Shown piece after piece: positions 1 through 64,000 of a DNA stretch of 64,000 nucleotides (position 1 is the first letter of the stretch; every line of letters begins with the position of its first letter). Source of the stretch: Microbotryum violaceum. Lineage: Eukaryota. The translations under genes were made by a program, and so were the position numbers. The notes under the pieces are model-generated. The model did not search any database, had not been told where the DNA came from, and saw only the letters and a program-made list of their open reading frames with translations. The DNA lies in contig CDLV01000014.1 of NCBI GenBank assembly GCA_001244265.2, forward strand, positions 744,001 through 808,000, given 5' to 3'.

Positions 1-1444
1 CGACATTTATCAGATTAGCGCAGTACGACACCGGCTCGAGAGCTCCTTGAAGCGATTCATCACCTCGTTGAAGTTGTTTTGATCCCTCGAGACCTTGATC
101 AAATCCCTTTGGAGTACCGCATTCCAGGCCTCGGACGAAAGTTCACCCTTGCGCATCCAGAACCAGCCTGCAAGTGTGTGAAGGGAAGATTAGAAGTGGT
201 TCCTTCGATCGACTACATCATCGGCATCACGACTCACCGGTGTTTAAATGATCCCACGAATCATTCTCTTGCGCAATCAGATCATAATCTTCCATGAAGG
301 GCTCCATATGTGGATAGGGGTCACTGTGAGGCACGCGCATCACGTCAGTTGCGGGAACGAAAATTGATGAACCTCCAGACCTACAGTTTGAACGAGACGT
401 CCGAGTCGACAAAGAAGACATCCCGGTGTTTCAACACCTCAATGAGACCTGCGAAGTGTCACGATGTGAGCTTTCGGGTCTGGAAGGGCTCAGGGTCCGA
501 AGAGAGAAGCTCACCTGCAAGTTTGGGCCACGTTGCGACCCTGCGGGTAGAATATCTGGTGTTAGTACATATTCCTTTTGACACTTACCGGTCCAGTACG
601 TCCTTACAAGATCTGCGAAACGACAATGAAGATGGCTCAGTTCCCCTCTCCCAACCCACTCCCTCAAAGCACACCCTCAAACGAACCTTGTCCGGTCGAT
701 TATGGATAAACCCCCGAATGCATACCTCTCCATCTCCTCCATACTCTCGACACACTTTTCATCCAAACAGAGCGTCAAAACGACGGTCTCCCTGAAACTT
801 CTCTTCGCTTGCCTCACCCCACCTTTCGAACGAACTTGCTCAACCCATCGGTCCTGGTTCAAGCGATCGACGAATTCGTTCAAGGCCGCTGCACCACTGG
901 TGGACCAAAACGAATCGGCTAACGTTAACCAGAGATGAGGTTGGGGGTCGGAAGTGGAGGATAAGGGGAAGTGGGCTTCGAGGTATTCGGTAAGCGATCC
1001 GGGACCCGAATAAGCTCGGAGGTTGAACGGTGGCGGCGGCGCGATTCGTTTCGGAGGACCGGACGAGGCGGCGGCGGCTACGGCTTGGACCCGTGCTGCG
1101 GAGGACGATGAGAACGGAGTCCGATTCGGTCGGGCGCCGTAAAAGTTCCAAAGGCTTGAGCTAGTTGCTTTGTTGGATCGTATGTCTTCGGGCGAGATGA
1201 ACCGTATCCGGTCTGGATCGGTTTGGTGGTGTGTAGTAGAAGAACGCAGTTGATGGAATCCCAGTAGGATGAGCAACGCGACGACGAGCAAGATCCATCG
1301 CCGTCGCACCGTCACCGCGCCGGAAGCGCCGCCGTCCAAGAAGCCCGAAGGCGAGTACCTCAAGCTCGAACTCGTGCCACCAGCCGAGGTCGTCGCTGGT
1401 AACGGCAGTTTGGAGGGGCTACCTCCAGTCGTGGTGGAATGCAT
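1..1444 (-). CDS. Nucleotide-diphospho-sugar transferase-like (GT77-like) type II membrane glycosyltransferase; multi-exon, 3' end outside window
   Basis: N-terminal TM segment (WILLVVALLILLGF). Later exons read ATWPKL, DVFFVDSDVSF (DxD motif) and DPYPHMEPFMEDYDLIAQEND...HLNTG. Confidence 0.7.
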
Positions 1445-1950
1445 GGTCGGGATGGGGAAGGACAGGACAAGAGAGGTGAGAGGTTGCTGAGAAGAGAACC
1501 AAGTTAAACGGACGCGACACCGGTTACCGCTGCTGCTGCTTGGGTGCTCTCGCTCGGCGCTCGGCGTATGCTACTGCGCATTCGCCCAGCCCAGCGCAGT
1601 GAGCACTGCCCGAGCCCGACGGGGCGGCCGAGTTGGGTAATTTTGGTCTCGTTACGGCTGTAGCCATGCTCAGCAAATGTTTGGAAAAAGATGCTGTAGC
1701 TATTCTTATGAGCTAGAATTTAATTTTTGGGTGCATTGTAGGTGTGCACCAACTGTGTGTTTTCGAGGACTGCTGGCCTGAGACCGCTCGGCACTACTCA
1801 GCGCTCAGCGCTCAGCCCTGACCGGCCTTGGCAGGCTCCCCAGCCCGCCCCAGCCGCGCTCGGCCGCGAGCGCGCGAGCAGCGAAGGGACCTCCCCCACA
1901 TTCCAAATTTCGACCCCTCTCCTCTCCACCACCGCGCACTAGCGCACGTC

Positions 1951-2604
1951 ATGCTTTCCCCCCTACCCCTCACTCCCGCAGATGTGCTCTCCTCAGCTTG
2001 CCTAACTTCGCTCCCCATCCGATCCAACACGGACCCCACCACATCCCCCCGAACAACCACCCCTCAAGCGGCTCTCAACTCGTCCTCCTCCCTCTCGGAC
2101 GTCCCTCACGCGTCCTACGACCTTTCGATGGACTACGGACCCCAACACGATGGCCACGAGGGAGGGGAAGATTCCTTCTCCAGTAACCAAAGTACCGACA
2201 AAAGTCCAGCGCGACCTGGTCGTACAGTTCCGTCACGAACGGGTCGAGGCAGGGCTCGAGCGCTTTCGATCGCGTGCAGTTCCCCCCATCAGGGGAAAAG
2301 GAACGACGACGATACGGAACGGTCAGCCTTCGACGACGCAGCTTATTCCTATGCCCTACGACCGGAGGAAGAAGACGAAGAAGAAGACGACGAGATTGAC
2401 GGCTTGGAGATGACACACCTCAGTTCGACCACGATCTCTACGCGGGAGTCGCAGAGGGGGGACCAGTTGTCGAGTAGGAGGAAGGATTACTTGAGGAGTC
2501 GGTTCCAACCTCTGACGTATCATGAGATCGGGTGGATGGGCGTGACTGCGCTGGTCGTGCTCGTGCTCAGCGCGGCGGCGGTCGTGCTCGCGGCGATTGG
2601 ATGA
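1951..2604 (+). CDS. Hypothetical protein with C-terminal transmembrane helix
   Basis: Open frame from ATG 1951, low-complexity body, ending YHEIGWMGVTALVVLVLSAAAVVLAAIG*. Confidence 0.55.
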   Translation: MLSPLPLTPADVLSSACLTSLPIRSNTDPTTSPRTTTPQAALNSSSSLSDVPHASYDLSMDYGPQHDGHEGGEDSFSSNQSTDKSPARPGRTVPSRTGRGRARALSIACSSPHQGKRNDDDTERSAFDDAAYSYALRPEEEDEEEDDEIDGLEMTHLSSTTISTRESQRGDQLSSRRKDYLRSRFQPLTYHEIGWMGVTALVVLVLSAAAVVLAAIG

Positions 2605-2910
2605 GGTGGGAGAAACTTCACATGATGGTGATGGGCCAAGGTGGATTCCCGAGTTCTTTTACTGGTACACGAATCGACTGTTCTTGACCATTCGCTGATC
2701 AACCTGGACATGCGCCCTCTTTCGTGATCAGTCAGCCAACTCTCGTCAATCGACACGTGGCGGCGCGCGTGGCACCGCATCCGAAGGATACGCCACCACA
2801 TCCACGACCCTACATTCGTTTCAAAAACTACCATGTTGCACTATGTAACAACAAGTCATACCAGCACGCCCTCCAAAACCCACCGGACGCAATCCACAGA
2901 CCCCGTCGCC

Positions 2911-4304
2911 CTACGACACCACCTCCGCCCCCCCGACCGGGTCCACGTCCTTACCATACCACCTCTCCCACACATCCCCATGACTCCTCGAAATACCCCT
3001 CCAAGCCATCTTACCGAACACCTCCTCATGCAAATCATTTTTCTTCACCTCGGAAACCTTTTCCGAAGTCGACGCTTCGAGATGGTCGAGGACGGAAGGG
3101 TGCAGGTCTTTTAGTGGGTCCAAGGGGGTTAGATGGGCTTGGAGGGTAGGAGAGAAGAAGAAAGGGATTGATAGACGGGGTTCGGTACCGAAGGTGGGAA
3201 GTACGCGATGCGTGGTGGCGGAGTAGACACCGCATGTTAGGCGTTCGCTGGAGGGGGGGGCAAAGTCAGAAATTTCGGGAAGTCAGGGTGTCAGGATGTA
3301 CCGAGCTGGGTTCTTGTGGAATTGTCACTTGCCAAGGGACGTACAGTACTTGACCAATGTTGATGACGAGAGCATACTTTTTCGGCGTCACGTCAATCCA
3401 CACCCCATCCCAAGCTTGGACCTACCCGCATTGGACACGAAAACCCATCAGGCCACGCTTGTACTACAACCTCCCGTCTCCCTTTGAACCCGCACTAACT
3501 GACCTGCAGACCGCCCGTCTGGTCCTGGGCCAGTAAGGTCAACCCACCACCATCCTTATGTGCGCCCACACCTAAAGCGCCCTCATCCTCTTCCTCCTTC
3601 CTTACCACGGGGTATCGCACGACCTTCATCCTCGAATAATCAGGTTCGCATTCCGCCAGCTCTCGATCCCGAGCTGTTTCGGATAGCGGGTACCAGTGTT
3701 TTTCGATGAGGTTGGGGGAAGGGGTGATGGATTGTGCGATGAAATGGAGGAGCGTTTGGGAGATGGTGAGGAGTTGGGAACGAAACGTGAGGATCGAGGA
3801 GCGGAAGTGGGGGACTTGGGTGGAGGTGGGGAATAGGTTGGGGCCATAGAGGGAGAGAAAGAGGTTCGAGGGTGTTTCGGGGTGCGGTGGCGTTTCGGGA
3901 CTGAAATCATATTGTGTCATTTAAAAGGTCTTCTTTATCGTCGTCGGGAACAAGAGTAGATCCACTGTGGTCCTGCAGCGAACTGACCCAAAATCGATCT
4001 GCTCCCTCAAATCCTTCTTGCCCGCCGTCACCTCGACTTTGAACGCCGAATAACCCCTAAAATGCTTCGACTCGAGCATACTGATCTTTTGCTTCTCCTC
4101 TATAGGAAGTTTAAAGAATGCCCTGGAATCACTGAATGCTTGATCCCATGAGTCGATCCAGGAAGGGAAGGAGGACGCGATGTCGTCGAGGTAGAGGAAG
4201 CCGTGCGAGAGGAGGGCGTCGCGCAGTTGGTTGGTGAAGTTTTCGGGAGAGGTTTGGTGCAGGGCATAGGACACGGTAGGGAGACTTCTTATTTGAACTG
4301 TCAT
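2911..4304 (-). CDS. 2-oxoglutarate/Fe(II)-dependent oxygenase (IPNS/DIOX family), multi-exon
   Basis: DIOX_N-like start (LRDALLSHGFLYL...FFKLPIEEK...HFRGY), HxD motif GAHKDGG, ATTHRV and RLSIPFF. Confidence 0.88.
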
Positions 4305-4604
4305 CGCGTCACGGTAGTGAGATTTGCGTACGTAGGGCGGTGGGAAGAAGACGAAGGGAGCGGGGCCAAGTGGGGGTCGCGCTTGATCTCGGCGATGGCG
4401 ACATCGCGAGACATCGCGTGAGGCTGCGTGGGGATCGTCACGCGTCACGGAGCACGGACGTTCAAGCCGCATTCGTGCCGGAGAACGCTTCGGAGACGCC
4501 GGCAGTCAACGTGAAACCGATCACACACATCGTTAGAACGTGGATCGTAGAAATACAACATGGATCGTTCTTAAACACGACACGCCAGTTCCATACTCGA
4601 ACCA

Positions 4605-5211
4605 TCACTCTACACTACTATCGGGCTTCTTGGAGATCGGCAACGTCCCCCACTCGTCCTGGCCCGGTAATCGCTGCACCCTCTTGTTCTCCCAGCCGTC
4701 GCCGGACCCTAACAAATCACCCCGGTCCGCGTTTAGAAGTCGCTGAGAGATGAAGCAAGTCTCTTAAATGTAAGTAGAGAGCTTGGAACGGCGAACCGCT
4801 CGTTCGTTCCCCGAGAGCCGACCCCAGCCCAAAACCCAGCGTTTTTTTCCCCGAACTCAAACCTGGAGGATGACGTACATGATACTCCTCCCTCACATCG
4901 AACTTCCTCCTCCCTTTCTTCATACCCAACTCTTCCTCCTTGGTCACCGCCGAGACTTTGGAATCGCGTAGATCGTAACGAGTTTGGGTGAAAGAGGACA
5001 GCCCGAAGGAGGCGAGGACGATGATGGTGATGAAGGGGAGTCCGAACGAGAGAAATGGTTGGCGGCGGATTGTTGAGCTTATGGCGGAACTGCATGGGAA
5101 GAATGAGTGGAGGGTGTTCAGTCTGGAGTAGATAATGAAGCGAGGGCAGCGCATGGAAGTCGAGGGGAAAGACACGTACGACTTGAGGGGCTTGGCTGAG
5201 AAAGGGGGCAT
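4605..5211 (-). CDS. COX16: Cytochrome c oxidase assembly protein COX16 (spliced)
   Basis: PFLSFGLPFITIIVLASFGLSSFTQTRYDLRD...FDVREEY; last exon WENKRVQR. Confidence 0.88.
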
Positions 5212-5422
5212 CTTCGCTAGCTGTAGAGTATGTGATCGAGCTAAGAACCGTGACGAATCAAAGTTGTTCTAGTCTCCCGAGTGTGAAGTGAGAAGGCAAG
5301 CCATCCCGATCGGCGCTCCGCACTTCGCAATCGACTCCCTCCGACGCGCGCCGGCGCTCCACGTGATCAGCCCGCGCTGTGAGTTTCTCTCTCCCCTTTC
5401 GCCGCCGCATCCACGAGGTATC

Positions 5423-7682
5423 ATGTCCGTCGACTCGCGGGTGTATTACGCGGCCAATCCCACGTCTGCGAAATCGGTGGGTACGATCCGGTACGTCGGT
5501 TCGATCCCTCCTACGGTGGGCGAATGGCTCGGTATCGAATGGGACGATCCGTCGAGGGGCAAGCATGATGGGGTACATAATCAGACTGGGGTGAGGTACT
5601 TCGAGTGTCGGTGAGTTATGGCTGCTGGTTGGATAGGACAGGTCGATCTCTGAGCAACCGCGGGCCCCTTTCCTCCACAATGACGACGACTCTGATCCGG
5701 TCTTTCTCGCCCCCACGACGACTCTGATCCGGTCTTTCTCGCCCCCACTTGACTCGCCCGGCTTGCCCTAACCTCCAGCAACAAGTCCAGCTCGACCTGC
5801 GCAAGTTTCATCCGAACCAACTCCAAAGGACTCGACCACGGCCGATCCTTCGTACAAGCTCTGAAAGCGAAATACCTCGATGCCCTGGACGACGACACTA
5901 CATCAGCAGCTCCTACTTCCAAACTGGCCCCCGCCCCTAGCGCCGAAGGATCCTCGGGTCCAAGTCAATACTACGACACTTTGTCCAATTTCAAAGTCGA
6001 AGTTGTGGACCTTTCCAAGATCAAGAAAACCAAAGTTGAGGACTTAAAGAGGTTGAAGCAGGCTGGATTGGAATGGGAGGGCGTGAACGGTACAGGCTGG
6101 GAACAGGGGTTGGAGTCGATGAGCGCGCAGGAGGAACACGCCGAGGTCATAGAGGCGCTGCAGGGTGAGCATGAGCAATCCCTAGTAGCTTCCACCAAAG
6201 TTGAACGAGCACTTAATCAGAATGGCTCTCGGTTCACAGCTCTCGAGAAACTCGACCTTTCGTACTCGCTCTTGCCGACCTTGCAAAGCGTTGCTGAAGT
6301 CGTGCAGGGTCTGACCAGATTGCGCCATCTCGCACTCAAGTATGTCGATAGCAGCGGGCTTGTCGTTCTCGCGAAGCTAGGGCTGAAGTAAATATTTCCC
6401 CCCCACCTCCCTAGTGCTAATCGATTCACACCCCTCGGGGCTCCGACGATCCTGCCCGCTTTCTGCAACCTCAAGCAGCTCGACTTGAACGCAACCATGA
6501 TGTCATGGGCCGAGGTGAGCTTCTCGAGAGCCAGCTGTTACCAATCGGGATTAAGCTAAGCAATTAGCATTTAACTCGCGAAACTCCCAGATCACCAATC
6601 TTTCGCCGTCCCTCTCCAACCTCGAAGAACTTCAACTCGGCGACAATGACCTCTTTCGACTCGACCCGTCCTCGGCCTTAATCGTCTCCCCCACCGAAGA
6701 GAGCGCTGTCTTACTACCTAAGCTCAGAGTTCTGAATCTGACCAGAAACCGACTTGAATCGTGGAACGACATCCTCTTCGCACTTCGGAGCATCCCTTCG
6801 TGAGTAACCGGCGCCCTATCTATTCTCAGCCTCTCACGGAGACTTACACGATCTTTCTTACCTCTTCAGCCTCGAATCCCTCGTCCTCTCCTACAACGCG
6901 CTCTCCTCCCTCCTCTCAAATGTACCTCCACCACCCTCTTTAAAACACCTTAATATAACCCGCAATAATCTAGTCTCACTCCCCCGCCTCCCAGCCACAC
7001 TGAAATCCGTCGAACTTTCCAAAAACCCTTTCGCCAATACCCATTTCCAAGCAGGGATGGATGAATCAGTTTTGAGGATGGTGATGATCGCTTTGTACCC
7101 CGGGTTGGAGAGGTTCGAGAGAACGGGGGTAGGGAGGGCGGAGAGGAGGGATGCAGAGATTTGGTGGGTGGGCAAGGTGGGGAAGGAGGTGAGAGGGGGG
7201 TTTATGAGAGGATGGGTGGAGGGTGAGGTGGAGTGGGTAGAGAGGAGGGTGGAAGAGTTGAGGGGATGTGAGTGTAGTCGGGGCATACTCAGGTGCGAGA
7301 GATTGCCGAGACTTATAAATGGGCCTCTGAATCTACAGTACACCACCTCGAACCCCCGGTCCCCATCGCCGCTCCAACGCGCGTCGATCCCAAATCTCGT
7401 CTCCTCAACCTGCACATTTTCTTACCTCCTTCCCTAGTTCCCCTCGAAAAAACCCCTCTCAGTCTCTTGATCCTCCCGACCCTCCGCACCCTCATCCTCC
7501 GCACCCAAATCTCCAAGCTCATCTCCAAACCCCTCCTCAAGACGAAATATCGTCTCGTAGCGTTGTTGAGGACTCAAGATGGGGACGAATTGGTCGTTCC
7601 TATTCCTGTGGGGGAGGAAGGAAGGTTGATCGGGTGGTGGGGTTTGCAGGATGGGGATGCGGTCAGGGTTGAAGAGGTGTGA
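5423..7682 (+). CDS. TBCE: Tubulin-specific chaperone E (CAP-Gly + LRR + Ubl-like), multi-exon
   Basis: CAP-Gly GTIRYVG...[16 protein letters not shown]...YFEC; LRRs ([22 protein letters not shown]); C-terminal [12 protein letters not shown]. Confidence 0.88.
5683..5748. repeat. 2 x 32-bp tandem duplication in the TBCE intron region
   Basis: ACGACGACTCTGATCCGGTCTTTCTCGCCCCC at 5683 and 5715. Confidence 0.9.
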
Positions 7683-7893
7683 GAGTGATGGCGTGGGGTG
7701 GGCTTTGGGTAACAGAATTGGTGTTGTATTTTGAAACCCTCGTGACGTTCGACGAAAAGAGAGCTAGACTCTCACAAGATCGTTCTTAAATCGATTCCCA
7801 ACAAGTTGTTTCGGTGATATCGTAAAGACAAGAAACCTCTCTAAGGTGGTTCAAATTCTACAACTCGCTCTTGGCCAAGACTTTCTCGACCAA

Positions 7894-10800
7894 CTACTCT
7901 TGGTCGTATTGACTCAATGCGCACGTCATCGTGATGCCGAGCACAATCATACCTGCGATGATTAAGAGCGCATCCAAGACTTCACCATCAACTGAGATGC
8001 GGACGGTGTGGATGAATCCCGGGGTGAGGTTCGCGTGTAGTACGTAGAGGGTTTGTAGCTGTGCGAGATGAGACGAAAAGCCGATCATCAGTTCATCGCC
8101 CGTCTGAGGCGCAAACGCTCAGCGGTTTTGAAACTCACCTCTTCATCGTATTTCCACTCTCCATCACTCAACCTGACCTTCAACCTGCTATTCAAACCAC
8201 CGAACCTTCTTCGAGGGAGGTAGATCTCCGTCTCTCGACTTCGCGGCATTGTCCCCGGGATCGGTGGATCGTCCGTCGTCGCGAGGTTCTGGGGTCGTCG
8301 AGTTCGGAAATCTTTAGGATTTGTTGGGTTGACGTAGCTGAAGGTGCATTGGAGGAGCTTGAAATCGTATGAGAAGGCGTAGGGAATGCCGGCCACTTTA
8401 CTTGCGTACGGACGCTGGAGAGGTCGATCATGGGTCAGGCCATTCCCTCCCCGTGCATGCCAGAGAAGACCCGAAAGGCTCACCTCAATCGCATCGAGCA
8501 CTCGAGCACCCACGTTCAATCGTTCATCCTCACTTTTAGCCGCATCGAATTTGACCCGGGTCATATCGCTTTGCGAGAACCAAGAAAAGTTCTCGGCGTT
8601 CCAAGAATCGCCCCACTGGTCCGTATTGAGCGGGTTGTAGTTCCACAAGCTGCGGACGAGTAAAACGTAGGTCCCAGATCAGTCTGAACATCTTGAAACC
8701 ACGCACAAGAGCTTCAGGCGTACTTGAACGAAATCAAGTTCCTCTCCAAGGCCGAGCAAATGGCGTCCATCTGGCGCTCTTGCCACGAAAAATCGCCCGA
8801 GGCAAAAGCCTGCTTGCCATTGAGATCAAAAGGGACGCCGGTTTCGCCGAGAATAATGGGGAGCTCGCCGAGCGTGCGGTAACCAGACTGTATGACTTCA
8901 CGGATCTGAGCCGTGTAGCTGTGTAAGAAAAAGGACAGGTCAGTCGAGAGCTCTGAAGGGAGGAGTGTTCGGGAAGTTGCTCACTTTTTTCTGGTCCCGT
9001 TTCGCCCGAAATACTGACGAATGAATCGGAGAGCTGAGTGTTCAGTTTCAGATGGGCACGCCCCCGTCGAAGAAGCGACTCACCAGGGCTCTAAGCAGGA
9101 ACATCCCTCTCGCCAACCCTTGCACGTTCGCGGTCATAAAACCGAGCGACTTCGTGAATAGTGCTTGCAAGTCGTACCAATGCGGAGCGTAGATCAAATT
9201 ATGCGGTTGACTCTCCGGCGTCCACCTTGGGCACGGTTCGTTCGGTAGTGGCTCGGCCATGGTGTACCACCTCGGATTCGCTTCCTTTATCCTCTCGCCA
9301 AAGTCGCGGCAGAAGGGAAAGTAGAAATCCCTACAGAGTTGTAGACTCAAGTATAAGTGGTGGGAGCCGCCTCCGCGATGATCTTGAAGCGAACTCACTT
9401 TGCCCAGTCCGTCTGGATTCCTGTTTCGGGATGTTGATTAAAGTACTCTATCCTTAGCGCGAGCGCCTCTTTCTTCTGCTCATCCCATGCCCATACACCT
9501 TGCTCTTTCCACACACATTCGACCCCTTCTTTCCACGCAGTGATCCCCTTTGGTGGGGAGATGAGCGTCTGGTGCGTCACAGCGGTCACGGGGAAGGAAG
9601 GACCGTAGTGGTCGATGAGCACCGAGTGGCCTGCACCGAGAGCCCATGATTGGACCGCAGTCGGGAAGTGACCGATCGCGAGGTCTTTTTTCAGATTGAA
9701 GGAGTAAGGAGAGTGAAGCCCGATGTATCCCGGGTGCGGTTCGTTCATTACCTGGGGGTCATTAGCGCGCCTCGGTCAGCGCTCAATTTTCCAGGGTCGA
9801 GTTCGAAAGCGAGGACGGGCAGACCTTTGTAGAGACTTACTTCGAAACCAATGACAGCGGGGAGATTCGTCAATGCATCTGCTAACGCCCCAAATGCGCC
9901 GATCATGCATTTTTGCATAAAGACCTGCACGCCGACCTTCTCGTCCGGTGCGTCCTGACCCCAAACGGCAGCGCTCTGGCCTCTCTTGACCTGGCGCTTC
10001 GGTGCAAACGTTTCGCCCGCCCAGAACAGAGTCGCCATCGTCGCTCCCGCAAGCTTGGTATAGCCTGATGGCCAGTTCTGTGGGGCTGGGTCGTCGTCAT
10101 CGAGGTTAAGATTGTGCGCATGAGCCGCGCCCGTGGCTTTTAGGTTTCGAATGTCAAATCCGACCAGTTCCAGAGTCCACGTCGGAGCGCCGGATCCGCC
10201 CGTGTGACGAGACCACACGTCTTGGTGCGCGTCGATGTAGCATTTGATACCGTACTCGGGGAAGAGCGAGATCAAAGAACGAAGATAATCGATGTAGTCC
10301 GTGTCGTACTGGCCCGGTCCCGAGTGCTCGAGCGCCTCCCATGTGACGACGAATCGGACAAACGTCAGACCCCACTGCGATAACCGTGCAAGGTGGTCAT
10401 GTCTGGGGGGCAGGAACTTTGTGTCAGCCATGGAGTTGCTGCATCCGCCGTTCCCGATCCCGAGTCCCGTATCCAGTGCTTGGGGGTGACTATACCCCTG
10501 AGCGATGTCTCGGTTGGAGCTCGACCGACCATGGATCAGATGTGCCACGATTTGGGGACGGGGGGGGGTTTCCGCTTCATGGCTTGCTGGGCTGCTGGCA
10601 CGTGCGCGGAGGCCGGCGAGAATCGACGCAGCACAGCCCGCCGCCTTCACGCCACACTACACTGCCCCTTGTCCCCGTTATGCTTACGCTAAGGAGCTCA
10701 TCGACATGTCCAACCGGGTTTTGACACCTCCTGCATCAAGCCACACGAAATGGGACTCACGCTTCGTCGAGAGGAAACGGCCGACCGACGAACGAGACGT

Positions 10801-11068
10801 TCTCGTGGTCCCACCAGCCTTCGTTCAGGACATGCGTCGCACCATCCGGCTTCGAAGGGAGCTTATTGATCCCGGACAGGTTGCAGCCATGCAGGAGCAG
10901 CCTCCGATCGAACTGGTCGTGGAAATGCCGAGAGCTCGACACCATGCGAAGTTCCGAATCGGTCCACGACGCCGCTGTAGAGCTCGAGGACCCGATCACA
11001 TACTCGGCCGAGCATGAGGCATGTGATGCTTCCACAGCAGCACTATACGCTGGTGGTGGGTCCGACAT
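7894..11068 (-). CDS. Glycoside hydrolase family 5 (EGCrP / sterylglucosidase-like), multi-exon
   Basis: LLHGCNLSG..KLP, SFVGRPFPLDEA, VTWEALEH.GPG.YD, IDAHQDVWSR..GGSGAP, NEPH (acid/base), APHWYD, WNYNP...WGDSWN.ENFS. Confidence 0.88.
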
Positions 11069-11316
11069 GCTGAGCGAGTTCACGAGGCCGAAGTCGGCGT
11101 CGGCGTCAGTCAATGTGGGGGGAGGCAGACGCTCGATAGGCCCTACGACTCTTGGCAATCTATGCGCAATCAATGATCATGTGGGATCATGTAGACAAGC
11201 AAAGATCTCGATCAGACGTCAAGAGCAGTCCTCAGCTGGTGGGCTGGTGGTAGTTTCAACATGAACATGTCATGGCAGGTTGGATCAATGTATTACACAA
11301 AAGTACCATTGTGCTA

Positions 11317-14216
11317 CTAAGAATGTGTCTTGTCACCCAGTCGGGACACTCTGCTGTTGCCTTCTCTTCGTAGCCGCCTTGACGTATCGAGATCGTTGAA
11401 TCGCGGTAAGGTCGTCATCTTCTTCGAATCGTCGAGCCCAAAAGCGATATCGAGATAGGTAGGCAGTGGGGAGAAAGAATCTGCCCATCGGATCGGCAGA
11501 CTACTGGTTAGTTTCGCGGGTCGAGTCACAGTGGACGTTTCGAGTATATGGATCGTTCACTCACGGTCGAATTGGAGGAAAGTGGCTCGGATCCGTCACA
11601 TCCTTGTACTGTTCCAAGTACTGGTCCAACTCGATCATACCGCGCTGCGACTCATCCCGCTGAAGTACCCGACTTGATTTGCCTATGGTCATAAAGTTCC
11701 ACACCTCGTGGATCTTGGGGAATGGTTTCAAGCCTTGGGCGACGCGTGCTTTGTTCGTTTCAAGGAGATCAGCACGCATCCGTACTAGGAGAGCCTGGGC
11801 GAGAAGCGATTCTGTGCAAGTGTACACAAGGAGAGTCGGTGAGTAGGTTGTCTCTGAGAGGCACGTCTGGATACCGGTCGCTTTCGAGACATACGCGCGT
11901 AATAGCTATGTCCGATCTGTTGAACACAGTTTGAATGATGATCAGCGACTTGAGGACATTGCGTGAACTACATGGCGGGAGGGCAACTCACACCTCGGGG
12001 AACCATGGCATGAATGCCCACCGATCCATGTTTTAGCTGTGACAAAGGAATTGGTGACACCGGAATCAAGGCCGTGATGCCTTACCAGGGGTAATCTCCT
12101 TGAAACCGTCATAGGGCTATTAGGGTGACTTACGTCCAATTCAGCAAAGACATAGCTGTGTAGGCTGTAGCCCTCCCTCATTAGACGTTCCGGCCGCTCC
12201 TGGGCGACCACGTTCGGGTCTTGTGGTTGCAAAACGAAGATGTTGCTACGTTCTTGCTTGCTGGGATTGTGCCATCGGAGGGCCAGGTATCGTCCTGCAA
12301 GAAAAGTCGGAGTCAAGCATAGATCAGCGGTGCTTCAGGTCCCGCGTGGATCCGAACTCGAAGCTCACGGATTCCTAGCTCCTCTTCGATGTCCTGTGTA
12401 GGAGGTGAGACCCAAAAATATCAGCGACCAAGTTCATACGCCAGACAGTCATCGGGATGGACGAACTTGTGTCACCAAGCTGCTCAAGATACTATGTAGG
12501 TCATTGCAAACCATTGCAGCGGTCCGAAAATCGACACAGAACGGGGCGTCCGACTCCATCGTGTCTGGGATCGCTATGACTACCATGACCGCCCCCACAA
12601 GCGCTTTGTGGGTCTCGTGCAAGAACGCCGAGAACTCGTCGCTACCGTGTGGCAGATCGGACACTCGCCACGTGTCGCACGTCGTATCCTCGAGCACCAG
12701 CGGCCTATGCGGGATCGAGCATGACTTTACACCGTCGGCGAACAGCTCCTTGAGGCGCCATTTCCCTGTGCCGACCCGCGGAGTGAACCGACTCCCGCAG
12801 TCCGTGCATCGTCGGTATCGATCATGGCAGGATGCGCAGATGAACTCGACCAGCAAGTTTGGAGGCGCCTCGTCACGGTCGATGGCGCTAATAGAACCCG
12901 AAGCGATGATGCGCGTGCATACGTCACCTGAGAAGGGAAGGGGCCGTGGTTGTTCATCAGACTGCGTTGTGCATGTAAGACGCTTCCAAGTGACCTCACA
13001 ACTCACATGCCGCGCTCGAATCCTCCACCTCTTTCCGCTTCTTTCTCGGTCGGACTCGATCGGACCCGGCGTGCGGCCGGGGTTCTGGCAAAGGATGGCC
13101 CGATTCTTCCTCAACGAAGCGCGTGAAACTGTTGTAGTAGCTGGGTTCGCTCATGTTTTCGACGTGGTCCGAGTGGAAGCTGTTTGGCTCCTTGGCGATT
13201 GGGCTGCAGTCGTTGCAGAGGAATACGGCTCGGTAAGAGGTGGCCTCCGCCGAAGCAGGACCTCGCAGAAGCAACCAGCCCAAGTCCCTGTGGCATCCCG
13301 AGCACGCCCAAGGATCGGTGCGTGCGCGCTGTGACCGAGATATTTGCCAGCCGTCAACCTTGGTGGCGCCCGCTCCTCTTGAAGTCGCGTTGGAGGAAGC
13401 TCTGCCAATGTGTCCGCTGAGGGTCTCACCTACGACACCCTGAGCCTCGGACGAGCTCGCAATTGGAATTGGCAGCTTGATCACGGGCAAGGCCGGGCGA
13501 TGTTCCTTGAGAAACGAGAGCAGATCGAGACTCATGGCAAGCAAGTCCACCGATTGTTTTATCTTGTTCTTGACCTGATCACCAACGGGCTCTGCCATTG
13601 CGTTGATCCGAGCGCTAGGGCTCGCAGCGGCGACGGATGTCTGTCCGGAAGAGAACTCGTCTCGCCCGATTGTCGAAGGAGAGTTCTCACGGCTTGATCC
13701 GCTGGAGGGCTCTTTGTTCGACACACATGTCCGAGGACGTAGATGATTGAATGTTGAGGAGGCACTTATTTCCGGTCTCGCGTCGGAGAGGTGCGACGAA
13801 GTAGAAGTGCCGTCGACTTTTCCGGGCGACTCGTGCTGAACTTGGTAACGATCGCCGCGATCGCCGCGCTGGCGCGGGTTCGATGACTCGAGTGGGTAGT
13901 GGGAGCTCAGCCTGTAGCTTGAGCGTAGGTTAGAAGAAGATCGTGCCTGGCGAAGGTCACCATGGTCGGGTCTCGGTTGGGAGTAATCATAGAGCATTGG
14001 TGCATGATCCTCAGCCAGCTGGAGGTGGTGCGCGGTGTTGGCGCTGTCGTCATCGGGCGCTGTCCATCCCACATGCGACTCGGAGCTCAAACCATGCGCC
14101 ATCGGTTCGTCCAAAAACGAGCCATGAATGCTTTGAGCCTCCACTCCTGGTGCATCCAAAGATCTGGGATCTGCGGGTGAGGATACATGTAGGCGCCAGT
14201 TCGCGGCCGAGCTCAC
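11317..14216 (-). CDS. Hypothetical multi-CxxC (probable zinc-binding) protein, multi-exon; true start uncertain
   Basis: Spliced frames give CSGC, CNDC, CDVC, CASC and CTDC, then RVGTGKWRLKELF. Confidence 0.55.
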
Positions 14217-14657
14217 GGGAGGTCATAAGGTTCTTGTGCATGCTACTTACCTGCAGAGAAGTGACGACTTAGCCGTTGGCCAGCCCGTCTATCTGAAGAA
14301 GGCTGGTGCATTTTGTGGTGTACTTCCCGTTTGCGCCGTATACGACCACGACCGCAGTCGAGCGCCGAACTGGGCGCAGGAAGAAGGTCGAGCGGCTATG
14401 AGCCCAAGCAAAGTGGGGGAAGCCAGGCGCCTGGCAGCTGCAGGCATGCAGGCCTCTCGCCGAGCTGATTTTTAGTGACGTCTTGCGATCGAGTTTACGG
14501 TCATCATCGCGCTAATGGTACGGGACGGATCTTTTTTATGTACCCGAAAAATTAAATTTTCCTACTTCTCCCCAGTAGCGGTATGATCTGAGTCGGGGAA
14601 AGCAAACAACGCAAGATACTAGTGGCCCTTCCAACTCGGGTCCGCTCTCATAAACTT

Positions 14658-17600
14658 TGTTAGAAGTGGGGTCTGAGAGCCTAACTCATTGCTATTAGTC
14701 TTGGTTAATACTTTATTCTGCGCGCGCGCCTATCTTTGTCTTTGCGTCTTTTTTCCTTCTGGGTTCCTTCTCCACGCTATTCTCATCATCTCACTCGTGT
14801 ATCTCGGAGCTGAGTCGTGGAGTACCTCTTAGTCCTTGTTGCAACAGGTTATGAGCTCAACGGGCGAATCCGACTTCCCCAACAGGTCGGGCAATCGCTT
14901 GTATCTCAAGGACACACAAGGGTACAAGAGCTGGTCACAACGTGCGTTTATCAATCTTCGAGCCGACAAAGTATGGGATGTCGTCAATCAATCCATCGAC
15001 TCCCTTGTCGCGGACTATCGGTCCACGCTCGTTATCTCACATGCAACTGCGTCCGTCGCGCCAGTTGAACCAGCCTCCTCCGGCTTTAGCGGGCTTGGGG
15101 GGGGGCTCTGGTTCTGCGCGCGCACTCGGACGCCTCGCCCAGGCTCACCAGCGTTCAAGTTGCGGACAAGGTCGCGGAATATCGCGAACGGGCCATCCGC
15201 CGCAACGATTTGGCATGCAAGTACATCGCCAATTCGATCTCTGAGGAACAGATGTCTCACTTGATTCATCTTACCTCGGCGTACGAGATGTGGGACACCC
15301 TCCGTGGTCTCCACTCTCACGGTCGCCCGAGTCGCACTATGGACCTCCTCAACACTCTAGCGCAACCTTACTCTGGGGATATTCCTTTTAAGGAATTCGT
15401 CAACAAGGTCAAGATCGCCATGTCCGATTTTCAGAACCTCGGAGCTCCGCTTCCGCATTGGCTGTTTGCAGGCATGCTCGTTCGGTCGCTCCCAGCCCAG
15501 TATGACTCGATCGTTGGGAACCTTGCCTCCGACATCGACATCCACATGGATTGGAACACGTTCTATCCGAAACTCCTGATGAACGTCGAAATGGCTGATT
15601 CCCGAAACAAACAAAAGGAATCGTTATCCGCTCAGATCGTTGACGATACTAGCCTCGTCGCCCGTATTTCCACCACGGCGCAAAAGGACTACTCCAAGTC
15701 GTATTGTTCGCGCTGCAAAGCACTGGGACACGAGCGTGGTTGGCGTCTCTGTCCAAGCAGGAACAAGGATGCGAGCGCTCCCGCTTCCTCGGACTCAAAT
15801 TCGAACGTAGCTGCCATTGGTGTAGATGAATCTGCATTGATGACCTACACTTTCCCCTATTTGCGAACGATGCCACGTTTTCCATGGATTATTGACTCGG
15901 GTGCTAAGGTCCATTGTGTTGAAGACAAGTCGGTCCTATCGGACGTTGTCTCTGAGCCTCTCAAAATTTCTGTCGCCGATCAATCTCAAATCGAATCTCC
16001 CGGTCATGGCTCAGTGACGTTTTTTACCTCATATGGCGCTCGTATCACCATTAAGAGGGTCTACTACATGCCCGGTGCTCAATGCGGTTTTATCTCCATC
16101 AACCGTCTGTTGGAATCGATGACGTATGCTGTTGGTCCCCAAAGCAATCTCATTTTCAGCATCCGCGGCAAGTCGATTCTGCGCTCGCTTCCTGGTCGGG
16201 GGTTTGTCATGGATGCAGCTCCTGTTCAGCCTATCATGTCATCCTCACCGCCTTCAATGGTCGGAGCCAATCGTCTCACTGGAACCTGTACGTTGATGGA
16301 AGCACATCGGAAGTTGGGCCATCAATCTTTTGCGGCGATCGTTTTGGCCGTCAAATCCGGGGCTATCACTGGCATCACTCTGAAGGACGAAAAGGTTACT
16401 CCTTGCTTCTCGTGCATCCAGGCCAAGTCAAAGCGATCACCCTTCTCCAACAAGAGTACCGAAGCGCCTCATGCACTCTACCGCGTCTTCATCGATCTTG
16501 GGTTTGTCGAACATCCCAATCACCATGGCGATACTATCTATCTCGCTATTGTGGATCAGTATTTAACGGCTAAATGGACGATCGTGCTAAAGGACAAGAG
16601 GGCTGAGACGATTATCGAAGCATGGTCGAAATTTCAAGCCGAGTCCGAGCGTCAAACGGGTCAGATCGGACAATGGTCGTGAATTCAACAACTCATTGTT
16701 CCGGGCTCTTCTTGAAAAGCAGGGCATCATTGTGGAATTCACGGCCCCCTATACTCCGGAGCAAAATGGTCAAGTAGAGCGACTCAATGGATCTCTCATG
16801 GGTCTCGTTCGATCAATGCTCCTCGACTCCGGTCTTCCCATGCGATTCTGGTCAGATGCTCTGGCCGTCGCGACATTTGTTCTCAATCGTCGACCACATC
16901 CTCGTATTCAAGGAAAAACGGCAATCGAAGTTCTTCTCGGCAAGAAGCCTAGTCTTGCTCATCTTCAGTCATTCGGATCTACGGCGTTTGTCCACGTTCC
17001 CAAGGAGCGTCGCTCCAAGCTTGCACCTCGCTCCATTCAGGGAGTTTTCATTGGGTACTCCGGTGAATACAACTACTGTGTCTGGGTCCAATCGTCAAAA
17101 CAGGTCTACGTTTCGCGTCACGTCACATTCCTTGAGACTCCTTCCGTCGTCACTTCGTCTCAAGATCGTGCGGACGCTTCTGATCCCGTTCATCATTCTC
17201 AACCTCCTCATCCTCCTCATCCTCCGCCAGATGTGTTGCCGTCTACACCAACTTCACCTGTTGTGGATCCAACTTTGCCGGATCCACAGCCTCCTCCGGT
17301 GGTTCCAATTGGAGTTGGTCAACAGGGGGGTACCTTGCAGTCATTCCTCAAGAACCACTCGACGGTGAGGCGGAAGTCGCTCTCGCTCCTCGTGAAGGTT
17401 ACGCCATCGTTTGCACTGGTCCAAATCCTGGCCAATTCGAGAATGTTGATCCTTCCAACATCCTTCCTGCTGGTTCTCGTCGTCGACCTCAACCTCCGGA
17501 AAATATACTTCCCATCATTTCGGCTATCATGGTCGATGTCTTGGATACTCCACCCATGTTCCACGACAAGCTTTCCTACGATGCCTACTGTGCTGCCATG

Positions 17601-19369
17601 TTCACCGAAGAAGACATCGAGATACACAAGACATTCGAGGAAGCCATGAAGTCACCCTATCGCAACCATTGGAGTGCGGCAATGGTCTCAGAACTTCTAC
17701 AATTTGATCATCATGGAGTCTTTCAGGAAGTCAAGTGGCACAAAGGAATTCGGGTACTCGGCACGATCTGGGTCTACAGTATCAAGCGCGATGCAAACGG
17801 CAAAATCATTCGTTTCAAAGCTCGTCTCGTTGCTCAAGGATTTGCTCAACGCCCAGGCATCGACTACCATGACACCTACGCTCCTGTCGCTCGTTCTTCG
17901 ACGATTTTGTTCTTGATTGCTCTGGCTGCTGCTCAGGGCCTGTATCTCAAACAGTTCGATTTTGACTGCGCCTTTCTCAACGGCAAGATGACCGAGGATG
18001 TCTATGTTCGATACCCAAAAGGATGGAATCGTCCTCAATCCCCTGGCAAGTGCCTCAAGCTCGTGGGTTCCATGTATGGCACCAAACAGGCGCCCCGTGA
18101 ATGGTATTGAGCCGTCAACAATCTCATGGTGTCTCGAGGCTACATGAGGGCAACTGCTGATGCTTGCCTCTACATCAAACATTCGGGCACTTCGTTTGCT
18201 ATCATCACTCTCTATGTTGACAACGGTCTCATCGCGTCCAACAATCAGTCCTTCTTGGACTCCGAGCTCGGATCGCTTCACAAGGCCTTCCAGCTCAAGC
18301 GTCTCGGACCCGTCTCCTACTTCCTGGGCTTCGAAATTCATCGCACCAAAGATTACATCCTCGTTCATCAAAGCAAGTATGTCCGCACTATGCTCGAGAA
18401 GTTCGATTTCGCTTCTCCATCCAAGCGCCGTGCAATCACGCCCATGGATGATTGCCCCTCGCTTTGAATCGATGCTACTCCGTTTGCCGATGTGTCATTG
18501 TACCAATTGGCTGTGGGTTCCCTGCAGTACGCGTCCACTCGATGTCGACCCAATATTGTGATTGCTGTTTGTGCCCTTGCTCAAAAGAACTCCTGTCCAA
18601 CTGTTGACGATTGGGCTGCGGTCAAGCGTATATTTCGCTACCTCAACAGCACCATCAATTTGGGAATTCTTTATCGAAACAGTTCCACAACTCGATTGAT
18701 GGTCTATTCCGATGCCTCGTTTGTGGATGACCCGGAATCTCGCAGATCGGTGGGAGCCTATGCATCAATGCTCGCTGGCGGCGTTATCTCCTGGCAGTCG
18801 AAGCAACAATCTATGATTGCTACATCCACTACCAAAGCCGAAATCCTCTCTGCATCCTCAGCCACTCGTGAAGCAATCTGGCTCCGTCGTTTGGCTGGTG
18901 ATGTCGGCATTCCACAAGCACAGCCTACTATCATTCAAGAGGACAACGCCGCATGCATCCAGATCACCAAGGATCCGGTCGATCACATGCGAACCAAGCA
19001 CTTTGACATTGCTCATTTGTTCGTTCGAGAACGGGTTGCTTCTGGTGAGGTCAAACTTGAATCCTGCCCTACCCACGTCAATGCCGCGGATATTATGACG
19101 AAGCCTTTGGGATTTCAACGCTTTGATCAACTTCGTGCGCTACTTGGAATGGTCTCGTTAGTCTCTTTGACCGGTGGGAGTGTTAGAAGTGGGGTCTGAG
19201 AGCCTAACTCATTGCTATTAGTCTTGGTTAATACTTTATTCTGCGCGCGCGCCTATCTTTGTCTTTGCGTCTTTTTTCCTTCTGGGTTCCTTCTCCACGC
19301 TATTCTCATCATCTCACTCGTGTATCTCGGAGCTGAGTTGTGGAGTACCTCTTAGTCCTTGTTGCAACA
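14658..19369 (+). mobile_element. Full-length Ty1/copia LTR retrotransposon, inactivated by stops and frameshifts
   Basis: 189-bp TG...CA LTRs at 14658-14846 and 19181-19369 (one mismatch seen); 5-bp TSD AACTT; PBS GGTTATGAGC; purine-rich GGTGGGAG before the 3' LTR. Domain order: gag zinc knuckle (CSRCKALGHERGWRLC), protease IIDSGA, integrase (H..LGH, CFSC, SDNGREF, PEQNGQVER), RT (KARLVAQG, YVDN), RNase H (ADIMTKPL). Confidence 0.97.
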
Positions 19370-19636
19370 AACTTGACATCAATGTACACCCGATTCAGTT
19401 TTGACTACCCCGCGGGTCGCGTTGAGTATACTTCTGGGTACTATTGATTCACTGCATTTCCTTGTACATCCCAAGTACGGACGGGTCTGAAGACCAGCAT
19501 GATTATGGCCTACTGCAGGGACTTCACTTCAGAGGATAACACGTTCACAATCTCAAAGGGCACAGAAGCAGCAACAAATAGAACAAACAGATTCCGTCAT
19601 GGATGAAGTATGAAGAGGGATGAGGCGTTGGTATTG

Positions 19637-21017
19637 TCAAACGAACAATTCGATACCGAGAGCTTCACGGCGGCTGACAGATTGAGAATCGTAGTAAGGC
19701 TTCTCCCGAGCGAGACCACGCAATCCCCTTCATGGGTGTCGTCATAGTCGTACGTCGCTGTGAAAACAGTGGTGAAGAAAACATTCAGAACATCAATCAG
19801 ATGATGAGGAGACCGGTTGCGAACGACTCACCAGTGTGAACAGTCGGACCGTTGGCCCAGATGGCGACATTGTTCTTCGACCAGCGGTAACGAACCTGAA
19901 GATCGTGATTCTGGTTGTAGAGTTTGAACAGGTAGGCGAGTGTCTCTTCCGACTCTTCCTTGGTCAACTCTACGATGCGCTTCGTGAAGCCTTGGTTGAT
20001 GAAGAGACCCTTCCAGCCTGTGATTGGATTGGTGCGCACAACGGGGTGGATCGCACGAAGGTCGTTGTCGACGTTCGCGGGGCTGCCCCTGACCTCGGAG
20101 TAGACCTTAGTGCCTTGTCTGTAGAGAACGGAGACAGCTTAGAAATGAAAGGTTTGCAGAAGAAAGTCAGAGATGGTTGGTACTTACGCGGCAGCAACCT
20201 GGTGGAAGCCGTTGCCTTCATGCTCGGTGGTCAAGCCCTCAACAAACTTCTTGTAAGCCGGGCTGAGACGGTCGTACACCTCGTAGGCGGAGGCCCAGAG
20301 GGTGTTGCCCCCGGTCTCGGGGAGAGTCTTTATCTTGAGGATTGCGAAATCGGAAGGAATAGGCTCGAAGGTGATGCTGTTCGATCCAGATGTCAGTCGG
20401 GGAAAAGGCGCGGTGAAATAGCGAGCTGGGAGCTCGGACTCACTCGCTGTGCCAGCCACGCGATGCCAAGCGGCCGAGCGCGGTCCTGTACTTGTGGTAT
20501 GCCTGACGCTGCGAGTAAATGGTTGAGACGTCATTTGGTAGCTCGGCCGAGCGCTCGGTGGGATGGATGTGGAGGCCCGAAGCCAAGGGCCGGCCGCTGA
20601 GAGCACCGAGCTGGTTGCCGAGCTGTCCAGGAACGGAAGAGGGCGTGTGGGTTAACATTGGCTGAAGTCGAACCGAGCATCCAACGTCAACTGTAGTTAC
20701 CGACGGACCTCTTTCTGCTCATGAATTGTGAGCGACTGCTTCTTAAAGAACGCCACCCCGCGTTGAGAGATGACGATTGCGAGGTCGCGGATGAGCTCGT
20801 CGGCGTTAGGGGCTTTCAAGAGTTTGGACAGCTGAAGGTCGGGGTACTGGCGTCCGATGACGGGAGTGACATCAGAGCTCTTGTAACCGTCGAGCAGACC
20901 TTTGGCCACCAAAGGCTTGTAGGAACCGCAAAGGCCGATCGAACCGAGCGCACCCTTGTTCGGGGTGGTGGCGGGAGTAAGGGTGGATTGGGCACTGGTG
21001 GATTGGGTGGAAGGCAT
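19637..21017 (-). pseudogene. TauD/JLP1-like alpha-ketoglutarate-dependent sulfonate dioxygenase, probably decaying (frameshift near C-terminus)
   Basis: TPVIG, QRGVAFFK.Q, GWHS|DITFE, GGNTLWASAYEVYD, HPVVRTNP.TGWK.LF.N. At ~19702-19708 the frame slips just before GEKPYYD. Confidence 0.75.
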
Positions 21018-21807
21018 GGCCGGCTGGTGGCGGGTTGAGGTAAGAGATAGATATCGAGTATGACGAAGAAGAGAAAAGATAACTTTCATGCACTGAGAGT
21101 TTTGACCCCGAGGGGACAAGCCCTTGCTTGCTAAGCTCACTTAACAAGGGTAGGGTGGGGGAGCCTGATTGCGCAAGTCATCCCTAGGCCGGGATGTTGC
21201 GTGATCCCGAACAGACTCAGCTTGATCGCGCAAACCGGCCGGCGGGAAGCGGGACTACGCAAGCTGACTCATGGTATAAGAGATAGCCCGTCAAGAATTG
21301 CAGCAGAGTACCTATTGTGCCCCATTTCAGGTACCTAGGTTTTTGGCTTTGCGAATCCGATATTCCCCAACTCAGCCGAAGCTTCCCCGCGCAGCTTATC
21401 GTGCCGATCACGCAAGAGCGCGCGCCACAAGGCCCAGCGATGGCGCTAGGGGTCGCGTGATGTGGCACGCGCGCGCTTGCACAGTGCCGAGACACATCAA
21501 GATGTAATCGGGCTCCTCAGTAGCTATTGCCCTATAACAGCTCTTTTTAACCTAGGTAGATGGAGGTATTGTGTGATCACTAAGCGAAAAATAACTGAGC
21601 AGTCCCTGAAGGGATCACCCAATCCAAACTCATTTGCGTTGATGAGGGGCTTTGCCAAAGACGTGACCGTCACCTCGGTGGTTTTTGGCAGCACGAGCAT
21701 ATCACCTTCAAATATCCTGTAGAGATGCACCCAGTTCTGAGACGTCCTTGTCCCCTCCTCTTCACCACCCACAAGTACCATAAAATGTCTCCGCCCACTC
21801 AGCCCTA

Positions 21808-21845
21808 CGTGACCAACGTGACCAACGTGACCAACGTGACCAACC
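21808..21845 (+). repeat. 9-bp tandem repeat (CGTGACCAA)x4 encoding VTN repeats
   Basis: Seen directly. Confidence 0.9.
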
Positions 21846-22093
21846 TGTCCGCTCTTCCCGGCTCGGCCGAGATGAACGCCTACTCGAAAAGTGACGACCT
21901 CAGCAGCTTGGAGAGCGATACCCGGCATGGAAAGGCGAGCACGGTGCTCTCTTCCGATGACGGTTTACTCGAGTGATTCACTCACACATGTGGAGTCCTG
22001 GCCATTCGGATGGGCAGGGGCTAATACACACATTTCGATCACCAGTTTGTACAAGTTTGTACAAGCCTATAATTGGAAAACAAAGGAAAGTTT

Positions 22094-22164
22094 GGCTGAA
22101 CTGAGAATTGAACTCAGGTCCACTCTATTAATCAGATTTGCTCTGACCGCTGAGCTACTCAACC
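22094..22164 (-). ncRNA. tRNA-like cloverleaf (3' LTR copy)
   Basis: Same as 22399-22469, with one substitution in the anticodon stem. Confidence 0.8.
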
Positions 22165-22398
22165 AGTAGGAATAGATGAATATGACGGTGCACCCAAGTC
22201 ACACCGGCGGTGGTTCTACCACACATTGGGAGCCATGGCGGGCGGACTGGTGCACGGTCACATTGACTTCTACTGTCCCCTTCAATTGATTAAACAACTG
22301 AAGCCAACCAACTTAATCAATTGTTCAACTCGTGACCGATCTTAGTTTGCCTTGCGGCAGTGACAGACGCTACCAAATTGGAAAACAAAGGAAAGTTT

Positions 22399-22469
22399 GG
22401 CTGAACTGAGAATTGAACTCAGGTCCACTCTATTAATCAGAGTTGCTCTGACCGCTGAGCTACTCAACC
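22399..22469 (-). ncRNA. tRNA-like cloverleaf with Pol III A/B boxes and non-canonical GATTAAT loop (5' LTR copy)
   Basis: GGTTGAG TA GCTC AGCGGTCA GAGC A ACTCT GATTAAT AGAGT GGAC CTGAG TTCAATT CTCAG TTCAGCC; all four stems pair (two G-U pairs in the acceptor stem). Confidence 0.85.
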
Positions 22470-23769
22470 AGTGGGAATAGATGAATATGACGGTGCACCC
22501 AAGTCACACCGGCGGTGGTTCTACCACACATTGGGAGCCATGGCGGGCGGACTGGTGCACGGTCACATTGACTTCTACTGTGTGGCTCGCCCGCAAGTTG
22601 AACCTCGACTGCTCGTCGCTTCAATCGGATCCTTCTGGCAGCTCTTGTTCTTGATCGTTCTGGTCGCCATTCCCGACAACCTCGGCCGGTGGGCAAAGTA
22701 TGCGATCACTTCGCTACTTCTCGCATTCCCCTATGCCCACCCCAGTGAGTTGAACAACGATTTCCGCAAAAGCCGAACCATTAGATATATGCGCAGACGC
22801 TGAGCTCCGAAACCTTGCTTCATTCGCGCAGTTCTTGTGTCCCTCAACAGCCGCAACTCGGGCAGTGTGCGCACTCGATCGGTCTCGGCAAGTCTTTACA
22901 ATATGTTTGTGCAAGCTGGCTCCATCGTTGCCTCCAACATCTATCAGAGCAGGGACAAGGTGAGCGAAGGGGAAGGGACCAGACTGCGCGCCCGTCTGAT
23001 TGCGCCTGAGACTGACTTCTGCGCGCTTCACCGGATACCATAGCCGTACTACCGTCACGGAAACCGTGTACTCCTCGGTATCGTATCGTCCAACATTGTG
23101 CTCTTCTTCTTGGTCAAATTCTACTACGTCGCGCGCAACCAACAGCGTGCCAAGAAGTGGGAGGCGCTCACGGTCGACCAACGTCGCACGTACCTGGAGA
23201 CCACCAAGAACGAAGGCAATCGCCGCTTGGATTTCAAGTTTGCCCATTAATGCTCCAGAGGCTGTATTTGGCGAATCTTTACTTTCATAAAACTATTTAG
23301 ACGCAGTATTAGTATTGCGATTGGTCTCAGGACGGTATAATTTATCTGCAGTGGTTTACAGATTCAGTTTGGGTATTAAGTTTAGGTTCTTGTCTGTACA
23401 ATCAGCGGCATTGAGGGGTCTCGCTCCCGAATAGTGTATCGCGGTGGGCTTATGCAACGGTTGTTATCATCTTTGGCTTGATCCTGACTATAGTCGGGTA
23501 CAGCGGCGCGGATGAGAATGCTTCAACGAAGCGCATTAGTACCTGCGCATACCTCGGGCCGTTTTGGGTCGACGTCTTCCATAACCGATCATCCCACAGC
23601 GCGCCAAGTCCCGTCAACCTCTGCCACCCACCTCGGCTCGCTTCTGCTCCGTTCAACTTTGCCCAGCTACGGCCCCAAAACCAACCAACGTCTGTCCGTG
23701 AACTCTTGGATTACGTCTTCCCATCTTTCTTCCTTCACACGTCGAACCCGTCGTATCTGTTGTCTCGCA

Positions 23770-25186
23770 ATGGCCATGGCCAGCTCGGCGTCAGCCAGTT
23801 CGTCGTCCCACATCGAGCTGCCGTTGATCACCGTGCAGCCGACGTTCCCCGAGGTCGTGCACGACATCGGCTCAGATAGCGACGCTTCGGCTGAGGATTG
23901 TTGGATCTCGTGCTATTGGAAGGGCAAGACTTCGGTCCATGGCAAAGTGAGGGTGCTCGAAGCCGAGGGAGGGGGTGCGGTAGAGCTGGAGGCCCGGGAC
24001 GGGGTCACGTGCCGAATGGTCGATGGCAAGGTATGGAGCGAATGCATGATCCAAACGCTCTTCATACGTGACTTGTCTCTCTGACGTGACTCGGATGATT
24101 ACCGTGGCGCAGACTACAACCCTCGAGTGTTCGTGTGAGCAGCTGGCAATACCCCCCACTTTGGTCCACTTCCCGCTTCGCACCGATCGATTGGCCGACT
24201 TCGGACCCGTCAACTCGTTCGACATCGCTCCGGACGGCTCTCGCTACGTCGTAGGCGGAGACAACGGCTTGGTGCGAGTTGTCGAGCTTTCGCCTTCGCA
24301 CTCATCCACGCAAGCGCCGCGGCAGATCGCGCTCAAAGGTCACCTGGCCGATCTCACCGTCGTGCGATTCTTCCCGTCGAGCGAAGTTGTGCTCACCGGA
24401 GCGATGGATATGACCATTCGGATCTATTCGGCTCTAAGCGGGAAAGAGGTTAGGACCCTGACGGGCCACACAAAGTCCGTCTCGGGATTTTTCATTCTCG
24501 GCAAGGGCAGGAGGATCCTCTCGTCGTCGCTCGACGGAACGATCCGATTATGGAACATTGCCGAGGCCAAAGTGGAAAGGACGTGGAGTTTTGACCAACC
24601 CGTGTCTGCTTTCACGGTGTCACAGTTCACCGGATCGACGGCCTTGGCGGAGGACTACCCCGAAATCGAGGAGCTCTACGCCATCGCCGCGCACACGAAC
24701 GGTTCTGCAACGGCGCTTCCCCTCGGCACCGACACCGCTGCTCCCTTGCTACGATTGAGAGCTGGCTCATCGCCCCTGCACTCGATCGCGCTCGATTCCG
24801 ATTCTGGCCGACTTGCTTTGGGATCTCGGAACGGCTGCGTTGCTCTGTTCCAGCTTCCTGCTCTCGATGCAGCCAGCCCAAGACCGGCGCAGGAGACGCT
24901 TGCCCCGCTGTTGACATTATCACGGTCCGATACTGTTGTCCATCGACTCTGCTTCAGCACTACTTCGAATCTGGCACCGACGCAAGATCTTCTTGTCGCT
25001 GGCGCCGACGGACTCCCATTCCGAGTAACCTTACGTCAAGACCCTTCCGATGCCACAAGTACAACGGCATCAATCGTGGATGAGTACTCCGGCTTGAACT
25101 GTGAAGCAGCTACTTCCGCCATGACGTCGAATGGGTGCATCTGGGTTGCTGGCGCCGATGGGATGATTAGGCGATATGAGGGTTAA
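23770..25186 (+). CDS. WD40 protein, proteasome chaperone Rpn14/PAAF1-like (one intron ~24031-24112)
   Basis: N-terminal IT.QP...CWISCY...SVHG; WD repeats LKGHLAD...FFPSSEVVLTGAMDMTIRIYS and LTGHTK...SSSLDGTIRLWN. Confidence 0.8.
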
Positions 25187-25980
25187 GCCGAGACCACGCT
25201 CCAGCCGCGACCCCAACGTGATTGTGCAGGAACCTGCTTCGGCTATTTTCAATTTGTTACCTAGATACCACCCAGTTGAGTTTGTGCGTCCAGCGAGTCC
25301 GGCAACAGCGACCGATCGACTTGAGCTTGAAGCGGCCCGGGCGATGATGTCACGTGCCCGTACGCCCAGTAATTGGAACGCGATTTCGACTCTCCTGACC
25401 ACTCGCGCGAGTCGTAGCGGAATAGTGGTTCGAGTTGCAGCAAGACGAAGGACAACATTGGTGTAGGAATTGTTAAAAAGTCAAGCGGTGAAAACCCAGC
25501 CTTCTGGGGAAAACCGCAAGAGATCGATCTAAACGGAAGAGAGTCCGAACTTCTTGGTGATACACAGGGATGGTGGGCGGGATGACAATTGGGAGCTTTG
25601 CGACCCAAGCTTCTGGATGTCAGACGGCTGCAACTGATGATGGAGCAAGTCCACTGATCGTCTCAGCATACCTTTGCGACAAAGGCAAGACACTGTATAA
25701 AGACAGTTGTGGCGCGGTTGGTGCAAAGGACGGCAAAGGGTCTGCTGAGAGATATGCGATTTAGCTCGTTGCCCAACAAGGACTCGGAGCGAAATGCCCC
25801 CACAAAGAATTTGCAGGGATCCAAGTGCAAAGTACACCGTGCAACACGCTTGGGTGTATCGAAGCATTACCCCGAGCTACTCTAAGCGAGCCACGTCGAG
25901 GGTTTCATACTGAGCTGCTAGCAGCTGTGAACGTCCGGCAAGATGGAACTCTCGATCAGCGACCTCGTCAGCTGGGAGGT

Positions 25981-26310
25981 AGTCTTGGGAGTGAGGAACG
26001 CACCTGTCCCTACAGGTGGTGAACGCAGCCACAGAAGCTGGTAAGGAAACGTCGACAACGCAGTGAGGGCCCGAAAGGGAACGTGCGTTGCGAGTACCGC
26101 CCGTGAGCTCGCCTGTGGGAAGCACAGCTATAGCATCCACTGGGGGAAGCGTCGACAACGCAGTGAAGGCCCAAGGGAACGTGCATTGCGAGTACCGCCC
26201 GTGAGCCCGCTTGTGTGGAAGGCACAGTATAGCATCCACGGGGGAGAGAGGGTCCGTGCGCGCGAGCCTGAATCGGCGCGTCAAATCCTTGCAGCAAAAG
26301 CCGAAAAGAC
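25981..26310 (+). repeat. LTR-like ~330-bp repeat, copy 1, with internal 2 x 100-bp tandem unit
   Basis: 25984-26310 matches 29148-29474; begins AGTCTT after purine-rich GGGAGGT. Confidence 0.8.
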
Positions 26311-26871
26311 CATGGGTTGATACGGTTGAGTGGCTCACTTGAACCGGCGATGTGCAGGAGTAATGAGGATAGGAACCTTGCCGGGTCGAAGAACGCCGCT
26401 TTGATGGCTTGTTGCTTGAGCTGCTGAGAAAGGTTGAGAGTTGAGAAGCTGGGTGATAAACCCTGTTATTCCGCTCATGTGACTTACTCCACGGTTCCTA
26501 CCCCCAACATTCACATCGCTCACAGTTTCGAGTCCGCACGTCTTGACCCCCGAGCTCCAGTTCGAAACGCCCGACTTGAGCGCAGACTCATAGGACGCGT
26601 ACGCGTCTTTGTGGGATAGGGAGCGATCCTTGCATTTGCCACATACAACCAAACGACCCTCGCCGCGAGAGAAGTCGCGGTCGACAGACAGATCGACATG
26701 GCTCCAGTTGTCGCCCCTCTTTCAAAGCAATAGCACCTGCAAAGCGTCGGCGTAGCGAGCTTGCCAGCGATCATTTGCGGAGCCACCTCTCAGCTGAGAG
26801 TAGTAATTTTGCGCTTCTTTGTTCGTGGCAAATTCCGTACACACAAGGTCCTCCTCAGCAGTGGGGAGGTC

Positions 26872-27028
26872 TGTTGGAATCAACGATGATCCCGAAAATG
26901 ATCAACAAAAGAAGAAGAACGGCTGGACCAGGAGTCGAACCTACGTCGCTTCCATTAATCGGAAAAGCTTTGACCACTAAGCTATCCGGCCCCTGATAGC
27001 AGTGCAAGGTCTACTAACACCTTCAACA
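26872..27028 (-). mobile_element. 157-bp LTR (TGTTG...CAACA) containing a tRNA-like gene, preceded by a PPT
   Basis: Minus strand: AAGGGGAAG|TGTTGAAGG ... ATTCCAACA; 5-bp terminal inverted repeat. Confidence 0.75.
26921..26991 (-). ncRNA. tRNA-like cloverleaf with A/B boxes and GATTAAT loop (second family)
   Basis: GGCCGGA TA GCTT AGTGGTCA AAGC T TTTCC GATTAAT GGAAG CGAC GTAGG TTCGACT CCTGG TCCAGCC; canonical B box GGTTCGACTCC. Confidence 0.85.
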
Positions 27029-27277
27029 CTTCCCCTTAGACCTTTGCACTGCTGCCAGGCTATTGCAATGCGTCGACTCTAAGTCCCAATTTGGACTCTG
27101 TGTCAAGCTTCTGCGGCAGCTCCGGCTGCTATGTGCAGCGTCACTGGGAAGATTTTACATGAAGGGTTCTATAATAGATCCTCACACTTCCCCTTAGAAC
27201 CTTGCTTTGGCATCTTGCTCTACAGCATGGTTCGGAGACAGCCGCCACTTTCTCTTGTTAACCGACAGACGCTACCA

Positions 27278-28690
27278 AGTTAAATTTCGGTGCGAGGCGA
27301 TCTTTGGTCCAGGGAGACGAGAACACAAACTTCTGCTTCTGTCAACGGTCGATAGCAGACTCAATGATTGGTGAGGAACCAATCAAGAGGACTCCGCACC
27401 GCCGCTGACGCAGTCCGCACCTCCCTGGCCAAAATGGCTTAAACTACCCAAAAACCCCAAAGACGCTTCTAGCCATTACTGCTCGCGTAGTCCCTTCCAA
27501 CACGCCCCCTGGCGAGGAGCGTCCACCATTCCAAGCATCCGAACGACTCCGACTCGTGCGGTGCGCGCGAGAGTTCCTTGGTGAATCCGTCCGCGACCAT
27601 CTCCTTGGTCCCGATCCATCGGAGCTCGATGATGCCGTTCGAGACAAATGTGATTAATTGTGCCGCGCAGATAGCGAAGAACTCGCCGCATTTGCCTAAA
27701 GTGGTCCGGTTTCGGATCGGCGCAGTGTCTTGACAGTTGGGTGACCGCATAAGAGATATCGGGCCTTGTGCATCCTGAAACCTAGAGGAGCTTACCAACA
27801 ACCTGGCGATAGTTGAGCTTGAGATGAGCAGTACCTCCATCTGAGTGCTGATCGCTGTCGGAGGTTGGGGTTGCCACCGCGGAAGCGTTCGCAAACCCGT
27901 GATTGTTCAGGATGGTCTCGATCTGGTGGCACTGGTCAATGGTCATGATCCCCGATGCGTCGTCGGTGGCAATCTTCATCCCCAGGAATAGCTCGATCTC
28001 GCCTCGCTTGAGCTTGAACTGTTGATCGAACTTGCTGAGGAACCCTTCGAGATCGTCGTCGCCGGCGAGAAGACCGTGGTCGACGTAGATGGCCAAGAGA
28101 GTCGTGCGATCGACGCCCCCGATGTTGCGAACCCTTCAGTAGACCCCAAAGACCTCCTCCATTCGCTTGAAACCGCGATCGACGAGCGCAGCATGCAAGA
28201 CCTTGTTCCACTCACGACCCGACTGCTTGAGACCATACAGGGATTTGCGCAGTCGATGGGTGGAACCGTCCGGCAGCTTGATCCATAGTGGTTCGGTGAG
28301 GTGACCGTGAAGGTATGCGCTGTTGACGTCGAACTGAAGCCGCCGATACCCTTTGACATGAGCTATGACGTTGATCATCCGGATGGACGCGATTCGAGCT
28401 GTCGGTGAGAATGTTTCCCCGTGATGGTTCTGGAGATCCCCCCGTGCGACGATCCTTGCCTTGTACTTGATGATGTCACCTTTGTCATTCCGCTTGCGGA
28501 TGAGGACGACCTTTGTTGGGATTGCTCGAATTCCTGGCGGCGGATCGGTGGCCTCCTTGTCCCATGTGTTCATGCCGTTCAGAATCGAGTACTCAGTCAT
28601 GAGGGAAATGGACCAATCCTCGCGATCCTCGCCGGTCATCGCCTGCTTGTAAGTCGGCTCGTTAGGACCAGGTCGGGATCCATCTTGCTA
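27278..28690 (-). mobile_element. 5'-truncated, degenerate Ty1/copia (RT, RNase H, PPT, LTR 27502-27278)
   Basis: EPTYKQAM...W, KYKARIVARGD, QFDVNSAYLHG, LRKSLYGLKQSGREW, IYVDH, MVADGFTK; PPT AGGGGGCG then TGTTGG at 27502. Confidence 0.9.
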
Positions 28691-28999
28691 AAGCACAGAC
28701 GATTGATTATAGTCGTTTGGTGAGGTGTGAGAGTGCAAGTGAGCGACGAAAGAAGAGAGAGCGGCGCGGGTATATTGCGAAGTTCCCAAAATGTTGCAAT
28801 TGCACCTCCTTTCTTGTGTGATTTGTGTGATTAGTTGATGAAGCACCCCGCGGTCAGCGCTTGGACCAAACCATGCGGCACAAACATGGGGGATTGGGCC
28901 GATTACAATTGGAAATTTGATGACCTCGCTAGAGAGCACGAGCCTCCTCAGTGGAAACTACAGCTTCCAGCGCCACAGGAGTCTGTACCAGACACAAAA

Positions 29000-29147
29000 A
29001 AAGTTAAGATATCTAAAAGTATCTAAGGAAACCCCCGGGGCTTTATCTATCTATCTAAGATATTTGGCACCTAGATAAGATGTCATCTATATCTTACCGA
29101 GATAGGCTAAGATATATATCTAGGTAGACATCTAATGGGGAACCCTG
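29000..29147. mobile_element. Probable hAT-type DNA transposon end
   Basis: Ends GGGGAACCCTG (CAGGGTTCCCC on minus), preceded by dense TATCTA/TAGATA subterminal motifs; other end not found. Confidence 0.5.
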
Positions 29148-29475
29148 CTTGGGAGTGAGGAACGCACCTGTCCCTACAGGTGGTGAACGCAGCCACAGAA
29201 GCTGGTAAGGAAACGTCGACAACGCAGTGAGGGCCCGAAAGGGAACGTGCGTTGCGAGTACCGCCCGTGAGCTCGCCTGTGGGAAGCACAGCTATAGCAT
29301 CCACTGGGGGAAGCGTCGACAACGCAGTGAAGGCCCAAGGGAACGTGCATTGCGAGTACCGCCCGTGAGCCCGCTTGTGTGGAAGGCACAGTATAGCATC
29401 CACGGGGGAGAGAGGGTCCGTGCGCGCGAGCCTGAATCGGCGCGTCAAATCCTTGCAGCAAAAGCCGAAAAGACT
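29148..29475 (+). repeat. LTR-like repeat, copy 2 (first 3 nt missing)
   Basis: 327-bp match to 25984-26310; ends AAGACT, running into TGG. Confidence 0.8.
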
Positions 29476-30846
29476 GGAAGACTGCCTAACTAGTAAGCCT
29501 ACCTTTCACGAACGCTGCTGGGTGCTATTCGATGTACCTGACTATGTACCGATCGAATGTGTAGACACCACAATGATGATATTCTGTCGAGGGTTCAGGC
29601 CTAGGCCTAGCGAGCCTTGCTTGAAGGTGTCCTGCCTCACGGGTGCAGTGAAGACGCAGACGATACTAGTACTGCCAGGGACGAAGCGTCACCTTAACAC
29701 CGTTGACTAGGCATCCCAAAGTGATCACCAGAACAGTCCGGTTTAGCCGTTTGTAGCACTCGCCGTCGTATGTAAACACTGGGATCCTGCTCGAGTATCC
29801 CTACCATGTTCGCAGAGCTGTCCAATCAGAGCCTCCTGATGAGTATCAGCGTCCCGGATGAGAAGGCCTTTGATGCAGTGCGCCACGGCCCGCCAACGCG
29901 GGAGCGCGCGAGCAGTTACAGGCGCGCGGGGCCTCACGTGCCTCGCAGGCGCAGGCGGATGTTCCTGAGAATCTGTGGAAAATGAAAGGGATGACGACGG
30001 ACGCCGTAAGGTCTGCATTCGAATTTCACGTTCCTCGAACGAGAATGCCGATCCCATCCCCCTGTCGCGAGTCGCGACCCGACGACCCAATTCATGTTCA
30101 GCGAAACGGAAGCCTGCATGCAGATATGTAGCCCAGTTATCTTTTGGAGGCGATTGCTGGACCGCCCATCTCCTGCGCCTGCCCCCCTAAGCAAATCGGC
30201 GACCCTCTCTGCTGCTGCAATTCCTCCACGAAAAGCTGGGCGCCGTTTGGTGGAACCGTCCGAATCTAACTGACGTCGTTGCTCGGACGAAACCCCTGAA
30301 CGCGGCGCTCGATCCACTCCTGCTGGCTTCAAGCAACAGGGCCCAAATATTATATTCTAGCCGCCCGGATACGAATAGGTCCGCCCAATCACAACGAGGC
30401 GTCAAATTTTAAAGTTTCACGTCGTATTGACATTATGTTAATTCGCCGTGAGAAGTTAAAGGAAAAAAATTCCTTACCAACCTAATCCTTAATCATTTCT
30501 AATACTACTTTATCTGTATGTCCTATTTTGAATGCTGCTTTTGTGGCTCCTGAACCTTTGGCAATGTTAACTCTACTGAGCTTGGCAATTTCTTCAGCGA
30601 CAGTTCGGCGGTATTCAGTGCATCGGCGGGATCAATCGAGAGCTAAAGAGCCCAGAGAGTGACTTTGGCTTGGCTGTTTTTCCATTTGCGCAGGTCGACC
30701 CCCCATTGGCGAGCGTCGCAGGCAGTAATTTTTCTCAAAGTCATACAATTCGGAAGAAATGACCGGACTCGCTCACCGTACCCTCGCAGCCTCTAGCTGT
30801 CCTTCCGCTCGCTTCGTGCCCTTCCCTACTCGCAATTCACTCTAGC

Positions 30847-33590
30847 ATGGCCAACATCACGTACGTTCCGTGCTGCGCACGCAGGCATCCGTCCACCTCT
30901 GACCCTGCAACTGACTCATCGCAACCCCTTCTTTTTGCCGTTTGGTCTGGCCTTGCTCGCCTTCGCCGGACGCGCCCGGCCGGTTGTCGTCCTCGAACGA
31001 TCCCCATACGCACCCGTGATACCACAGATATGGCGCGCTCATCAACGCAGCATCGCAGGTCGTGCCGGTCGGAGAAAGCTGTACGTCACGATCTGACCCT
31101 GCGAATCGCTACAAATCGCTGCACCGGCTCGTCCGCGGCGCTTCACCGGCTGATTCGAGACCACTATACGCCTGATTGGGAATCGTTTGGGAACGGTCGT
31201 CTATCGCAGACGGCATCAACGCGGCGGGCACCGATCTGATTGTCACCGGTCCGGAGTATGGCGTGGCAGCCTACTCTTCCGGTACGTTTGCTGCACCACC
31301 TCTCTATTCGAGTCAGACTCATTGTTTCATGCTGATCATTTTCCTGCTTCATTTTCAACCTTCCACAGGAGATATGTACGTGCCGCGGACCAGAGCCGGG
31401 TTTCCGTTGCAATCCCGAGTTACGCTCTGACTGTGAATTATTGTCAAACCTCGCCGGCGGCACGTCTGAATTTAATAGCGCGTGGCTCCTCACGTGTACC
31501 GCTCTTGTGTGGCACGTATTTTGTGGTGTTTGGTGTCCCTGGTGGTCCCTGGTCTGACCCTGCGCGCTTTCTCACGCGGAAATTACCCCAGGTTGATGAT
31601 TCCCGGAGTTGGGTCAGTCGTCGATCGCGGACTCGGACCATGCAGTCTGCAGGGCTACTCAGCGCGCGGCAGCCTCTTCGGCGCGCGTACTGCACTGCTT
31701 AGGTCCGAAGGAATTGCACTACACGGATTCACTGACGTATTTGCCCCACTCGTTCGCAATTACCGACCGACAGCTACCTGTACTCCGGGTACGTCGCTGG
31801 CGTGACCTCGTTCCAGCTATGCCCGGGCTAATCTCCGCTGCCCCGTAATCACCTCTACCGCGATTTGAACAGACTTTGCCGACGAAAAAATGCGTTGACA
31901 GTCCTGAGTTTGACCATGCTTTGTATGGGCATCGTGTCTTTCCAGGTCAGTGTTTTCCTCGTTCGATGCGAAAGACTAGAGCGCCCTGCTGACCCCAAGT
32001 GTTTGCACCTGCTTCTACTCTTGCTCCATATTTGCAGTGGTTCTTCTGGGGTAAATTTGGCGCCTACCCACCTCTTTCGAATTTTTTCTTGCGGCGGTAG
32101 CTGATTTTTACGAACGGATATGCACCAACCAGGTTATTCGCTCGCTTTCTCACCGACGGGAGGTCCTTTCTTGGGTGATCTCCACTTCTTCGTCTTGCGC
32201 AACGTCGCCGAGCAACCGGTGCCGCAAGCCAACAACAAAGTACCGCAAATTGTCTACATGATTTACCAAAACATGTTTGCCGCCCTCGTGCCCGCCGTTT
32301 TCATTGGTGCCGCTGCCGAGCGAGGTCGTGTCTTGCCCGCCTGCATCTTCTTCTTCTGTTGGTCCACGGTCGTCTACTGCCCCGTCGCGCACTGGATCTG
32401 GGCCCCCGAGGGGTGGGCGTTCAAGCTCGGTGTTCTCGATTACGCCGGTGGAGGTCCCATCGAGATCTGCTCGGGTGTTACGGGTCTCGTCTACAGCATC
32501 TTCCTCGGCAAGCGACGTGGTTTCGGCACCCCTCTTTTGGCTTTCAAGCCCCACAACGTCTCGTACGTCATCCAGGGCACCATTTTCCTCTGGGTGGGCT
32601 GGCTTGGTTTCAACGGAGGGTCCACGTTCGCCGCCAACTTCAAGGCCGCGTTCGCGATCGTCAACACCAACTTGGCCGCCAGCTTTGGCGGTCTCGCCTG
32701 GATGCTGAGTAAGTTACCCGTGTCGCACCCCTTCATCCTCGGAGCTCCATTGCGGCTGGAAACTGAACGTTGCCGCGCACTTTCCTTCCGAATCTCTTAG
32801 TCGATTATCGTCTGGAACGAAAGTGGTCTGTTGTTGGATTCTGCACGGGTGCGATTTGCGGTCTCGTTGCCATCACGCCGGCCGCCGGTTACGTTGGTCC
32901 TGCGGCCTCGATCTTCATCGGAGTCATCGCCGCCTCCATTTCCAACTTGTTGACCACCCTCAAAGGTATCTTCAACTTTGACGACGCGATGGATATCTAC
33001 GCTTGCCACGGAGTCGCAGGTATTGTCGGCCTGGTCTTCACCGGTGTTTTCGCGGAACCTTCGTACACGGGCAACGACGGCTACTCGACAGCTTCGGGAT
33101 GGATCAAGCACAATTACATTCAAGTCGGCTACCAGCTCGGCTACATCTGCGCGGTCTGGGGCTACACCTTTGTGGTGTGCTTCGCGCTCATGTTTCTCAT
33201 CAACCTCATCCCCGGCTGCAAGTTCCGCGTGGACGAGAACCAAGAGATCGTTGGAACTGACGACGCCGAGCTTGGAGAATGGGCCTATGACTACGTACGC
33301 TATCTCGAGTCATGATCAATCTTCTGGGTGCTCCTTTCGTTCGGTATGCTGACCTCGTCTCCGCTGCACCCCACCCACAGGTCGTCAAGAGGCGTGACAT
33401 TGAGGCTCCCGACGAACTGCGCGACTACCACAGCCAGTCCATGGTCCAACGCCCGCTCGCCGAGATCGCTCGAGTGAGTGGCAACTCGTCGAGCCTCGAC
33501 ACGGCGATCCCGCCTGCGTCCGAGATGACGGCGTCAAACGCTCTTGAAAAGTCGGCCCCTGCCGGCAAAACCGAGGAAGTAAGGGACTGA
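30847..33590 (+). CDS. Ammonium transporter (Mep/Amt family), about 12 exons
   Basis: Spliced SGDIAWLLTCTALVWLMIPGVGYLYSGL.RRKNAL, FQWFFWGYSLAFS, YQNMFAA, ERGR, DYAGGGP, LWVGWLGFNGGS, GLVAITPAAG, DDAMDIYACHG. Confidence 0.96.
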
Positions 33591-34083
33591 GGCCGCTAGC
33601 TTCCAGTATTTTGTTCGAATAGTGTTGATTTGTGATGTTGTGTAGATGGGGATGGGGATGGACTGGTACGCGGCGGACGTGCTCTCCCGAATCTCGGCAG
33701 GACGAGGCACGATCCTCTTTTGCAGCGTTGCTAGTGCAGTGGTTATCGGTCGTCGTCGGCGCTGAAACTTGTTTCAATTATAAATTGTGATACCCCTGAC
33801 CCAGCCCCTCGATACGAGTCCCTTTCATTCTGAGAGCCATTTGAACAGCATACGCACCACCGTCATTCAGAATTTCACGGTTAAAGCGAGACACTCTGGC
33901 GCTCTTTGGAAGTCTTTGGCAGTCTTTGGCAGTTCTTTGGCGCCGCGAGGACTCGGGAGAGCTCCTGAAGTCGTAGCGCGCGTGCTTTCTTGGCCTTTGA
34001 CCCCCACTCGCAATTCCTGACCAGACCTCCGCGCTTGGCAGCTTCATAGCACCCGAATCGATTTCGATCAACTGGCCAAGATC

Positions 34084-35376
34084 ATGGCTCAGGATTCGCC
34101 CACCGCCTCGACGTCATCTGTAGCAGCCAAAGCTCCCCAACCGTGCGAGGCGCTCCAGAATGGCCGCCGGAAATGGCGTGTGACGGTGCTCATCTCTGGA
34201 TCTGGTCAGTTGGGGATCATTGTAGAACTAGATAGGATCTGGTGTCTGACATTTGCTTACATATTCCACATGTCGACTTGCGCTGGCTCGGAACGTTTGC
34301 ACTTCGCACTTCAACCCCACCGTATCTTACCTTGACGCTCTGTATCGACGGAGCGGCGTATAGGCTCAAACTTGGCAGCCCTGATCGCCGCATTACCTAC
34401 AACACTCTCGCAATGCTGCATCACCTCGGTCTTCAGCAACGCCAAGGATGCCTACGGTCTTCAGCGTGCCGCTTCCCATTCGCCGCCCATTCCGGCCTCG
34501 TCCTTTTCCCCCTACAACCACCAGAAAGCCCACCCCGAGTTGTACTCGTCCATCGAAGCTCAACTCAAGTCGCTGCAGCAGCAATCGCAGGCCGCAAAAG
34601 AAGGATCGAGCGAACGCGCCAAGCTTGATCGTGAATGGAAGGAGCTCAAAAAGACCCTCGCCTCGACGATCAAACCACGTTACCAAATCGAGTTGGCCGA
34701 AAGGGTACGAGCGACTCGGCCGGATTTGATCGTACTAGCTGGGTTTATGTTGATTCTGCTACCCGAGACGCTCGAGACCCTGAAGCGTGATTGGGATGAG
34801 GACGACGTCGAGTGGGACGGAGCGGGTTCGACCGTGACCTTGGGCACATCGGCTTATCCTGATCTGACAGGATTGAGAGGACGTTCTATTCCCATCATCA
34901 ACCTACACCCTGCCCTACCGGGAAGCTTCATCGGGCCCCACGTGATCGAGGATGCGTGGGAAGCTTTCAACCAGCGCCGGTTGCCCGCCAAGGAAGGGGA
35001 CACGCCTGGACCTGTATGGGATCAAGAGAAGGAGAGCAAGCCCTCCCCCTTTGGTGAAAAGATCACCAAGACGGGTATTATGATCCATCGGGTGATCCCC
35101 GAGTTGGATCGAGGCGAACCGGTGCTATGGAAGGAGGTCGAGATGAAGGTCGGGGAGGCGTTGGATGAGCTCAAGGAACGGATACACAAGGTTGAACATG
35201 GCGCGATCGTCGAGGCGGTCAAGCAGGTTACGGAGCAACTTGGGGGTGGGACATGGTGGGAGCGTGAGGGTCATCGAGATCAGGGAACCGAGATGGCAGC
35301 AGACTCGACGAAATCTGCTGCAAAGCCTGACTCTGAAAAGGTGACAGCAACAGATGCTGCTTCTGGGGGGAAATAG
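34084..35376 (+). CDS. ADE8: Phosphoribosylglycinamide (GAR) formyltransferase
   Basis: VTVLISGSG|SNL.ALI, PDLIVLAGFM.IL, IINLHPALPG.F.G, TGIMIHRVIPELDRGEP, RIHKVEH. Confidence 0.92.
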
Positions 35377-35660
35377 ACTGGGGTGACAGGTGTAATCTAA
35401 TCACTTGCGCTTTGTTGCCTCATTGGAAAGCTGTGCTTGATGCCTGTACACCGATCTGCGCAGCTCGGTGCCGAGTTGCATGGTCCGTACGAGTGAGGCT
35501 TCCCCGCTTGGCGTCTTCCTCGGCTTCAGATTGCCTCGGCTGCGCTCTCTTGCGCCCCTCGGCCCCCCTCTCCTCGACTCCCACGCGCTCGCGTCCCCCA
35601 GCTGCTGGTCGCCGTCGCCGCCCATCTAGCCACCTCGACAGCACAGCATCAGCACCAGCC

Positions 35661-38600
35661 ATGTCGGCCGAAGCATTGCCACCTACCCGTAGGTCCCCCT
35701 CCCACGCCCGAGGTGTTCACCCTGCGGAGTCAGGCTGCCGTCGTCTGCCATCGTCCGTGGTGGTGGGGCCGCCGCTGCTGCCGGCTGCTGATGTGATCGA
35801 GGCCGGATGACTGGCCGGTACTGACCGTACTGACCACTGACACTGAACACTGACGCTCATCGGTCTCACTGCTCGCACAGTCGCCCGGTATCGGCCAGCC
35901 CCTAATGAGAAGGAGGCGATGTTGCATCTCTTCAACAGAGGTACGTCTCCTGCACCGTCCGCGCTTGTCGTGTATTGTAATGTGGCTGCCGGTGACTGAT
36001 CCAGCCTCGCCTCGTGTGGTGCTACCAACCCGACACAGCCGACACCGATCAGCTCGGCGTGCTCAGTCAGTCAGCTCCGCTTTCTCGGCGACGAATGCTT
36101 CCCGCCAGCCTACTGATCTTGAACCCGTTCCCCACCTCACAGCCGGAGACAAGGCGGTCCCTTTCTTCCAGCACTCGTCGTTGCCGCCGACCTTGCTTGG
36201 TGAGATCTGGCAACTCGCCGACCCCGAGAACAGCGGATTCCTGTCCCCGGACCGGTTCGCCATCGCCTGTCGCTTGATCGGCCACGCCCAGGCTATCGGA
36301 GCCGATGCTCAGATTGATGATAGCTGGGTGGCCACCCGTGCGTTTGCTTCTCTGCCTTGCCCCCGTTGAACTTGGAATGACTAACGCCTCGTTCTCACCG
36401 GCCGTCCCGTCCCCACCCTGCCTTTCACGACCCCTCCCCATCAGCCGGACCGTTCCCCAAGTTCGACGGTTACCCCATCCCTCCCAACCTCAATAAGCCA
36501 GCGGCACCTGCAGCATCTGCGCCCTCGACACACTCGCGCCCCTCCACTTCGGCGCTCTCCCCACTCCAGGTTCCCAATAAAGCAGGCGGCCCCGGAACGT
36601 CCGTGACGAATGACGAAAAGCTCCGCTACGCCACCTTGTTCAACAACTCGGGACCTGTCGCTGGATTACTCGATGGTACGTTCGCGCGCGATGAATGTTG
36701 TAGGGCCGTGTCGGTTTCACTGACTTGCTCTCCACGGCGCACGTTCAAACAGGCGAGAAAGCTCGTGACATTTTCATCAAGTCCAAGTTGCCTTTCGAGA
36801 CGCTCGGTCAAATTTGGCATGTCGGAAACTCGAGCAGTGGGTTCGACTGGCACACGCTGATTCAGATCCGATCCCAACAGGAACCTCGCCGATACTCACT
36901 CGCGAGGCGCTTTGGACGTGGCCGATTTCACGGTCGGCATGCATCTGATCCAGCATACGATGAATGGGTCTCTGCCGTCACTTCCTGCCGTCCTCAACCC
37001 GGCCCTGTATGCTTCGGCCATCTCGTTGCCTGTGCCCAACACGTCGATGCCCGGATCACCCGCCCTCGGCTCTCGGCTTCCTCAAAGCCCGCTGCGCCAA
37101 AGCAGCGTACCTCCTCGCACCGTCTCCCACTTTGCTCCAACTTCTCCTATCACCCCCACTCATCCGGCCCAGATCCCCTGGGAAATTACTGCGCAGGAAA
37201 AGCTGGAGAGCGACGGATACTTTGACGGTATAGACTCGACTCGACGAGGTGCGATCGAAGGGGAGGCGGCGGTCAACTTCTTCATGCAGAGTGGTCTACC
37301 GATGGACATCCTGGCCCGGGTTTGGGACCTCGCGGATATTCGACAGACGGGTGGTCTCAACAAGGACGAGTTCGCCGTAGCGCTCAAGCTCATTCGCGAT
37401 CGCGTCGGCGGCAAGGAGATCCCTGCGGTCCTCCCCGTCGGCTTGACGCCCCCCAGCCTCCGTGCACCCACTGGCTTCGCCGCTTCCCAAGCCCAACCTC
37501 AGCGGGACTTGCTCGATCTGTTGGATGATGACGCGAGCCCCTCAATGTCGACGGGTCCGCCGCTTCGTTCCACCTCCGCTATCGTCCCGCAAGGCACGGG
37601 TAGCTCGTCCCATCAGCAACAGCAAGCCGGTCGACGTAGTCTCTCACCCCAGCTCACTGGACAACAACAGGCCCGTACCATGTCGCCGCAACTGACTGGA
37701 CAGGCCACGCCGATTTATGGCTTGCAAGGCACGATCTTCCCGCAGACGACTGGTATGGCGTTGAGCCCTCAGGCGACCGGCTTTGCCAACAGTTTCGGGT
37801 CGGGTCAGCAACCGCTACGACAGTCGTCGCTCGCTGATTCCTCTGGCACTGTCATTACTGCTCACACGGCCACAGTTACCAACTTCTTCGACGATAATGA
37901 CGATGCCGACACGCAAGCGCACCTCTCGGCGAACCAGACGCAGCTCAAGTCGCTCGAGGCAGAGCACAAGTCTGCTGCCGAGTCCGCGACTAGCCTTGCG
38001 CAATCCCGCTCCGAACTCGAGGCCTCCCTTTCGGCGACGACGACGCAGATCAACGAGCTGCAAGTCAAGTTGTCGCAAGCTCGCGCTGCGCACGAAACAG
38101 AACGTCAGATGGTCGACGATCTTGTCAAGCGCAATGAAGAACAGAAAGCCGTTCTCGCTCGAGCCCGACACGAACTGATCGCGGCCGAATCCGACCTCTC
38201 GGCATTGCGCATGGAGCGTTCCGAGATCGAGGGTCAGCTTTTGCGCGACAAGGAGGACGTTAGGGCGATGAAGAAGAAGATGGCCGATGTTGGTCACGAG
38301 ACGGCGACATTCAAAGAGACGCTCGAGAAACTCAAGAAGGAAGCGCGTCAGCAAAAGGGGTTCGTCGCCATCTCGCGAAAGCAGTTGAGTACGGCCGAAG
38401 GCGAGAAGGAGAAGGCCGAAACCGAGCTCAAGGCTGCCGAGCGCAGCGTCGCCAACGGCGAAAGCCTTGCTGGGGTCGAAGCCGTGGAGGAGGACTCTCC
38501 TTTCGATCACTCCCACTCTGTCGTAGCACACAACGTCGGTCACGCCGCTGCAGTCGCTTTGCCTGCCTCGCCGCCTGCTGTCGTTTCCCCCGTCGGCTCG

Positions 38601-40508
38601 GTCAGGTCCAACAACCCCTTCGATCGCTGGGGTGGTATTTCTCAAACCGTCACGCCTCAGGCCACCGGAGATGTCACGGCTCCGGCTCCTCACACTAGAG
38701 AGCAACAACCGGCAGCGTCGTCGTCAGCGCCTGGCTTGCCTACCGCAGTGGCTGGAGCAGTGGGTGCTGGGGCCATCGCCGCCGCCGGGGCTGTCGCCGC
38801 TGGAGCTGCTGGTCTCATTGGTTTCGGAAAGAGCGACAAAAGCGAGGCTGAGGACAAGTCATCCGCGCACGCCGACACGTCGGCCGCCGCTCCTATCGAG
38901 CCCTCCGAAACGGACCCGTTCGGAGTTCCGATCGAGCGTGACGCAACCGCAGCGGCCCCGCCAACGTCCAAATCAGCTTTCGACGCCGCTTTCGACGATG
39001 GATTCGGCGACAATTTCACCGTTTCCTCGGCCCCTGTCGTTGCCTCAACCGCTTCGACGCCTGCGTTCGACGACGTATTCAACTCTTCTTTCCCGACCGA
39101 GATTCCGGCTACAGTTCCTCCCGCAGCGGAAGCAGCAGTCACAGCGGAAGCAGTTCCAGACGCTATCGCACCTGTGGCTGCCTTGGATCGGGCAGAATCC
39201 CCCAGTGTCCCCGCGGAGCCTGTCTCGGCGCACGAAGAGACACCCGTAGCTCCTTCCGCCGTTGAAGAGCTCGCCGACGAGGACGACAGCGACAGCAGCG
39301 AGGACGAGCCCGAGATTGAAGACCCCGTGGGAACACATCATCGCTCGGCCTTCGCGGAGGACGAAGCGGTCGTCACTCCGACTTCCGGCAGCGCGCAAAC
39401 AAACTCGGTCTCGGACAGTGGAGAATCATTTGTCCATGTGCCAGCCGCTGTACCAGAGACGGAGCCAATCCAATCCATTGCTGCCCCCGCCCAGGTTGAT
39501 GAGCCCCATGTCGCCAAGACAGAGCCTGCACCTGTGGCCACAGCCGTAGATGCCGAACCCTTCACCTCGACAATGCACGAGGAAAAGATCTCGAGCGATG
39601 ACGATACCTTCGAGGAGGCTTCGCATGGGGATGCCGGACAGACTGAAGCAGCGGCTGCCTCTGAACTGCCCGGAGGATTCCCTACCTCATTAGCAGGGCC
39701 CGAAATTCGGTCAGAACCGGCTACCCCTGTTCTCATGTCTACACCGACGAGCGCAACCCCGCAACGAAGAGCCGCTCCTCCTCCCCCTTCGCGATCAACT
39801 GCCAGCTTTTCGTCGACTGCACCTTCGTTCGGCACAACCACGGCGGATGGAGGTCCTTCGACCTTCTCAAACGCCGACTTTGACGATGCGTTCGGTGACT
39901 CTTTTACCGCTGCGCCTACGACGACGACGACAAGCGGGACCGACGATTTCGACGAAGCCTTTAGTGACCTCGGACCCGCTGCCCCCGTCGAGACGGCATC
40001 GGCTCCATCAGTCCCACCAGTTGCCGCGCCCGCGCATGGCGACTTCGATTTTGATGACGAGGTGTTCGACTTCAAACCCGATTTCCGCGAGACCTCGCCG
40101 TCCAAGTCCGTCGCAGGCACGGATCCCGCTTTCGAAGACTCGTTTGCGAGCTTTGATTCTGCATTCGATGATGCGCCCAAGGCGGGTACGACGACTGGAA
40201 AAGTCTTGAGTGACAGTCCCGCGACTGGGTTTGATTTCGATGATACCTTCTCAGGACGTGCCACGACCGCACCGACTGCTGCGACGCTCGATGCGGCGAA
40301 GCCCGACGACGCGGAGGATGTCAAGCAGATCGTTGGAATGGGGTTCTCGAGGAAGCAGGCTTTGGATGCGCTGGAAAAATTTGACGTGAGTTTCGACCAA
40401 TCTGTTTCCTTGCTTCGGCCTACTTTGATGCTGACTGTCATCCCTTCCCTTTACCCGGGCTTTCAGCATGATGTCAATCGGGCGACGAACTCTCTGCTCG
40501 GCATGTAA
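35661..40508 (+). CDS. EDE1: EH-domain endocytic scaffold (Ede1/Eps15-like) with coiled coil and C-terminal UBA
   Basis: Three EH domains (LGEIWQLAD, LGQIW|NLAD, LARVWDLAD), coiled coil, NPF/DPF motifs, UBA MGFSRKQALDALEK...DVNRATNSLL. Confidence 0.92.
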
Positions 40509-40689
40509 AGTAGAAGGAGAAAAACAGGTTTTTGTTCTCACTCTCCCTTCCCCGCTTTTGGTGTACATGTGTGGTCGTAGCTATTAGAAGAGAAACAAAG
40601 CCTAGGAACATCTCCCCGACGCTGTCTTTGCACCCTCCCAACGACCAAGTTGGCCCAACCTCTCGTTCGTAGGGACCTATCCCCCAATG

Positions 40690-42122
40690 CTAGAGCCCCA
40701 ATTTGGACTTTTGCATACTCAGAACGATACAAAGTCCTGCGACGCTGAGCTCGGAGGCGATGAGGACGCATTGAAAGGTGGAACTGTTCGATTGGACCCA
40801 GGTGGATTGGAGCGCAAGGAGAGGGGTCACGATCAAGAGAGTCATCGTCGCGTATCCGCTCATTCTTGTGGATCGCATATGTGTCGGAACGGATCAGTTG
40901 GATAGGTCCATCGGGAAGAAGAAGGAGTAAAACTTCCAGAAGGAGTAAAACTTCCAGAAGGAGTAAAACTTTCTGCTCACCTGTGATACTTCCACAAGCG
41001 CTTGGCCGTGGCTTCCCCACCGAGCAGCATTCTCGCCACAGGCGAATAAACGACCACCGCTCCAAACAGGATTTGCAACAAGATCAAACAGAGGGTCAGG
41101 AAGCCGAAGCGGGCGTGCCAGGTCGTCGCATGTTCGGCGTTGTGGATCGTCTTGTTGTAGATGATCACGCTGGCACCGGCGAGGACTGGGAATCGGGTGG
41201 AGAAGGTGGTGTTTGAGTTAAGATCCTTCCATGTTCGATGACGCGCGCGGTGGAATGGAATGGTACTAACCGAGGACCAAACCGGAGTATTGGAATAGTT
41301 GATGGAGTTGGAGACCTTTCCGTTTGAACGAGTTGTTGGAAGGCTGCGGCTGCAACAAGAGGACGCCTGTGGAATGGCAAGGGATCCCGGTCGAGCAGTT
41401 CATTTCGACGAGAAAGTAGGTCAGAGGTCGTGAACAGGTCAGAGGTCGTGAACAGGTCAGTTCGTCGGACCATTACAGTGACCAAACACGCCAAGTGTTT
41501 TGTGCGACCCACCTTCGGCAAAGAACAAGATGGCCAAAGATTGCAACGCCGGGTGATAGCTGAACAGGCCTGAGTGTATGCACGCCAGTCGGATCGCCCA
41601 AAAAGGTGTCAGCAAGGCAGAGAGCAAGTGCAAGATGTAAGGTAGGGTCTCTTACCGGCTGGATGCTCGTACAAGAGCAACCATGTCGCGATCGTCGAGC
41701 CCAGCAGTCCAATCTGCGGCTCGATTCAAGCGGGAGGTGATTGGTCAGCCGTCCGCTAGGAGTGCTTGGTCGCCCCCCCCCCCCCACATGGAGGGAGTTT
41801 CGTCGTGCCGTCCTCGGGGTCAGCGCCGCGCGGGCGCGAGGCCGTCAGGTCTATTCACGCGTCATGCACGTCATGACCAACGTCCCAGCGACCCGCGCCC
41901 GAGTTGGTGAGTGCTTACCTGAGCTAAAGGTGCCGCCCATCCCTTCAGCAAACTTTGTTGGAGGTACGATCCAGCCGAAGGCGTAGGCGAGGTGTGGGAC
42001 GACATCCTTTCGGCATCGACGTCGCCAGTGGCAGCAGGAGACGAGGAAGCTGCGTTTGGACCGCGCGGTAACAACGGGTCCACTTCGGCACCGGTCAGAA
42101 CAGGGCGTTGCGCGGTCGTCAT
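40690..42122 (-). CDS. Cytochrome b561-family membrane protein, multi-exon
   Basis: MIIYNK...HATTWHARFGFLTL...LQ...LWKYHR|MSGY pattern with putative heme-ligand histidines. Confidence 0.78.
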
Positions 42123-42578
42123 TGCTTTCTTGCTACTGAAGCCCTCGAGGGTATTCAGGTGCTTTGCAGGTAGGCGGAGAATCTCAAAGGAGATAAACGT
42201 GCACCCAAGAAATGTTCCCGAGAGGGGGGAAGGAGCGCTTACCAGAAAGTTTGACCAGGTTTGACCAGGTTCGACCAGGTTTGACCGGCCGCCAGAATCA
42301 GAAGATCACCGATCGCCGGGGACGACGACGACCAACCTTCGAGATCGAGGCGCCGCTTGCCTTCGCGCGCTCGGGCCGGTCTGTGCTTGGGCATGCGAGA
42401 GGAGACACCGCTTGCGGGGATGCTGCATGGTATTACACGATCACTAAACGAGCGGGGTGAAGATGCAAGAAACCAGAACGTTGGAATCAGAACCAAAAAG
42501 AATTGCTACATGGGGCTAGAAATGGAATGCGAGGAAGGAAAGAAAGTTCCCAGGTCTCCTCCGAAATCAAGACGGACC

Positions 42579-44759
42579 TCACAGCAGAACAGACCACCCG
42601 GCAACCGTAGAAATGAGGACTAAACACGGTGCGAGCCACATCTCCTTGCGTAGCCTCACTGTTTTCATTGATATCGCAGCAGATGTCCCTCCCCGACTGC
42701 TGGTCTGTCCCGCCTGAATGGCGGTGGTGATGACCTGTTCGGCGGGTGGAGCGGTCGGCGACGAACTAGACGACATCGAGGTGCCGCCGACGGGTCCGTA
42801 AATTCCAGCCGGGATCTGGGTCAGGTTGCCGTCACTACGCGTGGAGTTCGAGCTCGAGTTGGAGGACGAAGTAAGCGGCGAGCCATTCGACAGCAGCGCA
42901 AAGCCGACCGAGGGTGGGCTCGCCCGGTAGACGGAGAAGACGTTCTTGAGGAAAGCGGCCCCGATCTGTTCCAGCGTTCATAGAGATCGCAGATCAGTCA
43001 ATGAGTTTCGCTATGAGACACTGGCCCACCACGGCTGACTTACGACCCAGCTGATTTTGCTCGTCGAAGTCAGACTCAGGTCAAAGAACGCGCCCAAGCA
43101 TGTCGAAACGTTGTTGGTCGTGCCGAAAGGCCCGAGGTTGAAGTCGTCCGAGGCGATGGGCCATGAGTTGTTCCCAAAGGTCAGGCTGACATTAATTTTG
43201 CTCGCACAAGGGTACGAATAGTAACCTGCGTTCATCGAAATGGTAATGTGAGCGTTACATCATTCTAGGGCTCAATATCCCTATGCGCGGGTAGCTCACC
43301 TGCGTATTGCCCCGTCGCGGCCTGCGCCCCTGGGATACCGGCGTAGACCTGACTGACGACGCTTTGAGGTCCACCGATCAAGGTCGTTCCCGTATCGATC
43401 GCGACCAGCGGCTGGGCATCCGTCGACAAGGTGACGTTCACCCCGCTGATAGAGACCGCTGCCATCGGGATGACCCAGTAGCTCTGCATGCCCGAGGGGA
43501 TGCTCGTATAATGGATGTCGCCGCGGTACAACGATGTGTTGAGGTATCCAAACGTCAAGAGTCCCCCCGGTTCCACAGTCTTTGCTGAAGAGACGTTGAC
43601 AAAACGGGTGAGCTGTACGGCAAAGCCAGGGAAGGGCAGTACGCCGGCATTGTTGAGATTCTCCCAGAAAGGTGTGGCGCCCGATGCCGCTAGTGGCTGC
43701 CAGCCGAGACCTGTGAGACGTAGGCGCGTGAAGAAGGCTGATCAGCAACACTGCCGAGACTTATTCGGCACTTCCCTGGCTCACCCAGCAAGCCCGACAT
43801 GTTGCCGCTCAAGAGGTCGTTTGTGATTGTGTCGACGACGGCGAACGTCTGATTGCTGACGTTGTATCCCGCGAACCCGACGTTGTCTTTGTGGAGATCG
43901 CCCGCTGCAGACCCAGATCCGTACTTGACGGTAAAAGATGTCGCCATGTCGATCGAGCTAGATGACGCCGTCTCGTTTAGCAGAGGGTTCGAAACGCATC
44001 CGGTGGTTTTGGTGCAGCCGTTGCCCGTGATCCACAAGTCGGCAGATCTGACGAGAGCGATAAACGACGGAAGTCAGCCCCACCCGGAGCGACGTGCCAC
44101 TATGTTCACGCTTACCCTGTGTCAAGGAGAACGTTCATGAACTGCGCGGGCGACCCAATGCCGACTGATGCAAAGTACGCCCTGCGAATAAGTCCGAGGA
44201 CGGCCGGATCAGAACCCTCGAGACGGGCGACGAGTTCTGGGGCCGAGCACGCGAAGACCTACAGATCGGCATCGTAATTCCATATCCGGACCTGCCCAAC
44301 AGGCGCTGTCGGTAACGCAGGGCCCGTTGTACCCGTAGTGCCCGTAGAAGCTCTTCTAGTCACAGTGCCACTGGTCGAGGTCGGTGTTGAACTCATGCTC
44401 GTGGTTGATCCGGCCGTTCCATAGCCAGCGACACTGATCGGCGAATCGAGCCTCGCATGAAGACCGCGGCTGTGCTCGTCCTGCCTCTTCACGCGTTTCG
44501 GATCGAGGACAGGGCGGTCACCGTAGCGATTCCGTACGCGTGCTGCCTCGGCTAACGCCCATGTCCTGGTCGAGTCGGCCGTGGACCGTTTCCGAAGGCC
44601 GGAGCTGCGGCGATGCAGAGGGAGGGCCGGAGGAAGGTCCCGCTGCGCTATCGCATCGACGGACGGCGACGGTGGAGATGGAGACGCTTGGGACGGAGGA
44701 CAACAGAGTACAGCTAGCAATAGAAGCAGCGGCACCGGTACAAACGCCCGGGACAGCAT
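42579..44759 (-). CDS. Secreted, probably GPI-anchored A1 (pepsin-like) aspartic protease
   Basis: Signal peptide MLSRAFVPVPLLLLLAVL, LLDTG|SADLW, YGSG, IDTGTTLIGGP, IGAAFLKNVFSVY, Ser-rich stalk and hydrophobic C-terminus. Confidence 0.92.
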
Positions 44760-46000
44760 CGCGTTTGGAGCCGGTCGGGTCGTTTCAGTCGGCGCGAACG
44801 GTGGTGTGCCGACCCCGCGAGGAGCGATGAAACACCAGGTCGAGCAGCGATGGATGGCCTTCTTAGACTCTGGGAATAACCTCGAATACGTCAGCTGTCG
44901 CGGATCAGGCTGCTGTGTGCTCGGAATGGCGGCGTGCGCTGTCCACTCTTCGGTCTCGGACCTAGTCGACGGCTCCGGCTTTTGTGTTTTGACGCCGCGG
45001 ATCGACCCCAAGTGCAATGCACTTTTGGCGAGCGTGTCAATGGCCACTCTGGTATTCCGGAGCCGATCGTCGCTGTACGAACTCCTCGTGGCGCCTGCGT
45101 CGTCCGACACGGGTGACTCTGAACCGGACCGAGGAGGTCGCCTGACCGTCGCACGTGAAGCGCGTGAAGCAGCAGCCAGAGTCTACGCTGGACCTACCCC
45201 GTGTCCTCTTCCCCACAAGCCAAGGTCGGTCTCTGCTCCCTAGAGCTAATGAAATGAGCGCCCGGCCTTTCGAAAGCTGCGGAACGATCGTGCTTCTGTT
45301 CCGAGTCGAGCGACGGCGGGGTCGTGCTCGGTGCTCGTGCACTCGTGCTTGCTGTTTGCTACCTGCTGCGCGTCGGGTCCCGTGTCGCGGTGAGACCAGC
45401 GCGTCGGGCCGTTGGCGTTGGCGTCGGCGTCGGCGTGGGCGTGGGCGTGGGCGTGGGTGGGCGAAGTATGCCCGAGCCAAGCAGTGCAGCCTGTGGCGTC
45501 AACGCTCAAGCTCACAGCGCAGTGGCGATATGGCGTCCTGGGTTCGTGTGATCGAGCTCCCGAGGTCCAAAATAGGCGTGTAGGAGAAGCGCAGTGGACA
45601 ACTATGGAGGGCAGTGGTAAGGGAATGGTCTGCAGCCCTTAGTATGAGAGAGTATGAGTAGCCTCTGACTATTAGCTAACACTTGGTATTAGGCTAGCAG
45701 TCAAAATAACGACAGCTTGTAGGCGCGCGCGCGAGCCCCCGCGAGGCCCCCGCGGCGAGGGCCTGAGATGCTTATTTTATGGAGGTATTTTGTCATGCAA
45801 TCTTCCAAGTGGATGTAAATATCAGAGCTGCATACTTTACAGAAGTGATTATCCCCGCCTCTCATGGTCCGTACTGCTCTCACCCATATCCCCAACCAAA
45901 TGCAACCAACTCCCCAAGAGTAGATATAAACTCGCTCTCAAATTTCGAAAAGCAAAACAACACCTAGACCTATAGAGTTGGCCGTTCAGAAAACTGAATT

Positions 46001-49000
46001 CTACAACCTCAATCCTTCTGTAGCCTGTCCAGGTCGACCTCCACGGATCATCACCCCCCTCCCACGACTAGATCTCGTCCCCGCCGCATTGCTCGTAGCA
46101 CTCAAAGGCTTACTAGGATCGAACAACTCCGTCGACCGAGGGGGTGGTCGTCGCATCTCGTTGTTCGGGAGACATGAGCTCGGGGCAGCGATGGGAAAGG
46201 AAGACCCTCCGATGCCGGGTAAGATGCCTCCTCGATGCTCAGGGTAGTAGGGGTAACCTGGACCATCTGTGTAGGGTGGTGTGGATCCATGGGGGTATGT
46301 AGAGTACCACTCGGGGGTTTGATACCCGTTCAATGCCGCTGCGTAGGCCTGAGGAGGCCCCACGTTCGGTGGGGGAGGGCGGAACGAGGCTGGATGGACA
46401 TGCGGTGGCGCGGTCGTGTAGGCTGCGTTGGGACCGGCTCGCATTATCGCAGGTGGCTGAGCCGAAGGAGCCAAGTCGGTCGAACTAGATTGCGAAGGCG
46501 TATCGGGCGAAGCGCGATGCCCGCCGTTCGAATTCGACGGCCATTCAGGCTTGACGGGCAGGCTTGGGTGCAAAATCTTCAAGTTCGATGCCGACAAAGC
46601 GTCCGAAGGCGTGTCGACCACTTCACCCGGTTGTTCCTTGCCTTTACCCTTGACCGTTCCTTCTCGAAGAAGCGTCTTTGTAGCCTTCCCGTTGCCGCTG
46701 CTACAGCTCTCGACCGATGCCGCAGAACTGTGAGGCCTTGCATTGAGCGACTGCACGCTCGCCGGACTAGCCATCCGTTCGCCGTTTCGGGAAGCAACGT
46801 TCGATCTTGTCGTTTCGGGAGGTCGAGTCGCCGCTGAGCCTTGGCCAGTCGAGTTCAGAGATGCCTGGGAACTCTTGGTACTCGCACTCTTGAGCGAGGA
46901 CCCATGGTAGGGTACGATCCCTCCTTCGGGGAACCGCATCAGATAACCGCCGTCGTGCCCCGGTCGCTGGTTTGAGCCTCCGGTAGTCAATTTGTTGTTC
47001 AAACCCATCGACTGGTATGAGCTGCCCGAGCTGGTGGACAGCGAAGGTGAAGGTAGAGCATGCGGCGGTCGGGGCGTCGCCCAAGCTGATGCTGCCGAAC
47101 CACTTCTATAGGCTTCAGGTGGTGGAAGTGTTGCGAAGGTGGGATGAGGGTACGGCGCATGATTCGGATGAGGGAGTGGTGGAGGAGGAGGAGAGTGGAC
47201 GTAGGGATTCATCGAGGGACTGGACGTGTGGCTAGGAGGTTGGTTGTGAACTTGATTTGGCGGCGCCAGACCAGCCGATGCGCCGGGACCACCACCGTAG
47301 TAGTATGGCTGCTGGTATGGGTCATGTTCGTATCCCTGTGAATTCCATCCAAGGCTAGGGTCGAAACTCGGAGCCGAAGGTCTCAGCGAAGGGGCCCAAC
47401 TTGAGCGAGACAGCAGAGAGGAGGATGACGAGGACGACGAAGGGATTGGGTAGAACATCGACGCAGAGGAGGCAGGGCCCGGATAGTACCCGGAGTGGTA
47501 GCTCGACGTCGTCGACTCGGCCCGGCTGCCCGAGATCGAAGCAGCAGCACTGCCTCGAGAGTACGTTGATCCAGCCGAGCTCGGCCGCGCCAGACCTGGC
47601 GGCGCGTCTACGACGATCGAGGCGGGTTGTGTCGACGTCGAGGCTGCAGGTTTGATTTCGGCTTGTTGGGCAAAGATGCGCTCACGAGCTTCCCGGTACG
47701 CAGCCTCCCGTTCCTCCAGTGTGAGTTCCCTACGAGCTTTCCCGCGGCCAGTTGAGTCATCGTCTGCCGCTGCCGGTGACGAGGCCGTCGATCCAGCTTT
47801 GTGCGCCGACCGAGGCAAGATCTTGAACACCTGAGGCTGAGCAGGCGACGGTGCAACATTCGAAGATGATGACGAAGGAGAGCCTGGTCGAACGGGGGAC
47901 TCGGAATCACTGGAATGACGAGCGGTCGATGTCGAGCTCTCGTTCGATAATACGATTGCTTGGACCAAAGCAGGGGCTATGGAACTGGTCGCTGTCGTCG
48001 AAGGCGGGGCTATGATAGACGCCAGTTTGCAGGTGGGCCTTTGAGGAATGGTGCTCGTTAGATCTTCTTGTCTTCAAACTCGATCTGCAGCGCTATGAGC
48101 TTGACTGGGCTTACAGTTTGGTCGCAGGGCCTTTAACAAGCACGACGATTCCTGGTACTGGGGCCCCAGGAGGACCCCAGTTCTGCTGCGGGGCGGCTTC
48201 GACTTGACGGGTAATGCCGAATATGTCCGCGAGGCGGTGAATGAGCAATCGCTGATACGAGTTGAGGTTGGGTTGAAAGTGAGGAGGCGAGAGCGGGAGT
48301 CGACTTGCGCTATGATGAAAGTCATTTTAAAAAAGCTGTTAGCTCCATAGCCTTGATTCGCACCAAGATGCAACAAAGCACTGGCATTCTCGGAAAGAAC
48401 ACTCACGAAGGATGCAAGACGAATCGCTCCATTTCGACCTCTGCTCGCAGGAGGAGGATACGGTCCCGCGGGTACTGTAACGCCGAGAGCAGGACGTGGT
48501 CCAGGAGGGGAGCTCCTTCGTCAGACGTCGGATCTGCATCTTCCGCGGTGATAGTGGGCTCGCGTGTTCTCGAATCGAGTGGTGGGGCCGAAGATGTTGC
48601 CGGATCTGAGGGGTCGAGCTCAGAGGTGGACGAGGTCGCTGACGGAGTCCTCGGTCGTTCGGGGCCGCCGTCGCTCGAGCCGTCTGCGTCTAGATACCCG
48701 TCCTCCGAAGCGGGTCTGGAGTTGATCTTGCTATTCGTAGACAGTGGCTGCGCCTCCATCTGAGACGACATCCTCTGCGACGGTGTTGTTAGCCGGTTCG
48801 AAGCTGACTGACCTTCGCCAAGGGCTTGAGCCTGGACAACATCGGCGGTCGACCTCGAAGTGGAAGATGAAGGACTCGAGACGCCTGTCCGTGTCATCCC
48901 TGACGGCTCATTCAAAGCAGTTGAATGTTGCTCGGCTTGTTCTGCCTTGATCGGTCGCTGTAGAAGTGTGATCTTGCCAGGAGCAGGCTGCGAAGGGGCG

Positions 49001-49166
49001 ACGTCGACGGTGGAGGCTGCGGAGTGACCCGCTGTACCCTCGTGTACAGCTCGAGCACTGGTGTGGCCAGTGGCACTTGTGCTTGACTGTATTTCGGTCG
49101 GTTTTTCGTTGCGTACCGACGAGGAAGAGGGGTGCGGTGCAGCAGACGAGGACGGGAATGCCGGGG

Positions 49167-49205
<39 letters not shown>

Positions 49206-49248
49206 CGTCCGCCAAACGGGGCGGGGGCGGGGCGTTCACCGCTTCCAT
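46001..49248 (-). CDS. R3H + SUZ domain RNA-binding protein
   Basis: PRDRILLLRAEVEMERF, NSYQRLLIHRLADIFGI (R3H), LTLEEREAAYREARERIF (SUZ), PPPRSTELFDP. Confidence 0.85.
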
Positions 49249-50229
49249 CTTGGAGACCTCCGACCTTCAGATCGGTAGCTATGTTCTTGTAGCGGGCTGC
49301 ACCTCGAAATACCTCGGTTTGTGCCTTGTCAAGTCGGCGCAGATAGAGGGACGGGCAGTTGAGGCTACGCGTGAGAGGAGGAGCGGACGCGACCCAGAGG
49401 CAGGGGACTGCACACTGCAGTTGCAGAGACGTGGTCTCACGAAGTTTTGGTGTGGTCGGTGGTAGGGGCGCGAGTTCCGAGGAGGCGAAAAGAACAAACC
49501 GGCCCTGTCTGTGAGCTGTGCTCGACAGAAGCTATCTAGCGATGAGGCGGTTCCCGTCGACGATGGGTGAGCGAGTAGTGGCCGTGCGAAAGAAAGGGCG
49601 CGTCACTCGAGAAAGGGAACGCCATCAGCCGCATCTAGTGTCTGATCCTGTCTGATCCTGCCTGAGCGCGGCGGGGATATCGTCCGAGTCGGCACGTTCA
49701 ATCCTTTATCAAGAGTGCAGGACCTTCGCAACTGCCATGTCCCAAGCAACTCGCAGAAAAAAAATCCCACAAAAGCTACGAAATAATCATCGCCGATCGC
49801 GACCGTGCACAATATTCGTGAAAGCGTGCCAGACCCGAATCACGACTCGGATGCATGATGATCCTCGGGCATGCGTGCAGATTCCTCGGGTAGACGGGTA
49901 GAAAGGATGACCGCATGTGATTCGTAATCAACCATGCGGACCTAGTAACCATGGTCTGATGAAGATGATGGTCATCAGCGCTCCGATTTGGCCTCTCGGT
50001 CCGGCCCGGGGCAGCGTCCCCGGACCGTCGGAATTCGGGCAGTCAGATATTGCCCGCGCTCACAGGGCGTCACGCTGCAAGCTTGGGGCACTAATACAAA
50101 ACTGAAACGGCGAAGCTACAGGAAAACTTGAGGCCACAGTCCCTTTTACACCGAGGAAAAAGTTTCAACCAGACACATACACATAGGTGATTCCCAACTG
50201 GTAGCACACACAAATCCAATGGGCTCCTT

Positions 50230-53200
50230 TCACTCATCAATCGCTCCGCCTCCCGTACGAGTGATGACCTGCCCTTGCCCCGATCCACGTAGCTTGACGC
50301 TACCTTCCTTCTCCAAGTCCTTGATCACCTCGGTCAGCTCGCCATCATCGATCGCCATCGACGACTGGTCGTTCAACGTCTTCTTCAAATCCGTCCTCCT
50401 GACTCCTGAAGGCTTGGCATTGATCAAAGCGATCACCTCTCGTCGGAGCGCGCCTTGCAAAGAGCGTTGCCTCGAGGATTGTCCAGCGAGCAAGTCCAAG
50501 TCGATCAAACCCGTGACAGGGTCGGTCGCCGAGTCCTTCAGAGCCTCGCGGATCAATCGGTTCGCTTCGTTGACGTCCTCGAGCTCGACGTGCAACGAGT
50601 AGCGCATCCTCGCGTGCGCCTCGGAGAGACGGATCATCGACTCGAGTTGACGCGTCGTAGCGGTGATGCGACGTTCGTTCGATCGACCATCGCCACCGAC
50701 GTTGCGCATCGCTACATACGCGTTGACGAGCGCCGTCGACGCATCTTCTGTCAGCACGGGATGGACGTGGTTGCGTGCCCAAGAGATGTAGGCCGACAGA
50801 TCCTCCACTTTCATTATGTCGTTGCCGCCCGTCGCGGGTCGATCCTCGAGGTAGAGGGAAACGAGATGGCTCGCAAGACGTCGATCGTTGGCCTCGTCGA
50901 CGCGATCGAGCACAAGGTATAGCAAGTCGAAACGTGAGATCAAAGTCGGGGGAAGATCGATGTTGCGCGTGATAGGCCACGCGAGGTTGTACTTTGATCC
51001 GACGGGGTTGGCCGCGGCGAGAATCGAAGTACGGGCGTTCAGGGTGGTGATGATACCGGCTTTAGCGATGGAGACCGTCTGCTGTTCCATCACTTCGTGC
51101 AACACGCTGCGGGTCGCGTCGGACATCTTGTCAAACTCGTCGATGCAGCACACACCACCGTCAGAGAGCACGAGGGCACCACTGTGGCGTTCAAGGGCCA
51201 AGGTTGGGTCAGTCAAAGGCTCCGAAAAGAGACTGTGCAGAGAAACATACCTTTCGAGAACGAGCTGCTTCGAATCGGGGTCGCGAGTCACGTAGGCCGT
51301 CAGACCGACGGCGGACGAGCCTTTACCCGAGGTGTAGACGCCTCGAGGAGCAATCTTGTGGACGTATTGCAAGATCTGCGACTTGGAGGTACCGGGATCA
51401 CCGACGAGTAGCACGTTGATGTCACCCCTGTAGCGCGGCCCTCCACCTCCGCCGCCCTTGGCGATGCTCTTGTTGGTACCACCGAACAGCTGCAAAAGGA
51501 TGCCCTTCTTGACGTCGTCCATCTCCCAAATCGAAGGTGCAAGACTGCGCGAGAGGTATTCGTAAATGTCGGGGCGACGCGAGATCTCGACCATGCGTTC
51601 CTTGAGTTTGGCTTGGGCGCTCGCCTCGCGATCCTCAAGCAGACCGCCGTCGGCATCCATCTCATCTTCGTCCTCCTCGTTCTGCCCATCCTCGTCTTCA
51701 CCTCCCACACCAATGGCTCCACGGCGATCGTCGGCGGAGCGCGTCGAGCCATCAACGCCCATGCGCTTCTTGTCCGTCTTCTTGACGTGCACGACATCGA
51801 GGTACGTCTTGAACAAGGACTTGATGATGCGTTGGCGAGGGTTGATGCGCACCGGAACCGAACGGAAGATCCCTGTCAGGGAAATGCGATCACCGGGCTT
51901 GACAATATCGACCAACTCGTCGTAGAGGCACAACGAGACGGTGTGGGGCGTCTGACCGTCGGGGACCGCGTCGGGCGTCTCTTGCAAGCGCACAATCTGA
52001 CGATCGGCGAACTCGCAGCGATTGTGAATCAAGCTCATTGACCCTTGGAGAGCGCACACTTCGCGAGGGCACTTGTCGGGCTCAGCGATCTGACCTCGAT
52101 CGAGCTCAACCGAGACCGTGTGGGAGCAAGCATCGCAACGGAAGAAGGCTGCGTTGTTCAGAATAGGGGTTAGAACAGGCTAGTATCACCGACCGGAAGG
52201 CGAAAGAACTCACCGAGCTTCATGTCGGGGATGACGGGTGTCGCACGGATCACGAGACCCTTGACGCAAACGATCTTGTCGATGTCTTGAGGGTTCAATT
52301 CGCGCATATTAACCTTGCGCGTCCCACCAAAGGGTCGAACCTTGAACACCGCAGCTTCCATCGCCTCGGCTCGGAGCGTGTTCTCGGCTCGCTGCGATGC
52401 GCCGCCCAGGTGGTCCCAGGCCCAATCGAGCGCACAGTCCTTCAGGACCTGATCGAGGATGGGGATGATCTCTTGTGGGTAGTCCTGCAAGTTGCGGTAC
52501 AACTCGGCAAAGTCGCGATCGCGGCGCGGCAAGCGTGCTCGCTCCCTTCCTTCTCGCTCGGCGTGACGGAATGCGAGCAGGTCGAGCACGTCGAGGTTAA
52601 GGTTCGTCTGGCCCGTCTCACGCATGCGCTCCAAGTAGTACTGGTACATCCTCTTCTCGGGTTGCTCTTTGGTGTAAGCGAACTCGATCGATCCTCGATC
52701 GCTCTCATCGGCTTCCTCGAAGCGTTTCTGATCGTACTCTTGACGGTCGCCGGCGGTGAAGGACTCGAGAAACCACTTGAACGAGGCCATCGACGACACA
52801 ATCGTGACACGGGTACCCCAGACGACGGTGACGGCTTCGTCCGCATCGTCTTGCTCGTCGCCATCCTCGCCCATGCCATTAGCGGTTGACGAGGGGGCTC
52901 CCCCACCGTCGTCCCCACCCCCGACTCCGAAACGAGAGCGCTGCGAGGCAGCCGAAGAAGTGGGAATGTCTAGACCACTACCGGGCTGGGAAGGACCTGC
53001 GCCACGTCGGTTCGACGGGGTCGGAGGCAAACCCGAGTGGATGTCACCTCGTCTGTTGCGCCGAGGCGTGGGAGAGCCAACGTCAGACCTGTGCCGAGAC
53101 GATCAAGAGGAGACAACAAATGCGGAGAAGGTAAGCAGGCATACTTTCCCGGCTGTTTCCACGACCACGAGCTTGAGGACTGACCCAGGGAAGAAGAGGG

Positions 53201-53685
53201 GGCTTCCGTCGCGACCATTGCCGCCGACGCGTCCGGGATCCGACGAGAGGCCGCTCGACGCGAAGGCACCTCGGGCAACACCTCGACCGCCCGAAGCTTG
53301 GGATGCGCTCGAGGTGGGGAACCGCATGGGACTCGAGGATCCTGCGGCTGGATCCGGGGCAAGAGCAGCGTGGATGGGGGTTCGGATGGTCATCGTGGTG
53401 GGCGATTTTGGTAGACGCGCCGGATAAAGGGGACGGGGGCAAGACGCGTCGTGAGGCACAAATGAAGGTCGCGTCAGTCGGCGTCACGGCACGCAGAGGT
53501 GAAGCCAGAGCACGGTTCTCACCCATTTTCCGGCCACCATGCTGCAATGCGCCTACTCGAGCGGGCATGGGATCGTGGGATGAGCTGGGATGGCCTGCAG
53601 AGGAGCTCGCCGGAAAGTGCAGAGGACTCGAGACCGCGCCGGCGCCAGAAGCGTCGACGTCCATCTCGTCGTGTTGACTCGACAT
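50230..53685 (-). CDS. MCM4: DNA replication licensing factor MCM4
   Basis: VVWGT, MRELNPQDIDKIV..KGLVIR.TPVIPDM, GDPGTSKSQ, CCIDEFDKM, SRFD, ATTRQLESMIRLSEAHA. Confidence 0.96.
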
Positions 53686-54528
53686 GGCACGTATGGATCA
53701 GATGAGACTCTTCAGTAGCGTAGTGGTGGACGGTCAAGAACACTCGGGATCTCAAGCGATTATGACAGCACGGCAAGAATCTGAATGCCGTCGAGCGCGT
53801 GTAGGACGCGCGCCTCCCCTCACCGCTGCACGCGTTCGCAGGCGTCCGCACTTGTCCGCAGGCTCGAGGGGTTGGGCCTTGGAACAGTTGGGCGCTTGAG
53901 GTGCTTGACCGCGCCGAGCGGCCCGAGCTGCGTGGAGGGAGCGGCCGATCGGTCACTGTCCTCTTGCACCGCTTCCAAGCTCCTGCTCGGTCTTCAGACA
54001 CACCGTTACACCGCTAGGCCTCAGGGGTATCACCAAGTCTCGATCCTCGAGCACCAATTATCACCGAGTCCTTTAATTCAGTCACTTACCGCCCAGCCAG
54101 CCCCTTCGGGACTGTCCCACTGGACTGCACTGTAGCTGCCCGTTCCAGGTCGTGGCACCTCGTGCTCGCAACCGCGGGCACGATCGTTGCCGACTCGCGA
54201 AGGAGTGGCAGCCCCTAGATTAGACCTGTGAGTCAATGCGCCGCCGCCAATCCAGAGCATAGATACAGGTCCCGGTGGCTGCAAGCTCCTTGTGGCCCTT
54301 CCCGCAACCATCTGCACTATCACGTGATGGCGAGGCGAGGCTTAAAGCTGGGAGCTGGGAGCTGGGTGCTGGGTGCTGGAAGCTGGAAGCTCCACCCGGG
54401 AAGTTCGAGTCGCACGTGAAGCTGACTTCAGCTCATGGCATCGTGCTCAGTGATTCGACCAGAGGAGGTCGCGTCCGATAAAGTACGTCCAGTTTCAAGA
54501 CCTCGATAGACTCATTGGGTCGACGGCG

Positions 54529-57500
54529 ATGGACGTCGAGTCGTCGTCACCGGAGTCGGCAACCACGGACGATCTGAGTCGACCTCAGTTGCAGGCCCAG
54601 GCCCGAGCCCCGTCTCGCTCGTCGTTCCCATCATCGGGACCGTTCGGCACCTTACAGCCCACGCCTCTGTGTCATTTGCGTGGTGACGCAATGGTCCAAG
54701 CCGAACCTGTCAGGATTCATGCTCAAAGACCGTCTGGCTCGGCCGAGATGATTACCTCCTCTTCCCCGGGATGCAAATCCGGCTCACCTTCGAGTTATTC
54801 CCCTCCGAGCTCACCGTCGTACCGTCGTTTTGGCTCCGCGCTGCGCCACGCGGTCGAGTCGAGAGCGTTTAATGATCTCTTGGATACATCCTCCATCGGT
54901 CAAACGATCAACTCGCCTCTGATCGGCGTCCTCCCACATACGCCGCTCACACGCATCGAGACTGCGCAGTCGTACGAGGGAGGGGCCGTGCTGTCGAGAC
55001 CAGCCACGGCGCCAGCTGGCGGTCAAGACGACACAACACATGGTGTCGCCTTTGCTTCTTCTTCGTGCTCCGAGGTTCCCCCACAACAAGCCGCAGGGGA
55101 ATCGTCCTCCAGATATTTGCACGACTTCCCCTTACCCGGCGGTAATTCGCTCAAGAGCCGCAAGTGTCGCAACCCAGCTACGCCGAGCGGTTCATCATCC
55201 CCTTCAGGATCCCGAGAATTGAGAGGTCGGTCGCATTCCTCGGCGCAGGCGTCTGCAAGATATGTACCGCTTCTGAGACCGCCGCCTTTGCGACCACATG
55301 CCTCGATGTCGCCCACACCCTCGATGCAGTCGTTGCAGAACCATATGTACACGTATGGCCTGCTCAATGGCACGCTTTCAGATCTCCACTTGGTCGCGTT
55401 TGGTCACCACTATCGCTTGCACCGCATCGTTCTTGCTGGCCAATCTGGATTCTTCACTTCCTTGCTCTCGGGCGGGTTTTCCGAGGAACGACATGGCGCC
55501 GATCGAGGCTCGGACAGCGAGGTCATCGCCGTCGAGATGGATCGACCGCTTAGCCGTGCCGCGTTCGAGTTCGTCCTCGCTCGTCTGTACGGTGGGGGTC
55601 CAGAGCTGGTGCCGCCACCTTGGGCAAAGACTTCAGCCAAGAAGCCTCTGAGTGAGACATGGGAACGCTTGGTCCTCATCGCGACGGGTAGGATGGACAT
55701 CGACCCCCAAACTAGCCTTGATCGTGACTATCTCCTAGACCTCTCGGGTGGTGCAGCCGAAACTGATTCAGAGTGGTCGACCATCATGGCCCCGACGTGC
55801 CAGCCAGCGACACCGACCTTTCTTCTCAGCCTGCTGGCCACTGCGACTTATCTCGAGATACCCGCGCTCCAGTCACTTGCGTTGCATTGGATCCAGAAGA
55901 CGATCACGCCGTGGACTGTGGCTCAGTACCTTGGCTTCGCATTGGGACGAGGACTAGGCAGCGGTTCACTTTCGCCCGAGCTCGACGCTCCTTGTCGTGG
56001 CCTCGAATCAGTCGGAGCGCCCTACAAACTCGATGATACATCGCTATCTCCCATGACTGAAACCGAGTATTCCTCCACGAGGTCTTCACGTGCGTCTTCG
56101 ATCTCGAGCCACCTTCAGGATAAAGAGACCGCGTGTTCCGGTGACGCCGTCTCGATGTTTGTTGGCCCCGAGGGCGAACGTATCGGCGAAGCGTGTGCAT
56201 GCTGGCTTGCGAAATGGGGAGCCGAGACCCTTACGACGGAGGAATGGCTCGCTGCACGGGTCGTCGAAATGGACTCGAAAGCTGGCGCAATCATGGATCG
56301 GGAGGATGTCTTGTCGCTACGGTGCAAGATAGTCGAGCCGTTCTTCTACGACGAGAAACGACCTGCTTGCTTCGAAACCTACCCCGAGCTCGCACCGCCA
56401 AGTTTGGCCATCTGGTCGTCGATCGGTGGCATTGATGCGAGATGGGTGCGAGGCGTCATTTCGAGCGACGCATTCTTCATTGCAAACACCATCAGCAGCG
56501 CGACGACCAAGCTTACGGGCGACTTCGCTCCGGAGGGGCTCGAGTCGGATGGCGAATTCCAACGTTATCTTTTTGCGAAACGTGTGATTGAAATGCGCAG
56601 GGGCGAAAAACTTGACGCGTTAAATCGTTCGAATCGATCGCGTCTTGGCGCCTCGGGCCACGGACGGAACTCGAAGTGGGATGGGTTGGCTGATGGAATT
56701 TCGGAGAGACTCGGTTTGCTCGATCTGCAGCAGTCCGTTGTCGATCACTCATCTTTCAATGAGGATCAGACCTACGCGATGGCGACCACTGGCGACGGCC
56801 CGACCACTGACGCCAAGTGTCCCGGCGAAGGGCCGAGCATTGGTGTCTCCTCTTCATCGCAAGCCGCTGCTTCATCGGCGCGCATAGATCTGAGCTCTGT
56901 CGATGAGCTGGAGTACGCTCTACTCTTCCAAGATGGCATTCATTACTATCACATGGTAAGTGCATGGTCGGAGCTCTAGATTGACCCTCCGAAGCATAGC
57001 TGATGGCTCGTTCCCTCGGCTATTTCGCACAGACCTACCGACAGCTCAACCTGATCTCCGACGACTATTCGATGACGTCACATGTGTTGTTCGCCCCTAT
57101 CGAGGTCGTTCAGCGCGCGCATTGGCAAATTGAGCAGTTCAAGAGTCGTCTGCCACTCGTGCATACGCCGCGCTCGGGGCAAGCGCTTGAGATGGCCGGC
57201 CTGCTATCTTCGTCTCGAGTAGGAGGGGGTGTCCCCGTCGGAAGGATGCCCTTGCCAGGCGAGTTGGTTACTTTGGATGGACTGGTCGACATCGGATTTG
57301 CTACGCCGGTCAATCCTCATCTCGACGTCAACATGCCTGCTTTGGGCTTGCAACCTTTCTACCGCATCCCGATCGATGACACGAGCAGGATCAACGATCG
57401 TGCTCCCCATCCCGATTCGACGCCATCGGCGCTCGGCTTAGGCGCACCATCACCCATCCCGCCTCGCAAACCGAGCTCTCCTCTTTCTTACGGCCCAGAC

Positions 57501-58249
57501 GGCTTTTTCGGACTTGCGAGAGAGCAGCGCCTTGGTACCCGTGGTGGACCCCATCGCGGCGTTCTTCCAGGCTTGTCGCTGGATCTATCCTCCGAGTGGG
57601 TCGAATACCCCCCTCTCCGACTGAGTGCAGAATTTTGGGGGGTCACGGCGTTACGCGACAACGCCCGACTGTACTCGAACACATTCTTCTACGCGGGATC
57701 ATTCTACAATCTCTATCTGCAACGACTTCAACGGAAGGGCGGTAACCAACTGGGCATCTACCTCCACCGACAGAACTCGATCGAGCATTTCCCCACTCCT
57801 TCGACGCCTCCGACGCGCCTCGCCCACGGACCGCCCTACAGCGAGGCGAGTGCGAGTAGGTCTGCGAGCTATTCGACGGCAATCCTTGCGCCCTACACGG
57901 ACCAAAGAAAACAAGTGCGCGCATTTTTCAGCATTTGGGTGCCCACGCAGTTGGGCTCATCAATGACCAAGTTCAGTTCAGGCCCGGATTCTTTCGCGCT
58001 TTCGCAATCCTGGGGTGTAAGTGACGCACTTTAGTCCTCGGCTTCAAACTCTTTCTAGAGACTCTCAGCACATCACACTGACGTTGTGGCTTTTGGTGCG
58101 AATAATGATTGACGTGCTGTTAGTGGAAATCGACGTCGCTCTCCTCGGAATACCTCGGCGCGACCCCTATCGAAGCGTCACAGACCGAAGTCGCGAAGGC
58201 GGGGCCGTATTCGAGCTTGCGGGTTACGATCATCATGGGATTGGTCTGA
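54529..58249 (+). CDS. BTB/POZ domain protein (fungal type), 3 exons
   Basis: SDLHLVAFGHHYRLHRIVL..QSGFF..L; C-terminal YPPLRLSAEFW...FYAGS...QSWG|WKS...SLRVTIIMGLV*. Confidence 0.85.
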
Positions 58250-58800
58250 TCAGCTCATTCAGACTTCTGAAACACATGTCTTTCCCCTCTTTTCGTGCGT
58301 CCCTCTTCTATCTTAGCGCGTCTAGACTCGGCTATGATATTACCGCTTTCCTTTGTCCCCGCTGTTGCTCCTTGTAGTGTTGTTATATCATGTCTGATCA
58401 TGCAGTCTCCTCTCGGACCATGTTGTTGTAGTCTAGATCGCTTCCTCGCATCGCATGACCTTGAACACCGGCAGCATGTCGACGTGGTTCGACAAATCGA
58501 CGAAGCTCCTTGGCCTTTTTCAGGAGTCACGGTGGACATCTGCCTGAAAACCCGCGCTCAGCCCTTTGACTGTCCGGCGCTCCTATCCAGCTCGGCCGGC
58601 CACTCCTCTAAATACAGACAAGCTCCCCCCAAAATAGTGGGACATCATTCTCTCCGCGAAGTACGCTAAACTAGAGCGAGTCTGGCGTTTTTGAGCCCTG
58701 TTCGGACTTTTTTGACTGTGCATATCTTCCCGCCTTCGTCGCGTTGGCGGCACCGTTCTTATCATCAGCCATCCTTCTTCTATCACACCCATCAAGGAAA

Positions 58801-60826
58801 ATGTTGCTCGAACCTTCTTCCGTGCATCAGCATGTTGCGATAGCGTGCTATCCCACCAACTCGTTCGTTTCTCCCGCTTTCAAGCCGCTTCCGCTACCCC
58901 CATCCAGCTCGACCTTCCATGCGCCGGCTGCTCAGCCCTCTTACGGCACGTGCATTCAACAACAAGCTCAGAAACCACAGGCCTCGCGAGTGTCGACGAC
59001 CAGAGATGCGCCTCAACGCCCGGCACGTGTCGAACGATTCCTGCATAAGATGATGAGGTCAGTGCGCAATACTATCATCACGCAGCTGTACTCGCGGCGG
59101 CTAAGGCCGTGAGAACGCTCAAGCTCCGCCCACGCGGGCCAAGTCGTTTCCAGCCAACGAAGCTTCGCAAGGGGTCCGAGCTCAGTCAGGTCTTTCCTGT
59201 CTGACTCTGACTTTGGTTTTTCGGCTTGTTCCAGGTTGCTTCGACAGCCCGACGACGATGGGTTCGATATTCGCCCATACATTCATTGGGACTCAACAGG
59301 AAGGTAATTTTTGTTGAACTTCTTATGGCTATCGTAAGAGATACCTTGGCTCCGCTCCCCGTGTCCACTGAGCCGCCCAGTGAGGCGCCATTTCCCGAGG
59401 GAGCTCTTGAGGACCTCCTTTCCCTCGGCGCCGCGGAGTGATCAGCGCTTTCCCTCCGCGCAGCGTGCACGACGCGTCGGGGCAGGGCGCGCGGCTGGCA
59501 GCGGTCGTCGGCTGACGGAGCTTTGCTCGCTTTCCGTTCTCGATGGTTCATAGTGTCTTGGTGGTTCCCGACGAGCAAGCCCTTGCAAGCAATGTCTGTC
59601 GTCAACTTTTTTCTCAAAGCAACGTCTCGTCCTTCGTACGTCATCCCCTAGACCCCTATAATTTTCCTCCTGAACGGACCGAGTGCGAGACCTGAGCCGA
59701 CACTCGGCACATCTTTTTGGTGTCGTACGTCTGAGACGGGCTTGCTGATTAATATATTTTGTGGTCGCAGGACAAACAACTCAACAACTGGGGTTTCCTC
59801 CGGTACAAGCCATCCCCTTTCGATCCGCGTGACACGTCAGAATTCGCAAGGCTCGGTCCACGGTCTAGACTTTGGCAACACCAGTCTTTGACTCGAGACT
59901 CCACGGTCGAAGAGGTCTTTGCCGTCAAGCGTAAAGAGGATGGGATGTACAAGCGCCGATTGATGGGTTCGCGCTCGTGGTCGACCGGTAGCGACATCGC
60001 CGCCGGCCGAAATAACCTTGCACCGGTCGTCACTGCGGGAACGTATCCTCGCCGCTCGACTCGAACTCGCAATCGCCCTTTGAACATGCGGTTGCTCTGC
60101 ACTAGTGACGAAGATTCTAGCTCGGCCGAGGACGCGAGTCGGAACAAGCTCAAAGCTCTCCCAGCTCCGAAGCTAGGTCGAGTTTACTCGGCTCCACCCT
60201 GTACCAACAACCACCACGGACGAGGCACACCTTCGACGCTCAGGCGCGGTTCTTTGGACTCGGCCGTTCATCGCACTTTTCGCAAGGTCTCCTCGTTCGA
60301 TTCATTCGATTGCCTTTCGTCTCGGTCCCCTACAAGAGGCTCACCCCCTGAACCACAGCTCGGCCGCATTTCGAGCTCGGCCCCTCCTTCCCACTACACC
60401 TCCACGCCGTTCGGCCCGAGCTCATTCGAGTTGTCTGAAAGGTCACCTTATCGATGTAACCGTAGCATCACCTGCGATACCCCACATCCTATGCTACCCT
60501 CGACCCGTCCCGACGAGCTCCCCCACTTCTCGCCCTGGCGGCGCTGCGGATCGTCGGCACTGTCTCACTTTTACGACCTAACCGCGAGTGCCACGATCTT
60601 GGCGCCGCAACAGATCCGAAGATGTGTGACCCCGACTCGGAGTACTTGGAGCGCCGATGATACTCTTGATCACCCTGCGATCCCTTCTACTTCGGAGAAA
60701 CGTGCGTCACAGGAAATGGATGGCTATTCAGCGGCTGCATGCTTGGCGAAGCTGCACCTCGGAGCCCAGCATCACGCAGTTGAACACCTTCACTGTGGCC
60801 TGAAGCCGAGTGTGGCTGCAAGGTAG
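58801..60826 (+). CDS. Hypothetical protein, possibly a divergent HSF-type DNA-binding factor
   Basis: Exons with ERFLHKMM, RWVRYS and KQLNNWGF, resembling the HSF FL.KL..M / I.WS / RQLN.YGF motifs; Ser-rich tail. Confidence 0.45.
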
Positions 60827-63300
60827 TTTCTGAACCAAAATTATGCAGGGGAGCTTGGCGCGTCTCGTTCTATCCTCATCTGTCAGAGCGCGCCGGGAGC
60901 GCACTCCTATATCTGATCACCCCGCGGCTAAGCGTCCAACATTGCAAGCACAGCACAGACACTCCAAAGAAGGTACAAGTCATTATACCTAGATTGACGA
61001 TTTGTTCCTAAATTTCAGCTACTTTATAGAAGTGCAATGTAGACGTGTAAGGAAGCCAGCCACGAGAATTTTATGGCCGATACTAGTGAGGACAACAGCG
61101 AACGATCGTCAATAAGGACCTCATTGTTGAAGTCCCGAGGAACGAACACTCGCAGGTCACCGACGAGCCCCTTGGGGGGTGGGTTCAAGTTGCCGAGTTC
61201 CGCTGAATGTTAGAGTACATGCGATGTCTACAGGCCGGTAAGCGGGTATGTAGGCGGACAGGTAGCACCTCAGGCGTACCTTCAAAGTTACAGTATAGCG
61301 CGCGACCGCAAAGGCACACATGTCCTTTCCATTCTGGTCCATGGCGCCACCAGTCGTAAACACTTCCGAATCTTTCTTCAACTTTATCTGCTGGGGAACG
61401 GGGATCCTTTGTCTCCAATGGCTCCATTTGGCACAGGCTTCCCCACGAGGTCTCTTTCTGTCCCTGATCCATTAGTGGCGATCCCCCAATCTCATACGCC
61501 GAACGATTGGCTCAGACCGGCCGTATGAGTGCAACTGCCTCGAGACCGCTTTCACGTTCCAAGCTCTAAATATGGTCGAATCTTTCTGGTTTGTTGATCC
61601 GTCGTCCGTTGATGGGATGACCCAAGGGATGGATGATCATTATGGAAGATGCGGATGGGGGGATTCAGGCGGTCTGGCGTCTAGTTTGTAAATCGAGGTC
61701 AAATTCAGCGCAGTCCATGAGTCTTGTGTGGGCCGGTGCCAATCTATTCCCCTGCATGCGCACTTATCTAGGCTCGTGAGCCTCAATCACAATAGCAACG
61801 AGCAGCTCGACGAGTTCCGAGCATTGGCCGCACACGAGACCGGATCCGATAATCGCCTCTTCCACATAAAGGATTCATTTGCCGACAAGTGTTCTGCAGG
61901 TTTCGGACCAACACATTGAACCTGCCAAACCGGGCACCTACACTTGATCTTTTTTTTTGCGCATGATGGAAACTTTCAACAATAGCGCAACCAGGCAGCC
62001 AAGTATGACCCACAACCACGCCGGACTTGCTCATCCGCGCGGCAGAAACCGAAAGAGGCGATTGAGCGGTCGAGCGGGCGCCGACACCGTCCAAGAAGGT
62101 ACGTCGTTCAGCCTGATAGTCCAGAGAACGCCCTGCTCTTCCCTGATCCTCTAACACCTCCACTTATAAGCATGCCCATAATCTTAGAAAGTTGCTGACG
62201 ATAGCGCTGAGAAGCTCTGGCCGGGAAAATCGACGCGGCTCTTATGGCGTGCGTGTGTCGGCATAACGCTGTTTCCGAGATGTCCAACCTTGAGAGGAGC
62301 GGCGGTACGTACGTCTGTACCATCTTCACAAGATCATTGCAGTGTTAAATTACTGTCCTTCTCATTGAGGGTGGCTCGACATTTTAGGCTGTACTATGCA
62401 TTGGCTCTGATCAAGCACGTAGCAGAACAAGAACAACCCGAAGCCAGAATTGGGGCCATGTAAAACATTGCCTGCAACCTCAAGCATCACCTCCAGAAGG
62501 CGCGTATAGGTAGCCAATTCTCTCTTGTGGTCGACTCGACTGAACATACTCGTTTCTCGCCCTGTTTAGAGCGACGAGCAGTGCCTAAACGAGCCCTAGT
62601 TAGTGCCTAAATTGCCCCTCGTCTTGAATTTGCCACAAGTGTCTTGGCGCTTTCGCGCATCAATGGCCCTGTCAAGTCGAGCTGGACCCTCAATTTTTCC
62701 CCAACAAGTTCGGCTGCACCGATGGCGAAAGCGTCCAGGTATCATTCACTGCAGGTTATATCCGCCGAAAAGTGACTGCCGCCGAAAAGTAAACACCTCT
62801 CATCCGAGCAGCCTGCCGTACTCGGCGACTTGCTGTGAGCGTGTGCGGCCCCTAATGCTAACTCGGCTGGGATCTGTAAACGGTTTAGGCCACTGACGCA
62901 CGACCTGCGCCATGGGAACTGGGTGCGTGTAACGCCCGAAGATTGTCGTTGGCCACGTGACGTTCAATTATTAGCACAAGCTGCGAATTTCAGTATGAAG
63001 ACACGTAAGTCGCGACCACGGCTAAGTACCTATAAGATCGGCGGAGCTGACTGGAGTCACTGGGCGTTGGAGTCAAAGTCCGACTTCTGGGGTAGGTATC
63101 TCGGTAGCTAGGTAGGTAACGGCAGGTGGAGTCTTGCTATCCATCGTGACTTGCCCTGCCATCCGACCTGATCGACAGCACGCCGGGTTGCGCCCCCCCT
63201 GGGCCTGGGCCTGGTCCGCCCATCATCAAGGACGGCGGGCTTACTAACTTGAAGTTGGAAATCGATCAATTCGGGTCCCTAGGTACGCACGGGGGCCACC

Positions 63301-64000
63301 TTTTTTTTTTTTTTTTTATCTAATAGATTTCATTAACAGCATATCTATATTAATGCCTAAAAATCCTCGGAAAAGACGGAGGGAATGCAGTTAAGCACAC
63401 TGGCGAGGCCAGTAGTGTGGGACTCGTTGACCTTGGAACAAAATCAACCATACCCACTAAAACCCCCTTAGGCGGTTACAGCGAAACCAGTCGTCCCTTG
63501 GACTCCTGGATGGACGCGCGGAGCTCCTCAAATGCCGTTTCGGCGATCGGCTCCAGAGGATCCGACGAAAATCGACGGCGACGAGAGAGCTTCCAGATCG
63601 CGTGGAAGAAGAGTAGACGCAGCTCGACGGGTCGGCGTTCCGAGCGAGAAACGACCGGGCACACGAACTGAACAAAGTCGGGGTGTGGGATAGGAGTGAG
63701 CGCAGACCAGAGGCGGCGGGCAAACGGGCAACCGACCGCAAGGTGTGCCAGGGTCTCCGGAGCCTCCGACAGGCACATGACACATGCGGTAGATCGATTG
63801 TGGAGAGAACGGCTATTTGGAGAAGCGATTTGGCTACCTGGATGAAGTGAACCTAGGGAGAGGAGGTGGGCCGTGTCTTCGGCGTCCGAATGAACCCTGC
63901 GAATCTTGCGTAGCGCCTTCCACCAGGCATTCCAGCGTTGCTCGGGGAGACAGAAAACCCTCTGATGACCGAGAGGGAGGATAGGAGGGTAGAGGAAGGC
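63301..64000 (-). mobile_element. 3' end of a non-LTR (LINE) retrotransposon
   Basis: Open frame from the window edge to stop 63476 with zf-RVT-type CVMCLSEAPETLAHLAVGC..A..LW...IW; ~160-nt 3' UTR; 17-nt poly(A) tail (T run 63301-63317). Confidence 0.88.

Follow-up and report, generated by a model that had tools for sequence, protein, structure and literature searches.

Structure of the 511-bp unit and its neighborhood

The window, by which we mean the whole 64-kb stretch of DNA of the anther-smut fungus Microbotryum analyzed here, carries one copy of a 511-bp unit at positions 22071-22581. The unit is bounded by two direct repeats of 206 nt (22071-22276 and 22376-22581), which are spaced by 305 nt and enclose a core of 99 nt (22277-22375). 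A repeat search and blastn both detected this arrangement with two mismatches between the repeats, in agreement with an earlier note on this DNA; the mismatches are located at LTR positions 109 and 140. On the minus strand its parts follow in the order of LTR, core, and LTR (206 + 99 + 206), with the 5' LTR at 22376-22581 and the 3' LTR at 22071-22276. On this strand the core opens with a PBS-like sequence TGGTAGCGTCTGTC (22362-22375), directly abutting the 5' LTR, and closes with the polypurine tract (PPT) GAAGGGG (22277-22283) immediately before the 3' LTR, both being motifs that the earlier note had assigned to the core. Matches of the core to itself also revealed an internal hairpin on the minus strand at 22283-22323, with 11-nt arms (CAATTGATTAA and TTAATCAATTG) and a 19-nt loop. 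The MFE fold of the core as a whole was no better than those of shuffled sequences (z -0.88). The LTR ends are not of the TG..CA type, and no terminal inverted repeat was found there. The likeness among other copies of the family stops at 22071/22376 and 22274/22579, corresponding to a family LTR of approximately 204 nt; the two extra bases common to both LTRs of the present copy appear to derive from the PPT side and from a chance match in the flank. The LTR-PBS-core-PPT-LTR unit, with a tRNA-like cloverleaf in each LTR as described below, was confirmed as a real structure.

Two further sequences related to LTR retrotransposons were found in the window. One is a Copia element at 14658-19369, 2.7 kb from the unit, which has 189-nt TG..CA LTRs (99% identical) and a 5-bp target-site duplication, AACTT, together with matches to gag, integrase, and RVT_2 spread over several frames. 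Its own PBS, GGTTATGAGCTC, looks like the initiator-tRNA type, corresponding to the anticodon loop rather than to the 3' end. The other is a Copia remnant on the minus strand at 27653-28534, recognized by an RT/RNase H match. Neither the Copia element nor the remnant showed likeness to the 511-bp unit, save for a 15-mer of the PBS at 27264-27278. In the part of the genome description of M. lychnidis-dioicae available to us (PMC4469406), Copia-like elements are the commonest LTR type, no SINE is annotated, and the word TRIM does not occur.

The GC content of the window was about 0.50-0.62 per 2-kb segment, mostly 0.54-0.60, in line with the 55.4% given for M. lychnidis-dioicae in the same part of that description (PMC4469406). 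The protein encoded by an 841-residue ORF at 54454-56976 was 94% identical to a protein of Microbotryum saponariae and 77% identical to one of M. intermedium, and its next matches were from other Microbotryomycetes, which assigns the window to a species of Microbotryum. Matches in the ESM Atlas were uninformative on the host, those of an MCM protein being spread over all eukaryotes and those of a SUZ protein fitting Ascomycota and Basidiomycota alike.

tRNA-like genes inside and outside the LTRs

Each LTR contains a tRNA-like cloverleaf on the minus strand, at 22398-22469 in the 5' LTR (Rfam tRNA model, 49.9 bits; ARAGORN, 22397-22470) and at 22093-22164 in the 3' LTR (43.3 bits; ARAGORN, 22092-22165). 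The Rfam matches cover model positions 1-71, and the gathering score of the model is 29. The earlier note had described a 71-nt cloverleaf ending 23 nt before the PBS; the cloverleaf itself was found in both LTRs, whereas its length has to be corrected to 72 nt (LTR positions 113-184 in the element sense) and the distance remaining to the PBS to 22 nt. The tRNA-like part of the 5' LTR includes an A box, TAGCTCAGCGG (22452-22462, minus strand), and a B-like box, GAGTTCAATTC (22410-22420, minus strand). The cloverleaf of the 3' LTR differs from that of the 5' LTR by one mismatch, located in the anticodon stem. Among family variants seen in contigs of public sequencing runs, those at 22410 and 22422 preserve G-U pairs, and the one at 22414 brings the T loop closer to the canonical form.

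Across the 64 kb of the window, ARAGORN predicted a total of three genes of the tRNA type; each lies on the minus strand and was assigned as 'tRNA-Stop (tta)'. The anticodon loop is GAUUAAU in all three, with G32 and A33 and without the canonical U33. The presence of G32 and A33 indicated that the tRNA-like part is not a normal decoding tRNA, and a functional decoding tRNA gene was ruled out by the loop lacking U33. The MFE of the tRNA-like RNAs was lower than that of shuffled sequences (z about -2.5), yet the MFE fold was not a cloverleaf.

A run of four T residues is located 13-16 nt past the 3' end of the tRNA-like part in each LTR, at the place expected for the terminator of a tRNA gene. 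In the 5' LTR it lies within TTTGTTTT at 22382-22385 (minus strand) and may possibly terminate Pol III weakly; its counterpart in the 3' LTR is at 22077-22080. No T run on the element strand exceeded T4, as had been claimed. The absence of T5 carries no weight here, because such a run was likewise missing from 68% of the sequences obtained by shuffling the 305-nt unique unit 20,000 times.

The third tRNA-like gene, at 26920-26991 on the minus strand (Rfam, 38.8 bits), is a diverged relative of the LTR module that lies outside the element copy, 4.4 kb apart. It shares 47 invariant columns out of 72 and the identical GAUUAAU loop with the LTR module. When the cloverleaf pairing was evaluated across the tRNA-like genes, 95% of the cells were paired, compared to 27-48% with the partners slid, and 7 of the 21 stem pairs had changed on both sides while still pairing, a number reached by none of 500 shuffles. 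As effectively two independent sequences are compared, these values are only a hint that the tRNA-like fold itself may be conserved. The MFE fold of the third gene was no better than those of shuffled sequences. Only T4 runs are present downstream of this gene as well, and T4 is therefore perhaps a sufficient terminator in this fungus. In addition, the public runs contained contigs of single-copy depth whose similarity to the LTR, about 90%, was confined to 22380-22481, amounting to approximately one locus per genome. Such stand-alone relatives of the module fit the published idea of its origin, in which a tRNA-derived unit landed in the LTR of a TRIM.

The PBS-like sequence and its second copy

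The PBS-like sequence TGGTAGCGTCTGTC is presumably one for the 3' end of initiator tRNA-Met, judging from the motif usual in such PBSs. A second copy extended to a 15-mer, TTGGTAGCGTCTGTC (that is, TGGTAGCGTCTGTC plus one preceding T), was detected on the minus strand at 27264-27278 with a BLAST E value of 0.04-0.07. It is located about 210 nt downstream of a PPT-like sequence, GGAAGGGAC, which follows the RT/RNase H remnant of Copia. Two occurrences of the 8-mer TGGTAGCG were counted in the window, a number close to what chance would give (1.08 expected, with 30 of 100 shuffles reaching two). The probability of finding this 8-mer exactly at the LTR edge by chance is about 6e-5 when four offsets are allowed. 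The edge position and the recurrence of the 15-mer together were suggestive of a genuine PBS. Judging from its position, the 15-mer at 27264-27278 and the approximately 210 nt before it could be the PBS and the LTR of a Copia of the partner type.

Copies in public sequencing runs

Evidence for a family was obtained by aligning the Logan contigs of four public runs (X9, X14, X15, and X17) to positions 20500-24500. The depth was 588 for the LTR, 284 and 267 for the core, and 21.5 for the single-copy flank in X15 (LTR:core ratio of 2.07). The corresponding values were 139.9, 73.2, and about 10 in X14 (1.91), 97.2, 48.4, and about 3-4 in X17 (2.01), and 50.2-84.2, 25.4, and about 4-7 in X9 (2.0-3.3). 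Per genome, the depths correspond to some 5-14 copies of the core and 10-28 of the LTR, numbers to be read as a rough proxy only, since contig depth is a poor measure of copy number according to the warning of the tool. The LTR:core ratio near 2 indicated that the family consists of LTR-core-LTR units, because long tandem arrays would give a ratio of approximately 1 and many solo LTRs a ratio well above 2.

The findings that the earlier note had named as speaking against a mobile family included a single-copy unit without siblings and family members devoid of the cloverleaf. The runs revealed otherwise: pieces of the element were present at 5-28 times the depth of the single-copy flanks and next to unlike flanks in all four runs, and high-depth pieces spanned the cloverleaf. 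Pieces without any difference from the window (22245-22403 in X14 and 22245-22404 in X17) cover the LTR end, PPT, core, PBS, and LTR start. A high-depth piece in X15, 22106-22245, reaches from the tRNA-like part into the upstream portion of the LTR, demonstrating that the cloverleaf belongs to the multi-copy LTR. Among 24 listed out of 62 loose ends of contigs, clusters were observed at the edges of the 5' LTR (22375/22376 and 22579) and of the 3' LTR (22070/22071 and 22274), with flanks unlike each other. The element is one member of a dispersed multi-copy family and not a local duplication. Together with its anatomy, this dispersal bears out the earlier assignment to the TRIMs, as an LTR element that is non-autonomous and whose LTRs each include a module of the tRNA type.

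The flank depth in X17 was patchy and low, resembling that of low-coverage DNA. Scans of metagenomes gave no match for a 24-mer of the LTR-PBS junction and none for a degenerate pattern covering both types of the tRNA-like sequence.

Polymorphism at the insertion site

One contig of X15, 5,777 letters long and of single-copy depth, joins position 22055 to 22580 via 1,695 other letters. In X14, one contig stops at 22055, and in a second contig position 22580 is preceded by 348 unlike letters. The copy at 22071-22581 is absent from at least one close relative. The right break of the X15 allele coincides with the LTR edge, and the left break is 15 nt outside the LTR, adjoining a 10-nt tandem duplication in which GTTTGTACAA is present twice (22045-22064).

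The earlier note had led us to expect a target-site duplication, but none was found around the 22071-22581 copy at any boundary tried, shifted boundaries included; in its own sense, the element is preceded by ...GCCAC (or CACAC) and followed by ATAGG.... In X9, one left and one right loose end agreed in four of five bases (CGCAG and TGCAG), which is only a weak hint of a duplication. The missing duplication is explained by the two flanks not being neighbors in the X15 allele, and the present copy has probably lost its duplication. The cause was likely one of two events, either recombination between two insertions 1.7 kb apart or the capture of a cDNA at a break accompanied by a deletion. The 99% identity of the LTRs and the polymorphic site indicated that the family has been active recently.

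Proposed life cycle and alternative explanations

We consider it quite probable that the 511-bp unit is a copy of a small non-autonomous TRIM family of the Helenus type ('TRIMp3'), for which we propose the following life cycle. The RNA of the element would begin in the 5' LTR. The start that we favor, at a little short of an even chance, would be made by Pol III from the internal A and B boxes, with the polymerase passing the weak T4 run, and the alternative would be a start by Pol II from the upstream 112 nt of the LTR. The RNA would then consist of the tRNA-like part, 22 nt, PBS, core, PPT, and 3' LTR in this order. An autonomous Copia element would supply the proteins for packaging this RNA, which would be primed at the PBS by the 3' end of initiator tRNA-Met, reverse-copied with the repeated tRNA-like segment serving as R, and integrated through the Copia integrase. 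The Pol III transcript running from LTR to LTR, as also proposed by the earlier note, remains an inference, and the T4 run counts against easy read-through.

The alternative that survives best, to which we give clearly less than an even chance, is an ordinary TRIM driven by Pol II, in which the tRNA-like part is a passenger or an independent Pol III gene that ends at T4. The position of the T4 run in both LTRs agrees with such an ending, as does the stand-alone third gene, likewise followed by T4 runs only. A separate source of the module would also agree with the single-copy locus, about one per genome, in which a tRNA-like part of about 90% similarity occurs with no other portion of the LTR. 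The LTRs of Cassandra are said, in the part of its description available to us, to carry terminators along with promoters (PMC7215508), and the use of Pol III by Helenus is described as not validated by Kojima (PMC10886601). Against this stands the placement of the tRNA-like part in the element sense and 22 nt from the PBS, comparable to that of the 5S part in fern Cassandra. The A box, B box, and cloverleaf are moreover all intact, and no Pol II promoter has been demonstrated in the element.

A second alternative regards the unit as a deletion derivative of an autonomous Copia with the same tRNA-bearing LTRs, which would mean that the family is not obligately short. Two observations could be read in this way: a loose end at 22371 in X17 has a different sequence beside the PBS-like stretch, and the 15-mer of the PBS also occurs near the Copia remnant. 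However, the LTR depth was almost exactly twice the core depth (588 vs 2 x 284, 139.9 vs 2 x 73.2, and 97.2 vs 2 x 48.4), leaving little room for LTRs on other internal regions, and the LTRs are unlike either Copia in the window. We consider this explanation improbable. Even less probable is a fragment of a tandem array, in which a 305-bp unit including a tRNA-like gene would be repeated like a satellite. Arrays have been reported in Cassandra as well as in one Helenus family of fish, and the spacing here is a clean 305 bp, whereas the LTR:core depth ratio of about 2.0 in X14, X15, and X17 differs from the value near 1 that long arrays would give, and the unit stops after 1.67 periods in unique flanks. 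An immobile local segmental duplication of a tRNA pseudogene might account for the lack of a target-site duplication, the non-canonical ends, and the single copy in the 64-kb window, but it is hardly tenable in view of the 5- to 28-fold depth in all four runs, the many unlike flanks, the other sequence at the X15 site, and a repeat-spacer-repeat structure with PBS and PPT at the junctions that is unlike the product of tandem duplication; the run contigs refuted it, unless they derive from contaminating organisms.

The Helenus-type TRIM can also be extended in a more speculative direction that we regard as unlikely, in which the family is an independent TRIMp3 lineage and selection keeps the tRNA-like RNA of the LTR folded and non-decoding, with the cloverleaf acting as RNA. 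The fixed GAUUAAU loop and the seven stem pairs in which both partners differ from the third gene form the basis of this idea. The cloverleaf would then be more than a promoter in the DNA: processing by RNase P/Z might set the template RNA ends there, or it might serve as a signal for packaging or export. T4 would be a deliberately leaky terminator, giving rise to a short tRNA-like RNA as well as to a genomic RNA made by read-through.

Comparison with known elements

Elements similar to the 511-bp unit in one respect or another are known among SINEs, Copia retrotransposons, and TRIMs. The tRNA-derived SINEs (SINE2) are likewise short and non-coding, and their head, which derives from a tRNA, contains an internal Pol III promoter made up of A and B boxes. 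Unlike the present element, they possess no LTR, PBS, or PPT and depend on LINEs. A tRNA-derived SINE was ruled out by the LTR-PBS-PPT anatomy. The Copia element at 14658-19369 and the TRIM are both LTR retrotransposons that reside in one genome, have young LTRs at 99% identity, and in our reading carry a PBS of the initiator-tRNA type, but the Copia element is coding and has TG..CA ends and a 5-bp target-site duplication, all of which are lacking in the non-coding TRIM, and the two share no sequence likeness.

The element resembles the plant Cassandra in being non-coding and in having in each LTR, near the PBS, a Pol III-type gene for a small RNA, along with a PBS that is presumably, as in Cassandra, of the initiator-tRNA type. 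According to the part of the Cassandra description available to us, its LTRs contain promoters and terminators, tandem arrays of it are known, and the 5S part of the fern elements lies 8 nt from the PBS, compared to 22 nt for the tRNA-like part here (PMC7215508). As far as the same part goes, the module of Cassandra is derived from 5S rRNA and its PBS is TGGTATCAGAGC, in contrast to the tRNA-derived module and the other PBS of the fungal element (PMC7215508). Cassandra is marked by 5S-derived sequence with box A and box C in the LTR, whereas a search of positions 20000-29000 with E values up to 1 detected no 5S match and tRNA matches only. Since there is no 5S match and the PBS differs, the element is not Cassandra.

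The earlier note knew of no described fungal, tRNA-based equivalent of Cassandra. Helenus is exactly such an element, consisting of TRIMs with tRNA-derived sequence in the LTRs and forming TRIMp3 together with Cassandra and Ajax (Kojima 2024, Biology 13:119, PMC10886601). With the class on record since 2024, the claim of novelty does not hold. In fungi, Helenus comprises 113 families in Pucciniales and is also found among Agaricomycetes and in Agaricus, Coprinopsis, and Amylostereum; the insertions are flanked by 5-bp duplications, and some families have PBSs for the 3' end of initiator tRNA (PMC10886601). The PBSs of Helenus resemble those of Copia, which is the presumed mobilizer, and a tandem array has been reported for one fish family (PMC10886601). 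The tRNA-like parts are often called suppressor or mismatched tRNAs by gene finders, and predicted 'suppressor' tRNAs were found to derive from Helenus copies (PMC10886601). The Microbotryum family is also a warning to annotators that calls of 'suppressor tRNA' in these genomes are parts of transposons.

Helenus is so far a purely computational class, and its known fungal hosts are mostly rust fungi. Rust fungi are obligate parasites and difficult to handle in the laboratory, and Microbotryum grows in culture as yeast-like cells. Owing to this culturability, the Pol III hypothesis can be tested directly in Microbotryum.

Helenus was reported to be absent from Microbotryum, Leucosporidium, and Rhodotorula, in a screen that was seeded from LTRs in Repbase and extended by sequence likeness (PMC10886601). 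A family unrelated to those already known would escape such a screen, because the screen depends on likeness to known families. In the literature that we searched, with most subscription journals outside it, we found no description of a TRIM or of Helenus in Microbotryum. The family described here shows that the published host range of Helenus is incomplete.

Like Helenus, the Microbotryum element is a TRIM with tRNA-derived sequence in the sense orientation in each LTR, a PBS or PBS-like sequence, and a PPT, and its length of 511 bp falls inside the range of 311-1263 bp known for Helenus. The A box of Helenus, TRGCY..YGG, is matched by TAGCT..CGG of the element, and the B box GGTTC differs from AGTTC of the element by one mismatch. 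The small interspersed family, the Copia-rich fungal host, and the suppressor-type tRNA call are also Helenus-like. The difference is that fungal Helenus has 5-bp target-site duplications, whereas the Microbotryum copy has neither such a duplication nor TG..CA ends on its LTRs. With its presumptive PBS, the element agrees with the structural definition of Helenus save for the duplication, as compared by description. The Helenus-type family in Microbotryum probably arose independently; what is new is the record of Microbotryum as a host, for a kind of element known since 2024.

Strain differences around the TRIM

The gene upstream of the TRIM, the 511-bp Helenus-type element with a tRNA-like cloverleaf in each LTR, contains a 9-bp coding repeat (GTGACCAAC-like) in four overlapping copies at 21804-21848. 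The absence of 27 bases at this site in the contigs of three public runs (X14, X15 and X17) indicated that the number of the 9-bp repeats differs between strains. The X14 and X15 contigs also carried 18 additional bases at 24065, located at the start of a WD40-repeat ORF (24050-25183).

A 10-bp tandem duplication, two copies of GTTTGTACAA, was found at 22045-22064, just outside the 3' LTR of the TRIM. The likeness of the window to the X15 allele, in which other sequence takes the place of the TRIM, stopped at this duplication, which may be a repair footprint.

Copia-related sequences and the third tRNA-like gene

A Ty1/Copia-type retrotransposon was identified at 14658-19369 (+), bounded by 189-nt LTRs with TG..CA termini (99% identity between the two) and flanked by the 5-bp duplication AACTT. 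The PBS of this retrotransposon, GGTTATGAGCTC, appears to be an initiator-tRNA PBS of the anticodon-loop type. The coding region seems to be broken, as the matches to gag, integrase and RVT_2 were spread over several different frames.

Further along the window, a pair of perfectly identical 327-bp direct repeats (25984-26310 and 29148-29474), 3,164 bp apart and each containing an internal duplication of approximately 100 bp, had neither TG..CA termini nor a flanking duplication. These repeats enclose a Copia RT/RNase H remnant, a second copy of the PBS 15-mer of the TRIM and the third tRNA-like gene (26920-26991, -). The GAUUAAU loop of this gene is the same as that in the LTR modules of the TRIM. 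The gene is followed by T4 runs and preceded (upstream stretch 26992-27059) by a hairpin with 16-nt arms and also by the 22-nt motif GCAAAGGTCTAAGGGGAAGTGT, which occurs a second time 158 nt upstream (27184-27205). The third tRNA-like gene may be either the source unit or the LTR from another Helenus-like family, older than that of the TRIM.

On the minus strand at 27264-27498, the RNase H remnant is followed by a PPT-like GGAAGGGAC and, approximately 210 nt beyond it, by the PBS-like TTGGTAGCGTCTGTC. This stretch could be the PPT-LTR-PBS junction of a Copia family with the same PBS as the TRIM, which would make that family a candidate autonomous partner of the TRIM.

Follow-up and report, generated by a model that had tools for sequence, protein, structure and literature searches.

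A 157-bp repeat in the DNA of the anther-smut fungus Microbotryum violaceum contains a sequence that resembles a tRNA, and the locus raises the question of what this tRNA-like module is and why it sits where it does. It could belong to a host tRNA gene within duplicated DNA or to the working parts of a transposon, and, in the latter case, selection could act on the fold of its RNA or only on the A and B promoter boxes that it carries. An earlier reading, made from the letters alone (here, the sequence-only reading), had favored a conserved structural module shared by several miniature LTR families.

We searched for tRNA-like sequences with ARAGORN and the Rfam model RF00005 (gathering score 29) over the 64-kb window, namely the whole stretch of DNA analyzed (GC ~55%), and compared LTRs by BLAST (word size 7, E up to 0.01). 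Logan contigs from four public runs with four organism codes (X1, X9, X14 and X17) were aligned to positions 21900-27500 at 80% likeness. Run X17 is guessed to be RNA, and its ratio of repeat depth to neighboring-gene depth resembles that of the DNA runs. The window belongs to the anther-smut species complex, to judge from its MCM4 ORF/exon at 50230-52179(-): over 98% of its length, this shows 100% identity to a Microbotryum silenes-dioicae protein, with 98% identity to the protein of M. saponariae and 95% to that of M. lychnidis-dioicae.

The 157-bp repeat and its dispersed copies

The copy near 27 kb of the window (the 27-kb copy) has the following features:

26872-27028, minus strand: LTR of 157 bp, TGTTG...CAACA
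26895-26919, minus strand: T-rich trailer behind the module, with T4 runs at 26907-26910 and 26895-26898
26920-26991, minus strand: tRNA-like module of 72 nt, with acceptor, D, anticodon and T arms and a 4-nt variable loop
27029-27037, minus strand: polypurine tract (PPT) AAGGGGAAG, directly upstream of the LTR start
27038-27263, minus strand: non-coding internal region, PBS to PPT, with a second PPT-like copy at 27187-27205
27264-27277, minus strand: PBS TGGTAGCGTCTGTC, a 14-mer identical to that of the element near 22 kb described below
27279-27502, minus strand: a different LTR of 224 nt (LTRc), TGTTGG...TTTAAC, preceded by a PPT, AGGGGGCG, and Copia RT/RNase H remnants

The repeat also opens with TGTTG and closes with CAACA on the plus strand. 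Its identification as an LTR in the sequence-only reading is borne out by its TG..CA ends and by the PPT that abuts it on the minus strand. The tRNA-like module has the same sense as the element and sits close to the LTR 3′ end, and the minus-strand layout probably runs from a U3 of ~37 nt through the module to a 48-nt stretch made up of the T-rich trailer and U5. The T4 runs of the trailer are candidate weak Pol III stop sites, and a further TTTT lies inside the module itself (26963-26966). The PBS is located 226 nt upstream of this LTR's PPT, and the PPT plus TGT is found again as a 22-nt copy at 27184-27205 within the internal region.

The 157-bp LTR is a dispersed high-copy repeat with defined termini at 26872 and 27028. 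In X1, it is covered by 24-26 distinct contigs, and its summed word depth at single places is 35,069-39,734 against ~237 for the flanking single-copy gene DNA, a ratio of ~150x that we take to indicate no more than a copy number between tens and a hundred or above, since summed word depth does not equal copy number. Loose contig ends with unlike flanks fall exactly at 26872 in 11, 7, 13 and 4 contigs of X1, X9, X14 and X17, respectively, and at 27028/27029 in 5 contigs of X14 and 4 of X17. The repeat was found in all four of the runs compared, across their four organism codes, with high summed depth in each.

The depth of the internal region, including 27088-27153, is ~2,300-3,700 in X1, about one-tenth of that of the LTR, which is the pattern expected if solo LTRs outnumber complete elements. 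Paralogous contigs from X1, X9 and X14 align across 26950-27186, which spans part of the LTR and of the internal region; thus, the link between the two characterizes the family and is no peculiarity of this one locus. A joint 26312>27031 in X1 and X14, which hinted at some other repeat after the PPT, was left unused, its shorter side being only 28 letters long.

A second miniature family and the rearranged 27-kb copy

A second, dissimilar miniature LTR family in the window also contains the module, as the sequence-only reading had claimed, and uses the same 14-nt PBS. It is represented by a complete element near 22 kb (the 22-kb element):

22071-22581, minus strand: complete miniature element of 511 bp, comprising LTR, PBS, 99-bp internal region, PPT and LTR
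22376-22581 and 22071-22276, minus strand: LTRs of 206 nt each, 99% identical
22362-22375, minus strand: PBS TGGTAGCGTCTGTC, 14-mer
22277-22283, minus strand: PPT GAAGGGG, at the end of the internal region and abutting the LTR start
22398-22469 and 22093-22164, minus strand: tRNA-like modules, 112 nt into each LTR

To judge from its sequence, this family follows the same plan as that of the 157-bp LTR, with an unrelated U3. In the 64 kb, the PBS 14-mer has two exact matches and no more, at 22362-22375 and 27264-27277; both are on the minus strand, and each adjoins an LTR end. The 22-kb element contains no ORF, its depth is ~9-25x that of single-copy DNA, and its sense strand has only two runs of at least four T, each 13 nt behind a module.

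The single complete copy shows no 5-bp target-site duplication (minus-strand flanks ...GCCAC and ATAGG...), and its LTRs end in ACAG...AATT, not TG...CA. Elements reshuffled by recombination between copies lose their target-site duplications, and we take the missing duplication together with the odd ends as a sign of such recombination. In a contig of organism C, positions 22056-22579 are replaced by 1695 other letters with both flanks continuing; thus, the locus is structurally polymorphic among related fungi. This contig was considered as an empty site for the 22-kb element and ruled out because of the 1695 other letters, no duplication being derivable from it.

Two local repeats were also observed here. 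Within the internal region, a perfect 11-nt inverted repeat, CAATTGATTAA...TTAATCAATTG, is located just upstream of the PPT (22290-22330(-)) and contains the same GATTAA core as the loop of the module. Just upstream of the element, 21804-21848(+) has 4-5 tandem copies of a 9-nt unit, CCAACGTGA, within an ORF.

The 27-kb copy, by the order of its parts, appears to be rearranged, with the 157-bp LTR as its 3′ LTR and a different, Copia-type LTR 5′ of the PBS. That other LTR, LTRc, occupies the place of the 5′ LTR for the PBS at 27264-27277; it has no similarity to the 157-bp LTR by BLAST and no tRNA-like match with either Rfam or a custom covariance model. No partner LTR of its own kind was found for the 157-bp LTR within the 64-kb window. 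RVT_2 matches at 28136-28687(-) and 27782-28135(-) mark Copia remnants beside LTRc, which may point to the Copia family that mobilizes the miniature elements. With LTRc followed directly by the PBS of the miniature elements, the arrangement looks like a tandem or chimeric LTR-internal-LTR-internal-LTR structure.

The surroundings are a nest of transposon pieces, with high depth across 25266-26387 and 27136-27500. Two 327-bp direct repeats, at 25984-26310 and 29148-29474, are 100% identical, each with an internal 100-bp duplication; between them lie the Copia RT remnant and the LTR with the tRNA-like module. Both the 327-bp repeat and 25266-25983 are also very high-copy in the aligned runs, and the former, with ends that are not TG..CA, is probably another transposon family. 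A full-length Copia element occupies 14658-19369(+). Its 189-bp LTRs, TGTTAG...GCAACA, are 99% identical, and a clean 5-bp target duplication, AACTT, flanks it at either side. It has Gag, beta-barrel and pre-integrase domains, its pol frame is split over several ORFs, and its PBS region (GGTTATGAGCTC...) is unlike that of the miniature elements.

The tRNA-like module in the two families

A cloverleaf of equal geometry in an otherwise dissimilar LTR had been proposed in the sequence-only reading, and both programs recover it. ARAGORN predicts cloverleaves at 26920-26991(-), 22092-22165 and 22397-22470, all labeled 'tRNA-Stop' with anticodon tta, and RF00005 scores the 27-kb module at 38.8 bits (E 1.2e-4) and the two 22-kb copies at 49.9 and 43.3 bits. 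All three tRNA-like matches in the 64 kb lie inside terminal repeats and are oriented as PBS to PPT, and the Rfam scan found nothing else in the window near a tRNA. A custom covariance model trained on the three copies and applied with filters off recovers only those three in the window, the next match scoring 11.1 bits (E 0.67).

The anticodon loop, GAUUAAU, is identical in both families, with an A at position 33 and UUA as the 'anticodon'. It is not a normal tRNA loop, since A stands where U33 should be; the modules have neither U33 nor a sense anticodon, both of which mark a canonical tRNA. Box A, TAGCTTAGTGG, and box B, GGTTCGACTCC, were read from the sequence of the 27-kb module and compared with the general consensus of such boxes. 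By that consensus, we take the 27-kb family to have perfect boxes and the 22-kb family weaker ones.

Outside the module, the claimed lack of evident similarity between the two LTRs holds: BLAST at the settings given above detects none, and a MAFFT alignment leaves only the T-rich trailer and the terminal CCAA in common. Besides the anticodon loop and these two, the families have in common the PBS, an 8-nt D loop and a 4-nt variable loop ending in GAC.

The 27-kb module differs from that at 22398-22469 at 25 of 72 positions (47/72, or 65%, identical), with 19 of the 42 stem positions differing as against 6 of the 30 unpaired ones (Fisher p = 0.04). Without the discriminator base, the count is 24/71; a script thereby reproduced the figures of the sequence-only reading, which had counted 24 differences, 19 of them in stems. 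The stem sequences are likewise exactly as it gave them, written here as the 27-kb version against the 22-kb version: D stem, GCUU/AAGC vs GCUC/GAGC; anticodon stem, UUUCC/GGAAG vs ACUCU/AGAGU; and T stem, GUAGG/CCUGG vs CUGAG/CUCAG. Its statement that pairing is largely kept agrees with the pair count over the three copies: among 21 pairs, 95.2% of the 63 cells are paired, and 7 pairs are changed on both sides with pairing kept. This count was reached in 0 of 500 shuffles, and sliding the partners by 1-3 columns yields only 0-2 such pairs.

Plus-strand positions 26943 and 26944 read G, G in every covering contig (24 in X1, 12 in X9, 18 in X14 and 7 in X17), so the two T-stem mispairs flagged by Rfam are private to the copy in the window. 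The T stem of the other copies is CCAGG/CCUGG, which is fully paired, and its use raises the number of pairs changed on both sides from 7 to 8.

The cloverleaf energies are -17.4 kcal/mol for the 27-kb module and -22.0 and -18.9 kcal/mol for the 22-kb copies, which is 2-4 kcal/mol from the MFE and was reached in 0 of 500 shuffles. The MFE folds of the modules are not cloverleaves, and that of the 27-kb module (-19.5 kcal/mol vs -17.4 for the cloverleaf) is no better than those of its shuffles (z -0.25). As tRNAs often behave likewise, we rejected the thermodynamic fold alone as a test.

These comparisons encompass only two independent lineages, since both 22-kb copies belong to a single element, as its two LTRs. 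Further, compensated stems alone cannot separate selection on the fold from two captures, because any two genuine tRNAs differ in the same way. The contention that selection acts on RNA structure thus survives in part: the compensated stems and the shared aberrant loop speak for it, while two lineages are few and pair counts by themselves do not suffice. The best argument for common descent followed by compensation is the identical, non-canonical 7-nt loop. Were its positions to change at the rate of the stems (19/42), the chance of 0 changes in 7 would be ~0.015, and neither the anticodon loop nor the anticodon stem is part of the A and B boxes. Within the transposon lineage, selection on how the RNA folds is therefore plausible but unproven.

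A pattern search gave a further point of reference. The tRNA backbone with this loop had 0 matches in 185,579 prokaryote genomes, a control that covers prokaryotes only, and the same backbone with a canonical YU-NNN-RA loop had at least 120 matches in such genomes. The backbone with the GATTAAT loop also had 0 matches in a metagenome collection, where the fungal DNA of this group may be missing.

A probable Helenus-type assignment and competing readings of the module

The best explanation, which we hold to be very probable, is that 26872-27028 is an LTR of a Helenus-type (TRIMp3) non-autonomous family in Microbotryum, and the 3′ LTR of a rearranged copy. Helenus elements are TRIMs with tRNA-derived sequence in their LTRs and have been grouped with Cassandra (5S) and Ajax as TRIMp3 (Kojima 2024, Biology 13:119, PMC10886601). 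According to the same account, they are probably mobilized by Copia elements and have total lengths of 311-1263 bp. Those of fungi show 5-bp duplications, a Copia-like PBS, conserved TRGCY..YGG and GGTTC motifs, many solo LTRs and several coexisting families per genome, and tRNAscan-SE often calls them 'suppressor' or assigns a mismatched isotype (PMC10886601).

The likeness to our elements extends over all of these points but the duplication. The 511-bp 22-kb element has the short, non-coding LTR-PBS-internal-PPT-LTR architecture; the 27-kb copy has only the PPT, the internal part and the PBS beside its LTR, its 5′ LTR being of another kind. A tRNA-like sequence with A and B boxes lies inside each miniature-family LTR (RF00005, ARAGORN). 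The 27-kb module contains TAGCT..TGG and GGTTC, both matching the Helenus motifs, and the 22-kb modules contain TAGCT..CGG and AGTTC, which amounts to one mismatch. Several dissimilar families are found in one genome, with LTRs far outnumbering internal parts; the 157-bp LTR belongs to a dispersed multicopy family with defined termini; tRNA predictors return a 'suppressor' call; and the host is a fungus with abundant Copia elements. The differences are that the sole complete copy here lacks a 5-bp duplication and has ends other than TG/CA, that the host is Microbotryum (Microbotryales), and that the invariant, palindromic, non-tRNA loop with its compensated stems forms a pattern absent from the discussion in PMC10886601. 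The assignment to Helenus would thus be one of anatomy and published description, as distinct from a consensus-level comparison with named families.

The elements are of a known kind in a new host lineage. Helenus has been reported from Pucciniales and three Agaricomycetes, and from none of Microbotryum, Leucosporidium and Rhodotorula, in a screen by similarity search seeded with known families (PMC10886601). Given the elements described here, either that screen missed them or they have a separate origin; the reported absence against the presence here implies that similarity screens miss diverged families. The host range of the Helenus type is thereby extended to the anther-smut fungi, where it was previously reported absent. 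In the accessible text of the M. lychnidis-dioicae genome paper, the number of SINEs is given as 0 and the word TRIM is absent, and in that of a 2025 paper on rust transposons neither Helenus nor tRNA comes up; our search of the literature on Helenus/TRIMp3 or Microbotryum TRIMs found no other description. As far as that search extends, these appear to be the first elements of the Helenus type noted in Microbotryales, a statement that the supplements to Kojima's paper might qualify.

Two other systems provide useful comparisons. Cassandra elements are TRIMs of plants whose LTRs carry a Pol III unit resembling 5S rRNA (Kalendar et al. 2008, as cited in PMC10886601 and PMC10853983). Insofar as these citing accounts describe them, they resemble the present elements in having TRIM LTRs with a small-RNA gene, an internal Pol III promoter and T-run stops, and in the conservation of the small-RNA part while the remainder of the LTR varies; they differ in that theirs is a 5S unit in plants and ours a tRNA-like one in a fungus. 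The Rfam scan gave no 5S rRNA match in the window at E up to 10. Like the present elements, SINE2 elements are non-autonomous and high-copy, and their tRNA-like head, with its A and B boxes, is a Pol III promoter that can be carried from place to place. However, SINEs lack LTR, PBS and PPT and are moved by LINEs, whereas the module here is embedded in an LTR beside a PPT and a PBS; it lies inside a PPT-bounded TG..CA repeat, and no A-rich tail was found. The ancestor of the module may nevertheless have been a SINE.

By analogy with Cassandra and Helenus, a replication scheme can be outlined for these elements. The A and B boxes of the module would recruit TFIIIC/TFIIIB and RNA polymerase III, with transcription starting at approximately the first base of the module in the 5′ LTR. 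The polymerase would then read through the weak T4 runs, traverse the PBS, the short internal region, the PPT and the U3 of the 3′ LTR, and terminate at the T runs that follow the second module; the R region would consist of the module and trailer. Initiator tRNA-Met would prime at TGGTAGCGTCTGTC, and the Gag, RT and integrase of a Copia element would be supplied in trans. Pol III transcription, the read-through, the extent of R, the identity of the primer and the Copia helper are all modeled on those two systems. The start-and-stop part of the scheme is unproven, because the T4 runs are minimal stop signals and a TTTT lies within the 27-kb module. With respect to the primer, the complement of the PBS ends in ...GCUACCA, which implies a tRNA with an A1:U72 pair and discriminator A. 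Such a pair is typical of eukaryotic initiator tRNA-Met, which we presume to be the primer for TGGTAGCGTCTGTC. Copia elements are present in the window, as the full copy at 14658-19369 and as RT remnants near the 157-bp LTR.

The shared module might instead have arisen twice, each LTR family having captured a different tRNA gene or tRNA-derived SINE, with the stem differences being those ordinarily seen between tRNAs. We regard this as rather unlikely, though several observations fit it: the LTRs are unalignable outside the module, the modules themselves are just 65% identical, only two independent sequences are at hand, and Kojima proposes several births of Helenus via SINE2 insertion into TRIM LTRs (PMC10886601). 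Against two captures stand the identical 7-nt anticodon loop with the non-tRNA A33, a loop pattern with 0 occurrences in the prokaryotes-only control where the canonical loop had at least 120, and the shared variable loop ending in GAC, 8-nt D loop, trailer, CCAA and PBS. Scarcely credible is a reading of the modules as host tRNA genes within duplicated DNA, ochre suppressors for instance, whether still genuine or inactivated only recently. Such genes would account for the scores above the Rfam gathering threshold and for the perfect A and B boxes of the 27-kb copy, but not for the A at position 33 and the stop-codon anticodon, nor for the confinement of three of three tRNA-like matches to terminal repeats bounded by PBS and PPT. 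Moreover, it is the entire 157-bp unit, and not the 72 nt alone, that is repeated with exact ends in tens of contigs.

Alternatively, the module might not drive transcription at all, serving as a TFIIIC-bound boundary against silencing, as an insertion landing pad, or as an RNase P/Z signal on a Pol II transcript. That the A and B boxes are its best conserved parts, that it is surrounded by a nest of transposon pieces and that the T4 runs are weak stops, with one inside the module, are in line with a role of this kind, which we consider distinctly improbable. Nothing in the window speaks directly for it, it leaves the invariant anticodon loop and the compensated anticodon stem unexplained, and Pol III transcripts have been reported for the related Cassandra, as cited in PMC10886601. 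For Helenus itself, Pol III transcription is described as unvalidated, and Kojima regards the Pol III boxes as the conserved parts and the RNA as probably non-functional as a tRNA (PMC10886601).

Going beyond the Pol III boxes of the Helenus-type module, the tRNA-like fold might itself be a selected RNA element of the transposon, a proposal that we advance tentatively and hold to be unlikely. On this proposal, an ancestral module would have lost tRNA function (A33, stop anticodon), after which the stems would have evolved by compensated changes with the loop fixed as GAUUAAU. The loop core AUUAAU is self-complementary and, by way of speculation, the loop could act as a kissing-loop dimerization signal or as a signal for packaging into Copia particles; alternatively, it could offer RNase P/Z or La a handle and in this way define where the R region begins and ends. 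If the proposal is true, Helenus RNAs would be structured functional RNAs, and the lineage would predate the split of the two families in Microbotryum. The compensated stems and the fixed, odd loop offer a concrete test of selection on RNA structure versus selection on the promoter only.

The presence of such LTRs also bears on genome annotation and regulation. Scored as tRNA genes, they would enter annotations as 'suppressor' tRNAs and swell or confuse the tRNA set. If depth is a fair guide, about a hundred repeats bearing a predicted Pol III promoter would be present in a genome of ~25 Mb, which could have consequences for chromatin boundaries and for the regulation of genes in a model system of sex-chromosome-like evolution.
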